The notes under the pieces: model-generated | The model's database searches: none | What the model was told of the DNA's origin: nothing | The model's input: the letters and a program-made list of their open reading frames with translations, nothing else | In this document: positions 1 through 64,000 of the stretch, piece by piece | Layout of the letters: every line of letters begins with the position of its first letter | How positions within the stretch are numbered: position 1 is the stretch's first letter | Translations under genes and position numbers: made by a program | Origin: Macrostomum hystrix | Taxonomy: Eukaryota > Animalia > Platyhelminthes | Direction: 5' to 3' | DNA: 64,000 nucleotides | Assembly (NCBI GenBank): GCA_950097015.1 | Contig: CATNEN010000039.1 | Span: 10,354,001 to 10,418,000, forward strand

Positions 1-2905
1 AGGTGATAATTGTTGGGATGTAATAGCTACTCAGAGGTGATAATTGTTGGGATGTAGTAGCTACTCAGAGGTGATAATTGTTGGGATGTAATAGCTTCTC
101 AGAGGTAATAATTGTTGGGATGTAATAGCTTCTCAGAGGTGATAATTGTTGGGATGTAATAGCTTCTCAGAGGTGATAATTGTTGGGATGTAATAGCTTC
201 TCAGAGGTGATAATTGTTGGGATGTAATAGCTACTCAGAGGTGATAATTGTTGGGATGTAGTAGCTACTCAGAGGTGATAATTGTTGGGATGTAGTAGCT
301 TCTCAGAGGTGATAATTGTTGGGATGTAATAGCTACTCAGAGGTGATAATTGTTGGGATGTAATAGCTACTCAGAGGTGATAATTGTTGGGATGTAATAG
401 CTTCTCAGAGGTGATAATTGTTGGGATGTAATAGCTTCTCAGAGGTGGTAATTGTTGGGATGTAATAGCTACTCAGAGGTGATAATTGTTGGGATGTAAT
501 AGCTTCTCAGAGGTGATAATTGTTGGGATGTAATAGCTACTCAGAGGTGATAATTGTTGGGATGTAATAGCTACTCAGAGGTGATAATTGTTGGGATGTA
601 ATAGCTTCTCAGAGGTGATAATTGTTGGGATGTAATAGCTTCTCAGAGGTGATAATTGTTGGGATGTAATAGCTTCTCAGAGGTGATAATTGTTGGGATG
701 TAATAGCTACTCAGAGGTGATAATTGTTGGGATGTAGTAGCTTCTCAGAGGTGATAATTGTTGGGATGCTCGTAGTAGCTACTCAGAGGTGATACTTGTT
801 GGGAGGTAATAGCTACTCAGAGGTGATAATTGTTGGGATGTAATAGCTACTCAGAGGTGATAATTGTTGGGATGTAGTAGCTTCTCAGAGGTGATAATTG
901 TTGGGATGTAATAGCTTCTCATAGGTGATAATTGTTGGGATGTAATAGCTTCTCAGAGGTGATAATTGTTGGGATGCTCGTAGTAGCTACTCAGAGGTGA
1001 TACTTGTTGGGATGTAATAGCTTCTCAGAGGTGATAATTGTTAGGATGTAGTTGCTACTCAGAGGTGATAATTGTTGGGATGTAGTAGCTACTCAGAGGT
1101 GATAATTGTTGGGATGTAATAGCTTCTCAGAGGTGATAATTGTTGGGATGTAATAGCTTCTCAGAGGTGATGATTGTTGGGATGTAATAGGTTCTCAGAG
1201 GTGATAATTGTTGGGATGTAATAGCTACTCAGAGGTGATAATTGTTGGGATGTAATAGCTTCTCATAGGTGATAATTGTTGGGATGTAGTAGCTACTCAG
1301 AGGTGATAATTGTTGGGATGTAGTAGCTTCTCAGAGGTGATAATTGTTGGGATGTAATAGCTTCTCATAGGTGATAATTGTTGGGATGTAATAGCTTCTC
1401 AGAGGTGATAATTGTTGGGATGTAATAGCTACTCAGAGGTGATAATTGTTGGGATGTAATAGCTTCTCAGAGGTGATAATTGTTGGGATGTAATAGCTTC
1501 TCATAGGTGATAATTGTTGGGATGTAATAGCTTCTCAGAGGTGATAATTGTTGGGATGTAGTAGCTACTCAGAGGTGATAATTGTTGGGATGTAATAGCT
1601 ACTCAGAGGTGATAATTGTTGGGATGTAATAGCTTCTCAGAGGTGATAATTGTTGGGATGTAATAGCTTCTCAGAGGTGATAATTGTTGGGATGTAATAG
1701 CTACTCAGAGGTGATAATTGTTGGGATGTAATAGCTACTCAGAGGTGATAATTGTTGGGATGTAATAGCTACTCAGAGGTGATAATTGTTGGGATATAAT
1801 AGCTTCTTATAGGTGATACTTGTTGGGATGTAATAGCTTCTCAGAGGTGATAATTGTTGGGATGTAATAGCTTCTCAGAGGTGATAATTGTTGGGATGTA
1901 ATAGCTACTCAGAGGTGATAATTGTTAGGATGTAATAGCTACTCAGAGGTGATAATTGTTGGGATGTAGTAGCTACTCAGAGGTGATAACTGTTGGGATG
2001 TAATAGCTTCTCAGAGGTGATAATTGTTGGGATGTAATAGCTTCTCAGAGGTGATAATTGTTGGGATGTAGTAGCTTCTCAGAGGTGATAATTGTTGGGA
2101 TGTAATAGCTTCTCAGAGGTGATAATTGTTGGGATGTAGTAGCTACTCAGAGGTGATAATTGTTGGGATGTAGTAGCTTCTCAGAGGTGATAATTGTTGG
2201 GATGTAGTAGCTACTCAGAGGTGATAATTGTTGGGATGTAGTAGCTACTCAGAGGTGATAATTGTTGGGATGTAATAGCTACTCAGAGGTGATAATTGTT
2301 GGGATGTAGTAGCTACTCAGAGGTGATAATTGTTGGGATGTAATAGCTTCTCAGAGGTGATAATTGTTGGGATGTAGTAGCTTCTCAGAGGTGATAATTG
2401 TTGGGATGTAATAGCTTCTCAGAGGTGATAATTGTTGGGATGTAGTAGCTACTCAGAGGTGATAATTGTTGGGATGTAGTAGCTACTCAGAGGTGATAAT
2501 TGTTGGGATGTAGTAGCTACTCAGAGGTGATAATTGTTGGGATGTAGTAGCTACTCAGAGGTGATAATTGTTGGGATGTAATAGCTACTCAGAGGTGATA
2601 ATTGTTGGGATGTAGTAGCTACTCAGAGGTGATAATTGTTGGGATGTAATAGCTTCTCAGAGGTGATAATTGTTGGGATGTAGTAGCTACTCAGAGGTGA
2701 TAATTGTTGGGATGTAATAGCTACTCAGAGGTGATAATTGTTGGGATGTAATAGCTACTCAGAGGTGATAATTGTTGGGATGTAGTAGCTACTCAGAGGT
2801 GATAATTGTAGGGATGTAGTAGCTACTCAGAGGTGATAATTGTTGGGATGTAGTAGCTACTCAGAGGTGACAATTGTTGGAATGTAGTAGCTACTTAGAG
2901 GTAAT
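1..2905. repeat. 34-bp tandem satellite (aggtgataattgttgggatgtaatagctactcag)n, roughly 85 copies, continues past the window start
   Basis: Direct tandem periodicity of 34 nt with a few recurrent variant positions (taat/tagt, ctac/cttc). Confidence 0.97.
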
Positions 2906-3775
2906 ACCTGATTTAGTATTAATTAAGAGGTGATTCATAATTAATATTCTTAGCAAAGACTGTCTTCATATTTTAGTTTCCTTAGTGTAACGTCTTTTTT
3001 AAGCCATTTAACAACCTCGGAGTACAGTCTAGTAAATATAAATCTTACTACGAAATGAACAGCTAACGCTCATTCCAAGAACTCACCCATATTTTTCTGC
3101 CCCTCGAATGCACTTCTGTACCCTGTTATTGGACTCTTGCATTGTGCTGCATTTCGCTTGATAAAAATCAAATTGAGAGTTGGAAAATTGTAAAAGAGTG
3201 AGACATAAAATTCCACCAATTTATATATACTCCGAAAAAAATAGTACCTACAAATCAGCAAGAACATTTTTGGAAATTACGCGATTTCCTATTGGTTGTA
3301 CTCATATGTAGGATTTAAATATAAGAACTTGTACATATATCGGAATCTTCTAAAGCCATTTGAGTCCTTCACCAAGACAAATGAGTGCGTCAACTGTCAC
3401 GTGTGGGTCAATTTCACCTGTCAAGAAATCGCGCGTTGTTAAAGAGGCACTAAAAGAATTTCATCTGCTTTGTTTTTATTAATCTATTTTTTTTCTCTTA
3501 ACAATTTAGAATCTATCTATTAGAGTCGCATTTACGTACTCGGATAAAAAATGATTAACACAGAGAATGCATTCTATTCACTTCAGCAATGCTTATTTCC
3601 ATCCCTTTCACACTACTTAGAGTAGAAATATGTGTACGTTTTGTGTGTATTACTGCGGCTTTTCCGTGGATAGTTTGAGGACATTCCGGGAAAGTGCCAC
3701 GGTACGTCCAACCAACAGGAAGCATAGATTAAACATTCCACAACGCAAGGACTCCTACAAGCAACAAGTCCGAGT

Positions 3776-4768
3776 ATGATTCCGCTAAGGCATCCAACTG
3801 AGCAGGGAGTGCAGAGTCTCACACCAATCTCAACACAGAATAGTGCAACCAGCGCCGCGCTCAGCTACATCTCGAGTACGCTGAGCAGCCGCCTGTCACC
3901 GCTGGCTCGCTCAGCCTCAGTCTCGGACGTCTACGAGGCGCTGACGGCCGCGGTTTACCTCATGTCCAGCGCGGCGAGTCCCCAATTCGTCAGCAGGGAC
4001 TGCCGACTCCGATCCTTCGAGCGAGACGACGTCTGGAAGCGTCAGGGCCGGACTCAGTCGGCGGAGGAGCTGGCGGAGAGCGGCTTCTACTACATGGACG
4101 AGGCCGACCACGTGAAGTGCTTCTTCTGCGACCTGGGCCTCAGAGACTGGGACGCTGGAGACTCGCCAGAGCTGGAGCACGCCAAGTTCAGTCCGCTGTG
4201 CTTCTTCTTGAAGAGCTCTCGAGGCCTGGACTGGCTGCGGAGGTCGAGCCCGCGACCGCCCAACTTCCCCGCGTCCTACACAAGGCAGGACCACAACCAG
4301 CTGCTGCAGATCCTGGCACAGAAGCTAAGCAGCTCCCAGTTTGACGACATCAAGAAACAAGGCTTCTGCCGCACGAAAATGCTGCTCTGTGTTGCGCGAA
4401 ATTTTATCCACGGTCGGCAGGACCTCTCAGGTAGGGAGCTGCTGGAAAAGCTACTCGCCGATCAGGAACTTGAGAACAGCGACCAAGCGCCGAGCTTCAG
4501 CGGTAAATTTGATCTGGCCGGAGAACTGTACTTGCTCAGCACAACGGGGATTTTTGCACGAACGGGACCGCCAGTGCTGCAAGAGTCTTCGGAGGACTCA
4601 AGCACCAGCAACCTGTGCTTTGGTTGCCGACTCTGCGTTTTTGAGATTGTGTTCATACCCTGCGGACACCTGAAATTCTGCCGACAATGCTCTTCGCTTC
4701 TCAAGTTGTGCCCTGTTCGCGACTGTGGCAAGCAAATCAGCGAAAAGCAAAGAGCTTTCCTTTGTTAG
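3776..4768 (+). CDS. Inhibitor of apoptosis (IAP) family protein: one BIR, a UBA-like segment and a C-terminal RING; intronless
   Basis: BIR motif RLRSF..W...LAESGFYY..DHVKCFFC...W...D.P..EHAKFSPLC; UBA-like segment IKKQGFCRTKM...RELLEKLL; RING CFGC..FIPCGHLKFCRQC...CPVRDC ending RAFLC (IAP-type tail); AATAAA near 4864. The start could instead be the ATG at 3962. Confidence 0.92.
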   Translation: MIPLRHPTEQGVQSLTPISTQNSATSAALSYISSTLSSRLSPLARSASVSDVYEALTAAVYLMSSAASPQFVSRDCRLRSFERDDVWKRQGRTQSAEELAESGFYYMDEADHVKCFFCDLGLRDWDAGDSPELEHAKFSPLCFFLKSSRGLDWLRRSSPRPPNFPASYTRQDHNQLLQILAQKLSSSQFDDIKKQGFCRTKMLLCVARNFIHGRQDLSGRELLEKLLADQELENSDQAPSFSGKFDLAGELYLLSTTGIFARTGPPVLQESSEDSSTSNLCFGCRLCVFEIVFIPCGHLKFCRQCSSLLKLCPVRDCGKQISEKQRAFLC

Positions 4769-5074
4769 TTTGTTCTAGAACAACATTATAGAAGTGTACA
4801 GTGTACAGTGTAGTGTGTGCGTTTGCCTGCGAAGTTCCACTTATTAGTCCGCTTGTACATTGAATAAACGCTTGATTCTATTTTTGGAACTTCAGCGGCA
4901 TATTACGTTGTGTCTATTTTTAGAAAATCCGCGTACGCGTCTGTTTGCACATTCGCCAACCAAAAACCTCTGTTGCATTCTTGTAAGAAGCAAAGAACGC
5001 CATTGTTCCAGGCCCTTACGCAGCACAACTGAGGCCTCTGAAAAGTCCATTTTCAACCTCCTGTACTCCTCAAG

Positions 5075-5420
5075 CACCTCCCTGTCACATCTCTCCCCAG
5101 TGTCATCTCTCCCTAGTCTTATCTCTCCCCTGTCTCATCTCTCCCTAGTCTCATCTCTCCCTTGTCTTATCTCTCCCGTATCTCATCTCTCCCCTGTGTC
5201 ATCTCTCCTCTGTCTCATCTCTCCCGTGTCTCATCTCTCCCGTGTCTCATCTCTCCCGTGTCTCATCTCTCCCCTGTCTTATCTTTCCCCTGTGTCATCT
5301 CTCCCTTGTCTCATCTCTCCCCTGTCTCATCTCTCCTATCTATCATCTCTCCCGTGTCTCATCTCTCCCGTGTCTCATCTCTCCCGTGTCTCATCTCTCC
5401 CCAGTATTATCTCTCCCGTC
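5075..5420. repeat. 17-bp pyrimidine-rich minisatellite (tgtctcatctctcccc-type), same family as 25700-26470
   Basis: Tandem periodicity; the overlapping SLISPLSHL ORFs are its translation. Confidence 0.93.
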
Positions 5421-5599
5421 GCATTTGGGAATTCATGATTTGATTACGGGGCGGTAAGCAGACTGCTTAATCGGGCATCGATGCGAACACAACCGATATC
5501 ATACTGTCCTCATAATAAAAGTATTTCGAGTCTGACGTAAACTTTTATTCGTTAGCCTAAACATTTTTTGAAATAAGGAAACTAGATGCCGAAATTTCT

Positions 5600-5732
5600 G
5601 CCAAGCAACCAATCAGATATGCGACCAAGCAACCAATCAGATTGCGAACAAGCAACCAATCAGAAGCAACCAATAAGATATGCGACCAAGCAACCAATCA
5701 GAAGCAACCAATCAGATATATGACCAAGCAAT
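5600..5732. repeat. Short degenerate tandem repeat of aagcaaccaatcaga (CCAAT-containing)
   Basis: About six caaccaat copies within ~130 bp. Confidence 0.8.
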
Positions 5733-5952
5733 TAATAGGGTATTCGTAAATTTCGAATTAAAATGCTACCAAAGTGCACGTCGTAACGTAATTGCGTCAA
5801 CGCAGGTGCCGCAAAAGTCAAACCTAGAGGTGCCTTTTGTTCTAGAAAATAGTACCTCGAGAAAACTTTTTTCTAGCTAATGGAGGTGAGAATCGTACTA
5901 GCAGGTAAGTTTATAGTTTTATCAATAGAGGGGTCACATTGTTGATTGCTGT

Positions 5953-6257
5953 GTTTTTCCATTCGCCCACTCCAAATAGATCCTGGGATTTTCCATTCGC
6001 CCACTCCAAATAGATCCTGGGTTTTTCCATTCGCCCACTCCAAATAGATCCTGGGATTTTCCATTCGCCCACTCCAAATAGATCCTGGGTTTTTCCATTC
6101 ACCCACTCTAAATAGATCCTGGGATTTTCCATTCGCCCACTCCAAATAGATCCTGGGTTTTTCCATTCGCCCACTCCAAATAGATCCTGGGATTTTCCAT
6201 TCGCCTACTCAAAATAGATCCTGGGATTTTCCATTCACCCACTCCAAATAGATCCTA
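5953..6257. repeat. 35-bp minisatellite (ttttccattcgcccactccaaatagatcctggga/t)n, ~9 copies
   Basis: Direct tandem periodicity. Confidence 0.95.
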
Positions 6258-6562
6258 TTTTTTTCATTTGCCCTTTAAGAAATGCGGACTAAAATCTTTA
6301 ATTTCCTTTTTCTTCAGGTTTTTTAGCCTACCTGTTGAAAAAAATCTGTCAATACTACTTAAAGCAAGAATGTATCAACATAGTGCACGAAAACTGCATT
6401 TTTGCTTGCCAATATTTTTTCCCGTTTAAGCTAAAGCCACGCAGAAGAAGATAATTCTGTGTTTCATAGAAAGAACCGATTTACCAATTAGGTTTTCAGA
6501 AACTCGGCTAGTAAACAGTTCTCTACTATGAGAGTTATAATTTGCATTGAAGATCGCGTACT

Positions 6563-8500
6563 TTAAGCTTTGCGCATGCCTTGAAATCGCTTGACTTTGG
6601 CCACAGTGTCGCTTAGTCCATCGCCAGTCAGGCCCTCGTAAGGTGGAGCCTGCGTTCCGTGAATGCTCATAGTCCAGTCGGTGAGCACTCCGTGCGATGT
6701 GGGCTCCGTGGCGTTCACGAGGGCGCGCAAAGTCCAGCGGCCGGCCGGAGACTCGCCCCACAGGTGCGTAGTCATGAATGGCCAGGCGTCGAATCCGTTG
6801 ACGCTGTCGCTGTCCGCGGGACGCTTGCCCAGCAAAACGGAGGTCGTATTACTTGGCGACGTCAGGAGCAGGACGACGTCGCCTCGGCGACTAGCCCGCA
6901 GTGTGACAAAAGCCTGGACGTGCTCAATGAATCTCACCGTTTCGTTTGGCCCGTTCTCGCAGTCCTTGAAGTCGAGCGACATTTCGGCGGCCCTCAGAAT
7001 GTCAAAGTGAGCCGGTCGCGTTACTCGACCGACGTTGCAGCTGAACCGCTGTGGCAGCGGGCGCCAGATCCGCGCCATCCGGACCATGGCCCAGGCATCC
7101 AGCACTCCGAAGCCGTAGAGATGGTTGAAGGAGAGCCCGGCGGAGTTTTGAGTCCACTTGTGCAGGCGCCTGGAATCGTTCAGGTTAATCTGACGGGATG
7201 TCAGGACCACCAGATGCTGCATGTCGCGCCAAGTGAGGTCCGGATTCGCTTCCAAGGTCAAGGCAAACACGCCGGCTGCCTCAGGAGCAGCCGCACTGGT
7301 GCCGCTGTGCTGCAGGGTGCAATCGCCGTAAAGATCTATTGTGGCTACACCCAATTCTGAGCGATACGATGCGCCATTTGAAAATGTTGAAGCCAGAGTC
7401 GACGAGCAAGACTCGTCGTAAGTCGCGATTTGACCGTCATTGGTAACAGCGTTGATGCTGATTGTCCACATACTGGCCGTGTAGCCATCACAGTTGCAGT
7501 CATCTTTGGCGCCACCATCGCCGCTAGCCCAAACGAAGATATTTCCGCGTCCTCTGCGACCGAGTTTGATTCCGTCCACAATGGCCCGCATAGTCTGCTC
7601 GCGAGGTCCGTCCACAGTCTTACCGTCGTCAGTCGGCCCCCAGCTGACGGAGTAGATGTCGATGATGTCGCGTTGAAAGGCGATCGCGGCCGCCTCGAGG
7701 AGGTCGGTCATTATTGGCTGGTCCAGGATTCGAATGCTAGCGATTCGGCTGTTGGGCGCCACGCCGACGCCGCAGATGCCGTTGTCTCGGACGGCCGATA
7801 CCTCGCCGGCGCATCGGGTGCCGTGGCTGTTGAACCAATCTTCGGTGAACCTGGGATATGGGTACGGATCGTTGCTGCTGAAGTCAAAGCTGGCCTCGCT
7901 GTTGTAGTTTTCTGCCACGTCCGGGTGCAGATAGTCCAGTCCGTCGTCCACAATGGCGACGGTGACGTTGCGCCCAGTGAAGCCAGCCTGCCAGGCTGGT
8001 AAGACGTTCAGATCCAGTCCAGGTGTGCCCTCGGCTTGGTCCGTGTCCTTGATGTACCACTGCTTGCTGTAGAGAGGGTCATTCGGCTCCGACATTGATT
8101 TGTTGCGTTGGTCGACTGCTTTGCTATTTTTTGCGGCTGCGCTGTCCTTCGCGGCTGAAAAGCGCGGCTGAGGCTTGAATCCGCGCTTTTCCCGATGTAA
8201 TCCCATCTGCTGTACGACTCGCTGTACGTCCGGGTGTTTGGCGATGGCCTCTGCTCTGCTAGTGCTTGGATCTGTGTGCTCGGCCGCCACTTCGTCGTGC
8301 ACCACGTGGAACTCTGCGTCCTGTCCGAGGTGCCGGCGCACCAGCCTCAAGCCGGTGTCGCGAGCGACTCGCTGAACAGCCGCCTCTCCGGCAGGGTCGT
8401 CGGCACTTTTCTTCACAACCAGGTGAAAGTCGTTAGTGTAGACATTGGCGCTGGAGACTGCCACAATGGCTAGCACGCAAAGGATGCAGCAAATCTGCAT
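6563..8500 (-). CDS. PCSK2: Prohormone/neuroendocrine convertase 2 (subtilisin/kexin family S8B), intronless, 645 aa
   Basis: Signal peptide, prodomain ending REKR, catalytic motifs VAIVDDG, NSHGTRCAGEV and HSGTSAAAPEAAG, PC2-diagnostic oxyanion Asp (WASGDGG), P-domain with RRGDV. Confidence 0.96.
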   Translation of the reverse strand: MQICCILCVLAIVAVSSANVYTNDFHLVVKKSADDPAGEAAVQRVARDTGLRLVRRHLGQDAEFHVVHDEVAAEHTDPSTSRAEAIAKHPDVQRVVQQMGLHREKRGFKPQPRFSAAKDSAAAKNSKAVDQRNKSMSEPNDPLYSKQWYIKDTDQAEGTPGLDLNVLPAWQAGFTGRNVTVAIVDDGLDYLHPDVAENYNSEASFDFSSNDPYPYPRFTEDWFNSHGTRCAGEVSAVRDNGICGVGVAPNSRIASIRILDQPIMTDLLEAAAIAFQRDIIDIYSVSWGPTDDGKTVDGPREQTMRAIVDGIKLGRRGRGNIFVWASGDGGAKDDCNCDGYTASMWTISINAVTNDGQIATYDESCSSTLASTFSNGASYRSELGVATIDLYGDCTLQHSGTSAAAPEAAGVFALTLEANPDLTWRDMQHLVVLTSRQINLNDSRRLHKWTQNSAGLSFNHLYGFGVLDAWAMVRMARIWRPLPQRFSCNVGRVTRPAHFDILRAAEMSLDFKDCENGPNETVRFIEHVQAFVTLRASRRGDVVLLLTSPSNTTSVLLGKRPADSDSVNGFDAWPFMTTHLWGESPAGRWTLRALVNATEPTSHGVLTDWTMSIHGTQAPPYEGLTGDGLSDTVAKVKRFQGMRKA

Positions 8501-10024
8501 TGTCAGCCTTCGATTGTTCCTTAACGACAGAGAGCTCCCTGTAGCTGTGAGTATCTTCCAAGTAGCTCAGTATGAGCAAAGAATGTGAGCAGTGGCAAAA
8601 GCTATTCGAGTTTTCGGCGTGTGTTTAACTAATCCTATGCGAATTCTCCCCCCAGAGCCAACGTCGAATACTCGCAAATGTGGGTGGGGACGAGACTTTC
8701 GGGAGAAAAATCGATGAAAATTTCTTGCGCAATTACATACTTTCCTGACTCAGGTGTGTTGTGCGCTGCACTGCAGCTTAACATTTTTTTACGAAGCTAT
8801 TTGCCGGTCCCACAGACAAAACGGATAAACAGACAGCAGCTGCCCCAATGGTTTTGGTCTCGCTTCCCTTTGCATTTTCCCTTGTAAGTGAAAATTTTCT
8901 TTGGGAAAAATAGTTTTTTTAGCCAATTCTAGCATGCAGACTTCCGTGTCTCTTGGATTGGATAAGATTTGTTATACGCATTGATTGCAGCGAGGCACAG
9001 ACCAGTGAAGCAGTAATACATGCCAGTAGCTGACTCAGTCGCAATAGCAATTCGCTATCCTACAGAGCCATGTGAACAGCTCAAAGGGTCGCTATTGAGG
9101 GCCAGCAGTTCGAGTGGACTCCCTCTGCAGCTTCATCAGCAATTTCATTTTCCTATTGTCTGTCTGGGGTATGCCAGCTCTGCCCGGGGGTCCGAAAAAG
9201 CGCCTTGGTTGGGGGGGCGGGTTCTGGAGGAGGGGTGGGTAAGGACTCAAAAGCCCTCCCTTCCGTTGTTATTTTAAGGCTTCCAGTGTCAATAAGAGTC
9301 TTAGATGGCGCACACTTACATAGGACTCATTTGAGCTGTTAGAAAGCAGAGAACTCATTCATTTCGGTGCTGAAAACACAATGGACTGCCTGCCTGTGTG
9401 TGTGTGTGTTTCGAACTGTCCACTTTCTCACGCTTCTGTTCAGTTCTCTACCCCCCCTGTTCATTTCATTCTATTACCGTTCCGAGCATCTATAAAGCAG
9501 CACCCACCCCCAAGCTCGGGCCCTTAGCAACCAGGTTTGGCATTAAAGCGAATGTCTGTCTCCGTCTGTCTTAAGCCAAACCAGTGACTGTGCTGTGCTA
9601 AAAAATAATAAATCGAGCTTGTCGTAGTCCAGCGCGAAGTGACAGTCTAGTGTGTGGCGAATTCTGCCGACTCACTTGAGTACTCGGTTCGCATTGCCAT
9701 GACTAGATTGCTACTTCTCACTGGCTATCGATTGATCAACTGCCGTTTGAGGGGCGCTGTTCATCCCCTATCTATAGTGTCAGTTGGCCTCCTAATTGTG
9801 AATGCCGATTGATCCCCGAGTACGCAATGTGCTTGCCAACACCATCATTCATTATCGCTCGCTCCGCGGCTGGGCATGAAACTTAGATTCGAACTCGGGT
9901 ACTTTGGTGTTGCTTTACCCCTTAGTCATCGAAGCATGACCGAAGATGGAAACTACCTAGAGTTAGGCGAGAAGAGAAGATTTTAAATTAAAGTTAAAGA
10001 ACGAATTTCTACCTTCCAGCTTCA

Positions 10025-10340
10025 CAGCAGGAAACGTAGCCAGAATCGCAGCAGGAAACGTAGCCAGAATCGCAGCAGGAAACGTAGTAGGAAACGTAAC
10101 AGGAAACGTAGCAGGAAACGTAGCAGGAAACGTAGCAGGAAACGTAGTAGGAAACGTAACAGGAAACGTAGCAGGAAACGTAGCAGGAAACGTAGTAGGA
10201 AACGTAGCAGGAAACGTAGTAGGAAACGTAGCAGGAAACGTAGCAGGAAACGTAGCAGGAAACGCAGCAGGAAACGCAGCAGGAAACGCAGCAGGAAACG
10301 TAGCAGGAAACGTAGCAGGAAACGTAGCAGGAAACGTATC
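10025..10340. repeat. 12-bp minisatellite (gcaggaaacgta)n
   Basis: Tandem periodicity; explains the FPAT-repeat ORF. Confidence 0.95.
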
Positions 10341-10994
10341 CAAAATCTTAGAAGGTTATTGTAGTCTTTAAACTACCATAGACATTGAATAATTAAGTAG
10401 GCCAAACACGGAGTCAATTTTATAGCAGACTCAAGAGAACGGGAAATACTCAAATAGGTCCTCATGGTGTATGTATATTGCTTGCATGATTTCATTCAAT
10501 TTGGGAACAAGAATGCACTCATATGGCCACCATATATAGCTTCATACTTTAAATTTGCTTCTGTACCATAGTTAAGTAAGCAGACAAGCAAGCAAATGTT
10601 CAAATATTTTTACTTTACGAGTATTTAAACGAATTTAGAGATTAAGCAAAATAATCAATCGATGAAGCGCAACAGCTTTCTTGTATAGTAAGAAAAAACC
10701 TCCGTTATTGTCGTTTTGTGCACAAATACTGACATAATAGCAAAATTTGCAACCTTTTTCAAAACTAGCCAAACCAATTTTAAATTTTAATTGCCGCTCT
10801 CTGAATAAAAAACTGCGAATCCTACTTATAGTAGAGTGTCAGTAGCACGTCATGAATCATTAAACCATATCTATAATAAGTCCCAGTATCGATAACTTAA
10901 TTTCATTAACAGTAAAAGGCCACGAAGGGGTATTGCAAATACCTAAATTTGTATCTTTCTGTATCTCCTAAAATATTCAACTAATCGCAATAAA

Positions 10995-11290
10995 ATTTTC
11001 CGCTCTATCGGATGAAGCAACTTCCAGAATCACAAAACATCGGCATCGTCGAGATATTCAACGATAGTCGTCGGATTGTCTGGTGACATAATCCATTTTG
11101 AGCCAACATGGCCATTATACAGAGCAATATTGGCTGTCCTTATCACCAGGGTCTCCGACAAGAATAGCCGAATATATCTCGACGATGCCGACGTCGGACG
11201 GCTTTGAAAGTAAGTTCATTGTGAAGGGCAGAAAATTTTATAATGTGATTGGCTTTCACAGAAATCGGTCATTCAGTTTGGGGACCTATT
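10995..11290. mobile_element. Dispersed fold-back (MITE-like) repeat family; related copies at ~30975-31150 and ~60885-60980
   Basis: ttttccgctctatcggatgaagcaacttccagaatcacaaaacatcggcatcgtcgagatattcaacgat recurs at ~60887; gtccttatcaccagggtctccgacaagaat...cggacggctttg..agttcattgtgaagggc recurs at ~30997; internal inverted repeat tcggcatcgtcgagatattc / gaatatatctcgacgatgccga. Confidence 0.75.
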
Positions 11291-11356
11291 GGCAGTGGTC
11301 TTTGTACTGTTAACAAAACATCAAATAGTCAGATAGCACAGCTGGCAGCCAAAGTT

Positions 11357-14300
11357 TCACACAAAAGTCACAGAGACCTTGTCTCCCTGCTGCCGCTGCT
11401 GCTGCCGTCTCAGCAGCCGCTTCCGTTCGTGCCGCGGCGCCCAGCGCCCGATGCACGACGCCAGATCGTCGTCCGTGGTGGCGCCGGCTCGCTCCTCGGC
11501 CAGCTGCTGGGCCCTCTCTCGCAGCAGACGGGCCCGCACGGGGCGTCTCGTGACGTAGCGGCTGCCGTCAGCTCGGCGCTTCACAACCCACTCCATGGCC
11601 GCCCCGGCTGCCTCTTGCTGCTGATGCTGCTGCTGCTGCTGCTGGTCATTCTGCTGATGTTGCTGATGCTGCTGCTGATGTTGCTGCGGTGGCTCTTCTT
11701 CAATTGTTTGACAGCGATGGAGCGGTGACTGCTGTTGAACAATCTTCGACGCCAGCTGCGGTTGTTGGGGTGCCGGTGGCAGCAGTGGCGGCGGAGGCGG
11801 TGGTGGCGGTGGCGGCGGAGGCGGCAGGCTGAGCAGGTTAGAGTTCGGATTCAGAGTCAGCTGAGGGCCGGCGCGAACTCGGGTGCCCATCTTCGGCACG
11901 TTTGGCCTCTGCTGATTGTGTGCCAGAGCTTGTAGCTGCTGCTGCTGCTGCTGCTGCAGCATCTGGGGCTGCTGCTGGAAGGAGGCAAGCAGCGCGGCTG
12001 CCAACTCTTCAACCTCCTGCTCTGAGCTTTGAGTACTGCTCACACCGGAATCCTGATGTGCCTCCTCCTCTTCATCTTCTTCCTCATCATCCTCGCCGGG
12101 CCCCATGCGACCCTCCTCCGCCTCGGCGGCGGACATTTCCAGCAGTTCCACGTGCAGGTCGTCCAGGCCGCTGCCGGCGCCTCCGCCAGGGATGCCGTAG
12201 CTGGCCGACGATGGCGGCGTGTCTGACAGGGCCAGCTGGACGGCGCGCGCAAGGAGCAGCGTGACGGAGGTCTCGGCGGAGCCGAACAATCTGACGGCTT
12301 GTTCGCGACTGCGCACCGCGGCGCCGTTGACACGGAGAATCTGGTCGCCTTCGCGAATTCGGCCACACTTGGCGGCAATGCTGTGCGGCTCTATCTGAGG
12401 TTGTAGGGTTGAAGGGTTGTAGGTTTAAAGAGTTGTAGGTCATAAGGGTTGTAGGTTTGAAGGGTTGAAGGGTTGCAGGATTGAAGGGTTGTAGGTTGTA
12501 AGGGTTGTAGGATTGAAGGGTTGTAGGATTGAAGGTTTGTAGGATTGAAGGGTTGTAGGTTTGAAGGGTTGAATGGTTGCAGGATTGAAGGGTTTTAGGA
12601 TTGAAGGGTTGTAGGATTGAAGGGTTGTAGGATTTGAGGGTTGTAGGTTGTAAGGGTTGTAGGATTGAAGGGTTGTAGGATTGAAGGTTTGTAGGATTGA
12701 AGGGTTGTAGGTTTGAAGGGTTGAATGGTTGCAGGATTGAAGGGTTTTAGGATTGAAGGGTTGTAGGATTGAAGGGTTGTAGGATTTAAGGGTTGTAGGA
12801 TTGAAGGGTTGTAGGATTGAAGGGTTGTAGGATTAAGGGTTGTAGGATTGAAGGGTTGTAGGATTGAAGGGTTGTAGGATTGACGGGTTGTAGGATTTGA
12901 GGGTTGTAGGTTGTAAGGGTTGTAGGATTGAAGGGTTGTAGGATTGAAGGTTTGTAGGATTGAAGGGTTGTAGGTTTGAAGGGTTGAATGGTTGCAGGAT
13001 TGAAGGGTTTTAGGATTGAAGGGTTGTAGGATTGAAGGGTTGTAGGATTTAAGGGTTGTAGGATTGAAGGGTTGTAGGATTGAAGGGTTGTAGGATTAAG
13101 GGTTGTAGGATTGAAGGGTTGTAGGATTGAAGGGTTGTAGGATTGACGGGTTGTAGGATTAAGGGTTGTAGGATTGATGGGTTGTAGGATTGAAGGGTTG
13201 TAGGATTGACGGGTTGTAGGATTGAAAGGTTGTAGGATTGAAGGGTTGTAGGATTGAAGGGTTGTAGGATTGAAGGGTTGTAGGATTGAAGGGTTGTAGG
13301 ATTGAAGGGTTGTAGGATTGAAGGGTTGTAGGATTGAAGGGTTGTAGGATTGAAGGGTTGTAGGATTGAAGGGTTGTAGGATTGAAGGGTTGTAGGATGA
13401 TTGAAGGGTTGTAGTATTGAAGAGTTGTAGGATCGAAGTGTTGTAGGATTGAAGGGTTGTAGGATGATTGAAGGGTTGTAGGATTGAAGGGTTGTAGGAT
13501 TGAAGGGTTGTAGGATGATTGAAGGGTTGTAGTATTGAAGAGTTGTAGGATCGAAGTGTTGTAGGATTGAAGGGTTGTAGGATGATTGAAGGGTTGTAGG
13601 ATTGAAGGGTTGTAGGATTGAAGGGTTGTAGGATTGAAGGGTTGTAGGATTGAAGGGTTGTAGGATTGAAGGGTTGTAGGATTGAAGGGTTGTAGGATGA
13701 TTGAAGGGTTGTAGGATGATTGAAGGGTTGAAGGATTGAAGGGTTGTAGGATTGAAGAGTTGTAGGATCGAAGGGTTGTAGGATTGAAGAGTTGTAGGAT
13801 CGAAGGGTTGTAGGTGCTAAAACGATGGGTGGCAAAATGCTCGACCCACCTCGCCGACAAACACGTCGGTGGCCAGATCCGGGCTCTCGCTATCGGCGCA
13901 GCTGTAGCACAATGTCAGGCCCAGCTTCTCGCGGGCGGAGCTTCGATTCAGGGTCACCTCCTGGCAGGAATTGAATGGGGGAAGGAATCAGTCATGCTGG
14001 TCCAGGCCAAATTGTGTTAGTGCGCATTGCACCGCATCGCTGTCACAAACAATGTTTACCAACAGTCCAAACGCCCAAGACTGAAGTTCAGTCAGCTGAT
14101 GTCAAGCCCCGAGACAACCACGCGGCTTCGAATACATTTCTGACATTTCACGGACTCTGTACCCATTCTATACCGATTTTAGCGTCCAAATCCCGAACCA
14201 AGAAATCCGAAAAATTCAGCAAGTAGAATACCAAGGCTGCCCCACATCCCAATGGACCGCAGGTGCGGCCCAGTCCATAGCGGCCCCCTAATCAGTTTTA

Positions 14301-15363
14301 TTCCTTTCACTTTCTCGGCTTGGGAGAAAAAAAATGAAGAGAATCTTCCTCATTCGCAGCCTATGTGGCGTCTTTATCTGGGACTCTGGGCCTTACCCTT
14401 CGTGCCCCTGCTCCCTCACCTGACATTTGATTGATGTCCAAGGCGCTTCCCATCCCGCAGCCTGTGCGCCGCAGTCGGCAAAGGAATTAGGCCGGTGGAA
14501 ATATCTCCCACTGGACCGAATCTCCCCATAGACACGGTAAGAAGTGCAACAGTTTTACCTTAACAAACTCTCCTCTCCTCCTCTTATCAGAATTTTCTCC
14601 TGCAAGAGCGCACAATCTACCTTGGCCGATCGGCAAAGTTCGGCATTTTTCCCATTTCCTCATTGCTTCATCAGGGAGAGTTATCAGAAAGTCTCAATTC
14701 TAAGCGTCTTTATTAAAACAAAAATTTACTGAATCTTTCAGTCACTGCGCAAATGTTCTGATGGGAAGAATCAGAGAATATATTAGTTCCCATCCTTCAG
14801 GGAGCTGCACTAACCTCATAGTCGAACTCGTCCACTGCGTTGTAAAAGTTGTCGTCGAAGGCAGAAGTGATGGCGCCGCACTCTAGATCGGTCAGCACAA
14901 GGTCCTGACTGCCCGATAGGCACAGTGGCTGCCGAGTTCCCGGGCGCTGCAGCTGGCTGCTGTGATCAGAATTCGATGAGGATTTAAATGAAATGGGATA
15001 GGCATTACCAGATTCCGTATGGGATTTTAGTGGGCACTCAGTTTAATTGGAGTAGCATTGCACTGGGACTCAATTTGGATTCTAGTGGGATTCGAGTGGG
15101 ATTCGAGTGGGATTCGAGTGGGATTCGAGTGGGATTCGAGTGGAATTCGAGTGGGATTCGAGTGGGATTCGAGTAGGATTCCTGCGGGATTTAAGTGGGA
15201 TCATGTAATGTTATTCGTAGCCAACTCACAATGTGCTGCCACCAGTGACTGAAGGCACGCTGATCTGACAGAAGCCCTGGTGCTGGAATGGACAGTCCCG
15301 CAGTCCCGCATGCAACGGCGGCTGCGGCTGCGGCGGCGTCGGCCCCATTGTGGGACATCGCCA

Positions 15364-15401
<38 letters not shown>

Positions 15402-17526
15402 TGCCAGAGCTGCTTCCACTGTCTGGAAAGCTGGGAGACACCCGAGAGCTAGAGCCACGCCTCTGCACAGGCGAGGCCTTCTTCGCGGCTGACGCTGACG
15501 TCGCCGACTGACAGGGCAGCGACGGCTGGGACTGATGAGGCGGCGGCGAATGTCGGCTGCTCTGAGCCGACGGAACCTGCGGCAGCGGCTTTGATGGTGG
15601 CGGTGGTATTCTCAACGGCGGCGCTGGCGGTTGCGGTGGCAGCTGCTGTGGCTGACGAACAACCTGGACAATGATCGGCTCACGGGCGCAGCGGAAAGCC
15701 TCGACGGCCTCCTCGTGTGTGGCGTTGCTTAGGTCCTGACCGTTGATCTGTATTTCAAAGTGGCGATTTGTCATACTCTAAGGGGACTCGAAGGGCTAGA
15801 GACTGGAGTGAACTTTTTGTCACTCTATGGTCACTCTGGAGGTCACTCTATAGAGTGGAGTGAACTGTGTGTCACTCTATAGTCACTCTAGAGACTCGAG
15901 TGAACTGTGGTTCACTCTATGTTCACTCTAGAGACCGAAGCGAAATTTGTGTCACTCTATGGTCACTCTAGAGTTCACTCAAGAGACTGGAGTAAACGTT
16001 GTGTCACTCTATGGTCACTCTAGTACAGGAGTGAACTGCGTGTCACTCTATGGTCACTCGAGTACAGGAGTGAACTGCGTGTCACTCTATGGTCACTCTA
16101 GTACAGGAGTGAACTGCGTGGCACTCTATGGTCACTCTATAGACTGGAGTAAACGGTGTGTCACTCTATGGTCACTCTAGTACAGGAGTGAACTGCGTGT
16201 CACTCTATAGTCACTTTAGAGACTCGAGTGAACTGTTTTTCACTCTATGGTCACTCTAGAGACCGAAGCGAAATTTGGGTCACTCTAGAGTTCACTCAAG
16301 AGACTGGAGTAAGCTTTGTTGTCGCAATTTATTCTCACTAACCCTTTATTTTCAACTCAAACTCATCTAACAAATGTAAATTCAATTAAAATTATATTCG
16401 TTACAATAGCACAGGCATCGCCTAGGTCAAGTATGGCGCGTGGAAGCTATGAGACACGGGTTTTGGAGGCAGATCACAATGAGAAACAAGCAGCAAAAGT
16501 GGAGAGCATTTGAGGAGCACAACAGCTATAGTGAACGAAACGGCGCGGCATTGCTTTGAAGAATGAATCCTAGGGCCAGCAGAGGGTCAGAGAGGGCGAG
16601 ATGAATGACCGACTGCAGCTGGCCCGCGTGTGTATTCAACAATTGTGCAAGCAAGTGTATTGCGTAACTATCGACTAGCCAAGCGAATTCTTTTGGCCCT
16701 CGCTCCCACCGCCCACCCACCCCCTCCCTCCCTCCCCCCTACGCAGCCGCCAAGAATGCAATTTTGTGGGAACTACCGGCGCCCGCCTTAGATCCCCATA
16801 TCGATTTTTGGCTAGTGTGTGGTCTAGCTAGATAGATTCTGTCCGCAGCTAGAGGGGAAATGGGCAGGTGCAGTTCCTGGTGTGGGTGAGGGTTGGGCGG
16901 GCATGAAGTTGCTACTGAGGTACAGTTCGCCCACCTGTGTACCTCGAGGCTGCAAGTCGACTATATACTGAACTGGCCAGTTATTACTATACTAAAATCG
17001 AGCTTGTTAAATCTAAGCGGGGCGAATGGTCTGTCCGGGAATATTAAATAGGGATTCAAACGCCAGGCCAGGCCGCGTGCGTGTATTTGCATAGCGGCTC
17101 AGGGGAGCGCCAGCGAAAAACAGCGGAGCGGAAAGGTAATTTTCTTGGCCGTAAAACTCGCAGAGAAAGAAAAATTGGCGGGGTACTTTCAGTGCGTAGT
17201 TTCTGGCTCTGGACGGGGCCAATGGCGTCTGGGTGGGGAGGAGACGGCGGTCTGATTCTAGTAGCCGACTGCGCACTTGCGTGTTTGTGGCCCATAGACA
17301 ATACGGAAATTGGTGCCCCGCCTGCACCAGACTAGCCCTGTCAAATGAGGGAGGGGAAGAAAATCCCCAAATTTTGGGATATTGTAGATTAGCTTTTTCT
17401 GGCAGAAAACAGGATATGTGGCCGTGTGGTGATTATCTATGGAAATTTCGAACCATAGATAGCGAAGTGTCACAGAAAGTTTTGACACTTTTACCAGCTG
17501 ACACGATTTACCAGCGGCAAATGCGG

Positions 17527-17583
<57 letters not shown>

Positions 17584-17584
17584 C

Positions 17585-17667
<83 letters not shown>

Positions 17668-17693
17668 CATCTATCTATCTATCTATCTATCTC

Positions 17694-17789
<96 letters not shown>

Positions 17790-20700
17790 ATATCCATCTA
17801 TCTATCTATCTATCCATCTATCTATCTATCTAATCTACTGAAAGATCTAGATTTTATTCTGTCTAAAGCGTTCGCTAGGATTGAGTTAATAAATAATGTA
17901 CATATTTTGGTCGTTAAGCACACAATGAGTAGGGCCACTTTATAGCGCACAGCGAGTGGGCATTTTTGATTCCCGGGTTATTGCGTAATCGGGAATCGAA
18001 GCGATGTAGGAGAGCAACCGTTGTGCGCCCCCTTAGCGATTGCAAAGTTTGCTCAGTTAGTTTTTCTGTGCCAAGGACTGCTCAAAGTGATGGGGACGCC
18101 CCATCCTGCTATGCATGGGCAGCGATCAATGACTCATCAGCCTGGCTGGCCGCGAATCCAATCCTCAATTCCAGTCTAGGGTTCAATGTTTCCTTTACGT
18201 GCTCCAGCTCCGGGTCTCCCCAATTTCGTTTCTTCATTATTTACTTGTATTCTCCCATATCTCTCTGTTTCTGTGCATATTTATCATAAAATACTATTTG
18301 TTTTCTTAAAATATTCTTCCTTGTGTATTGTCTATGCAAGCATATCTCCTCACTCTTATCTGCCCTCTCTCCTCTCCCATTCCCATCTCTCCTCTCCCAT
18401 TCCCATCTCTCCTCTCCCCTCTCTCCTCTTCCCTCTCGCCTCTCCCCTCTCGCCTCTCGCCTCTCACCTCTCCCAACTCGCCTCTCGCCTCTCACCTCTC
18501 CCAACTCGCCTCTCGCCTCTCCCATTCCCATCTCTCCTCTCCCCTCTCCCCTCTCCCTCTCGCCTCTCCCCTCTCGCCTCTCGCCTCTCCCCTCTCGCCT
18601 CTCGCCTCTCACCTCTCCTAACTCGCCTCTCGCCTCTCCCATTCCCATCTCTCCTCTCCCCTCTCCCCTCTCCCCTCTCACCTCTCCCCTCTCCCCTCTC
18701 CCTTCTCCCCTCTCCCTCTCGCCTCTCCCTCTCGCCTCTCCCCTTTCGCCTCTCCCCTCTCACCTCCCCCCTCTCACCTCCCCCCTCAAACCTCTCCCCT
18801 CTCACCTCTCACCTCTCACCTCCCCCCTCAAACCTCTCCCCTCTCATCTCTCCCCTCTCCCCTCTCCCCTCTCCCCTCTCGCCTCTCGCCTCTCTCCTCT
18901 CCCTCTCGCCTCTCCCTCTCGCCTCTCCCCTTTCGCCTCTCCCCTCTCACCTCTCCCCTCTCACCTCCCCCCTCAAACCCCCCCTCTCACCTCTCCCCTC
19001 TCCCCTCTCCCTATTTGCTCTCCCCTTCCCTTTTCTCCGATTCTCTGCCATTTCCACTCTCTTCAGTCTCCTCTCTCCTCTATAGTTTTCCGAGTCACTC
19101 AGTCTAAACTAAACAAGAACAATAGTCTAAATGTAAACAATTTGTTTCAGAACAATTTTCAATAAGAAAGTTCTCACCTTTAAGATTACAAAATCCATTT
19201 CTTTACAATGTCAAAATTAACAAACTGAACATTTAACTGATCAATGGAAGCAACAAAGAGTTGTCATAGCAACCCACGATTTCGATTATATTCGTTGTTT
19301 TTTTGCCCCCAGAGGGCCAATACGTCTTCGCCTGTTAATTGACTGACTATTTAGTTTAGTGACGATTTTTTTGCAATTTTTTGCCAAGCAAGTCATAGAT
19401 GATAGAAATCAGAAAGTTGAACAAAATGATTATCTGTGAAATTCAGTTCAACAGCAATGGGACTAGACTTTTAACAGCACGCGTCCATCGCGATGGAAAA
19501 CTTCAGAACCTCAAACCAGCATCAGCATTGCCATTGGTTGCGAGCCGTTGCTTGTTTTAGTGTTCGCGCAAAGTAAATTTTATTCGACAACGGGCAGCGA
19601 AATAAATTTTAATCTGTATCTTTACTTTCTACTGCCCGCAGTAGTCTGTTGCGAGTATGCTAGAATTATTTTAGCTGTAACTGAAAATAAAACTGTTGCT
19701 CTTTGAGAGAGAAAAATAGTTCAGCTGACTCAGCGACACCAGTGCGACTGCTCAAAGTGACTCACTCTTACCGCGTGGGCGAATTGCCAACTAAATTGAC
19801 AGCTCAAATAGAAAAAATGAAAATAAAAATTCATACTTTCAAATCGAATTGAAATAACTCAAATTGGGTAGTTTTATCTCGTAAAGAAAACAATAAATCG
19901 TTGTCCTATAAGCTTGCCCCTAGCAACTAAGATGAAGCATTCCAGAGCCCAGTTCAAATGCATCACACTGAATCGGCCCTGAGACGGCAGACCAATAGAT
20001 AGTTAAGTGCGGCTTGAGTCCCTACTCGATCTTGCCCGAGGGTCAGTGCCAGGGTTCCCTTGCCAAGCAGTTTGAGACTGACTCACTCCCCGCATGGGAG
20101 GAGACGGAAGGGCGTGTAAAGAATTCTCCCATCCCTCATTGCCTGCGCTTGAAATCCCAAACTAGTTGGTATGGCTTCGGGGATAAATCTCAGGGGAATA
20201 TTGGAAACGGCCAGAGGATCAGCTAAAAGATATAACTGAAAAAACACATTCGATGAGCCTTTAAAACAGCACGCATAGTTACAGAAGGCGCGATGACTCA
20301 ACCATTTTGAGCAGGAGTCCGACTCAGTCAAGGCCAACTATGGCCCCCGGTCTCTGGTTCATGGCCTCACTATTGCATTCTCAAGGCGAGTGTTTGCCCA
20401 CTGAGTAGAGTTTAGAGTGAGCTTCTTTTCAAAGTCAAAAATCCGTTGCTGGCAGAGGACTGGGACACGCCCTGTTTGCTACTTTTGATTGACAGCTAAC
20501 GCAGAGGATTAAAAAATGTACTCATGGAGCCGCCCCAAATCCCCAGGTGAGCTGACGCGCGGAATGCGTGAGTCGGACATTGGGGCGGGGCCGCCCGTTT
20601 TGTCCTTTTCAGACAGACTCAACTAAAGCGGCCACGTCTGCACGTGAAAGAAAAGTGTTGAGTAGTGATTGTTTCGTTTAACGGTTTTGTTTGGACGGGT

Positions 20701-23700
20701 TTTCAAGTTTTCAATTCCACTCCTCTCTCCCTCTCACATCTCCCTCCCCCTCTCCCCTATCTCCTCTCTCCTTTCGCTGTCTTCTCTCTACTCTCTACTC
20801 TCCCCTCTCTCCTCTCTCCTTTCGCTGTCTTCTCTCTACTCTCTACTCTCCCCTCTCTCCTCTCTCCTCTCCCATTTCTCCTCTCCCCTCTCCCATCTCA
20901 CCCCTCTCCTCTCTCCACTCCACTCTCCTCTCCCATTTCTCCTCTCCCCCTCCCATCTCACCCCTCTCCTCTCTCCCTCTCACATCTCCCTCCCCCCTCT
21001 CCCCTCTCTCCCCTCTCCTCTCTCATTTCTCCTCTCCCCTCTCCCATCTCACCCATCTCCTCTCTCCTCTCTCCTCTCCCCTCTCCTCTCCCATTTCTCC
21101 TCTCCCCTCTCCCATCTCACCCATCTCCTCTCTCATCTCCCCTCTCCTCTCCCATTTCTCCTTTGCCCTCTCCCATCTCACCTCTCTCCTCTCTCCTCTC
21201 CCCTCTCTCCTCTCTCCTCTCTCCTCTCCCCTCTCCCATCTCACCCCTCTCCTCTCTCCACTCCACTCTCCTCTCCCATTTCTCCTCTCCCCCTCCCATC
21301 TCACCCCTCTCCTCTCTCCCTCTCACATCTCCCTCCCCCCTCTCCCCTCTCTCCCCTCTCCTCTCTCATTTCTCCTCTCCCCTCTCCCATCTCACCCATC
21401 TCCTCTCTCCTCTCTCCTCTCCCCTCTCCTCTCCCATTTCTCCTCTCCCCTCTCCCATCTCACCCATCTCCTCTCTCATCTCCCCTCTCCTCTCCCATTT
21501 CTCCTTTGCCCTCTCCCCTCTCCCTCTCTCCTCTCTCCTCTCCCCTCTCTCCTCTCTCCTCTCTCCTCTCTCCTCTCTCCTCTCTCCTCTCTCCTCTCTA
21601 CTCTCCCCTCTCTCCTCTCTCCTCTCTCCTCTCTCCTCTCCCCTCTCCCCTCTCTCCTCTCCTCTAGTGATTGAGTTGTGATTTTTTCTTTTAACCGTGT
21701 TGTTCGGACAGGTTTTCAGGAGCTCGTTGAGGGCTAATTTCTGATGCACATTGTCGCATAATTCATTTAGCATTCTTTCACACAAGAAACTCGTTTAGCT
21801 TTTATTTTTTCTTCATCCCAGCTGCCCACTGTCCCTTCCTGCGGGTGTCATGTCAGCCAGCCCTGAATATATTTATGCGTTGTCAAGGAGAATGGGCCCC
21901 TCACGTCTCGCTTTTTTGTGAGGCCAGATGGTGAAATGGTATGTTAGCGGCATACTTTGACCTTCTTTCCCCCAGCTTATGGGCGGGGAGGAGAAACATC
22001 AAAGAAGCCGCCGCCGCCGCAGCAGCAGCAGCAGCCGCCAGGTCGTCCCCAAATACCCGTCCCCTCCTCCACTCGACCATCCGACCCCGGGACCTGAGAG
22101 ACAGGCCGGGAGAACAGGGAGTGAGGTGATCTTGGCTGAGGACCGAAGGGTCTTCCTGGGCTCTTCCTGATGACTTCACACGCCTGACAATTCCATCAGG
22201 ACTGTTTCTTCACCACACACATGCACACACTCTCTCTTTACAGCAGGTCTGTAGGCACCAGTGCCACTCATTGCCGCGATCTTTACTCGAACAAAAAATT
22301 GTCCGAAAGTCGTTAAAAAAATCTCGGAGAGGAAGTTATCTTTGCGGACTGTAATTAATTTTCGAAACGTCATAACCAGCAATTTGCAGGGGCTTTATAA
22401 ACACTGCACGGCCGTCAGGTAAACAGGGCGCAGGGCGCAGGGCGCCAGGTTTAGTGGTTCTTGATCTGCAAGTAACTGCTAATGATTCCGCCTCAATCAG
22501 TCATCAATTTTCGTCGATTCGCGTGTAAATAGAAGATGCAGCGGAATAGGGAGGTTGAGGAATAATATTGAAGTTGTCCCTAAACCTACTTGACTGATGA
22601 CATCTGGAATCCAGTGTCTGACTGTGCATCGACCTTCAAGCGGGGGTCCCTTCAAGATGGCCTCCCTTATACTGTTATCAAATTGTTCCAAGATGCGCAG
22701 CCAACAGCACAGCCGCAGCTAATGCGCGGCGCATCTGAAGGCTGCGTACGACTACTGTTCAGTCCATGGACTGGGGGGACGCCACACCCACCCTCAATTA
22801 CCCCAAATATTGTTGCAGTGAAGTTGGGAATCGAACCCCCGACCTTCGAGTCCTTTCGACACCTGAGATCTGTCAGGTGTCGGATAATAAACTCACAGGC
22901 ATGAGATCTGTCAGTGTGGGGTAATGAACTCACAGACATGAGATCTGTCAGGTGTGGGATAATGAACTCACAGACATGAGATCTGTCAGGTGTGGGATAA
23001 TGAACTCACAGACATGAGATCTGTCAGTGTGGGATAATGAACTCACAGACATGAGATCTGTCAGTGTGGGATAATGAACTCACAGACATGAGATCTGCCA
23101 GGTGTGGGATAATGAACTCACGCAAAACAGCAGGTCGCCTTGTCGTAATCCCGCCGTCCACGCGGGCGAGTCGCGGTCCACCTTGGCGATGAACACCAGA
23201 CCGAAGGTCGCTGCAGTCGCTTCTTCAACTGTGACCGGTTCCTGCAAGAATTATTATAAACTGGTGCGTGTCAAGAATGACTTACAAGCAATTATTGTCC
23301 GGTTTGCAGCTAAAGTACTTTCTCTCTGATCAAATCGGGGGAGAATGAAATGTTGACAGAGCTTTCATGCCTGACATGCTGACGACAGCTTCCGCTTCGC
23401 ATGTGACTGGCGAAAAGCACTTTAGCGATTAAAATTTGATACCTTCGATTAGAAAAAGTCGCGTTGTGCGTGAGCTGATCGGTCAGGAGTTTTTTGCAGC
23501 AACGATTTTTTTAGTTGAGCAGAAGTTTAAGCCATTGGACTAATCTCAAAGTGAGACTATAGTCGAGTGACTAGATCAAAGTGAGACTAAATGGTTGAGT
23601 GACTAGATCAAAGTGAGACTAAATGGTTGAGTGACTAGATCAAAGTGAGACTAAATGGTTGAGTGACTAGATCAAAGTGAGACTAAATGGTTGAGTGACT

Positions 23701-25039
23701 AGATCAAAGTGAGACTAAATGGTTGAGTGACTAGATCAAAGTGAGACTAAATGGTTGAGTGACTAGATCAAAGTGAGACTAAATGGTTGAGTGACTAGAT
23801 CAAAGTGAGACTAAATGGTTGAGTGACTAGATCAAAGTGAGACTAAATGGTTGAGTGACTAGATCAAAGTGAGACTATAGTCGAGTGACTAGATCAAAGT
23901 GAGACTAAATGGTTGAGTGACTAGATCAAAGTGAGACTAAATGGTTGAGTGACTAGATCAAAGTGAGACTAGATGGTTGAGTGACTAGATCAAAGTGAGA
24001 CTAAATGGTTGAGTGACTAGATCAAAGTGAGACTAAATGGTTGAGTGACTAGATCAAAGTGAGACTAAATGGTTGAGTGACTAGATCAAAGTGAGACTAA
24101 ATGGTTGAGTGACTAGATCAAAGTGAGACTATAGTCGAGTGACTAGATCAAAGTGAGACTATAGTCGAGTGACTAGATCAAAGTGAGACTATAGTCGAGT
24201 GACTAGATCAAAGTGAGACTATAGTCGAGTGACTAGATCAAAGTGAGACTAAATGGTTGAGTGACTAGATCAAAGTGAGACTATAGTCGAGTGACTAGAT
24301 CAAAGTGAGACTAAAGTCGAGTGACTAGATCAAAGTGAGACTATAGTCGAGTGACTAGATCAAAGTGAGACTATAGTCGAGTGACTAGATCAAAGTGAGA
24401 CTAAATGGTCGAGTGACGAGACCAAAGTGAGACTAAATCGTCGAGTGACTAGATCAAAGTGAGACTAAATGGTCGAGTGACTAGATCAAAGTAAGACTAA
24501 ATGGTTGAGTGACTAGACCAAAGTGAGACTAAATGGTCGAGTGACTAGATCAAAGTGAGACTAAATCGTCGAGTGACTAGATCAAAGTAAGACTAAATGG
24601 TTGAGTGACTAGACCAAAGTGAGACTAAATCGTCGAGTGACTAGATCAAAGTGAGACTATAGTCGAGTGACTAGATCAAAGTAAGACTAAATGGTTGAGT
24701 GACTAGACCAAAGTGAGACTAAATGGTCGAGTGACTAGATCAAAGTGAGACTATAGTCGAGTGACTAGATCAAAGTGAGACTAAATGGTTGAGTGACTAG
24801 ATCAAAGTGAGACTATAGTCGAGTGACTAGATCAAAGTGAGACTAGATGAATGAGACGCGAATAAAATTGATAATCAGCTCACTTGGCCATTTCTGCCAC
24901 CGGCAAGGGTAACGCCCCATTGAACGTTTGCGTCGTTTCGTCTCAGAATGAAAGTCCTCTGCCAGGCAGCACTGAGTCCTGACATTGCTGGTGGCGCCGC
25001 TGGCTCCGCCACGCCAGATTGCACTTTCGGACGAAAATT
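11357..25039 (-). CDS. PDZRN3/PDZRN4/PDZD4 (LNX3-5, Slip1)-type protein with two PDZ domains. Exons: 24884-25039, 23122-23241, 15230-15747, 14815-14959, 13850-13960, 11357-12394; candidate first exon 27571-27624
   Basis: GT-AG junctions keep the frame. PDZ1: [19 protein letters not shown]|..[24 protein letters not shown]|[18 protein letters not shown]2: YE|[24 protein letters not shown]|[24 protein letters not shown]. Family C-terminal motif [28 protein letters not shown]...TTDDD and PDZ-binding tail VSVTFV. Confidence 0.88.
12398..13815. repeat. 17-bp minisatellite (gaagggttgtaggatt-type) filling almost a whole intron of the PDZ gene
   Basis: Tandem periodicity between the acceptor at 12395 and the donor at 13849. 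Confidence 0.96.
15085..15182. repeat. 11-bp minisatellite (gggattcgagt)n, intronic
   Basis: Tandem periodicity. Confidence 0.9.
15795..16312. repeat. Degenerate ~39-bp minisatellite (ggagtgaactgcgtgtcactctatggtcactctagtaca), intronic
   Basis: Repeated gtcactctatggtcactcta units. Confidence 0.88.
17528..17838. repeat. (CTAT)n microsatellite
   Basis: Direct observation. Confidence 0.98.
18345..19082. repeat. Polypyrimidine low-complexity tract built from 7-mers (cctctcg/cctctcc/cctctca)
   Basis: Almost only C and T on the + strand. Confidence 0.93.
20718..21666. repeat. Polypyrimidine low-complexity tract with internal higher-order duplication
   Basis: Almost only C and T on the + strand; blocks of ~100-340 bp recur. 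Confidence 0.93.
22690..22850 (-). mobile_element. Fragment of a second SINE-like dispersed family; related copy at ~33638-33830
   Basis: gatgcgcagccaacagcacagccgcag...catctgaaggctgcgtacg..ctgttcagtccatggactggg..gacgccacacccaccc is shared by both sites; B-box-like ggttcgattccc on the minus strand near 22830. Confidence 0.6.
22862..23121. repeat. 37-38-bp minisatellite whose terminal unit supplies the 5' splice site of PDZ-gene exon 23122-23241
   Basis: Unit catgagatctgtcaggtgtgggataatgaactcacaga, ~7 copies; its reverse complement contains GTGAGT. Confidence 0.9.
23545..24848. repeat. 30/32-bp minisatellite (gagtgactagatcaaagtgagactaaatggtt and gagtgactagatcaaagtgagactatagtc), intronic
   Basis: Tandem periodicity with two interspersed unit variants. 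Confidence 0.96.
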
Positions 25040-25699
25040 CTGTAAATAGACAAAAGATTATTGGGTAAGGGGAAGTGGCTGAGCAAGGGACAGCTACAGT
25101 TCATTAAGACCAACTGTCTATGGTAAACATTCTATTTTATGAGGCGCTAAATCGTTTCTCAGTCCCAGTCCCAACTACACCGCAAAATGCTAAAGTTATT
25201 GGAAAGGCTCAATCTCTTCTATATGCCTTTGTTCCGCCGGGCAGAATTTATGAAGAAAAAAACGCACGGCAAAAGAAATGAAACAGCTGTGAAAGTCTGG
25301 ATGGAAGGGATAAAATTGTCTGACACGCGACACCAGCTTCCTCTAGCAACTATTTCCTAACACGCGCCACCCGCTGCTAAGCGATCCCATCTGCCATTCG
25401 CCAGGAGCAGCTGAGGACCGGCTCCCTGCCGAGCGGTGTTCAGCGGGCCGCAGACTCCAGACCGAAGCCTGTCACTGTTCATATCGTTGATGCTCGCTGA
25501 ACCCACGCTGTGCCCAGCGCTACAGAGTACTGAGAACCCACCCCAACCCCTTCCTAGATGCGGTTACCATGCGCTTAGAACTGAACAAAGCAAAACTTGC
25601 TGCTTAAGAATGTGCCTGACTAATAGAGTCACAAATATTAGTGTAGGCAATAGCAAACAATCTAAAAAATATTGCCCCAACACTTTCAGTATCATAGGC

Positions 25700-26470
25700 A
25701 TGAGTCTCATCTCTTCTCTGTCTCATATCACCCCTGTCTCATCTCTGCCCTGTCTCATCTCTCCCCTGTCTCATCTCTCCCCTGTCTCATCTCTGCCCTG
25801 TCTCATCTCTCCCCTGTCTCATCCCACCCCTGTCTCATCTCTGCCCTGTCTCATCCCACCCCTGTCTCATCTCTCCCCTGTCTCATCTCTCCCCTGTCTC
25901 ATCTCTGCCCTGTCTCATCTCTCCCCTGTCTCATCCCACCCCTGTCTCATCTCTGCCCTGTCTCATCTCTGCCCTGTCTCATCCCACCCCTGTCTCATCC
26001 CACCCCTGTCTCATCTCTGCCCTGTCTCATCCCACCCCTGTCTCATCTCTGCCCTGTCTCATCCCACCCCTGTCTCATCCCACCCCTGTCTCATCTCTGC
26101 CCTGTCTCATCTCTGCCCTGTCTCATCCCACCCCTGTCTCATCCCACCCCTGTCTCATCTCTGCCCTGTCTCATCCCACCCCTGTCTCATCTCTGCCCTG
26201 TCTCATCCCACCCCTGTCTCATCCCACCCCTGTCTCATCTCTGCCCTGTCTCATCCCACCCCTGTCTCATCCCACCCCTGTCTCATCTCTGCCCTGTCTC
26301 ATCTCTGCCCTGTCTCATCCCTGCCCTGTCTCATCTCACCCCTGTCTCATCCCACCCCTGTCTCATCCCACCCCTGTCTCATCCCATCCCTGTCTCATCT
26401 CACCCCTGTCTCATCTCTCCCCTGTCTCATCTCTGCCCTGTCTTATCTTATCTTATCTCTCCCTTGTCTC
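25700..26470. repeat. 17-bp minisatellite (ccctgtctcatctctgc / cccctgtctcatcccac)
   Basis: Tandem periodicity; same family as 5075-5420. Confidence 0.95.
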
Positions 26471-28294
26471 ACCTCCAATATCTCCCCCTATGTCTCTCGG
26501 CCCCTGTCATGGCCTCAAGTTGAAGTCATTGCAAGAGCTGCATTCTAGAAAGGCAGAGTCGAATTATTCAGCTGGGAGTGAAGCCCATTGTTTAACAACG
26601 TGACCTCCATGGGAGTTAAGCATCTGTTGTTAGCACCAGTCGAACTTCAGCGCTGGGAATAATGCTATACAATTTTGAATGGCTCTAGAACATGTGGAAA
26701 GATCTGAAAAGCTCTTCAATACTCAACAAGGATAAATAGTGGGCAAATGATGGGCAGAACAAGTCTCGCTTTTTCCAAAGCAAGTTTTATGTCAAGGCAA
26801 AGTCTTCGATTTTTTTTATGTTCGGGGCATGTTGACCCGCCCCTGACCCCCGATTGGCTTCACTAGACGCAAAACAAAGCCAGTTTCCATTTAAATGAGA
26901 CTCAAGAGGAGTAGATTGTGCTGTTTTGCTTTTAAGCGCAGACAATGAGACTGGGTTCCTGAGGATGGAACTGCAGGTGTGTGTCAATCTTCCTGCAGGC
27001 TCATTGGTTTCGATAGCTATGTTTTTGCAAGATAAAAAAGGCTAGCTAATGTTTTTAAGTGACATCCTGCAAGACGATATTTGCTGACGAAGATGCTGAC
27101 GAATGATTCATCAGCTATACTCGTCCTGTCGTGCGCTCCACGCCTACTCAGAAAAATCTACATTCTGAGAGAAACGAATTTGCAACTGTCAAAAAATGCC
27201 AGTCTTCTAGGAAAATAGTCTGGAATCAGGGAGTGCTCAAGCGATCTCGCTGAGCAAACATAAAAGCCGAAATTGCATAAGCCACATCCCAGTTTGTGCT
27301 AACCAATGCGTCAGCCCTATTGGGACTTAACTATAATTAGATTTGTGTCTCATTGTGGGGAGCAGTTGATGAGGAAGGGAAAAAAGTGGCAGCCTAAGGG
27401 GAGTTTTCCGCAATCATGGGATTCAAATCGAAGAGCGGGAAATGGGCGGGAGGAAGTGACGAACTGAGGGAGGTGTCAGATGTCACCCGGGTTCTCTGAG
27501 CTTTGGTTACGTAACAAGTGAGGCCTTGTGTCAATCATTATAGTGACGCCTCATTCAGAGGCGAACTCACCGAATTTGAGCAGGCATTGAATGCGGCCAG
27601 TCCAATCTGCTCCAGAAGCACCATGCTGACAGCTCGCCTCCGGTCTGCGACTGACGGGCCGAGTATTTCAACTGGACAGATGCCTCCACGACAGCTCGAT
27701 TTTGTCGGGGAAGCCGGACGGTGGGCGCTGTTTTATCCCCTTCCCACGGTTCGGGGGGACGAATGGCTGAGAGGCTTTGGATTCGCTGGCCAACCAGAGG
27801 AATCTCCAGTACCCAAGCTACAAGGAGCCTCTAATGCAATGCGAACGTCTCTGCCGTACTACTAGTCAGTAGGAGAGTCAGGATTGATTGCTGCGGCAAG
27901 GAATCCGGTTAATTAGTCAGGCAAACGAACACCCGCTATGCTCCTATTATCCTCTGTGTTAAAGCCGGCAAAGGATAGTCGCAGTTAAATACCTGACCAA
28001 CCATATGGACCAGAAAACAATTTTGCTCCAATTTTACAACCAAACGCGCCGATGACAATGGAAGGGTCAGCACAGAAAACTTTATCATAATTGGCAGTTG
28101 GGTACGCAAAAAAGATTAATAAATTGTAAAGCCTTTCAGACTTGCCTCAGCTAGCCTAACCTATTGTTTCAGCCGGCCCCTAATACTTCTTTCAAGAGTG
28201 TCAACGGACGAAAACAGAAAACAAACAATACAGAATAATCATCGCTTTGTTTTCTGTTCCTGATCTGTTCTCTGCACAGATTTTTGTGGTTACC

Positions 28295-31200
28295 ATGGCG
28301 ACCGGCCTTGCCCGACTCGGCAGCCGGGTGAAAGCTGCTTTAAAGGTGCCTGGCAGCTGTGGCGGTCACCAGAGGATGTACTCTGCGGACGATAGTAGCG
28401 CGGCAGCGGAGAACGCTGCAGAAACTGCTGAATCGAATGATCACATGGCCGAGACTCGAACCAAGGACCGGCAAGAAAAGATGGACGATCAGGATGGCCG
28501 AAACTTAACCGACGAAAATGAGACAGACTCCACCGTGATGCTGTCGCTGATGCACTTCGCCGATTCCACCACCGCTCACGGGTTCTCACGCCTGGTGGCC
28601 ACCACAGGCCGAGCGGGAAACACCATGTGGACATTGTTCCTGATGGCTGCCTACTCGTTCCTCTGCTACCACACCACCACCCTGGTGCTGAAGTTCATGA
28701 GCCACCCGGTGTCCACCAGCCTGATCGCTGAGCTGCCGTTTGAGTTCCCGGACATTTACCTGTGCAGCGCCAACCCGGTGGGCTACAGCCGCATCACCAA
28801 GTCCATCATGAACACGGCCGCCTATGCCTACCTGTACGATGCGAACCTCACAGGCTACAAGGACAGGCTGCAGCGGGATGTGACGAATAACTCGGCGGCG
28901 CAAGTCAGTCTGGACATTCGGGCGGCCTGGCTCGACTGGCAGTCCAAGATCATGTCCTCCAGGGTCAACCTGTCACTCGGTGAGGGAGAAAGGAATGCGC
29001 TATTTCTTGCTTTTGTGACGTTATTAAGTGCCATGAGTTACATAAAATCAACGGACAAAAATACAGTAAACTTGGAAGTGAATATATTCCTCTGATTTTC
29101 ATTGCAGACCTACTGACCAGCTGCCGCATCTCGCTGCAGGGCCAGGAGTTCACAGGTAACTTCACCTCGGCACTGACCTACAGTCAGAACCTGGAGGAGG
29201 TACGGAAGCCTTGCTTGATGTGGTCGGAAGCCCGGACCCTCATGAGGAACATCTCCGTCGCCATATCCGACCTGGTGCCAAATCTGAACCACGCGAGGTG
29301 CCTGCACAACTCAAGCCTCAACATCAGCCTAATCAAGCCTTTACTAGGCAAGTACTTTTACCTTTCATCTAGAGACACTTTATTTTCGGCCCGATGTCTC
29401 ACTTAAGTCTAGTTTTGGCAAAAAGTGTCTTACAGGCAATTTACAAATATTCCAATCACTCAGGTGTGCCGGCAATGCTTGACAACAGCTTCATAATAGG
29501 TAGTGTGCTGCAGGGCCCGTTCTGCTTTCACAGATCGGCAAATAGCAGCAGCGGCCTGGACATTAACTACTGCGGCGTGCCCTTCTGCAGTGAGTGCCTA
29601 AACATTCATTAGTCTAGCAGAACTGCAATAAGAGTGTACGAGCACCTGAATCAATCAATGCATGCCGCACACTCCAACAGGTAAGCAGGACAACAATCTG
29701 GCCAACTGCTCATCGCGCAACTCTGGCGGCACCTCGGTGAGCACGGCCTACATGGGTTCGGTGCGGACCTCCCGCTCCGGCAAGCCCTGCCTGGCCTGGG
29801 AGTCGCTGGTCAACGGCAGTCTGAGCACCCGATTCCGGAACCTGAACCCGACGCTCCAGTTCCGGGTGTTCCTGCCAGACCCCGAGCCAGTCGCCAACGT
29901 CGGCAGCAGCTGTCGCGGCGCCGCAGTAATGTTCAAGGACAACAACAGCAGCGTTCCTGGCTGGCAGCCGATAAGCAGCCTCATCGTTGACAGCGACGTT
30001 GAGCATGAGTCCTGGTGTATAGTTGAGAAGACTAATTATAACAACATCACTCTAGAGGGCTGTCCAGTTCCAGATTGCTGTAAGTTCTGGCCAAGGACCA
30101 CTAGGAATTACATATATAAGTAGTCCAGTTAAGTTAGGTAGTTAGTTGAGTAGTCCTTGGTTCTGGTTCTGACAGAAAATGGTTCTGGCTAGAAGCTAGG
30201 TAAACTTTCTTACACAATGCAACGAGCGTCATCAGTATTATGCCCAACTTTCAGCCACGTCGCTGAAGTGCATCTCCGGCCTGCTGCACCAGAAGTACGG
30301 CGCGCAGGTGCTGTCGAAGCTTGTCGGACCCAGCCTGGACGTCGGCCTGCTCGACTGCAGCTTCGGCAGTCGCAAGTGCACTTCAGCCGACTTCACGGCG
30401 CTGCACCATCCGTACTACGGCGCCTGCCACCGGTTCAACAGCGGTCCGTTCATCCGCGACCTGACGCCGATGCAGCGCGGACTCCGACCACTCAGCATGA
30501 AGCTGTTCGCCGACGATCACGACTACCTGGGCAACCGACGGTCGGACACGTTCACGGCCGTGCGCGCAGTGATGGGCGGGCCCTACAACACCGGAGAGAG
30601 CAGCGAGCCGGCCGGCTTCAACCTGTTCGTGATGCCTCCGGGCGCCTTCCCGGGCACCGCGCACGCCATTCCCATCTACACCGGAGCCCGGTCCACAGTT
30701 CGCATGAGCTACAGCGTCAGCACCGACAGCACGACGAGGGGCGACTGCAATCCGCTGGAGTCCACCATCGACTACAGCATCCACAGCTGGGACCCGACGG
30801 TGCTGCGTTCCAGGAGTGAGCAGAGCTTCAGCTCTCTGGACTCCTACTTCTTGTGAGTTTCGTCAGTTCTGAATGTCAGATAGGCTAGACAATGTCTTTC
30901 GTTACAGCTTTTAGTAAGTACTTGATGGCATATGTTCTTATGTACGAGACGTTTCTAGACGTGTTGCTATAGAGGCTTTTACAGGGCAATGTTAGTTGTC
31001 CTTGTCACCAAGGTCTTTGACAAGAATCGCTGAAATCCTCGACGATGATGATGTCGGACGGCTTTGCAAGTTAGTTCATTGTGAAGGGCCGATAATTTTG
31101 AACAATATGGTGGACTTTCAAGAGAATCGGCCATTCGGTTTGGGAGCTGTCTTGAAGTAGACATACCCCCGGAGACATTTTGACGTTGCTCTGGTCGGTG

Positions 31201-32578
31201 AAATTAGCTTCTAGTATTGGAAAACGTTCGTTGTGACGTCTTTATAATTGTAACCGTGAATATTAGCATCAGAGTTAAGCTCCAATGACATTCCAAATAA
31301 CATGTCTGAGTTACTAATTTACATCCAGCCAGTTCAACAGCAGCTGGTCCTTCGTGAGCAACCAAGAGTCGTGCGCAAACTTGGCAGTCGTCGATGAGTT
31401 CATAAAGCGTTGCAACTGCCTGCCCTACTCGTTGCCCATCCCGACAAAGTACCGCGACATTCAGTACTGCTTCTATCTGAAGAGCTCAAACATGACCGAC
31501 ATTATGGACCTGCAAAAGCGAGAGGACTGCGCAATGGGCCTGTTTGATAGGATCGAAGCCCTGATGGAGATGTTTTGGACTCGCTGTCAGGCCAACTGCA
31601 AGATACCTAGCTATGCGCTGAGATTGGTTTGTTTAACTTTTACTGTTCTAATCAACTCTGCATTTAAAAAAGCGCAAAAATGACAGAAAGAGAGGCAACT
31701 TTTCATTATAATCTCAAGTGGGTTATTAGTAGCAGAGCGGTTATCGCCTCTTGCACCAATGTCCCTGAGCTCGATTCCGCAGCGAGGCCACAATTAGTTG
31801 GGGCGCAGCCGCGGAGAGAAGGCTTGGGGGCTTGCCGTGCAATTTACACCATTGAGGGCCAACCTCCAAAGTACAATGAAAGTGTACACTGCCTGACGAT
31901 GAGAAATTCAGGGCAGATGTACACACCTGTGTGAGCGCACGCCTGCGTACGGTATCTGTGTGCGTGTGTTCTCAGGAGTCAGCGAAATGGTCAAAATTGC
32001 CTCCTCGCTGGCAGCGTGTCTTGTGTCACAAAATGATTTGCCATTGCCCGCAGCCCTCCTGCAATTATTAATTTTTAATTGATTATTACTTGCAGACAAC
32101 GCAGCCCTGGCCGGACACGTCGCACGCAGCCTACAATGCGACGCTGCAGTCGCTGACCTCTCTGATCGGATTCCCCAAGCAGGTGAGCCCCGACCAAGGC
32201 CTGAGCATGCTCTACTATTCTTACCTGCAGGGAGAGCAGCTGATGCAGCCCAGCTCGGTGGAGCGGTTCGGCCAGTCGCTGGCAATGCGGGAGGCGGCCC
32301 GCAGCAACCTGGCGTGGATCCGGGTCGAGGCCGAGTACCCGACCGGGTCGGGCAGCTCGCAGACTGACGGCTATCCGATCGAGAACCTCATGGCCGAGCT
32401 TGGCGGCATCCTGGGTCTCTACTGCGGCGTCTCCGTGCTGACCATCTGCGAGCTGATGGACCTGGCGGGCCGCCTGCTGCTCCGCGCGGCGATGAGGTCC
32501 CTGCGTAGCCGTGGCAGAGTCGGCGGCGTCGACGCTACCTCTAGCGATCTGCAGAAGGTGGCTTCGTCAGCTCTGTAG
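28295..32578 (+). CDS. DEG/ENaC (amiloride-sensitive Na+ channel family) subunit 1 with two extracellular kringle-like domains, ~942 aa. Exons: 28295-28979, 29108-29347, 29464-29589, 29681-30079, 30255-30852, 31329-31626, 32096-32578
   Basis: Pre-TM1 FADSTTAHG motif, TM1, FEFPDIYLCSANP, LLDCSFGSRKC, HPYYGACHRFN, Cys-rich thumb, TM2 LMAELGGILGLYCGVSVLTICE with a GxS filter. Exon lengths sum to 2829 nt in one open frame; intron 2 uses a GC donor. Confidence 0.92.
31719..32075 (+). mobile_element. tRNA-derived SINE (family 1), near full length, in intron 6 of channel gene 1
   Basis: A-box-like tagcagagcgg, B-box-like gagctcgattcc, body shared with 38078-38387, 57322-57890, 62672-62862 and 43020-43110, and an (att)n-like tail. 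Confidence 0.8.
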
Positions 32579-33167
32579 GCCACTTGGCTTTTTTCAACGC
32601 CACTTAAAAGCTTATGTAGCACTCCACCGCTTTGAGAAAATGAAACCTGTCAATTTATTGCTTATCCTGAAGCTTCTCTGAACTTGGTCAATATGTCTCT
32701 TGGCCCACAGCGACCTGACCTGGAGCTGGTTCAGTTTAGGTAGGTCCTTAACAAGTACTTAAGAAAAGCTATGTTTCGTGAAGTTTCTGTTTGCTTACCA
32801 TTAATCCTTGTGTAATTCAGTTTTGACTTTACGCGCGTCACACATCACTATTAGATCGTTAGGACACTTTTAAGACTTTTTAAAGCAAAATCATCTACTG
32901 CGTTTTTCCACCGTGAGTCTTAAGATTTCGTCTCTATGAGCTTACAGCTGAGCAATTTTCTTTCTGAATTTGTCATTCTAATTCCGATCCATTTTTGAGC
33001 GGCGTGTGTACAGACTGTGTACAGTTGCTTTGTCCGTGGACTTCGGGTGGCGAAGCATACGCTAAATTATTTATGTATTAGCTGATGCTGATTCTTATTC
33101 GTCAGCTAAGTGAACTCAAGCAGAAAAACATTAAGTGTGTTGCTAAAGGATATCGACTCTTTCCCAT

Positions 33168-33236
33168 TGTGTGAGAATTCGAACCGACGACCTCTCGCTC
33201 AAAGTCTCAAGCTCTAACCAATGGTCTACAAGCTCC
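33168..33236 (-). pseudogene. Degenerate tRNA-like sequence (tRNA pseudogene or SINE head)
   Basis: Minus strand reads gagcttgtagaccattggttagagc...gaggtcgtcggttcgaattctcac, with A/B-box spacing but poor stems. Confidence 0.45.
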
Positions 33237-34320
33237 TTAACTCATTCAAAGCATCTGGACATGAGTTGGTATGTGAATGTAAGATCCGTTGATCGACATT
33301 TTTATAATGTTTTGTTTACAAAAAATTTTCTAGAAGAAAAGAATTTGAATATTAATAAATAAAACGCCAAATAAGGCATTATTTTACGTTTTTAAGCATC
33401 AGTTAATGTGAAAATTTTATATGCCAATTTTTTTAACGTTAATTGAAGTCGACGCAGTCATATGAAAACATGCTCGTTTATGAGCACAGCAAAAAGGCTA
33501 TTTTTAATTCATTAGTGTGATGATAACATGAGTATGCCCTACTGCTTGTTAACCTAAGTAAACATTTCAATCGCGAATTCTCTGTCCTATAACAATGATT
33601 ATTTGATAATACGCTCGTACCTGCCCCTAGTGGGCCAGATGTGCAGCCGACAGCACAGCCGCAGATATTGCGCGACGCATCTGAAGGCTGCGTACGGCTG
33701 TTCAGTCCATGGACTGGGTGGACGCCACACCCACCCATTTAACAACTGGGTGAACTGAAGCAATGCAGAGTTACGTGTCTTGCTAAAGTATACAATTTGT
33801 CCCAGTGGAGTCAGGAATGGAACCAACGACGCTCTAATTATGAGGCTACAACCAATTTGGTCTACTATGCCGTCCGTCCGGCTGTCTGTACTGTCTGTCC
33901 GAGCTACTAGTAACTAAAGCTATACTTGCAGTTGCCATGAGTTGACAAATCAGATTAGCTCTACAATCAGCTAATTGACTCAACTGACGGGCGTGAGAAT
34001 CCTTTCAAATGAAGTGCTCTGATTGTCTCACAATTTGAAGCCGATCCGAAATCCGCCCGTCACGGAGCACATCGAGAATTAAGAGGCTCGCCCAGCCAAA
34101 CAGAGGGCCCGCTGCCCTTCCACTCTTCAGACAGGGAGTCCCACCAGCCACTAGAATCTAATTCTGGTTGCCATTAGCGACTAATCAAACAATCCAATAG
34201 CAGGGGAACAGACGCCAGCGAGTTTGAGGGTTTAAATCCAAATTTACGCAAATCTTATGCCATTAAAGCTAAGACAGGCACTGGTGCTCCGCACATACTG
34301 CACGCCTTGCTGAGACAGCT

Positions 34321-37300
34321 ATGATGGAAACAAAGCTATCGGACAAAGATGAGGAGAGCAAAGCTACCCAAGACAGTGACGATACTCACAACGACATGTC
34401 CGTGTCCCTGTCGCTGATAAACTTCGCCGATTCCACCACCGCTCACGGGTTCTCGCACCTGGCCGGGTCTGGACGCACTGGCAGCGGCCTGTGGATACTA
34501 TTCCTGATGGCTGCCTACTCGTTCCTCTGCTACCACACCACCACCCTGGTGCTGAAGTTCAAGAGCCACCCGGTGTCCACCAGCCTGATCGCTGAGCTGC
34601 CGTTTGAGTACCCGGACATTTACCTGTGCAGCGCCAACCCGGTGGGCTACAGCCGCATCACCAAGTCCATCAATAACACGGCCGCCTATGCCTACCTGTA
34701 CGATGCGAACCTCACAGGCTACAAGGACAGGCTGCAGCGGGATGTGACGAATAACTCGGCGGCGCAAGTCAGTCTGGACATTCGGGCGGCCTGGCTCGAC
34801 TGGCAGTCCAAGATCATGTCCTCCAGGGTCAACCTGTCACTCGGTGAGGGAGATACTTCGTTCGTATTGTACCATGACCTTTTTGCCCGGCGGGCAGAAA
34901 GTCTTGCCCGTTAATGGCCATAGATGAATTAATGCCCGGTAATTTTCTTGCGGGCAGTTAATAGCCATTAACCGCCACCATAGACACCATAGACACCAAG
35001 TTTATTGCATTATAAGAAATGCAATCTGTTTGCACCATAGACATTCCACCAGGGGTTCAATGTCGTCCATTACAACCCCGCGGTATTTAATGGCGGGATT
35101 CCCAGCGGTTCTGTTTGCACCATAGACATTCCGCCAGGGGTTCAATGTCGTCCATTACAACCCCGCGGTATTTAATGGCGGGATTCCCAGCTGTTCTGTT
35201 TGCACCATAGACATTCCACCGGGGGTTTAATGTCGTCCATTACAACCCCGCGGTATTCAATGGCGGGATTCCCCGCGTTGCTCAATGAAAATACACACTT
35301 AACGTTTGAAATACAAGAATCCAAAGGGAATTCCCCATAGACATACTCGTAGTTTAATGATGTTCATTAAAGCACTTGCTCAGCGTTGTTCAATGGTATA
35401 TTGACTTTCGCGTGCTAACTGAGACTTTTTTCATGCAATCTGAGACTGAATTGCAAAAATGCGTTATAGTCTATGGCCAACCCTCGTTTCTGCTTATCAT
35501 TTTAGCACGCCTAGCAGCAAAGTGAGATTTCTTTCAACCTAAGTGAGATAGAATTCAGCGGTTAAACAAAATTATAAGACTCAGTGGAAATTGAGTAACC
35601 ATATTCGACGGCACGGACTAGGCGCAATCTGTCCTTGTTGCTTGTTAAACGCACCAAAGTTTCTAATGTTTCTCACTTAGCTTGCTAGGTGGGCCTAAAA
35701 TGCCAGGCTCAAGCGAGGGTTGGCCACAGACTAGCAAGGCAGCATTTTTTGCTATTCAGTCTCAGATTGCTTGAAAAAAGTCTCGCTTAGCATGCAAAAA
35801 ACAGTACTGGAATATTTTGTCTATGGTCGTATCGTACTCACAACACGTAATCTAAATTGAAATAATTGCGAGATAATTCAAATCAGTTCGCGCTGACATT
35901 GAATACGAAGTAGAATAGCATATGGTACCTGAGCGATTCGGTTGCTGGAATGTGAGCAGAGGAGAGCACAGAGGAGAGACCAGAGCAGGTCTGGTGGTCG
36001 GTTTGCCAATGTTTGCTCAGCTTGACTGCTGCTGGCAGACCTGAGCGACAGAAACAAATTTTCAAACCAGGCTTTGGGAATGTTCCGGTTTACACGGCAA
36101 AACATTCTCACACAGGTTGGAAATGTGTTGAAAAGAAACTCAAGTTTGATTTATCAGTTTGAATTATACCCACTTTAAATATCGTTGAACTCAGTTGCAT
36201 ACTCAGCCACAAACCATTGCAGATCTACTGAGCAGCTGCCGCATCTCTCTGCAGGGCCAGGAGTTCACAGGTAACTTCACCTCGGCACTGACCTACAGCC
36301 GGGAACTGGAAGCGGTGCGGGAGCCCTGTCTGACGTGGTCGGCAGCCCGCACCCTCCTGAGGAACATCTCCGTGGCCATATCCGACCTGGTGCCAAACCT
36401 GAACGACGCGAGGTGCTTGTACAACTCAAGCATGAACATCAGCCTTATAAAGGCTTACCTGGGTAAATTTAGGGATCGGGGTTGGGGTTCCCGACCTAAC
36501 GTACTGTTAAGTTTACTACAAGTAATCGCTAGACATTGCGTAAGGATGCTCACGCAGTACTCCTAAGTCAGTACTAAAACTTACAATAGTAACGTGTTCA
36601 AATTGGGGCGCTTCTAACAACGGCGTACGGATGCTCTCGTAGGTTGAAATGTAAGTAAGATAGTACAATACGGACCAGGCATTCAGAAAGGAAAGACGCG
36701 AAAGGAGCGCTTACCTGTTGGGACGCAAGGAGTAGACGCAGGTAGCTGCAATGTTCATGTGGGTTTCAATGGTTCATACTCGTACAGTAAGAAATTGAGT
36801 CTTCGCAGTAAGAGACCGACTTTAGCGCCTCAGGGCAGACAGGGAAGCGATGCACAAAAAACAAAGGCCAAGACACCAGGAGCGAAGGGAGGGTAGTAGC
36901 ACGCGCTGGCCGGGTGGACGGGTATAATCACGCAGAACTGATTGGCAGGAGCGGCAAAGCCACGCTGGGCAGGGGGGTAGAGCTGAGAGACAACGCCCGT
37001 GCCCAACCAATCAGGTGGCGGCGCGGGGGAACGCAGAGCGGGGGGGACGGGAGGAAAGGGCGAGCAACCTCAACCGGCCTGAAACGGGCCTGGGGGGCAG
37101 CAATTTTTCAAGCATTTTATGCATTCAACTTTGTCACTAACAAAATCCAGGAGCATACAGCAACGCCAACAGCTTCAACAGCTTCACAATAAGCAATGTG
37201 CTGCAGGGCCCGTTCTGCTTTCACAGATCGGCAAACAGCAGCAGCGGCCTGGACATAAACTACTGCGGCGTGCCCTTCTGCAGTGAGTCTTGAAGGGACT

Positions 37301-40087
37301 AAATTAGGAACAATAATAGAGAGCAAACAAATTAAAAAAAGACATCTCTCATCTCATCTCTTAGGTAAAGAGAACAATGGCCTGGCCAACTGCTCATCGC
37401 TCAGCTCTAGCACCTCAGTGAGCACGGCCTACATGGGCTCCATGCGGACCTCCCGCTCCGGCAAGCCCTGCCTGGCCTGGGAGTCGCTGGTCAACGGCCG
37501 TCTGAGCACCCGATTCCGGAACCTGAACCCGACGCTCCAGTTCCGGGTGTTCCTGCCAGACCCCGAGCCAGTCGCCAACGTCGGCAGCAGCTGTCGCGGC
37601 GCCGCAGTAATGTTCAAGGACAACAACAGCAGCGCTCCTGGCTGGCAGCCGATAAGCAGCCTCATCGTCGACTCCCAGCTGGACCAGGGCCCCTGGTGCT
37701 TTGTGGAGAAGCAGGGCTCGCTGAACCTCACAATGGAGAGCTGCACCGTTCCTGATTGCTGTGAGTCAATACTCAGGGCATTGAAGGGTTTCCATAGAAT
37801 TCGAAAGACTTGGTGAAAGAAACGAAAAATGTATCAAAGGTGTAGTATCAACAGCAACGAGGCTTGAGCCTTGAGCGGACGAACAAAGACCGCACCGGGG
37901 CATCAGGAGAGCAAGCTTCAGCCAAAAGCCAGTCGCCGGTAGGGTGCCTGCAGCGTGAGCAGAAGCATCTCCTTGACCGGCTGTGGGATGTAGAACTCTG
38001 CGCGGATGATGATGTGTCGATGCGCTCTCCAAGGAGCTTCTCACAGCTTCTCTCGAAGCGCAACGCCACGATGTCTTTGGGCAATGTCACATCATTTGGT
38101 GACAATTCTGCCCATTTCGCTGACTCCTGAGAACACACGCACACAGATACCGTACGCAGGCGTGCGCTCACACAGGTGTGTACATCTGCCCTGAATTTCT
38201 CATCGTCAGGCAGTGTACACTCTCACTGTGTCTTGAAGGTTGGCCCTCAATGGCGTAAATTTCATGGCAAGCCCCCAAGCCTTTACTCCGCGGCTGCGCC
38301 CCAAATAATTGTGGCCTCGCTGCGGAATCGAGCTCAGGGACCTTGGTGCAAGAGGCAAACGCGATAACTACTCTGCCACTGATCCCCAATGCCGGAGCTC
38401 AGAGTGCAGCTGGCCAGTATATTGCCAATTATATCTGGAGCTATCGAGAACAGCTCTTCTTTTCAGCCACGTCACTGAAGTGCATCTCCGGCCTGCTGCA
38501 CCAGAAGTACGGTGCGCAGGTGCTGTCGAAGCTTGTCGGACCCAGCCTGGACGTCGGCCTGCTCGACTGCAGCTTCGGCAGTCGCAAGTGCACTTCAGCC
38601 GACTTCACGGCGCTGCACCATCCGTACTACGGCGCCTGCCACCGGTTCAACAGCGGTCCGTTCATCCGCGACCTGACGCCGATGCAGCGCGGACTCCGAC
38701 CGCTCAGCATGAAGCTGTTCGCCGACGATCACGACTACCTGGGCAACCGACGGTCGGACACGTTCGCGGCCGTGCGCGCAGTGATGGGCGGGCCCTACAA
38801 CACCGGAGAGAGCAGCGAGCCGGCCGGCTTCAACCTGTTCGTGATGCCTCCGGGCGCCTTCCCGGGCACCGCGCACGTCATTCCCATCTACACCGGAGCC
38901 CGGTCCACAGTTCGCATGAGCTACTGTGTCAGCACCGACAGCACGACGAGGGGCGACTGCAATCCGCTGGAGTCCACCATCGACTACAGCATCCACAGCT
39001 GGGACCCGACGGTGCTGCGTCCCAGGAGTGAGCAGAGCTTCAGCTCTCTGGACTCCTACTTCTTGTGAGTGGCTCATTTATATAGGATTGTTTAGAATTT
39101 TATCGTATAGATGTCTCATGATATTCTCTTTAAGTTGCTGATAAGCAACGAGTTTTCTGAGCAAGCATAGATTATTGGCACTCAAATTGGATGGACAGGT
39201 CGAAGTACTAATCGTTTCGCTCCGCAGTCAATTCAACAGCTCAAGCTTGGTCTTCGCTAGCAACCAAGAGTCCTGCGCCAACCTGGCTGTCGTTGAAAAG
39301 TTCATCAGCGAATGCAAATGCCTGCCCTATTCGCTTCCGATCCCAACAAAGTACAGCAGCATTCCCTACTGCTTCTCACTCAAAAGTGCCGACCAGGCCG
39401 GAATCAGCGAGTTGCTGAATCAGGAGGCCTGCGCGATGAGACTGTTCGAGCAGATGGATGTGCTCACTGAGTCGTTCTGGAGCACCTGCAAGGCCAACTG
39501 CAGGCAGCCTAAATACGTATCGCAGCTTGTGAGTTGAGGCCTTAAAAAAGAGGCATCAGGTGGTTTAAACAAATGCGATATTCGCTAATTTTCTTGGTCG
39601 CACTGGCCCACAGACAACGCAGCCCTGGCCGGACACGTCGCACGCAGCCTACAATGCGACGCTGCAGTCGCTGACCTCTCTGATCGGATTCCCCAAGCAG
39701 GTGAGCCCCGACCAGGGCCTGAGCATGCTATACTATTCTTACCTGCAGGGAGAGCAGCTAATGCAGCCCAGCTTGGTGGAGCGGTTTGGCCAGTCGCTGG
39801 CAATGCGGGAGGCGGCTCGCAGCAACCTGGCGTGGATCCGGGTCGAGGCCGAGTACCCGACCGGGTCGGGCAGCTCGCAGACTGACGGCTATCCGATCGA
39901 GAACCTCATGGCCGAGCTTGGCGGCATCCTGGGTCTCTACTGCGGCGTCTCCGTGCTGACCATCTGCGAGCTGATGGACCTGGCGGGCCGCCTGCTGCTC
40001 CGCGCGGCGATGAGGTCCCTGCGTAGCCGTGGCAGAGTCGGCGGCGTCGACGCTTCTCCTAGCAAGAAGGCTTCGTCTGTTCCGTAG
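34321..40087 (+). CDS. DEG/ENaC subunit 2 with two kringle-like domains, tandem paralog, ~887 aa. Exons: 34321-34843, 36223-36462, 37151-37282, 37365-37760, 38467-39064, 39228-39528, 39614-40087
   Basis: Same motifs and intron positions/phases as subunit 1; exon lengths sum to 2664 nt in one open frame; all introns GT-AG; AATAAA near 40269. Confidence 0.92.
35026..35280. repeat. 85-bp tandem repeat, three copies, intronic
   Basis: ctgtttgcaccatagacattcc starts at 35026, 35111 and 35196. Confidence 0.93.
35410..35796. mobile_element. Fold-back/MITE-like element with ~120-bp imperfect inverted arms, in intron 1 of channel gene 2
   Basis: gagacttttttcatgcaatctgagactgaattgcaaaaatgc...tggccaaccctcg pairs with cgagggttggcca...gcattttttgctattcagtctcagattgcttgaaaaaagtctc. 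Confidence 0.75.
38078..38387 (-). mobile_element. tRNA-derived SINE (family 1), antisense in intron 4 of channel gene 2
   Basis: Reverse complement of the 31719-32075 element; head gggatcagtggcagagtagtt...gagctcgattccgc. Confidence 0.82.
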
Positions 40088-40332
40088 GCAGTGCTTTTTT
40101 AGTGAGGCCTTGTTCTTGATGCCATCGGATTTTTAAGCGTACTTCTTTGAGGAAAACTTTGAGCAATGTATTGATATGATACCCTAAATGATGGATTATT
40201 AAAATGCCAGTAAAACTGTACCATGTTGAAATGCTAATACACATATCTCATTCTGACCCTGTGATTTAAATAAAAAAAAACCACGCTCATTACTTCATCA
40301 AACGTTAAAGCTGTTCTAAAACTACGGAATAA

Positions 40333-42633
40333 CGTGTGTGTGTGCTTGTGTCTCAGCTGTGTTTATACCTAATTGAATACCTGTGTGTGTGTGCTTGTGT
40401 CTCAGCTGTGTTTATACCTAATTGAATACCTGTGTGTGTGTGCTTGTGTCTCAGCTGTGTTTATACTAATTGAATACCTGTGTGTGTGTGCTTGTGTCTC
40501 AGCTGTGTTTATACCTAATTGAATACCTGTGTGTGTGTGCTTGGGTCTCAGCTGTGTTTATACCTAATTGAATACCTGTGTGTGTGTGCTTGTGTCTCAG
40601 CTGTGTTTATACCTAATTGAATACCTGTGTGTGTGCTTGTGTCTAAGCTGTGTTTTTACCTAATTGAATACCTGTGTGTGTGTGCTTGTGTCTAAGCTGT
40701 GTTTATACCTAATTGAATACCTGTGTGTGTGTGCTTGTGTCTCAGCTGTGTTTATACCTAATTGAATACCTGTGTGTGTGTGCTTGTGTCTCAGCTGTGT
40801 TTATACCTAATTGAATACCTGTGTGTGTGTGCTTGTGTCTCAGCTGTGTTTATACCTAATTGAATACCTGTGTGTGTGTGCTTGTGTCTCAGCTGTGTTT
40901 ATACCTAATTGAATACCTGTGTGTGTGTGCTTGTGTCTCAGCTGTGTTTATACCTAATTGAATACCTGTGTGTGTGTGTGCTTGTGTCTCAGCTGTGTTT
41001 ATACCTAATTGAATACCTGTGTGTGTGTGCTTGGGTCTCAGCTGTGTTTATACCTAATTGAATACCTGTGTGTGTGTGCTTGTGTCTCAGCTGTGTTTAT
41101 ACCTAATTGAATACCTGTGTGTGTGCTTGTGTCTAAGCTGTGTTTATACCTAATTGAATACCTGTGTGTGTGTGTGCTTGTGTCTAAGCTGTGTTTATAC
41201 CTAATTGAATACCTGTGTGTGTGTGCTTGTGTCTCAGCTGTGTTTATACCTAATTGAATACCTGTGTGTGTGTGCTTGTGTCTCAGCTGTGTTTATACCT
41301 AATTGAATACCTGTGTGTGTGTGCTTGTGTCTCAGCTGTGTTTATACCTAATTGAATACCTGTGTGTGTGTGCTTGTGTCTCAGCTGTGTTTATACCTAA
41401 TTGAATACCTGTGTGTGTGCTTGTGTCTCAGCTGTGTTTATACTAATTGAATACCTGTGTGTGTGTGCTTGTGTCTCAGCTGTGTTTATACCTAATTGAA
41501 TACCTGTGTGTGTGTGCTTGTGTCTCAGCTGTGTTTATACCTAATTGAATACCTGTGTGTGTGTGCTTGTGTCTCAGCTGTGTTTATACCTAATTGAATA
41601 CCTGTGTGTGTGCTTGTGTCTCAGCTGTGTTTATACCTAATTGAATACCTGTGTGTGTGTGCTTGTGTCTCAGCTGTGTTTATACCTAATTGAATACCTG
41701 TGTGTGTGTGCTTGTGTCTCAGCTGTGTTTATACCTAATTGAATACCTGTGTGTGTGCTTGTGTCTCAGCTGTGTTTATACCTAATTGAATACCTGTGTG
41801 TGTGTGCTTGTGTCTCAGCTGTGTTTATACCTAATTGAATACCTGTGTGTGTGTGCTTGTGTCTCAGCTGTGTTTATACCTAATTGAATACCTGTGTGTG
41901 TGTGCTTGGGTCTCAGCTGTGTTTATACCTAATTGAATACCTGTGTGTGTGTGCTTGTGTCTCAGCTGTGTTTATACCTAATTGAATACCTGTGTGTGTG
42001 TGCTTGTGTCTCAGCTGTGTTTATACCTAATTGAATACCTGTGTGTGTGTCCTTGTGTCTCAGCTGTGTTTATACCTAATTGAATACCTGTGTGTGTGTG
42101 TGCTTGTGTCTCAGCTGTGTTTATACCTAATTGAATACCTGTGTGTGTGTGCTTGTGTCTCAGCTGTGTTTATACCTAATTGAATACCTGTGTGTGTGTG
42201 CTTGTGTCTCAGCTGTGTTTATACCTAATTGAATACCTGTGTGTGTGCTTGTGTCTAAGCTGTGTTTATACCTAATTGAATACCTGTGTGTGTGTGTGCT
42301 TGTGTCTAAGCTGTGTTTATACCTAATTGAATACCTGTGTGTGTGTGCTTGTGTCTCAGCTGTGTTTATACCTAATTGAATACCTGTGTGTGTGTGCTTG
42401 TGTCTCAGCTGTGTTTATACCTAATTGAATACCTGTGTGTGTGTGTGCTTGTGTCTCAGCTGTGTTTATACCTAATTGAATACCTGTGTGTGTGTGCTTG
42501 GGTCTCAGCTGTGTTTATACCTAATTGAATACCTGTGCGTGTGTGCTTGTGTCTCAGCTGTGTTTATACCTGATTGAATACCTGTGTGTGTGTGCTTGTG
42601 TCTCAGCTGTGTTTATACCTAATTGAATATCTG
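40333..42633. repeat. ~49-bp satellite (gtgtgtgtgtgcttgtgtctcagctgtgtttatacctaattgaatacct)n with a variable internal (gt)n run
   Basis: Tandem periodicity, about 47 copies. Confidence 0.97.
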
Positions 42634-43019
42634 TTAAACCATTTTTTATTAACAATGATATCTTATTCTCTTGCGAATAAAAAAGAATGCTGATGAAGAA
42701 CCCTGTAAATCATAGCCATTCTTGGTCAATACCCGCACTAAAGTGCAAATTATTTGCAGCAGAGCTTGAGTCTTGAGTACTATTGTTTTACAATCATTTA
42801 TAATTGAGGATGAATTGTAGAGTGGTTTAGCCTTGCGCATAAATTTGACCTGCTGTGAAGAAGGCCCAGGTTCGGGTTATTGACACAATTTTCCTCCTTT
42901 TAAACTCACAGGTGAGCAATTTCCCATGAAAGCAAATGCAGCTTCCGTTACTCTCGAAAGTCCTGCTTTAGCTTTAAGAACTGGTTTTGACACATAGCTG
43001 AAATACTTTTGATTTCGAC

Positions 43020-43110
43020 TTGTACTGCCTCTCGCACCAAGGTCCTGAGTTCGATTCCGGGGCGAGAGAAGGCTCGGGGGCTTGTCGTGCTATTTTACAC
43101 CATTGAGGTA
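43020..43110 (+). mobile_element. 5' fragment of SINE family 1
   Basis: gcctctcgcaccaaggtcctgagttcgattccg...gagaaggctcgggggcttgtcgtgctattttacaccattgagg matches the family head. Confidence 0.65.
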
Positions 43111-43616
43111 CCAAAAGCAACTTACTTCGATGGGTTCTAGCCTAGAGGTTAAAGTACCCACGACTTGAAGGTCGGAGGTTCTGGGGTAATTGATATAATT
43201 TATATAATTGGTATAATTGGTATAATTGGTATAATTGGTATAATTGGTATATAGCTGAGGTAACTGAGGGTGGGTGTGGCGTCCTACTAGTCTCGAAAAA
43301 GCATGAAAGTCTAAAAAAACTAAAATACGTAGCCAAAAGCCTTTTTTCCTATAAAAAATATCAAGATTTTTCAAAGCTTCAAGCAGTACCAAATTTGTAT
43401 TTGCGAGAAATCAGTGCAGTTTACTGCTAGATTTTGTTGTTGAAAAGCGATCAGCAGTTTGAAGCAAGAGATGTGCAAAGTTAACCACAAGAAGCGTCTG
43501 TACAAAAGAGTGCTTTTATAATCACTGAGACATCAGCGGCTGCCTCAGCCCAACAGAACTTCCTTCTGGTAGGTCCTAAAAATGCAGGTGGTAGATGCCA
43601 GTTAATTGCCTAAAGT

Positions 43617-43900
43617 TATCTTCCTCAAGCCATTTCTTCCCCAAGTCATTTCTTCCCCAAGTCATTTCTTCCTCAAGCCATTTCTTCCCCAAGTCATTTC
43701 TTCCCCAAGTCATTTCTTCCCCAAGTCATTTCATCCCCAAGTCATTTCTTGCCCAAGTCATTTCTCCCCCAAGTCATTTCTCCCCCAAGTCATTTCTTCC
43801 CCAAGTCATTTCTCCCCCAAGTCATTTCTTCCTCAAGCCATTTCTTCCCCAAGTCATTTCTTCCCCAAGTCATTTCTTCCCCAAGTCATTTCTCCCTCCA
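43617..43900. repeat. 17-bp minisatellite (ttcttccccaagtcatt)n
   Basis: Tandem periodicity. Confidence 0.93.
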
Positions 43901-44764
43901 AGATATATCTTCGCCATGCCATTTCTTCCCTAATCAATCTTGTCCCCAAAGCCATTTATACCCCAATGATTTTCTACCCCCCTCCTATTAATTTCTACCC
44001 CATCAATTTCTACCCCATCAATTTCTACCCCAACCAATTTCTTCCTCGAGCTATTCTCCCCAGCGCATTCTCACCAGCCTCCTATGAACGAGTACAGAGG
44101 TCCGGCCAGTCGGGCAGTTCGATGGCCGACCGTAGCACAGCCGGCAGCAGCTGTTCCAGCGGCAGTTTCGTCTGTGCTGAATGCCAACGACTGGCTGCCG
44201 CGCCCGGCGCTGCTCAGATGCCGCGACACTTTCTGGGAGGCTGCGGGGTGATGATTCGGTACGCATGTCAGCGGCTGCTCTACCCTCTCTCCCCCTGACA
44301 ACCTCTACCCTCTCTCACCTGACAACCTCTACCCTCTCTCACCTGACAACCTCTACCCTCTCTCACCTGACAACCTCTACCTCTACTTATAGTAGTGTCG
44401 AGTAAAATTATTAGAATTTTGCACAGCAGCTTGTTAGTTTGCGTGTCAGGGACTAAAAGTTATGGGATGTTACGAGCTATTGCTTTGGTTTCGGAATGAA
44501 TTTTATCAAGCTTCTGCTATTAAATACACATATTAAATACACAGAAACCTAATAAAACTGCAGATCATAAGAGCTAACACATAATTGGTTACAGTGTTCT
44601 TGCTTGGTTTTAGTGCAGAAAATGCATTTCTTGCAGAAAAACGCAGGACCTTTCCGGAGTCAAAGCTACAGAGTGCAGCATTTACCTGAGTCACTGAAAG
44701 TGAAAAAAACTAGGATTTTTTCAGATGATTCCAGGATTTAAAAACAAAAGGTTTTAAGGGTTTG

Positions 44765-45137
44765 ATGGGTAGAAGATAAGAGGTAGCAGGAAGGAGATTA
44801 GAGATGGGAGAAAGGAGATAAGAGGCAGCAGGAAGGAGATTAGAGATGGGAGAAAGGAGATAAGAGGCAGCAGGAAGGAGATTAGAGATGACAGGAAGGA
44901 GATTAGAGGTGACAGGAAGGAGATAAGAGGCAGCAGGAAGGAGATTAGAGATGGGAGAAAGGAGATAAGAGGCAGCAGGAAAGAGATTAGAGATGACAGG
45001 AAGGAGATTAGAGGTGACAGGAAGGAGATAAGAGGCAGCAGGAAGGAGATTAGAGATGGCAGGAAGGAGATTAGAGATGGCAGGAAGGAGATTAGAGATG
45101 GCAGGAAGGAGATTAGAGATGGGAGGAAGGAGATTAG
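44765..45137. repeat. 21-bp purine-rich minisatellite (aggaaggagattagagatggc)n
   Basis: Tandem periodicity. Confidence 0.92.
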
Positions 45138-45174
45138 GAGGCGTGAGAAGGCACAACAGCCGCAGGCAGCATAC

Positions 45175-48100
45175 CACTGGTCCAGCTGCTCAGTGAGGCG
45201 GTGCATTTGAAAGGCCGAGTTGGCCAGAAGCCGCCTGTTGTGCTCCCTTGCTGAGGTGGCTGTTGGTTCGGCGATCTCCAGTGCTGGCAGAGCGAAGCTG
45301 CCTGATGATCTGAAAGTGTTCAAAAAATAGACGCATGGCGTGCAGCTGCAGACAGTAAAACAAACTGGCTGAAATTTGACACCAGTCAGAATTTAAACTC
45401 ACGCCCTGTGCCAGTCGGCAACACCGCTTCCGCCCAGTCTGCTGACTCCGGCTGTTGAAGTGCCTGAAATAATTTTTTCAGCCCCAGATAAACACCACTG
45501 CGAACTTCCTGCCTACCCTGCTGTCTGCTTGTTTAATCTGGCTCAAACTTTAATTACTCGAATAAGAAATACGTTAGGGACTATTGTAGGGACTATTGTA
45601 GGGACTATTGTAGGGACTATTGTAGGGACTATTGTAGGGACTATTGTAGGGACTATTGTAGGGACTATTGTAGGTACTATTGTAGGGACTATTGTAGGGA
45701 CTATTGTAGGGACTATTGTAGGGACTATTGTAGGGACTATTGTAGGGACTATTGTAGGGACTATTGTAGGTACTATTGTAGGTACTATTGTAGGGACTAT
45801 TGTAGGGACTATTGTAGGGACTATTGTAGGGACTATTGTAGGGACTATTGTAGGGACTATTGTAGGGACTATTGTAGGGACTATTGTAGGGACTATTGTA
45901 GGGACTATTGTAGGGACTATTGTAGGGACTATTGTAGGGACTATTGTAGGGACTATTGTAGGGACTATTGTAGGGACTATTGTAGGGACTATTGTAGGGA
46001 CTCTTTTACAGACTATTTTTTTGATTATTTTTTATGGATGTTTTAGGGAATTTTGAAGGCATTTCTTTTGGTATCATTGTACTAGGACTATTTTAGGGAA
46101 GATTAAACATAAATTGGCTTACTTCAGTGGATTATTGTAACACGTGTATTCAATGTATTTCTAGAATGTTCATTTAGCAGGATTAGCCAGCTGGATACAA
46201 ACTAGGAAGCTTATGCTCACCCAAGATTCGATCTGCCGATGTGGCAGCGTCGGATTTGCCACCGTCTAAACGTTCGCCGTTGAATGCCGCAGCCAAGCTC
46301 TGATAAGCCAGCGGCAGGTCCTCCGGGCGCAGGTGTCCCCGGCGCAGGCCGATGCGGTAGAACTCCTCCGGCCTGCCCAGCAGGCTGTGCGGCACCACAT
46401 TGCCCCGACTGTCCAGCCGGGGCCCCGGCGGAGTCGACCGGATTCGGGGCCGCCACAGAGCAGAACCGGCCGCTTCTTCGTCGTCAGCGGCTTCGATAGC
46501 GTCGTCGGCGTCGATCTGGAAGGCGATGTCGTCGTCCTCAGGGCTGGCTCGGCGCAGCAAAACGAAGCGGCGAAGCGGCGGGCGACGCTGGCCGACTGGA
46601 ATTTCTCGGCGAACTGCCACACGACGCGGCACGGCTCTGATCTCGGAAGCGGCTACTGTCGGCGGCATCGGCGATTCCGCGGCCGAGGCAGCGCGAACCT
46701 CTTGGGAGATCTGCGATTCGGGTGATTTCGGTGATCATGGATTAAAACATAGAAAATTCGAACCCGTGCCTTCCGCATGATTCCTATTTCGCATGGAAGC
46801 TTGTTGCCAAGTCTTTTTGATCTTCGACTTCTGAGCAAGAGGTCTGGGGTTCGATTCACAGCTCAATGTAAAAAAGTGGCTGTGCCACTGGCTTCGTGTC
46901 TGGCACCTTGTCCAGGTCTTCGTCGCGAATGCGCAGGCTGGCAATTTCGTCATTATAGATGGCGTTCTTCAGCCTACCGGGCCGGCCGCTGCCGTCCTCA
47001 TCCAGATCTCCCAGGATGCTGGGATCTCGCTTTGGCCGGCGGAGTCGATCTGGGATGCATTTTGTGGATAATGCGATTATTAGAGTGGATAATCCGATTA
47101 TTAGAGTGGATAATCCGATTATTAGAGTGGATAATCCGATTATTAGAGTGGATAATCCGATTATTAGAGTGGATATTCCGATTATTAGAGTGGATAATTC
47201 GATTGTTAGAGTGGATAATCCGATGGATATAGTGGATAATCCGATGGATAGGGTGGATAATCCGAAAGATAGGGTTGATAATCCGATGGATAAAAGGGAT
47301 AATCCGATGGATAGAGTGGATAATCCGATGGATAAAATGGATAATACGAAAGATAAGATTGATAATCCGATGGATAGAGTGGATAATCCGATCGATAGAG
47401 TGGATAATCCGATAGATATAGTGGATAATCCGAAAGATAAGATTGATAATCTGAAAGATAAGATTGATAATCCGATGGATAGAGTGGATAATCCGATGGA
47501 TAAAGGGGATAATCCGAAAGATAGGGTGGATACTCTGAAGGATAGCATGGACCGAACGTAAAATCGGATTGATACGAGCGTAAAACGGATAACAGGATTG
47601 ATAAAATAGATAATAGGATTGATTTAAAGGATAATGGGATTGATAGAACGGTTAATGGGATTGATAAGATGGATAATGGAATCGTTAGAACGTTTAATCG
47701 GGTTGATAGAAAGGATAGACTAAAATGATAGTTGTAAATAGACTGGCCATGGACGTAGACATGATATTAAAAGTACCAATAGTTATAGTCCAATGTTTGA
47801 GCAATGCAATAGAGGCCAATAGAAGTCGTTGCCATTCGCTATAAGCTTCGACTTCGGCACAATTTTAATTGAGCACAGAGCCGATGGCCTAACAGACAGG
47901 CTGTGCACTATTGACCACTTCCATAGGGCTATATGATTTGCAGATGATGTGATGAACATTTGTGTGCTCAAGGTAAATACATGGGGGTACTTACATGCGG
48001 CCACAGACACTCGCCTTCCCTGCTTGGCTTGGGACATGCCGAAGGCTCGGGTTTGTTCAGCGAGAAAAAAATTTAATTCGATTTCGTTTTCCAACCAAAT

Positions 48101-49495
48101 TTTCCTGAATTTCACATATATAGGAGTCTTCTGTGTGTTTTTTATCTTTTATATTTCAGCTATAATAAATAATAGGTATCAGGGCACAGTTATATGACCC
48201 GGCCTGTTTGTAAGGCTGCTTACTTGAAATAGAATTGTGTCATTTATAACCCGAATCAGCGCAGAGACACCGACAGATAGATACAGACAAGACCGGAGAG
48301 ATAGAGACAGGCGCCCTTAGCGACCACCCACCCCTCCTCCCTGCGTTCAACCCCACCCATCGGCCAAGTCTCTTCGGACAGTGGCCTATGAAGCGTGTCG
48401 TTTTTTTGTTTAAATTCTTGCATTAGAGCCTTTAGGTTGAGGGTTGAGCCCTAGTTTGATTGGTTGACACTTTATTTTCTGTTCTGTGAAATGGAAACTT
48501 GAAATACAGCAAACTGGGCTATGAGACAATGCTTGCTTGTGCTTCTTGTGTTTTAATTGTGCTATTCTTTGTGAGACAGGAAATTTCAGTGTACACAAAT
48601 AGCTGCTAGTTGCTTTCACAGATAAAGTGGGCTGCAATGCTACTGAATAAGCTCAGCTTATGTGTTATCTTCAAAATATTTTCATTTCGATAAGCTAACA
48701 GGATAAAAAAAACGTCATAATTATTTTTAGCAATGAGATCGATTGAGTTACAGCTGTTTTGTTTTGATTGACAAGTTAATAATATTTTATGCTTTAGATT
48801 CGATATGAAACTACACGTTATCATTGTAGTTTTGAAATAAAAAACTTATTTAAATAATGTACTTTAAGCTTGTGCATTCAGAAAGTACATTTTTAGTTTC
48901 CGGGAATTTTTAAAATGCTTTCAGGAACGTTTTCGAGAAAAAATTGAACCTCTGGAAAACGAAGTTTCATAGTTTTTGGGGGGATTTCTAAGAAGACCGA
49001 ATTCCGACAATTCTCTAGAAGTCTAGTTTCCAAGAAAGTCAGTTTCGGAAAAAAATGAGAAAAAAGTTTCGGAAAAGCAGGTTTTATGAAAAATCTGACT
49101 TTCTTGGAAATGCGATCTACAAGAACGGAACAAATAAAACTGAATCTATTGTGATCCTACCGAAAGCGCTGGCCCGTCTAGTGAAGCCGGAGTTGGTCGA
49201 CAGATGACCGGTGGAAGATGATCGTTGCCGTCCCCCTGAAGCAGCGCCTGACAGTCTGGTGAATCGAACAGCAGACACAACGCTAGCACTGATGCGACTG
49301 AAACGACCCCTGCCGCTGCCGCAGCTCAGACTTAGCCTTTGAATCTGCTTTGAATCTGTTGGCACAGCGAAGCTAACTCGCTTAGCTTCTGGACTAATTG
49401 AAGCTGCTGCTGCTGTGGCTGCAGAGTCAGTTGCGACGGTGGCACGGCTCTGTCTTCGCTGCTTCTCCGATAGCAAGCTGCCTGACTGCCTGCGC
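45175..49495 (-). CDS. Spliced gene resembling the N-terminal part of MYCBP-associated protein. Approximate exons: 49161-49495, ~46908-47049, 46221-46710, ~45404-45464, ~45175-45309; possible further exon ~44076-44241 and possible start exon 50785-50804
   Basis: Phase-compatible GT-AG junctions. Segments AIYNDEIASLRIRDEDLDK and GPRLDSRGNVVPHSLLGRPEEF recall MYCBPAP from memory; this has not been verified by a search. The 3' end is unresolved. Confidence 0.5.
45575..46002. repeat. 12-bp minisatellite (gggactattgta)n
   Basis: Near-perfect tandem array; explains the GTIV-repeat ORF. Confidence 0.97.
47064..47720. repeat. 21-bp minisatellite (gattattagagtggataatcc)n that decays rightwards
   Basis: Tandem periodicity with a gradient of divergence. 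Confidence 0.92.
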
Positions 49496-49714
49496 CTAAA
49501 AGTACAAGTGTTTCTGTAGCTAACAATGGCAACGATATAGTGTGCCTTATTATCACATGCTTAGGTAAGGCAGTAACTGGATCCAACAGGTAAAAAATGG
49601 AATCTAACAGGTGAAACTAGATGACTGCAACGGGTGAAACTTAAGGAAACTAAGAGGTGAATCAAGTTGAATCTAACCGGTAAAAATAGTGGATTTGACC
49701 GGTAAAACCTAAGA

Positions 49715-50537
49715 AATCTAACAGGTGAAACTTCTTAAATCTAACCGGGGAAACTTCTTAAATCTAACAGGTGAAACTTCTTAAATCTAACCGGGGAAAC
49801 ATCTTAAATCTAACAGGTGAAACTTCTTAAATCTAACCGGGGAAACTTCTTAAATCTAACAGGTGAAACTTCTTAAATCTAACAGGTGAAACTTCTTAAA
49901 TCTAACAGGTGAAACTTCTTAAATCTAACCGGGGAAACATCTTAAATCTAACAGGTGAAACTTCTTAAATCTAACCGGGGAAACATCTTAAATCTAACAG
50001 GTGAAACTTCTTAAATCTAACCGGGGAAACTTCTTAAATCTAACCGGGGAAACTTCTTAAATCTAACAGGTGAAACTTCTTAAATCTAACAGGTGAAACT
50101 TCTTAAATCTAACCGGGGAAACTTCTTAAATCTAACCGGGGAAACTTCTTAAATCTAACCGGGGAAACTTCTTAAATCTAACAGGTGAAACTTCTTAAAT
50201 CTAACAGGTGAAACTTCTTAAATCTAACCGGGGAAACTTCTTAAATCTAACCCGGGAAAATTCTTAAATCTAACCGGGGAAACTTCTTAAATCTAACCGG
50301 GGAAACTTCTTAAATCTAACCGGGGAAACTTCTTAAATCTAACCCGGGAAAATTCTTAAATCTAACCGGGGAAACTTCTTAAATCTAACCGGGGAAACTT
50401 CTTAAATCTAACCGGGGAAACTTCTTAAATCTAACAGGTGAAACTTCTTAAATCTAACAGGTGAAACTTCTTAAATCTAACCGGGGAAACTTCTTAAATC
50501 TAACCCGGGAAAATTCTTAAATCTAACCGGGGAAACT
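49715..50537. repeat. 23-bp minisatellite (aaacttcttaaatctaacaggtg / ...ccgggg)n
   Basis: Tandem periodicity with degenerate flanking copies. Confidence 0.95.
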
Positions 50538-50989
50538 CGAGAAGTCTAAGCGGTCAAACTTGTGATGCCTAACAGGTAAAACTAGCAAAATTTGAAATTT
50601 TTTTGATCGAACTGGTGAAACGAAAGTTAAATTGTTTAAAAAACTGTTTAATCCTACAGGTAAAACATTTCGTATCTACGCGCGTAGAAGATGAAAATTA
50701 GTTGTCTCAAAATGAAACTGGTATCCAGGCAAAACTAATTTGTCAAACCCACATGAGACGCCACCATGTCATCCAGTCAAGCACCTGACAGCCCCGACAG
50801 ACATCAAGTTGAATTAATTTACACCCCATAGAGAACTGCAGAAACGCTGGCAAAAGTGCAAAAACGATTTCCTGGAGTTAGTTGGTATCTAGGCAACATC
50901 TGCATGATTTATTTGACCAATCTATGATTGACTGCTGTGCCAATGGAAATTGTAGTACTGCTTCTAGTAGGAGAAAGCTGGTTCAATAA

Positions 50990-51640
50990 GTATCTGAGAG
51001 TTTACCTGTTCCCATTCTACCATGTCTGTATCTGAGAGTTTACCTGTTCCCATTCTACCATGTCTGTACTGTGAGTTTACCTGTTCCCTTCTACCATGTC
51101 TGTACCGTGAGTTTACCTGTTCCCATTCTACCATGTCTGTACCGTGAGTTCACCTGTTCCCATTCTAACTGCGAATGCCTGGATATTTTACCCGTTCCCA
51201 TTCTAACTACGAGTACCTGGATATTTTACCTGTTCCCATTCTAACTACGAGTACCTGGATATTTTACCTGTTCCCATTCTAACTACGAGTACATGGATAT
51301 TTTACCTGTTCCCATTCTAACTACGAGTACCTGGATATTTTACCTGTTCCCATTCTAACTACGAGTACATGGATATTTTACCTGTTCCCATTCTAACTAC
51401 GAGTACCTGGATATTTTACCTGTTCCCATTCTAACTACGAGTACCTGGATATTTTACCTGTTCCCATTCTAACTACGAGTACATGGATATTTTACCTGTT
51501 CCCATTCTAACTACGAGTACCTGGATATTTTACCTGTTCCCATTCTAACTACGAGTACCTGGATATTTTACCTGTTTCCATTCTAACTAAGAGTACATGG
51601 ATATTTTACCTGTTCCCATTCTAACTACGAGTACCTGGGA
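50990..51640. repeat. ~38-bp minisatellite (gagtacctggatattttacctgttcccattctaactac)n
   Basis: Tandem periodicity with two unit subtypes. Confidence 0.94.
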
Positions 51641-52349
51641 GTTACCAGCTCTAATTTTACCTGTTGATTCCGGGTACACCTGTGTCAATACATGTTCTTA
51701 AAGTAAATTCCTGGAATTTTTCTGTTAAATTGTCACCTGTTATTTGAAAAAAAGTCATCAACTAATACTGTCTATCCTGTCAAATGTTTTATAAAAACAT
51801 TGCAACGCCGAGTATGAAAATTTAAGGTAGGAAAAATTCACTCATTAAAGTTATTTGACAATTAAAACATTATATGGCCCATGCTTCACTTATCCATTAG
51901 TCGCAGTGGTTGCCAATAGTTATAAAAGTACAAATGAGAGTAAATGCCATTCCAGCCCCGAGTCCATCGGCTAGTATTAGAGATCCGAATTGTACTTTAG
52001 CAGATTCAGTGTTCATGTGCAGTCAGTGTTCTATTCCAAGAAAAAAAATATGTTGCTGAAAATATCCTTTTTCGATGCGCTGAAAACTCATTTACGAGAA
52101 CTGAATCCTCTAAACTGGATAAATGGTAGTAGTTCTCTCTTTTCTATTGCTTAAGCCTCCATCGCTGTAGCTACATGTGTTTTTTATGTAATTTTTTTGC
52201 TTAGAAGAAGCTTGACTGTAGGGGTAAAAATGTTAGTCTTCTCATACTCAATATTGAGCTTCAGTGTATGTGCTACAATTAGGGTAGTGTTTAAAAATAC
52301 ATCAGATTAATTCTGTCTGCCTCATACGCACAATAGAAACGGGTTTTAG

Positions 52350-52860
52350 AAAAGAATAGAATAGAATGGAATAGAATAGAATAGAATGGAATAGAATAGA
52401 ATAGAATAGAACAGAATAGAATAGAATGGAATAGAATAGAATAGCATAGAATAGACTAGAATAGAATAGAATAGAATGGAATAGTATAGAATATAATAGA
52501 ATAGAATAGAATAGAATAGAATAGAATAGAATAGAATAGAATGGAATAGAATAGAATATAATAGAATGGAATAGAATGGAATATAATAGAATAGAATAGA
52601 TTAGAATAGAATAGAATAGATTAGAATAGAATAGAATAGAATAGAATAGAATAGAATAGAATAGAATAGAATAGAATAGAATAGAATGGAATAGAATAGA
52701 ATAGAATATATTAGAATAGAATAGAATAGAATAGAATAGAATAGAATAGAATGGAATAGAATAGAATAGAATAGAATAGAATAGAAGAGAATGGAATGGA
52801 ATAGAATAGAATAGAATAGAATAGAATAGAATAGAATAGAACAGAATAGAATGGAAAAGA
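52350..52860. repeat. (AATAG)n microsatellite
   Basis: Direct observation. Confidence 0.98.
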
Positions 52861-53529
52861 AAGCATGTATTAGAAATCGCTATGACTAATATTTTGGCTT
52901 GATCAGTGAAATTGGATAAATTCGCGTCAGGGTGTCCACAGTGGCCTAGTTCCACCTGTTGTAGCCCTTGAAGGTCCAGCAAATCCGTCTAGATAAAGGT
53001 AGGTGACCACCGAAGACGGAGATGATGCAGGCACATTTGGGTGACATGCTGATAACTTTAATGAAGGCCGCACTGAGGCGCAGTGCTAATTCGTGTTATA
53101 GGGGTGAATGAAATACACTAGCGCTTATGGGAAATATCCGTTCTTCGGCCAGAAACATTGAATATCTCGACGGTCTAAAGAGCTGGTGAATTGACTATTG
53201 CTTCAGAAGATGCGCAACAAAATTTTGGCCCGTGTTCTTGAGTTTCGTGTGCCTGCGTTGCTCCGTTCGGGTGCAGAACAAACAATTGTCAGGGGGTGAG
53301 GGGGAAATCCTTTGCCCTTTGGTAGTTCGACTGTTAACAGCATACTCCTCTATTACTATATTTGCTATTTGCTATACAGTAAAACAACTGGCAAGTAATA
53401 TGAAACGAGAGCATATTTGCGTGAGATGCGTCGACTAACCGGAAATTCTGCGATGCCCCTTGCGTGCCTAGCGACATTAAGGCCGTGACCTTAACGACCG
53501 TTCTACGGCTCAAGCCTTGCTTCTGCTTG

Positions 53530-53720
53530 ACCAACTGGCAACAGTCCATCGACTGCATTCCCAGGGCCTACCCAATTGCCAGAGGGCGGCGCTGTTCCAG
53601 GCGGTGGTCGATACCATCCTGCTGTACAACTCCGAGACCTGGACGTTGACGGCTTGCGAGAACAGCATGTAAACATGGCACACGCCACCTTTAAGATCAA
53701 CTACAGGCGAGTCCACTAAC
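53530..53720 (+). mobile_element. Decayed non-LTR retrotransposon (RTE-like LINE) fragment from the region downstream of RT
   Basis: Translation QRAALFQAVVDTILLYNSETWTLTACE resembles the LLYG/NxETWTL motif of RTE-type ORFs; interrupted by stops. Confidence 0.65.
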
Positions 53721-54089
53721 AAAACTCGGCGCTTTGTCGAGGCTGCAGGAGTGACTCCGCATTTTCTTATCTTGACAGCGTGAATTTTAGTTTTTTTGTA
53801 AGATGGCCGTTACTCTCTTTTATATTTTCAGCAACTCATACCGATAGCGTCACCCGGCGAAGGTAAAGATAACATGACCAAATGGTGACTAACTTTTTGA
53901 CAAGTTACTCAAGAATAGTCAATGATGTAAAAAAGATACAAATTACATCTTGCCTAGATAGGCCAGATGTAAAGCCGTTAGTTGCACAACTATATAGCTA
54001 TTCCGTGGCGCTTTTTAAGTATGTCTGCTGAAGTTCAGTCCCTGGACGGGCAAGGAGTTAAGGTTTCTTAATCAAAGACACAAATGCTT

Positions 54090-54155
54090 TCGCCTGGACT
54101 GAGATTCGAAATCCTGACCTCTAGGTTAGTAGTCCAGCTACCATAGGCAGCTACA
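54090..54155 (-). pseudogene. Degenerate tRNA-like sequence or SINE head
   Basis: Minus strand reads gtagctgcctatggtagctggactactaacctagaggtcaggatttcgaatctcagtccaggc, with a T-loop-like ttcgaatc. Confidence 0.4.
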
Positions 54156-55181
54156 AGTACAGTCTCCCTCGATCTTTGCATTCCAAAGGCATTCCAAAAT
54201 ATTTCTAAGTAATAAATTTTACAAAAAACTGACGACTTACATGTTTTTTTAAGTCAAAGTACAAATTTCAAAACACACTGTTTCACGAAAGTCGACTAAT
54301 AGTGCTTCGTTTTGTTGAAAATGGTATAGGTGTAAGGTTTTTTAGGGCTTAGGTTTTATTTTGCTAAACTTATTTTAAAGTAATTTATAAACTTATATCT
54401 TGTCAGTTAGCTATAAATGCTTTTGTACTACCTTACAATACCTTACAACCTTACAATATATGTTAAGTAGCGTGAACAGATTATTGTTCATTAATTCAAA
54501 CTATCGCAATTTTTTAGTTCGTGTCAACTAAACAAAGTTTTTCTTTTGTGTACCGTTTCTTTGAGAGAGAAAGAATGATTTAAAAAAACTGCAGTTAAAA
54601 ATGCTGCTAAATTGTAAAAAGCCTATCCACATTTATTAAAATGGCCCGCTGTGAGTTTTTTTAAACTTTCGATGCCTTTCTGGAAATCCATGAAGTGGAT
54701 AATTTTATAGCTAAATGTATTCTATGTTAATGCTCCATATCTCTGAGCATCACAAATGAACTGATTATTCAGCAATCATGATTGATTCACTATATTTTTC
54801 TTATATACAACAAACTATTTTTTAATGTAAGACATTGCTAGTCGATTATTTTTAATTTATTATGTTGTAGTGTCTGATTACATCACCATAAAGACAAAGT
54901 GATGGTCTTAGCTAGGCAAAATTGTATTTTAGTATCTTCGTGATAGTAATCAAAGTCATGGATGGCAGCTTGTGTGAAACGTATTTTAAATTCAATGTTT
55001 TTTAGTGTGTATTTATGCTTTAGAGAAGTATTAAAATTAAAGTAAAAAAAATCTTGGCATTATTGGCAATTTGACTGTAAGTTACATGTGCAGTGTACTA
55101 TGGCATAGTCTGGATCTTGGAAACTGCATGCCAAGAAAAAAAATAAAAAGCAAGTGAGCACACAGAAAGTATTTATTTTGT

Positions 55182-55684
55182 GGCAGTGCTTATCCCCACG
55201 GTACTGTAGAAATAATTTTTGTCTTATTCCTACGGTACTGTGGGAATAATTTCCTGCTTATCTGCATGGATATCCGCTAGGCCCAATACATTTAAGTTAA
55301 AAATACAAGAATTTAATAAATAAAAAAATAAATTTACCTCTGATTTGGCCTAGCACCTTTTGATTCAGAAACATGTGTGCCACTATTGTAGCACACATAA
55401 ACAACTTTTTAGTACTTCAACACAACCTTTAGTGTAGTTTTTGGGACTTGGCATTAAGCACTAGAAATAATGTGTGACTCTCCTATTTTCAAGATAGATA
55501 AGATAGGACAGCTATCTCATCAGTGTGCCATGCGGATAAGCAGGAGATTATTCCCACGGAATATGTTGAAGATAGGACAGCTATCTTGTCAGTGTGCCGT
55601 CCAGATAAGCAAGAAATTATTCTCAGGGTACTGTAGGAATAAAACAACAATTATTTATATGGTACCATGGGGATAAGCACTGCA
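55182..55684. mobile_element. MITE-like element with ~85-bp imperfect terminal inverted repeats
   Basis: gcagtgcttatccccacggtac...ttattcctacggtac..gaataatttcctgcttatctg pairs with cagataagcaagaaattattc..gtactgtaggaataa...gtaccatggggataagcactgc. Confidence 0.78.
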
Positions 55685-57321
55685 TTTTTTATGCTTAAAA
55701 GGCAAAAAACTTGATTGCAAGATTTTGCAAGTTTAAAGAAGTAAAAAAGCATTGATTAATAATCAGTGAAACAAACCCTATTTTCTCTTGCCAGTGACCT
55801 TACTTCTTACTTATTGGTCATTAGTCCTACAGTGCATTGCATAATGTGCATTATGCCTACATTGAGTGCCAAATTCTGGATCATGGCATATATGCCAAAC
55901 TAAAACCTAAAACTGCCAACCCCCAACATTTTCACTAAAGTGTATGCCAAAAAAACATAAAAAACCTAAATTAAAAAAGAAAATAAACAAATGCATATTT
56001 AGAAGCAAAAATCTGTTTTATTTGTATACCAAGTGGGTAGCTAGCTGTGCTAAATATCTAGGCCTCTTCTATCTATTCATGCCAGATTAAAACAGGTTTG
56101 TATGTCAACTTGATTTACTTGTATTGAATATATGCCAAGAGCTATTGAATATCCAAATGTATACCAAACCACTTCAACATATAGCCACCTTCTGGGCATT
56201 GGTTTGAGCATTAAGTGTGTAAAGTTTGTAGAATCATTCTACTATCATTTTGTAGAACTATTGTAAGGAAAAAGTTTCCTATATATCCACTTTGGTTTAT
56301 GATCATTTCAATAGCAGAAATACATGTATCTATACATAGTGTATTATGCTTTTGTGATAAAATTTCAAGTGGTAAGAAATGAGCAAGCTCAATCGGTTCA
56401 TTTTGTTCTAATTTAGAGTATGTGTTTATAGTATAGTAATTAAAGTTGACTTGTGTGTGGCTATTATGTTATCTGGTCATTTTGCCTTGTAGCTCTTTGG
56501 TTGTCTAGCCATTTTGATATGTAACATTTTGGCCTGTAGCAATTGCATACTAACTTTGCATGCCACAAATATACACCCACATTTTGCGCATATACTTCAT
56601 GATCCAGACTATAATAGTAATAGTAATAGTTAGCAAAAATGAGTGCTAAAAGTAATATTAAAAAGACAAATTTACCAATTTTCTTATCAGACTAGAATGC
56701 TAGCTAAACAGTTTTTGTTAGCTAGAGCTATGACAGAAACAATATCAGGAATAATAAAGTTTAATGTTAACCAGTCATTTGAGCAATAAAAGTTGCCCAC
56801 AACCAGCTTAACTTAAAAATCTTAAAGTTAAATGTTATAATAAAAATATGTGTACATAAAAATTGTGATGGATGACTTTTGACTTACAAATTAGTTTATG
56901 TTGCCTTTGTGGACTTTACTAGAGAGGAGTTTTCATATAGGGTGCAGGATATGCAATTAATATGTAAATAAAACACTTCCTAGTTAGTCTACATATATAG
57001 ATCAAACAGAGAATCTCAAATGACATTTTATTACCTAAAATTAAGGACCTTTTTGTGTCTTTTACAATGTAATATAGCTTGAAGTCATAGTAAGATCTAG
57101 TATAAACAGTTTTTTGTAATTTCACAAAATTACTGATTACTCAAAATTACAGTGTAATTAAAAATGGGCTTTTCAACCCAAACCATTTATTTGATTAGTA
57201 TTAAATTAATAAACAAACCTTAGCTATGAGATACCTTAATTTTATACCTACCTATGATTTAAGTACACAAAAGATACCCATATGACAAGTTCAAAGAAAC
57301 ATTTAATAAGCTTTTAACCCT

Positions 57322-57890
57322 TACAATAATAATAATTGCAGGAGGGCTGCGGGCAGTGGCACATCATTTAGTGACACTAGACCCGCAGCCAGCGAGGAGG
57401 CAATTCTGCCCATTTTGCTGACTCCTGAGCACACGCACTCAGATACTGTACGCAGGCACACACTCACATAGGTGTGTACATCTGCCCTGACTTTCTCAGG
57501 GCAGATGTACACACCTGTGTGAGCGTATGCCTGCGTACAGTTTTAACCCTTGCTATAATTAGTTTTTTTTCAAGAGGGCTGTAGGCAAAAACTCATTATT
57601 TGTTGACATAGATCTGCAGCTAGCAAAAAGGCGATTCTGCCCATTTTGCTGTCTCCTTAGCGCACATGCACATGGTACCCAGGGTGTGTACCTCTGTTCT
57701 GTCTTTCTCATCGTCAGGCAGTGTACACTTCTACTGTGTCTTGGAGGTTGGCCCTCAATGGCATGCACTCTCTGAGCCCAAAGCCTTCTCTCTGTGGCTG
57801 CACCCCAAATGAATTTGGCCTAACTATAGAATCCAACTTAGGATCTTGGTGGAAGAAGAAAATGCATTAGACCACTCTGCCACTCATCCC
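57322..57890 (-). mobile_element. Two adjacent SINE family 1 copies on the minus strand; the left one is 5'-truncated and ends in an inverted duplication
   Basis: (aat)n tail at 57324, body matching 31719-32075, and head (gggatgagtggcagagtggtct on the minus strand) near 57890. Confidence 0.78.
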
Positions 57891-59029
57891 AAACTTTGAT
57901 ACCTAGAATTGCTAAGATAAACTGTTCAAAATGTGAATTGCTTTTTAAAAGGCTGGAAAAGTTGCACTTTGTAACTTTGCTGCATAAAAAGTTCAATTGA
58001 AAAAGAAAATTTGCAGAAGAGTATTTGTTTTTGTTTTGCTTTTTGTGAAACTAAGTAAATGCAAAGCAAAAAGTCAATTTTGTATTTTTTAATTTGCATA
58101 CATTCCTACTTAGTTATATTTAGTCAAGTAGTGAGTCGCTAAAGCAATTCTGTATTTAATCATATAATTTCATTCATTCCATTACGTCGCTTAGCACATA
58201 AAAAATTGCAGCTGAAAATTTTGCACTATTTCACGATGTCAGATTCGATAAAATGCTGTTTAAAATGACAAGCTAGAGATAAAGCGATTCGTTTTAAATA
58301 AATCCCTTAGTAGTATAAAAAGTTATCCCAGTCCCTGATGTTGATACTAGCTAGCTATTAATGCATTCTTATTTAGATAGCTCAACCTGATGTGACTAGC
58401 TAATGCTGTATGTTTATCGACTACCTATCGCATGATTGGACTCAACCTGCCTACTCTAATGCATCTCGCTCTCTCACGCTAGTCCCCATCAATCCCCTGT
58501 TCTCCTTCCTCGCCTGGTCTCATCGGTCCATTGTTTTCGCTCCAAACGCCTGCTTAACAATGCGTTCCATTCTGGGGTTTTTGTTCCTCTTGGACTGTAC
58601 ACTGGCTGTGTAGCCTGAAACTACCTGGACGAATGGGAATTATGGAAGAGTGAGAGAGGGAGAGGGAAGGAGAGAAGGGCGCCTTTTCAGCCTTGATGTT
58701 AGCACACATCAGCTGGGCTAGCCTAGCCCATCAGCAGGTTATAGCCTCAGTCAACCAGCTGATCTCGCCACAGCGGAGCTGTGAAACGACTCTTTTTATT
58801 CCTCTGTTCTCCTTCCTCGTCTCTTCTCTCCCCTCAATACCCCCCACCAGTCTGCCTGATCCAGACAGAGACAGAGAAGGAGGCAGGTTCCGGTGTCCCG
58901 GGCTCTTTCTTGTTTCCTATTTTAGCAGTTCCCGGCTAGCGTTGGCTGTGTGGCCCAATTTGACACATTATAAGTTACCACTGTGTGCCTGTGTGCTATT
59001 CTGATTATTCGATTATATATTTCAGCACG

Positions 59030-62000
59030 ATGAGTAAGCCTCGCGGCAGCTCAGTCAGCCAGCCGCTGTACATTGTGGCCTGCTACAACTGCAAGAAGAC
59101 GGTCAGCCAGCCGGAGGGCACCAGGCGCACCATCTGTCCCTATTGTGGCAGCCTGTTCGCCTCGCCAGATCAGGCCGACAACGCCGCTTCGTCGACTTCG
59201 CGTTCCTCTTCGCCGGCAGTCGCCGCTTCCGGGTCGACGTCTGGCAAGCCGCCTCCGCCCCCGCAGCAGACAGGCGCAAAGGTACAAGGCTTGCTTTTGT
59301 TATGGTTGAGGGCCCTACTAATCATAGTCTTTCAGTTTCTATTTAAACAGTCGCTCATAAGTAGCTTAAAACTGTCTGATAAAGTCCCTAAGGATCAATG
59401 CCTTAGTCTTTTATTTATCCTTCAGGACCAAACCTTTAGCCAGAGTAGTCCTTTAGCCAGAGTAGTCCTTTTGCCAGAGTAGTCTGAAGGTTAAACCTTC
59501 AGACAGGAGTAGTCCTTCAGGGCCAGACCTTCAGTCAGGAATAGTCCTTCAGGGTAAGACCTTCAGTGAGGAGTAGTCCTTCAGGGCCAGACCTTCAGTT
59601 TTCAGTCAGGAGTAGTCCTTCAGGGTTAAACCTTCAGTAAGGAGTAGTCCTTCAGGGTAAGACCTTCAGTGAGGAGTAGTCCTTCAGGGCCAGACCTTCA
59701 GTTTTCAGTCAGGAGTAGTCCTTCAGGGTTAAACCTTCAGTAAGGAGTAGTCCTTCAGGGCTAGACCTTCAATCAGGAGTAGTCCTTCAGGGCCAGACCT
59801 TCAGTTTTCAGTCAGGAGTAGTCCTTCAGGGTTAAACCTTCAGTAAGGTGTAGTCCTTCAGGGCCAGACCTTCAATCAGGAGTAGTCCTTCAGTGTAAGA
59901 CCTTCAGTCGGGATAAGACCTTCAGTCCTTCAGGGTAAGACCTTCAGTAAGGTGTAGTCCTTCAGGGCCAGACCTTCAGTCAGGAGTAGTCCGTCAGGGT
60001 TAAACCTTCAGTCAGGAATAGTCCTTCAGGGTTAAAACTTCAGTCAGGAGTAGTCCTTAAGGGCCAAGCCTTCTGAGCAATTATTCAGTTTAATGAAGCC
60101 CTTAAGGATCGCTTATTTAGTGTGGCCTATCATTTATTCTAGTGAAATTCTTCAGGCTAAAAATTCTGTCAGATGTGTCTGATCTGGTACTAAAACCAAT
60201 GAAGTTTGTCTTTAGTTTATAGTTTGTTTAGTCCTTTTAAAACCACAAATACTATAATCCTATCGTCAGCAAAGTCATCCGCGGCCGCCTTCGGGTTCTT
60301 CAACAAATTCGGCCTCGTCCTCGTCCAAGCGGCTTCAGCTGGCTAAGCAGTCTAGCGGTGACAGCGGCGACGGCGCCGACTCGTCTCGCCGACCTCGCAG
60401 CGGCAGCGGCAGCGGCAACAAACTTCTAAATTTCTTCTCAAATTTAGGCAAGTCGCGCGACAGCAAAAAGTCTGGCGGCGGTAGAAGGAAGCTGCTGAGC
60501 AAAGACGAGCAGAACCTGCCGCCGTTGAGCCAGTCGCCCAGCTTAACCGGACGCGTAGGCGGCGCCTCCGGTGTCGTCGCCATGCTGAGCCCGATCGCTC
60601 CGGCTAGCATTGGCGGCGGTGGCGGACTCTACAAAGCTCAGAGTGTCACTTCACTTCTAGCACCTCCTGGCCATTATCAGCAACAGCAGCAGCAGCATCA
60701 GGCGCCTTTGCCGTCTCCTCGGCAGGATTATCCTCAGCCGCAGCTCACCCAATCACTGCTAGCCGAACTAACTGACCAATCGCGACGCACCGGCGATTGG
60801 TCCCGGCTTAGCGACTTGTTTGAGCAGGCATTCTCCTCGCCAAAGGAGTTGGTGGCCGTTTTTAGGTTTGTGCCTAATGTGTCATATTTTCCGCTCTATC
60901 CGATGAAACAACTCCCAGAATCACAAAGCATCGGCATCGTCGAGATATTCAACGATTCTCGTCGGAGTATCTGGTGGCTAGGGCCACAAATATAGGGGAA
61001 AGTAGCGTGATTTTTTTCTCCCTATGAATAATCAATCCCTCAGATCGGCCCAGCGCGATCCCGATCCGAGTCGCGACGCCTCCGGCCTAGACCAGGCGTT
61101 TGTTGAGGCGGCCTACTCGACCCTGAAAGAGATGCCCTACGATATGCAGAAGAAAGTGCTCAAGGCTAACATCTCGGTGCTGTTGGAGAAACGGCATACT
61201 ATGGGCGGCGGCGGCGGCGGTGGCTGCGGTTCCTCTTCGAAGGACGACGTTCGCGCTCTATTTGTAATCCTGCAGAATCCTCTGCTAGAGAAGGTGAGCA
61301 CATTTGTACTATTCGCTCACCTGTTGCGCTGCGTGGCCGCCCTGGGCGACTTTGATCATCACTGCCTGGTGAACTGGCTGGCCAAGCTAGACAAGGCTCC
61401 ATTTGAAGCTTTGCTCCGTCGCATTCAGTACTTCATCTCCGTGCGATTGTTCCCGCCTCAAACTGAGGATCTGCCGCCGTTAGATAAGGCCAGATGGTGG
61501 GTGCCAAACGCTATCAAAGTGCTGGCCCTGCTCAATGCCGCTAATAATCAGTGCTCACCGCGACCTAAGGTGCACTACACTGAATTCTACAACCACACCA
61601 TAGACAGCTTGGACCTTCTGGCTGGTGAGCTGGGTCACGTTAGACATTTTGATGGGATCTGTCAGCCCTTTGAGTATTTTAATTAGTGTCTTCTGCCTCT
61701 TTGAGTATTTTAATTAGTGTCTTCTGCCTCTTTGAGTATTTTAATTAGTGTCTTCTGCCTCTTTGAGTATTTTAACTAGTGTATTCTGCCTCTTTGAGTA
61801 TTTTAATTAGTGTCTTCTGCCTCTTTGAGTATTTTAATTAGTGTCTTCTGCCTCTTTGAGTATTTTAATTAGTGTCTTCTGCCTCTTTGAGTATTTCAAT
61901 TAGTGTCTTCTACCTCTTTGAGTATTTTTAACTAGTGTCTTCTACCTCTTTGAGTATTTCAATTAGTGTCTTCTGCCCCTTTGAGTATTTTAATTGGTTT

Positions 62001-63993
62001 CTTCTACCTCTTTGAGTATTTTAATTGGTTTCTTCTACCTCTTTGAGTATTTTAACTAGTGTCTTCTACCTTAATTTATTGTTCCCATGGTGTCCTTCAC
62101 CCCTATTTATTCGAGTGCTTTAATCTTGTCCGTGATTTCCAACTAATCACATGCACCGCCACCTTCCCACGCCGCAGAATACTACACCTGGCAGAATCCG
62201 GCTGTGCAGTCCGGCTTCACCTTCTGCCAGTATCCGTTTGTGCTGAGCATCCAGGCCAAGCGGAGCATACTGCAGCGGGACAGCGAGACCCAGATGATCA
62301 TCATGGCCAAGCGCAGCCTGGTGGCTGGCGTGGCCAAGCGCTCCCAGCCCAGCATGGATATGCTCTTTCTAAACATCAGCGTCAGGCGCAGCCACCTAGT
62401 TGCCGACTCAATGCGCCAGATATCCGCCAAGCAGAAGGATTTAAAAAAGAAGCTGCGCGTTACATTCGAAGGCGAAGCTGGCTTAGATATGGGCGGCCTG
62501 ACCAAGGAGTGGTTCCTGCTGCTGGTGCGATCCGTGTTCCAGACCAACAGTGGCCTGTTCACCTACAATGCCAGGTAAAAACTTTGAGGCCTTATATCCT
62601 CCACCCCCACATAATTATTTCTGTCCCTTTATTGATTATTTTCTATATAGGCTTCAATGAGTTTAAATGACGTATTTGGGGCGCAGCCGCGGAGAGAATG
62701 CTCAATCACGCCATTGCGGGCAGATATGCACGCCAGTGTGTGAGTGTGTGCTCAGGAGTCAGCGGAATGGGCAGAACTGCCTCTTCGCTGGCTGCTGGTC
62801 TAGTGTCACTAAATGATGTGCCATTGCCCGCAGCCCTCTTGTAAATGTTTTATCATTATTATAATGGGCTTCAATTAAATGGATGCCTTTATGACCCAGG
62901 GATCAAAGTTGCACAGTCGAGTTTCAAATTAAGAGCAATTAAAACAAATGAATCATTATTCTACAAGAAATTTGAAAATATCACAAACTGTTCAAAAGTT
63001 ATGCCTCCTTAACTGCAGTGGGGTACTGCATCTCAATACATAAACAGGAGCTTGAACTAAACTACAATTTTGAAATCTCAAAGAAATTAACCTAATTTGA
63101 ACTTGTGCGCAAAATCTCTAGCGTCATCACTTTCTATATCTATGGTAAAACGTTCATTTGTGAGGACTGAGGACGACATTTGAACTTTTTTGAAAGAGAC
63201 CTGACCTTCTGTTTCCTGTCGCTCCATATGCAGCCTCCATGTTCTTGTTCATGTATTGAGATGCAGTACCCCACTGCAGTTAAGGAGGCATAGCTTTTGA
63301 ACAGTTTGTGATATTTTCAAAATTCTTTAACTGTGAAAAGTTATGTGAAAAGTCCTAAGACTTTTTGTACACCCCTCGTACATGGTTTTAGTGTTCCCTA
63401 ATGCGGTCCAGTCTATGGACATGTGTACATATCGCTGTGCAACTCCCAATGTCAACTGAAACAAACCTTCCAGATCTCGCTGCTACTGGTTCAGTCTGGC
63501 GCCCAAGGATAACCTGCAGGAGTACTATTTGATTGGCGCCCTGATGGGCCTAGCCGTGTACAACTGCATCAATCTGGACGTGCGCTTTCCGTCAATCTGC
63601 TACAAGAAGCTTCTAAGCCCCAGCGTTGTTCCATCGGCGATTGCCACCACGCAGGTTGGCGTCTGTCCCGTCACCCTGGCAGACCTGCGCGAGGCAATGC
63701 CTGACCTGGCCAACGGCCTAAACGAAATGCTTCGTCATCCTGGCGACGTTGCCGAAGATTTCGGCGCCACCTTCGAAGTGGCCTACAACGACGGCGCCGG
63801 AAAGAATCGAACGGCGGAATTGAAACCCGATGGTAAAAATATCGCCGTCACCAATGCCAACAGACAAGAGTACGTCTCTATGTACTGCGATTTCCTGCTC
63901 AACAAAGGCGTTTATAGCAAGTTTCGCAGCTTCTATTTGGGATTCCATCAGGTGTGCGCCAGCAATGCCCTGATCCTTCTGCGGCCAGAGGAG
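59030..63993 (+). CDS. HECTD2: HECT E3 ubiquitin ligase, HECTD2-like, truncated by the window end. Exons: 59030-59281, 60270-60865, 61044-61624, 62178-62574, 63474-63993
   Basis: Frame-consistent GT-AG junctions. Motifs FTFCQYPFVLSIQAKRSILQRDSETQM, FLNISVRRSHLVADS, DLKKKLRVTFEGEAGLDMGGLTKEWFLLL, LIGALMGLAVYN and VTNANRQEYV...LRPEE. The catalytic Cys lies beyond the window. Confidence 0.9.
59420..60075. repeat. ~32-bp minisatellite (gagtagtccttcagggccagaccttcagtcag)n, intronic
   Basis: Tandem periodicity with higher-order variants. Confidence 0.92.
61668..62070. repeat. 31-bp minisatellite (tttgagtattttaattagtgtcttctgcctc)n, intronic
   Basis: Tandem periodicity, ~13 copies. Confidence 0.95.
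62672..62862 (+). mobile_element. SINE family 1 copy, 5'-truncated and internally deleted, in a HECTD2 intron
   Basis: tatttggggcgcagccgcggag...ctcaggagtcagcg..atgggcagaa.tgcctc.tcgctggc...gccattgcccgcagccctc followed by an att-rich tail. Confidence 0.75.
62968..63381. mobile_element. Fold-back DNA-transposon derivative with ~78-bp inverted repeats and a Tc1/mariner-like end
   Basis: tttgaaaatatcacaaactgttcaaaagttatgcctccttaactgcagtggggtactgcatctcaatacat (~62971-63041) is inverted at ~63250-63321; acacccctcgta near 63380 reads tacgaggggtgt on the minus strand. Confidence 0.72.
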
Positions 63994-64000
63994 GTGAGTT

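What the first reader, a model, noticed from the sequence alone, without database searches (positions are those of the whole stretch)
28295..40087. DEG/ENaC ion channels with two kringle domains inserted in the extracellular finger region
Seen in sequence: between FEFPDIYLC and LLDCSFGSRKC, both channel genes carry two modules with the complete six-Cys kringle pattern. K1 is CRISLQGQEFTG...KPCLMWS...ARCLHN...GPFCFH...NYCGVPFC. K2 is CSSRN..AYMGSVRTSRSGKPCLAWES...SSCRG...(ES/GP)WC(I/F)V...C.VPDC. Established: kringles follow C...Y.G..s.T.SG..C..W...C R....PWC....C..P.C and occur in plasminogen-family proteases, HGF, ROR/MuSK and Kremen. The finger is the variable gating region of DEG/ENaCs (ENaC protease-sensitive GRIP segment, FaNaC peptide site, degenerin extra Cys-rich domains). 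I know of no characterised kringle-bearing DEG/ENaC. Inference: a trimer would display six kringles, so this could be a channel gated by a protein ligand, a protease or matrix tethering. The HG gate motif and GVS filter are intact, so it looks functional.
Basis: partly seen in the sequence, partly recalled or inferred. Interest (0 to 1): 0.92.

Follow-up and report, generated by a model that had tools for sequence, protein, structure and literature searches.

The report
Sodium channels carrying two built-in kringle modules
This flatworm has two neighbouring, intact sodium-channel genes of the DEG/ENaC family whose outer "finger" region carries two kringle-type protein-binding modules, a design I found in no paper; it would suit docking to an outside protein, but expression and function are untested.

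Summary
Window 28295-32578 (gene A) and 34321-40087 (gene B) are two tandem seven-exon DEG/ENaC genes with open frames. Both keep the HG motif, two membrane segments and a GVS filter.

Three phase-1/phase-1 exons, about 255 residues, lie between Pfam ASC positions 107 and 147, which is the finger region. They encode two six-cysteine modules.
- K2 (one exon) is a true but divergent kringle. Pfam scores it below threshold. Profile-profile comparison gives 98.4% (E 6.7e-15). An AlphaFold model has pLDDT 76, and its best structural matches are all kringles (Z 5-6.3). It carries a roughly 25-residue insertion between Cys3 and Cys4.
- K1 (two exons) is more divergent. Its halves match kringle columns 3-53 and 55-80, in the right order.

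A third paralogue on another contig and Macrostomum lignano database proteins share the design. UniProt names some of these "Kringle domain-containing protein".

The scan found this before on other DNA: a sister group of at least 13 genes in the same genome carries a WSC exon inside K1. A, B and C are the WSC-less branch.

No paper I could search describes a kringle-bearing DEG/ENaC.

The parts
28295..28979 (+). Gene A exon 1: N-terminus, HG motif (28574-28582), TM1, beta1-beta2 (PDIYLC 28748-28765) and the first finger helices. Ends in phase 1 at G|GTGAGG.
   Evidence: Pfam ASC 1-107, 52 bits. Splice site. Aligns to ENaC beta 26-110 and to ASIC1 chains up to about residue 110-118, depending on each entry's numbering. 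Motifs and hydropathy.
29108..29347 (+). Gene A exon 2: K1 N-half (Cys1-Cys3), 240 nt, phase 1-1. Donor AG|GCAAGT; an alternative GT donor would end the exon at 29351.
   Evidence: hhalign to kringle columns 3-53, E 5e-4, 0 of 100 shuffles as high.
29464..29589 (+). Gene A exon 3: K1 C-half (Cys4-Cys6), 126 nt, phase 1-1. An alternative acceptor would start the exon at 29504.
   Evidence: The upstream part VPAMLDNSFIIGS matches M. lignano VPKLDSNYTIGK. hhalign to kringle columns 55-80: 94.7%, E 6.3e-8.
29681..30079 (+). Gene A exon 4: K2, a complete kringle with an insertion of about 25 residues. 399 nt, phase 1-1.
   Evidence: Pfam Kringle E 6e-5. hhalign 98.4%. Alignment A3.
30255..30852 (+). 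Gene A exon 5: end of the finger and the beta-ball/palm (LLDCSFGSRKC at 30347).
   Evidence: Pfam ASC 147-280. Aligns to ENaC alpha 274-369 and ASIC2 162-216.
31329..31626 (+). Gene A exon 6: Cys-rich segment (7 Cys), probably the thumb.
   Evidence: Pfam ASC 295-374. No match to solved chains by sequence.
32096..32578 (+). Gene A exon 7: palm, TM2 with the GVS filter (32426-32434), C-terminus and stop.
   Evidence: Pfam ASC 381-454..
34321..34843 (+). Gene B exon 1 (HG at 34441-34449).
   Evidence: Pfam ASC 1-105, 51.6 bits..
36223..36462 (+). Gene B exon 2: K1 N-half, 240 nt, phase 1-1, donor CTGG|GTAAAT.
37151..37282 (+). Gene B exon 3: K1 C-half, 132 nt, phase 1-1, acceptor tccag|GA.
37365..37760 (+). 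Gene B exon 4: K2, 396 nt, phase 1-1. This is the module that was modelled.
   Evidence: Pfam Kringle E 2.3e-7. AlphaFold pLDDT 75.9. Foldseek and VIA matches are all kringles.
38467..39064 (+). Gene B exon 5.
   Evidence: Pfam ASC 147-280. 98% identical to gene A.
39228..39528 (+). Gene B exon 6, only 59% identical to gene A.
39614..40087 (+). Gene B exon 7 with TM2, GVS (39944-39952) and the stop.

Best explanation
Genes A and B are intact subunit genes of trimeric DEG/ENaC cation channels. Three symmetric phase-1 exons have placed about 255 residues into the finger, the peripheral domain that carries ligand and protease sensitivity in ASIC, FaNaC and ENaC. These residues form two disulfide-rich, heavily N-glycosylated modules derived from kringles.

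Shown:
- the channel core with its gate and filter motifs;
- the kringle homology and modelled fold of K2;
- the in-order kringle homology of K1;
- conservation of the same exon and phase plan in a 35-45% identical paralogue;
- a single clade of kringle-bearing channels in this genome;
- dN/dS below 1 in the K exons.

Inferred: each subunit projects a K1-K2 arm from the top of the ectodomain, so a trimer would carry six kringles. The arm most likely docks an extracellular macromolecule, such as a matrix, mucus, adhesive or secreted protein. Because it is spliced between the finger helices that pack on the thumb, binding or pull on the arm would be passed to the gate. That would make it either a ligand-modulated channel or a tethered mechanosensor. 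The arm is unlikely to use the classical lysine-binding pocket, because the acidic centre is missing.
For: Channel core:
- Pfam ASC matches four exons of each gene, and the frames are open across all seven exons (2829 and 2664 nt).
- HG, GVS and two hydrophobic segments are present.
- The insertion point maps between about residue 110 and 162 of ASIC chains, and between 110 and 245 of ENaC beta, which is the finger/GRIP region.

K2 as a kringle:
- hhalign 98.4%, E 6.7e-15.
- Aligned with 16 kringle exons of the same genome, four of the aligned cysteines (Cys2-Cys5), a Trp and an Arg are invariant and Cys6 nearly so.
- The AlphaFold model has pLDDT 75.9.
- The listed Foldseek hits (ranks 1-50) are all kringles, and VIA gives Z 5-6.3 at rmsd 2.6-3.3 A over 70-80 residues.

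K1 as kringle-derived:
- The halves match kringle columns 3-53 and 55-80, both above all 100 shuffles.

Conservation:
- Paralogue C (G000:C3, locus L002) has the same seven exons and the same phases.
- M. lignano models join E1-E4 (P0002), E4-E5 (P0001) and E2-E7 (P0003).
- On an exon-5 tree the kringle-bearing channels form one clade, support 97/96.
- dN/dS between A and B is 0.26, 0 and 0.52 for the K exons.
- The K exons carry 10 N-glycosylation sequons in 252 residues, against 3 in 457 for exons 5-7.
- A and B differ most in the K arm and in exon 6, the probable thumb. The palm and pore exons are 94-98% identical.
Against: - Inclusion of exons 2-4 in mRNA therefore rests on splice logic, conservation and gene models from another species.
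- All K exons are phase 1-1, so transcripts that skip them would stay in frame.
- Pfam does not call either module above its threshold.
- The K2 model used an alignment that included canonical kringles, so it is not fully independent.
- No ligand, tether or current is known.
- The lysine-binding acidic centre is absent.
Confidence: 0.5

Rival explanations
1. The arm has no gating role. It would be a structural, folding, trafficking or shielding appendage, for example a glycan-rich cap or an assembly determinant that selects subunit partners.
For: - The arm has high sequon density.
- The lysine-binding centre is missing.
- Many DEG/ENaC finger insertions have no known ligand (established knowledge).
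- Subfamily-specific divergence between A and B would also fit partner selection.
Against: - The six-Cys framework and long-loop motifs are conserved over 35% identical paralogues and across species.
- The position in the finger, next to the probable thumb exon that co-diverges, is where gating modulators act in every studied family member.
Confidence: 0.2
2. The arm is an autoinhibitory or protease-controlled insert, like the ENaC GRIP domain. Cleavage or removal of the K arm would activate the channel.
For: - The insertion is in the region equivalent to the ENaC finger/GRIP.
- A furin/kexin-type proprotein convertase gene lies about 20 kb upstream in the window.
- Kringles occur in protease zymogens (established knowledge).
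Against: - By eye, I saw no dibasic or RXXR site flanking the modules that is conserved between this species and M. lignano.
- The neighbouring convertase may be coincidence.
- Kringles in proteases are binding modules, not cleavage substrates.
Confidence: 0.1
3. The K exons are optional cassette exons or are not used. The main product would then be an ordinary channel with exon 1 spliced to exon 5, and the full kringle form would be rare, tissue-specific or an annotation artefact.
For: - Every K exon is phase 1-1, so any combination can be skipped in frame.
- The M. lignano models disagree around exons 2-3. P0003 lacks exon 3, P0017 lacks part of K1, and P0016 retains intron sequence.
- I obtained no RNA data.
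Against: - The frames are open, the splice sites are canonical and all 12 cysteines are kept in three paralogues.
- dN/dS is below 1 in the K exons.
- At least 16 genes of the clade keep kringle exons, which is hard to explain if they were unused.
Confidence: 0.12
4. The modules are not kringles. The cysteine pattern would be a chance or convergent resemblance.
For: - Pfam is below threshold for K2 and gives no hit for the K1 pieces.
- Foldseek E-values are only 0.05-0.7.
- Three of the 12 phmmer hits were spurious repeat proteins.
Against: - hhalign gives 98.4% for K2 and 94.7% for the K1 C-half, and the shuffle controls never reached these scores.
- Six of the phmmer hits are multi-kringle proteins.
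- All listed structural matches are kringles and cover 70-80 of about 80 residues.
Confidence: 0.03

Closest known systems
Kringle/WSC/kringle DEG/ENaC genes of the same genome (earlier scan notes s1-310526, s1-306108, s1-402470, s1-316719; loci on C39, C25, C8, C30)
   Same: - The channel core is the same and the insertion point is the same.
- K1 is split at the same place, and K2 follows it.
- They form one clade with A, B and C on an exon-5 tree (97/96).
   Different: - They carry a WSC exon between the two halves of K1, and their K2 is split over two exons.
- A, B and C have no WSC exon; intron 2 of gene A is only about 116-152 nt.
- In A, B and C, K2 is a single exon.
- A, B and C are the sister branch (support 85/85), so WSC gain or WSC loss is equally parsimonious.
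Macrostomum lignano database proteins A0A1I8GPM0 (P0001), A0A1I8G9S9 (P0002), A0A1I8FXR6 (P0003)
   Same: - They are likely orthologues or close paralogues (40-67% identity to K2 of gene B) with the same K1, K2 and ASC order.
- UniProt names two of them 'Kringle domain-containing protein' and one 'Acid-sensing ion channel 1-like'.
   Different: - They are fragmentary and mutually inconsistent gene models. None spans the whole protein correctly.
- They carry automatic names only; I found no description in any paper.
ENaC finger/GRIP domain (human ENaC structures such as 6WTH and 9BLR)
   Same: - A large subfamily-specific insertion in the finger, between beta2 and the conserved Cys-rich strand.
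- It regulates gating from the periphery (established knowledge).
   Different: - GRIP is a beta-rich domain with protease-released inhibitory tracts. It is not a kringle, and no homology was seen here.
FaNaC peptide-gated channels (8ON7, 7YVB) and ASIC
   Same: - Same channel family; exon 1 matches these chains.
- In both, the finger region is the agonist-sensing part (established knowledge).
   Different: - They have short helical fingers without added domains, and their ligands are small (a peptide, protons).
- Three M. lignano DEG/ENaCs tested in oocytes did not respond to FMRFamide-type peptides (PMC9234716). It is not known whether those were kringle-bearing genes.
C. elegans degenerins (MEC-4/MEC-10) with extra Cys-rich extracellular domains and extracellular tethers
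   Same: - Extra cysteine-rich modules in the ectodomain.
- A proposed link to extracellular matrix for mechanical gating (established knowledge, from memory).
   Different: - Degenerin extra domains are not kringles.
- The tether proteins there are separate gene products, whereas here a binding module is built into the subunit.
Membrane proteins with kringles: ROR1/2, MuSK, Kremen (kringle-WSC-CUB), flatworm Tmed-krg1
   Same: - A kringle is used as an extracellular binding module on a membrane protein.
- ROR1 and ROR2 kringles are among the structural matches.
- Tmed-krg1 is proposed to hold a lysine-rich adhesive protein in flatworm anchor cells (PMC9229212).
   Different: - None of them is an ion channel.
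- Their kringles lack the roughly 25-residue insertion between Cys3 and Cys4.

Membership tests
DEG/ENaC (Pfam ASC, PF00858) | Profile match above the curated cut-off | tested here: met
   Exon by exon, the cut-off (23.6 bits) is passed by exon 1 (52 and 51.6 bits), exon 5 (29.8 and 26.6) and exon 7 (36.6 and 35.7). Exon 6 scores 23.2 and 19.5, just under. Together they cover profile 1-107 and 147-454.
DEG/ENaC (Pfam ASC, PF00858) | Two membrane segments flanking a large Cys-rich ectodomain, an HG motif before TM1 and a G/S-x-S filter in TM2 | tested here: met
   The hydropathy peaks are LFLMAAYSFLCYHTTTLVL (exon 1) and LGGILGLYCGVSVLTICEL (exon 7). AHG and GVS are present in both genes.
DEG/ENaC (Pfam ASC, PF00858) | Trimeric, amiloride-sensitive cation current | not testable with these tools
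   Needs expression and electrophysiology.
Kringle (PF00051) | Pfam profile match above the gathering score (34.3 bits) | tested here: not met
   K2 scores 23.7 bits (A) and 31.5 bits (B). The match is broken by the loop insertion. The K1 pieces give no hit. The canonical kringle exons of the same genome score 40-87 bits.
Kringle (PF00051) | Six-cysteine framework in the same order as the kringle consensus (C..Y.G..T.SG..C..W...CR....PWC....C..P.C) | tested here: met
   K2: hhalign 98.4%, E 6.7e-15 over kringle columns 4-78. In alignment A3, four cysteines (Cys2-Cys5), W and R are invariant and Cys6 nearly so. K1: N-half to columns 3-53 (E 5e-4) and C-half to columns 55-80 (E 6.3e-8), both above 100 shuffles.
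Kringle (PF00051) | Kringle fold | tested here: met
   K2 only. The AlphaFold model has pLDDT 75.9. VIA gives Z 5-6.3, rmsd 2.6-3.3 A over 70-80 of about 80 residues, to tPA, plasminogen, prothrombin, ROR and HGF kringles. The alignment used held canonical kringles. K1 was not modelled, because a joined two-exon model was not built.
Kringle (PF00051) | 1-6, 2-4, 3-5 disulfide bonding | not testable with these tools
   Needs a structure or disulfide mapping.
Lysine-binding kringles (plasminogen K1/K4 type) | Acidic Asp-x-Asp centre after Cys3 plus an aromatic pocket | tested here: not met
   After Cys3-Arg, K2 reads GAAV followed by the insertion. After Cys3, K1 reads LHNS or LYNS. The Trp of PWC is kept only in K2.
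Kremen-type kringle-WSC-CUB ectodomain | WSC and CUB domains following the kringle | tested here: not met
   No WSC exon was found in A, B or C by tblastn with a WSC exon of the sister family. Pfam finds no WSC or CUB on any exon piece.

The most novel reading that the evidence does not exclude
The built-in K1-K2 arm is the channel's receptor. These would then be DEG/ENaC channels opened, or held under tension, by a specific extracellular protein such as a matrix, mucus or adhesive component. A and B would recognise different partners through their divergent arm and thumb. That would be the first DEG/ENaC with a dedicated, modular protein-binding domain spliced into its gating machinery. It would also be a natural example of exon shuffling creating a new ligand class for an ion channel.
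Probability: 0.25. Interest if true: 0.85.

Novelty: new variant of a known kind. Interest (0 to 1): 0.65.

Why it matters
DEG/ENaC channels are gated by very different stimuli: protons, peptides, proteases, force and bile acids. All of these act through the same peripheral finger-thumb region. How new sensitivities arise there is an open question.

This is a clear case of classical module shuffling. Symmetric phase-1 exons encoding kringles, and in sister genes a WSC domain nested inside a kringle loop, were inserted into that region. The clade then expanded to at least 16 genes.

If the arm binds a partner, it offers two things. One is a tractable model for macromolecule- or tether-gated DEG/ENaCs; M. 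lignano, which has related genes, is a laboratory flatworm (from memory). The other is a natural template for attaching binding domains to these channels.

It also shows that kringles tolerate large insertions, even a whole domain, in the Cys3-Cys4 loop.

Tried and rejected
- Joined spliced model. There is therefore no full-length Pfam scan, no full-length or trimer model, and no K1 fold. All searches were run exon by exon, by reference.
- Single-sequence AlphaFold of K2 gave pLDDT 37 and was useless. It was replaced by an alignment-based run.
- ESM Atlas gave no usable hit for K1. For P0003 it gave only plain ASC clusters at scores below 0.9.
- The search for homologous proteins with P0003 returned only the query itself. 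With the K region of P0002 it returned only M. lignano proteins. No kringle-bearing DEG/ENaC from outside Macrostomum was found, but the tool's length and word limits make this weak evidence of absence.
- phmmer hits P0004, P0009 and P0011 turned out to be PKD-like and FG-GAP repeat proteins. They are spurious.
- My first splice model for intron 2 of gene A (GT donor after 29351, exon 3 from 29504) was demoted. The GC-donor model with a longer exon 3 also fits gene B and the M. lignano sequences.
- Exon 6 could not be mapped to solved structures by sequence or by profile. Calling it the thumb is inference.
- Pfam PF25866, listed in the precomputed domains of P0003, is not in the local library, so its identity is unknown.
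- A nested independent gene made of exons 2-4 was rejected. These exons have no start, stop or signal peptide. Their phases match exons 1 and 5. The arrangement is conserved across all 14 loci where a K1 exon was found (A, B, C and 11 WSC-branch genes).

Full report
**What is there**

The region holds two tandem genes on the + strand. Scanned exon by exon and by reference, Pfam ASC (PF00858) matches four pieces of each gene:
- exon 1: profile 1-107, 52 and 51.6 bits;
- exon 5: profile 147-280;
- exon 6: profile 295-374;
- exon 7: profile 381-454.

Three further exons lie in the gap between profile positions 107 and 147.

**Exon model**

Splice sites were read from the DNA.
- Gene A: 28295-28979, 29108-29347, 29464-29589, 29681-30079, 30255-30852, 31329-31626, 32096-32578. 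The sum is 2829 nt, in frame.
- Gene B: 34321-34843, 36223-36462, 37151-37282, 37365-37760, 38467-39064, 39228-39528, 39614-40087. The sum is 2664 nt, in frame.

Exon 1 ends in phase 1, exons 2, 3 and 4 are each phase 1-1, and exon 5 starts in phase 1.

For intron 2 of gene A, two in-frame solutions exist. I prefer the GC donor (AG|GCAAGT after 29347) with the acceptor before 29464, for two reasons:
- the added residues VPAMLDNSFIIGS match M. lignano VPKLDSNYTIGK;
- the same phase-1 solution works for gene B and for paralogue C.

I built no joined protein model. Lengths and phases were computed from coordinates only.

**The channel core**

Both genes keep the HG motif, a TM1 and a TM2 hydropathy peak, and a GVS filter. 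Against solved structures, exon 1 aligns to ENaC beta 26-110, to ASIC1 chains up to about residue 110-118 (depending on each entry's numbering), and to FaNaC. Exon 5 aligns to ENaC alpha 274-369, ENaC beta 245-300 and ASIC2 162-216. The extra exons therefore sit where ASIC has its finger helices and ENaC its finger/GRIP domain. That domain map is established knowledge, recalled from memory.

**K2 is a kringle**

- Pfam Kringle hits the exon at E 6e-5 (A) and 2.3e-7 (B). The scores of 23.7 and 31.5 bits stay under the 34.3-bit cut-off because the match is broken in two.
- A phmmer search of 1.84 billion representatives with K2 of gene B found only 12 proteins. Three are M. lignano proteins that combine this module with ASC. 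Six are multi-kringle proteins. Three are spurious repeat proteins.
- A profile of five K2 modules against 40 canonical kringles gives hhalign probability 98.4%, E 6.7e-15, over kringle columns 4-78. No column-shuffled control (100 runs) exceeded a score of 17.6, against 78.3 observed.
- Aligned with 16 canonical kringle exons of the same genome, four of the aligned cysteines (Cys2-Cys5), the Trp after Cys2 and the Arg after Cys3 are invariant, and Cys6 nearly so. K2 has about 9 extra residues in the Cys2-Cys3 loop and about 25 between Cys3 and the PWC motif.
- With that alignment, AlphaFold gives mean pLDDT 75.9, with the insertion modelled as strands at 80-87. Without an alignment it gave 37.
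- The listed Foldseek hits (ranks 1-50) are all kringles, at E 0.05-0.7. VIA-align gives Z 5-6.3 and rmsd 2.6-3.3 A over 70-80 of about 80 target residues.
- The model is not fully independent, because canonical kringles were in the alignment.

**K1 is kringle-derived**

Its two exons were tested separately. The C-half matches kringle columns 55-80 (94.7%, E 6.3e-8). The N-half matches columns 3-53 (31.6%, E 5e-4). The two matches are in the right order, and both are above all 100 shuffles. The intron splits K1 between Cys3 and Cys4, which is exactly where K2 has its insertion. I did not model K1.

Neither module keeps the acidic centre of lysine-binding kringles.

**Conservation and family**

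A third gene, C (G000:C3, locus L002, minus strand), is 35-45% identical. It has the same seven exons, the same phases and all twelve cysteines.

A profile of K1 N-halves finds 14 loci in the genome. Of the 11 others:
- ten carry a WSC exon between the two K1 halves, and their K2 is split over two exons;
- one (L012) showed no WSC at E 1e-3.

Two more partial members appeared in an exon-5 search.

On an exon-5 tree, the kringle-bearing channels form one clade (97/96) apart from three ordinary DEG/ENaCs. A, B and C (85/85) are sister to the WSC-bearing group (89/89). This was a single short exon with a midpoint root, so WSC gain and loss are equally possible.

The earlier scan notes on kringle/WSC/kringle channels in this genome describe that sister group. 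So the scan has seen this architecture before on other DNA.

**Between A and B**

- dN/dS is 0.26, 0 and 0.52 for the three K exons.
- Divergence is mosaic. Exons 5, 7 and 1 have dS 0.03-0.09, the K exons 0.12-0.29, and exon 6 has dS 1.4 with 59% identity.
- This points to gene conversion over the core.
- Real differences are concentrated in the arm and in the Cys-rich exon 6, which is probably the thumb.

**Public databases and papers**

The M. lignano proteins are fragmentary UniProt models named 'Kringle domain-containing protein' or 'Acid-sensing ion channel 1-like'. They join E1-E4, E4-E5 and E2-E7, but disagree around exons 2-3.

Full-text searches combining kringle with ENaC, degenerin, acid-sensing ion channel or Macrostomum found no description of such a channel.
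- One paper tested three M. lignano DEG/ENaCs in oocytes without a peptide response (PMC9234716).
- Another proposes that a membrane multi-kringle protein holds a lysine-rich adhesive in a flatworm (PMC9229212).

**What could not be done**

There is therefore no transcript evidence for this species, and the exon joins are inferred.

**Interpretation**

The architecture is secure. The mechanism is inference. I favour a glycosylated six-kringle crown on the trimer that docks an extracellular macromolecule and passes binding or tension to the finger-thumb gate. The rivals are a non-gating structural role, protease control, or optional cassette exons.

It is a new variant of a known kind, undescribed in the literature I could search but present as unexamined automatic annotation.

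Noticed in passing
window 6563-8500 (-): A single-exon 645-residue furin/kexin-type proprotein convertase (S8 pro-domain, Peptidase_S8, P-domain), about 20 kb upstream of the channel pair. Any link to the channels is speculation.
   Followed up: partly
window 3776-4768 (+): A 330-residue IAP-like ORF with a BIR domain and a C-terminal RING finger.
   Followed up: partly
window exons of A versus B (28295-32578 versus 34321-40087): Divergence between the tandem copies is mosaic. Exons 5, 7 and 1 are nearly identical (dS 0.03-0.09). Exon 6 is very different (dS 1.4, 59% identity). This suggests gene conversion, or an exon brought in from another paralogue.
   Followed up: partly
window 31931-32071 (+) and 37848-38171 (-): The same short element, with ORFs that start with an identical 20 residues, sits in intron 6 of gene A and, inverted, in intron 4 of gene B. 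It looks like a dispersed repeat.
   Followed up: no
G000:C38:9498977-9509508: A cluster of at least 12 canonical kringle exons, probably one multi-kringle gene. Compare the flatworm anchor-cell protein Tmed-krg1 (PMC9229212).
   Followed up: no
whole genome G000: WSC domain exons are greatly expanded: 436 first-look candidates and long tandem arrays on C1, C7 and C39.
   Followed up: no
window 1-2906, 12399-13814, 23546-24849, 40327-42634 and others: The window is rich in long tandem arrays, with periods of 16-49 nt and up to about 137 copies. These produce long spurious ORFs.
   Followed up: no
L012 (G000:C8:3893000-3902999): One member of the WSC-bearing branch showed K1 N and C halves but no detectable WSC exon at E 1e-3. 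This could be a second WSC-less gene or a divergent WSC.
   Followed up: no
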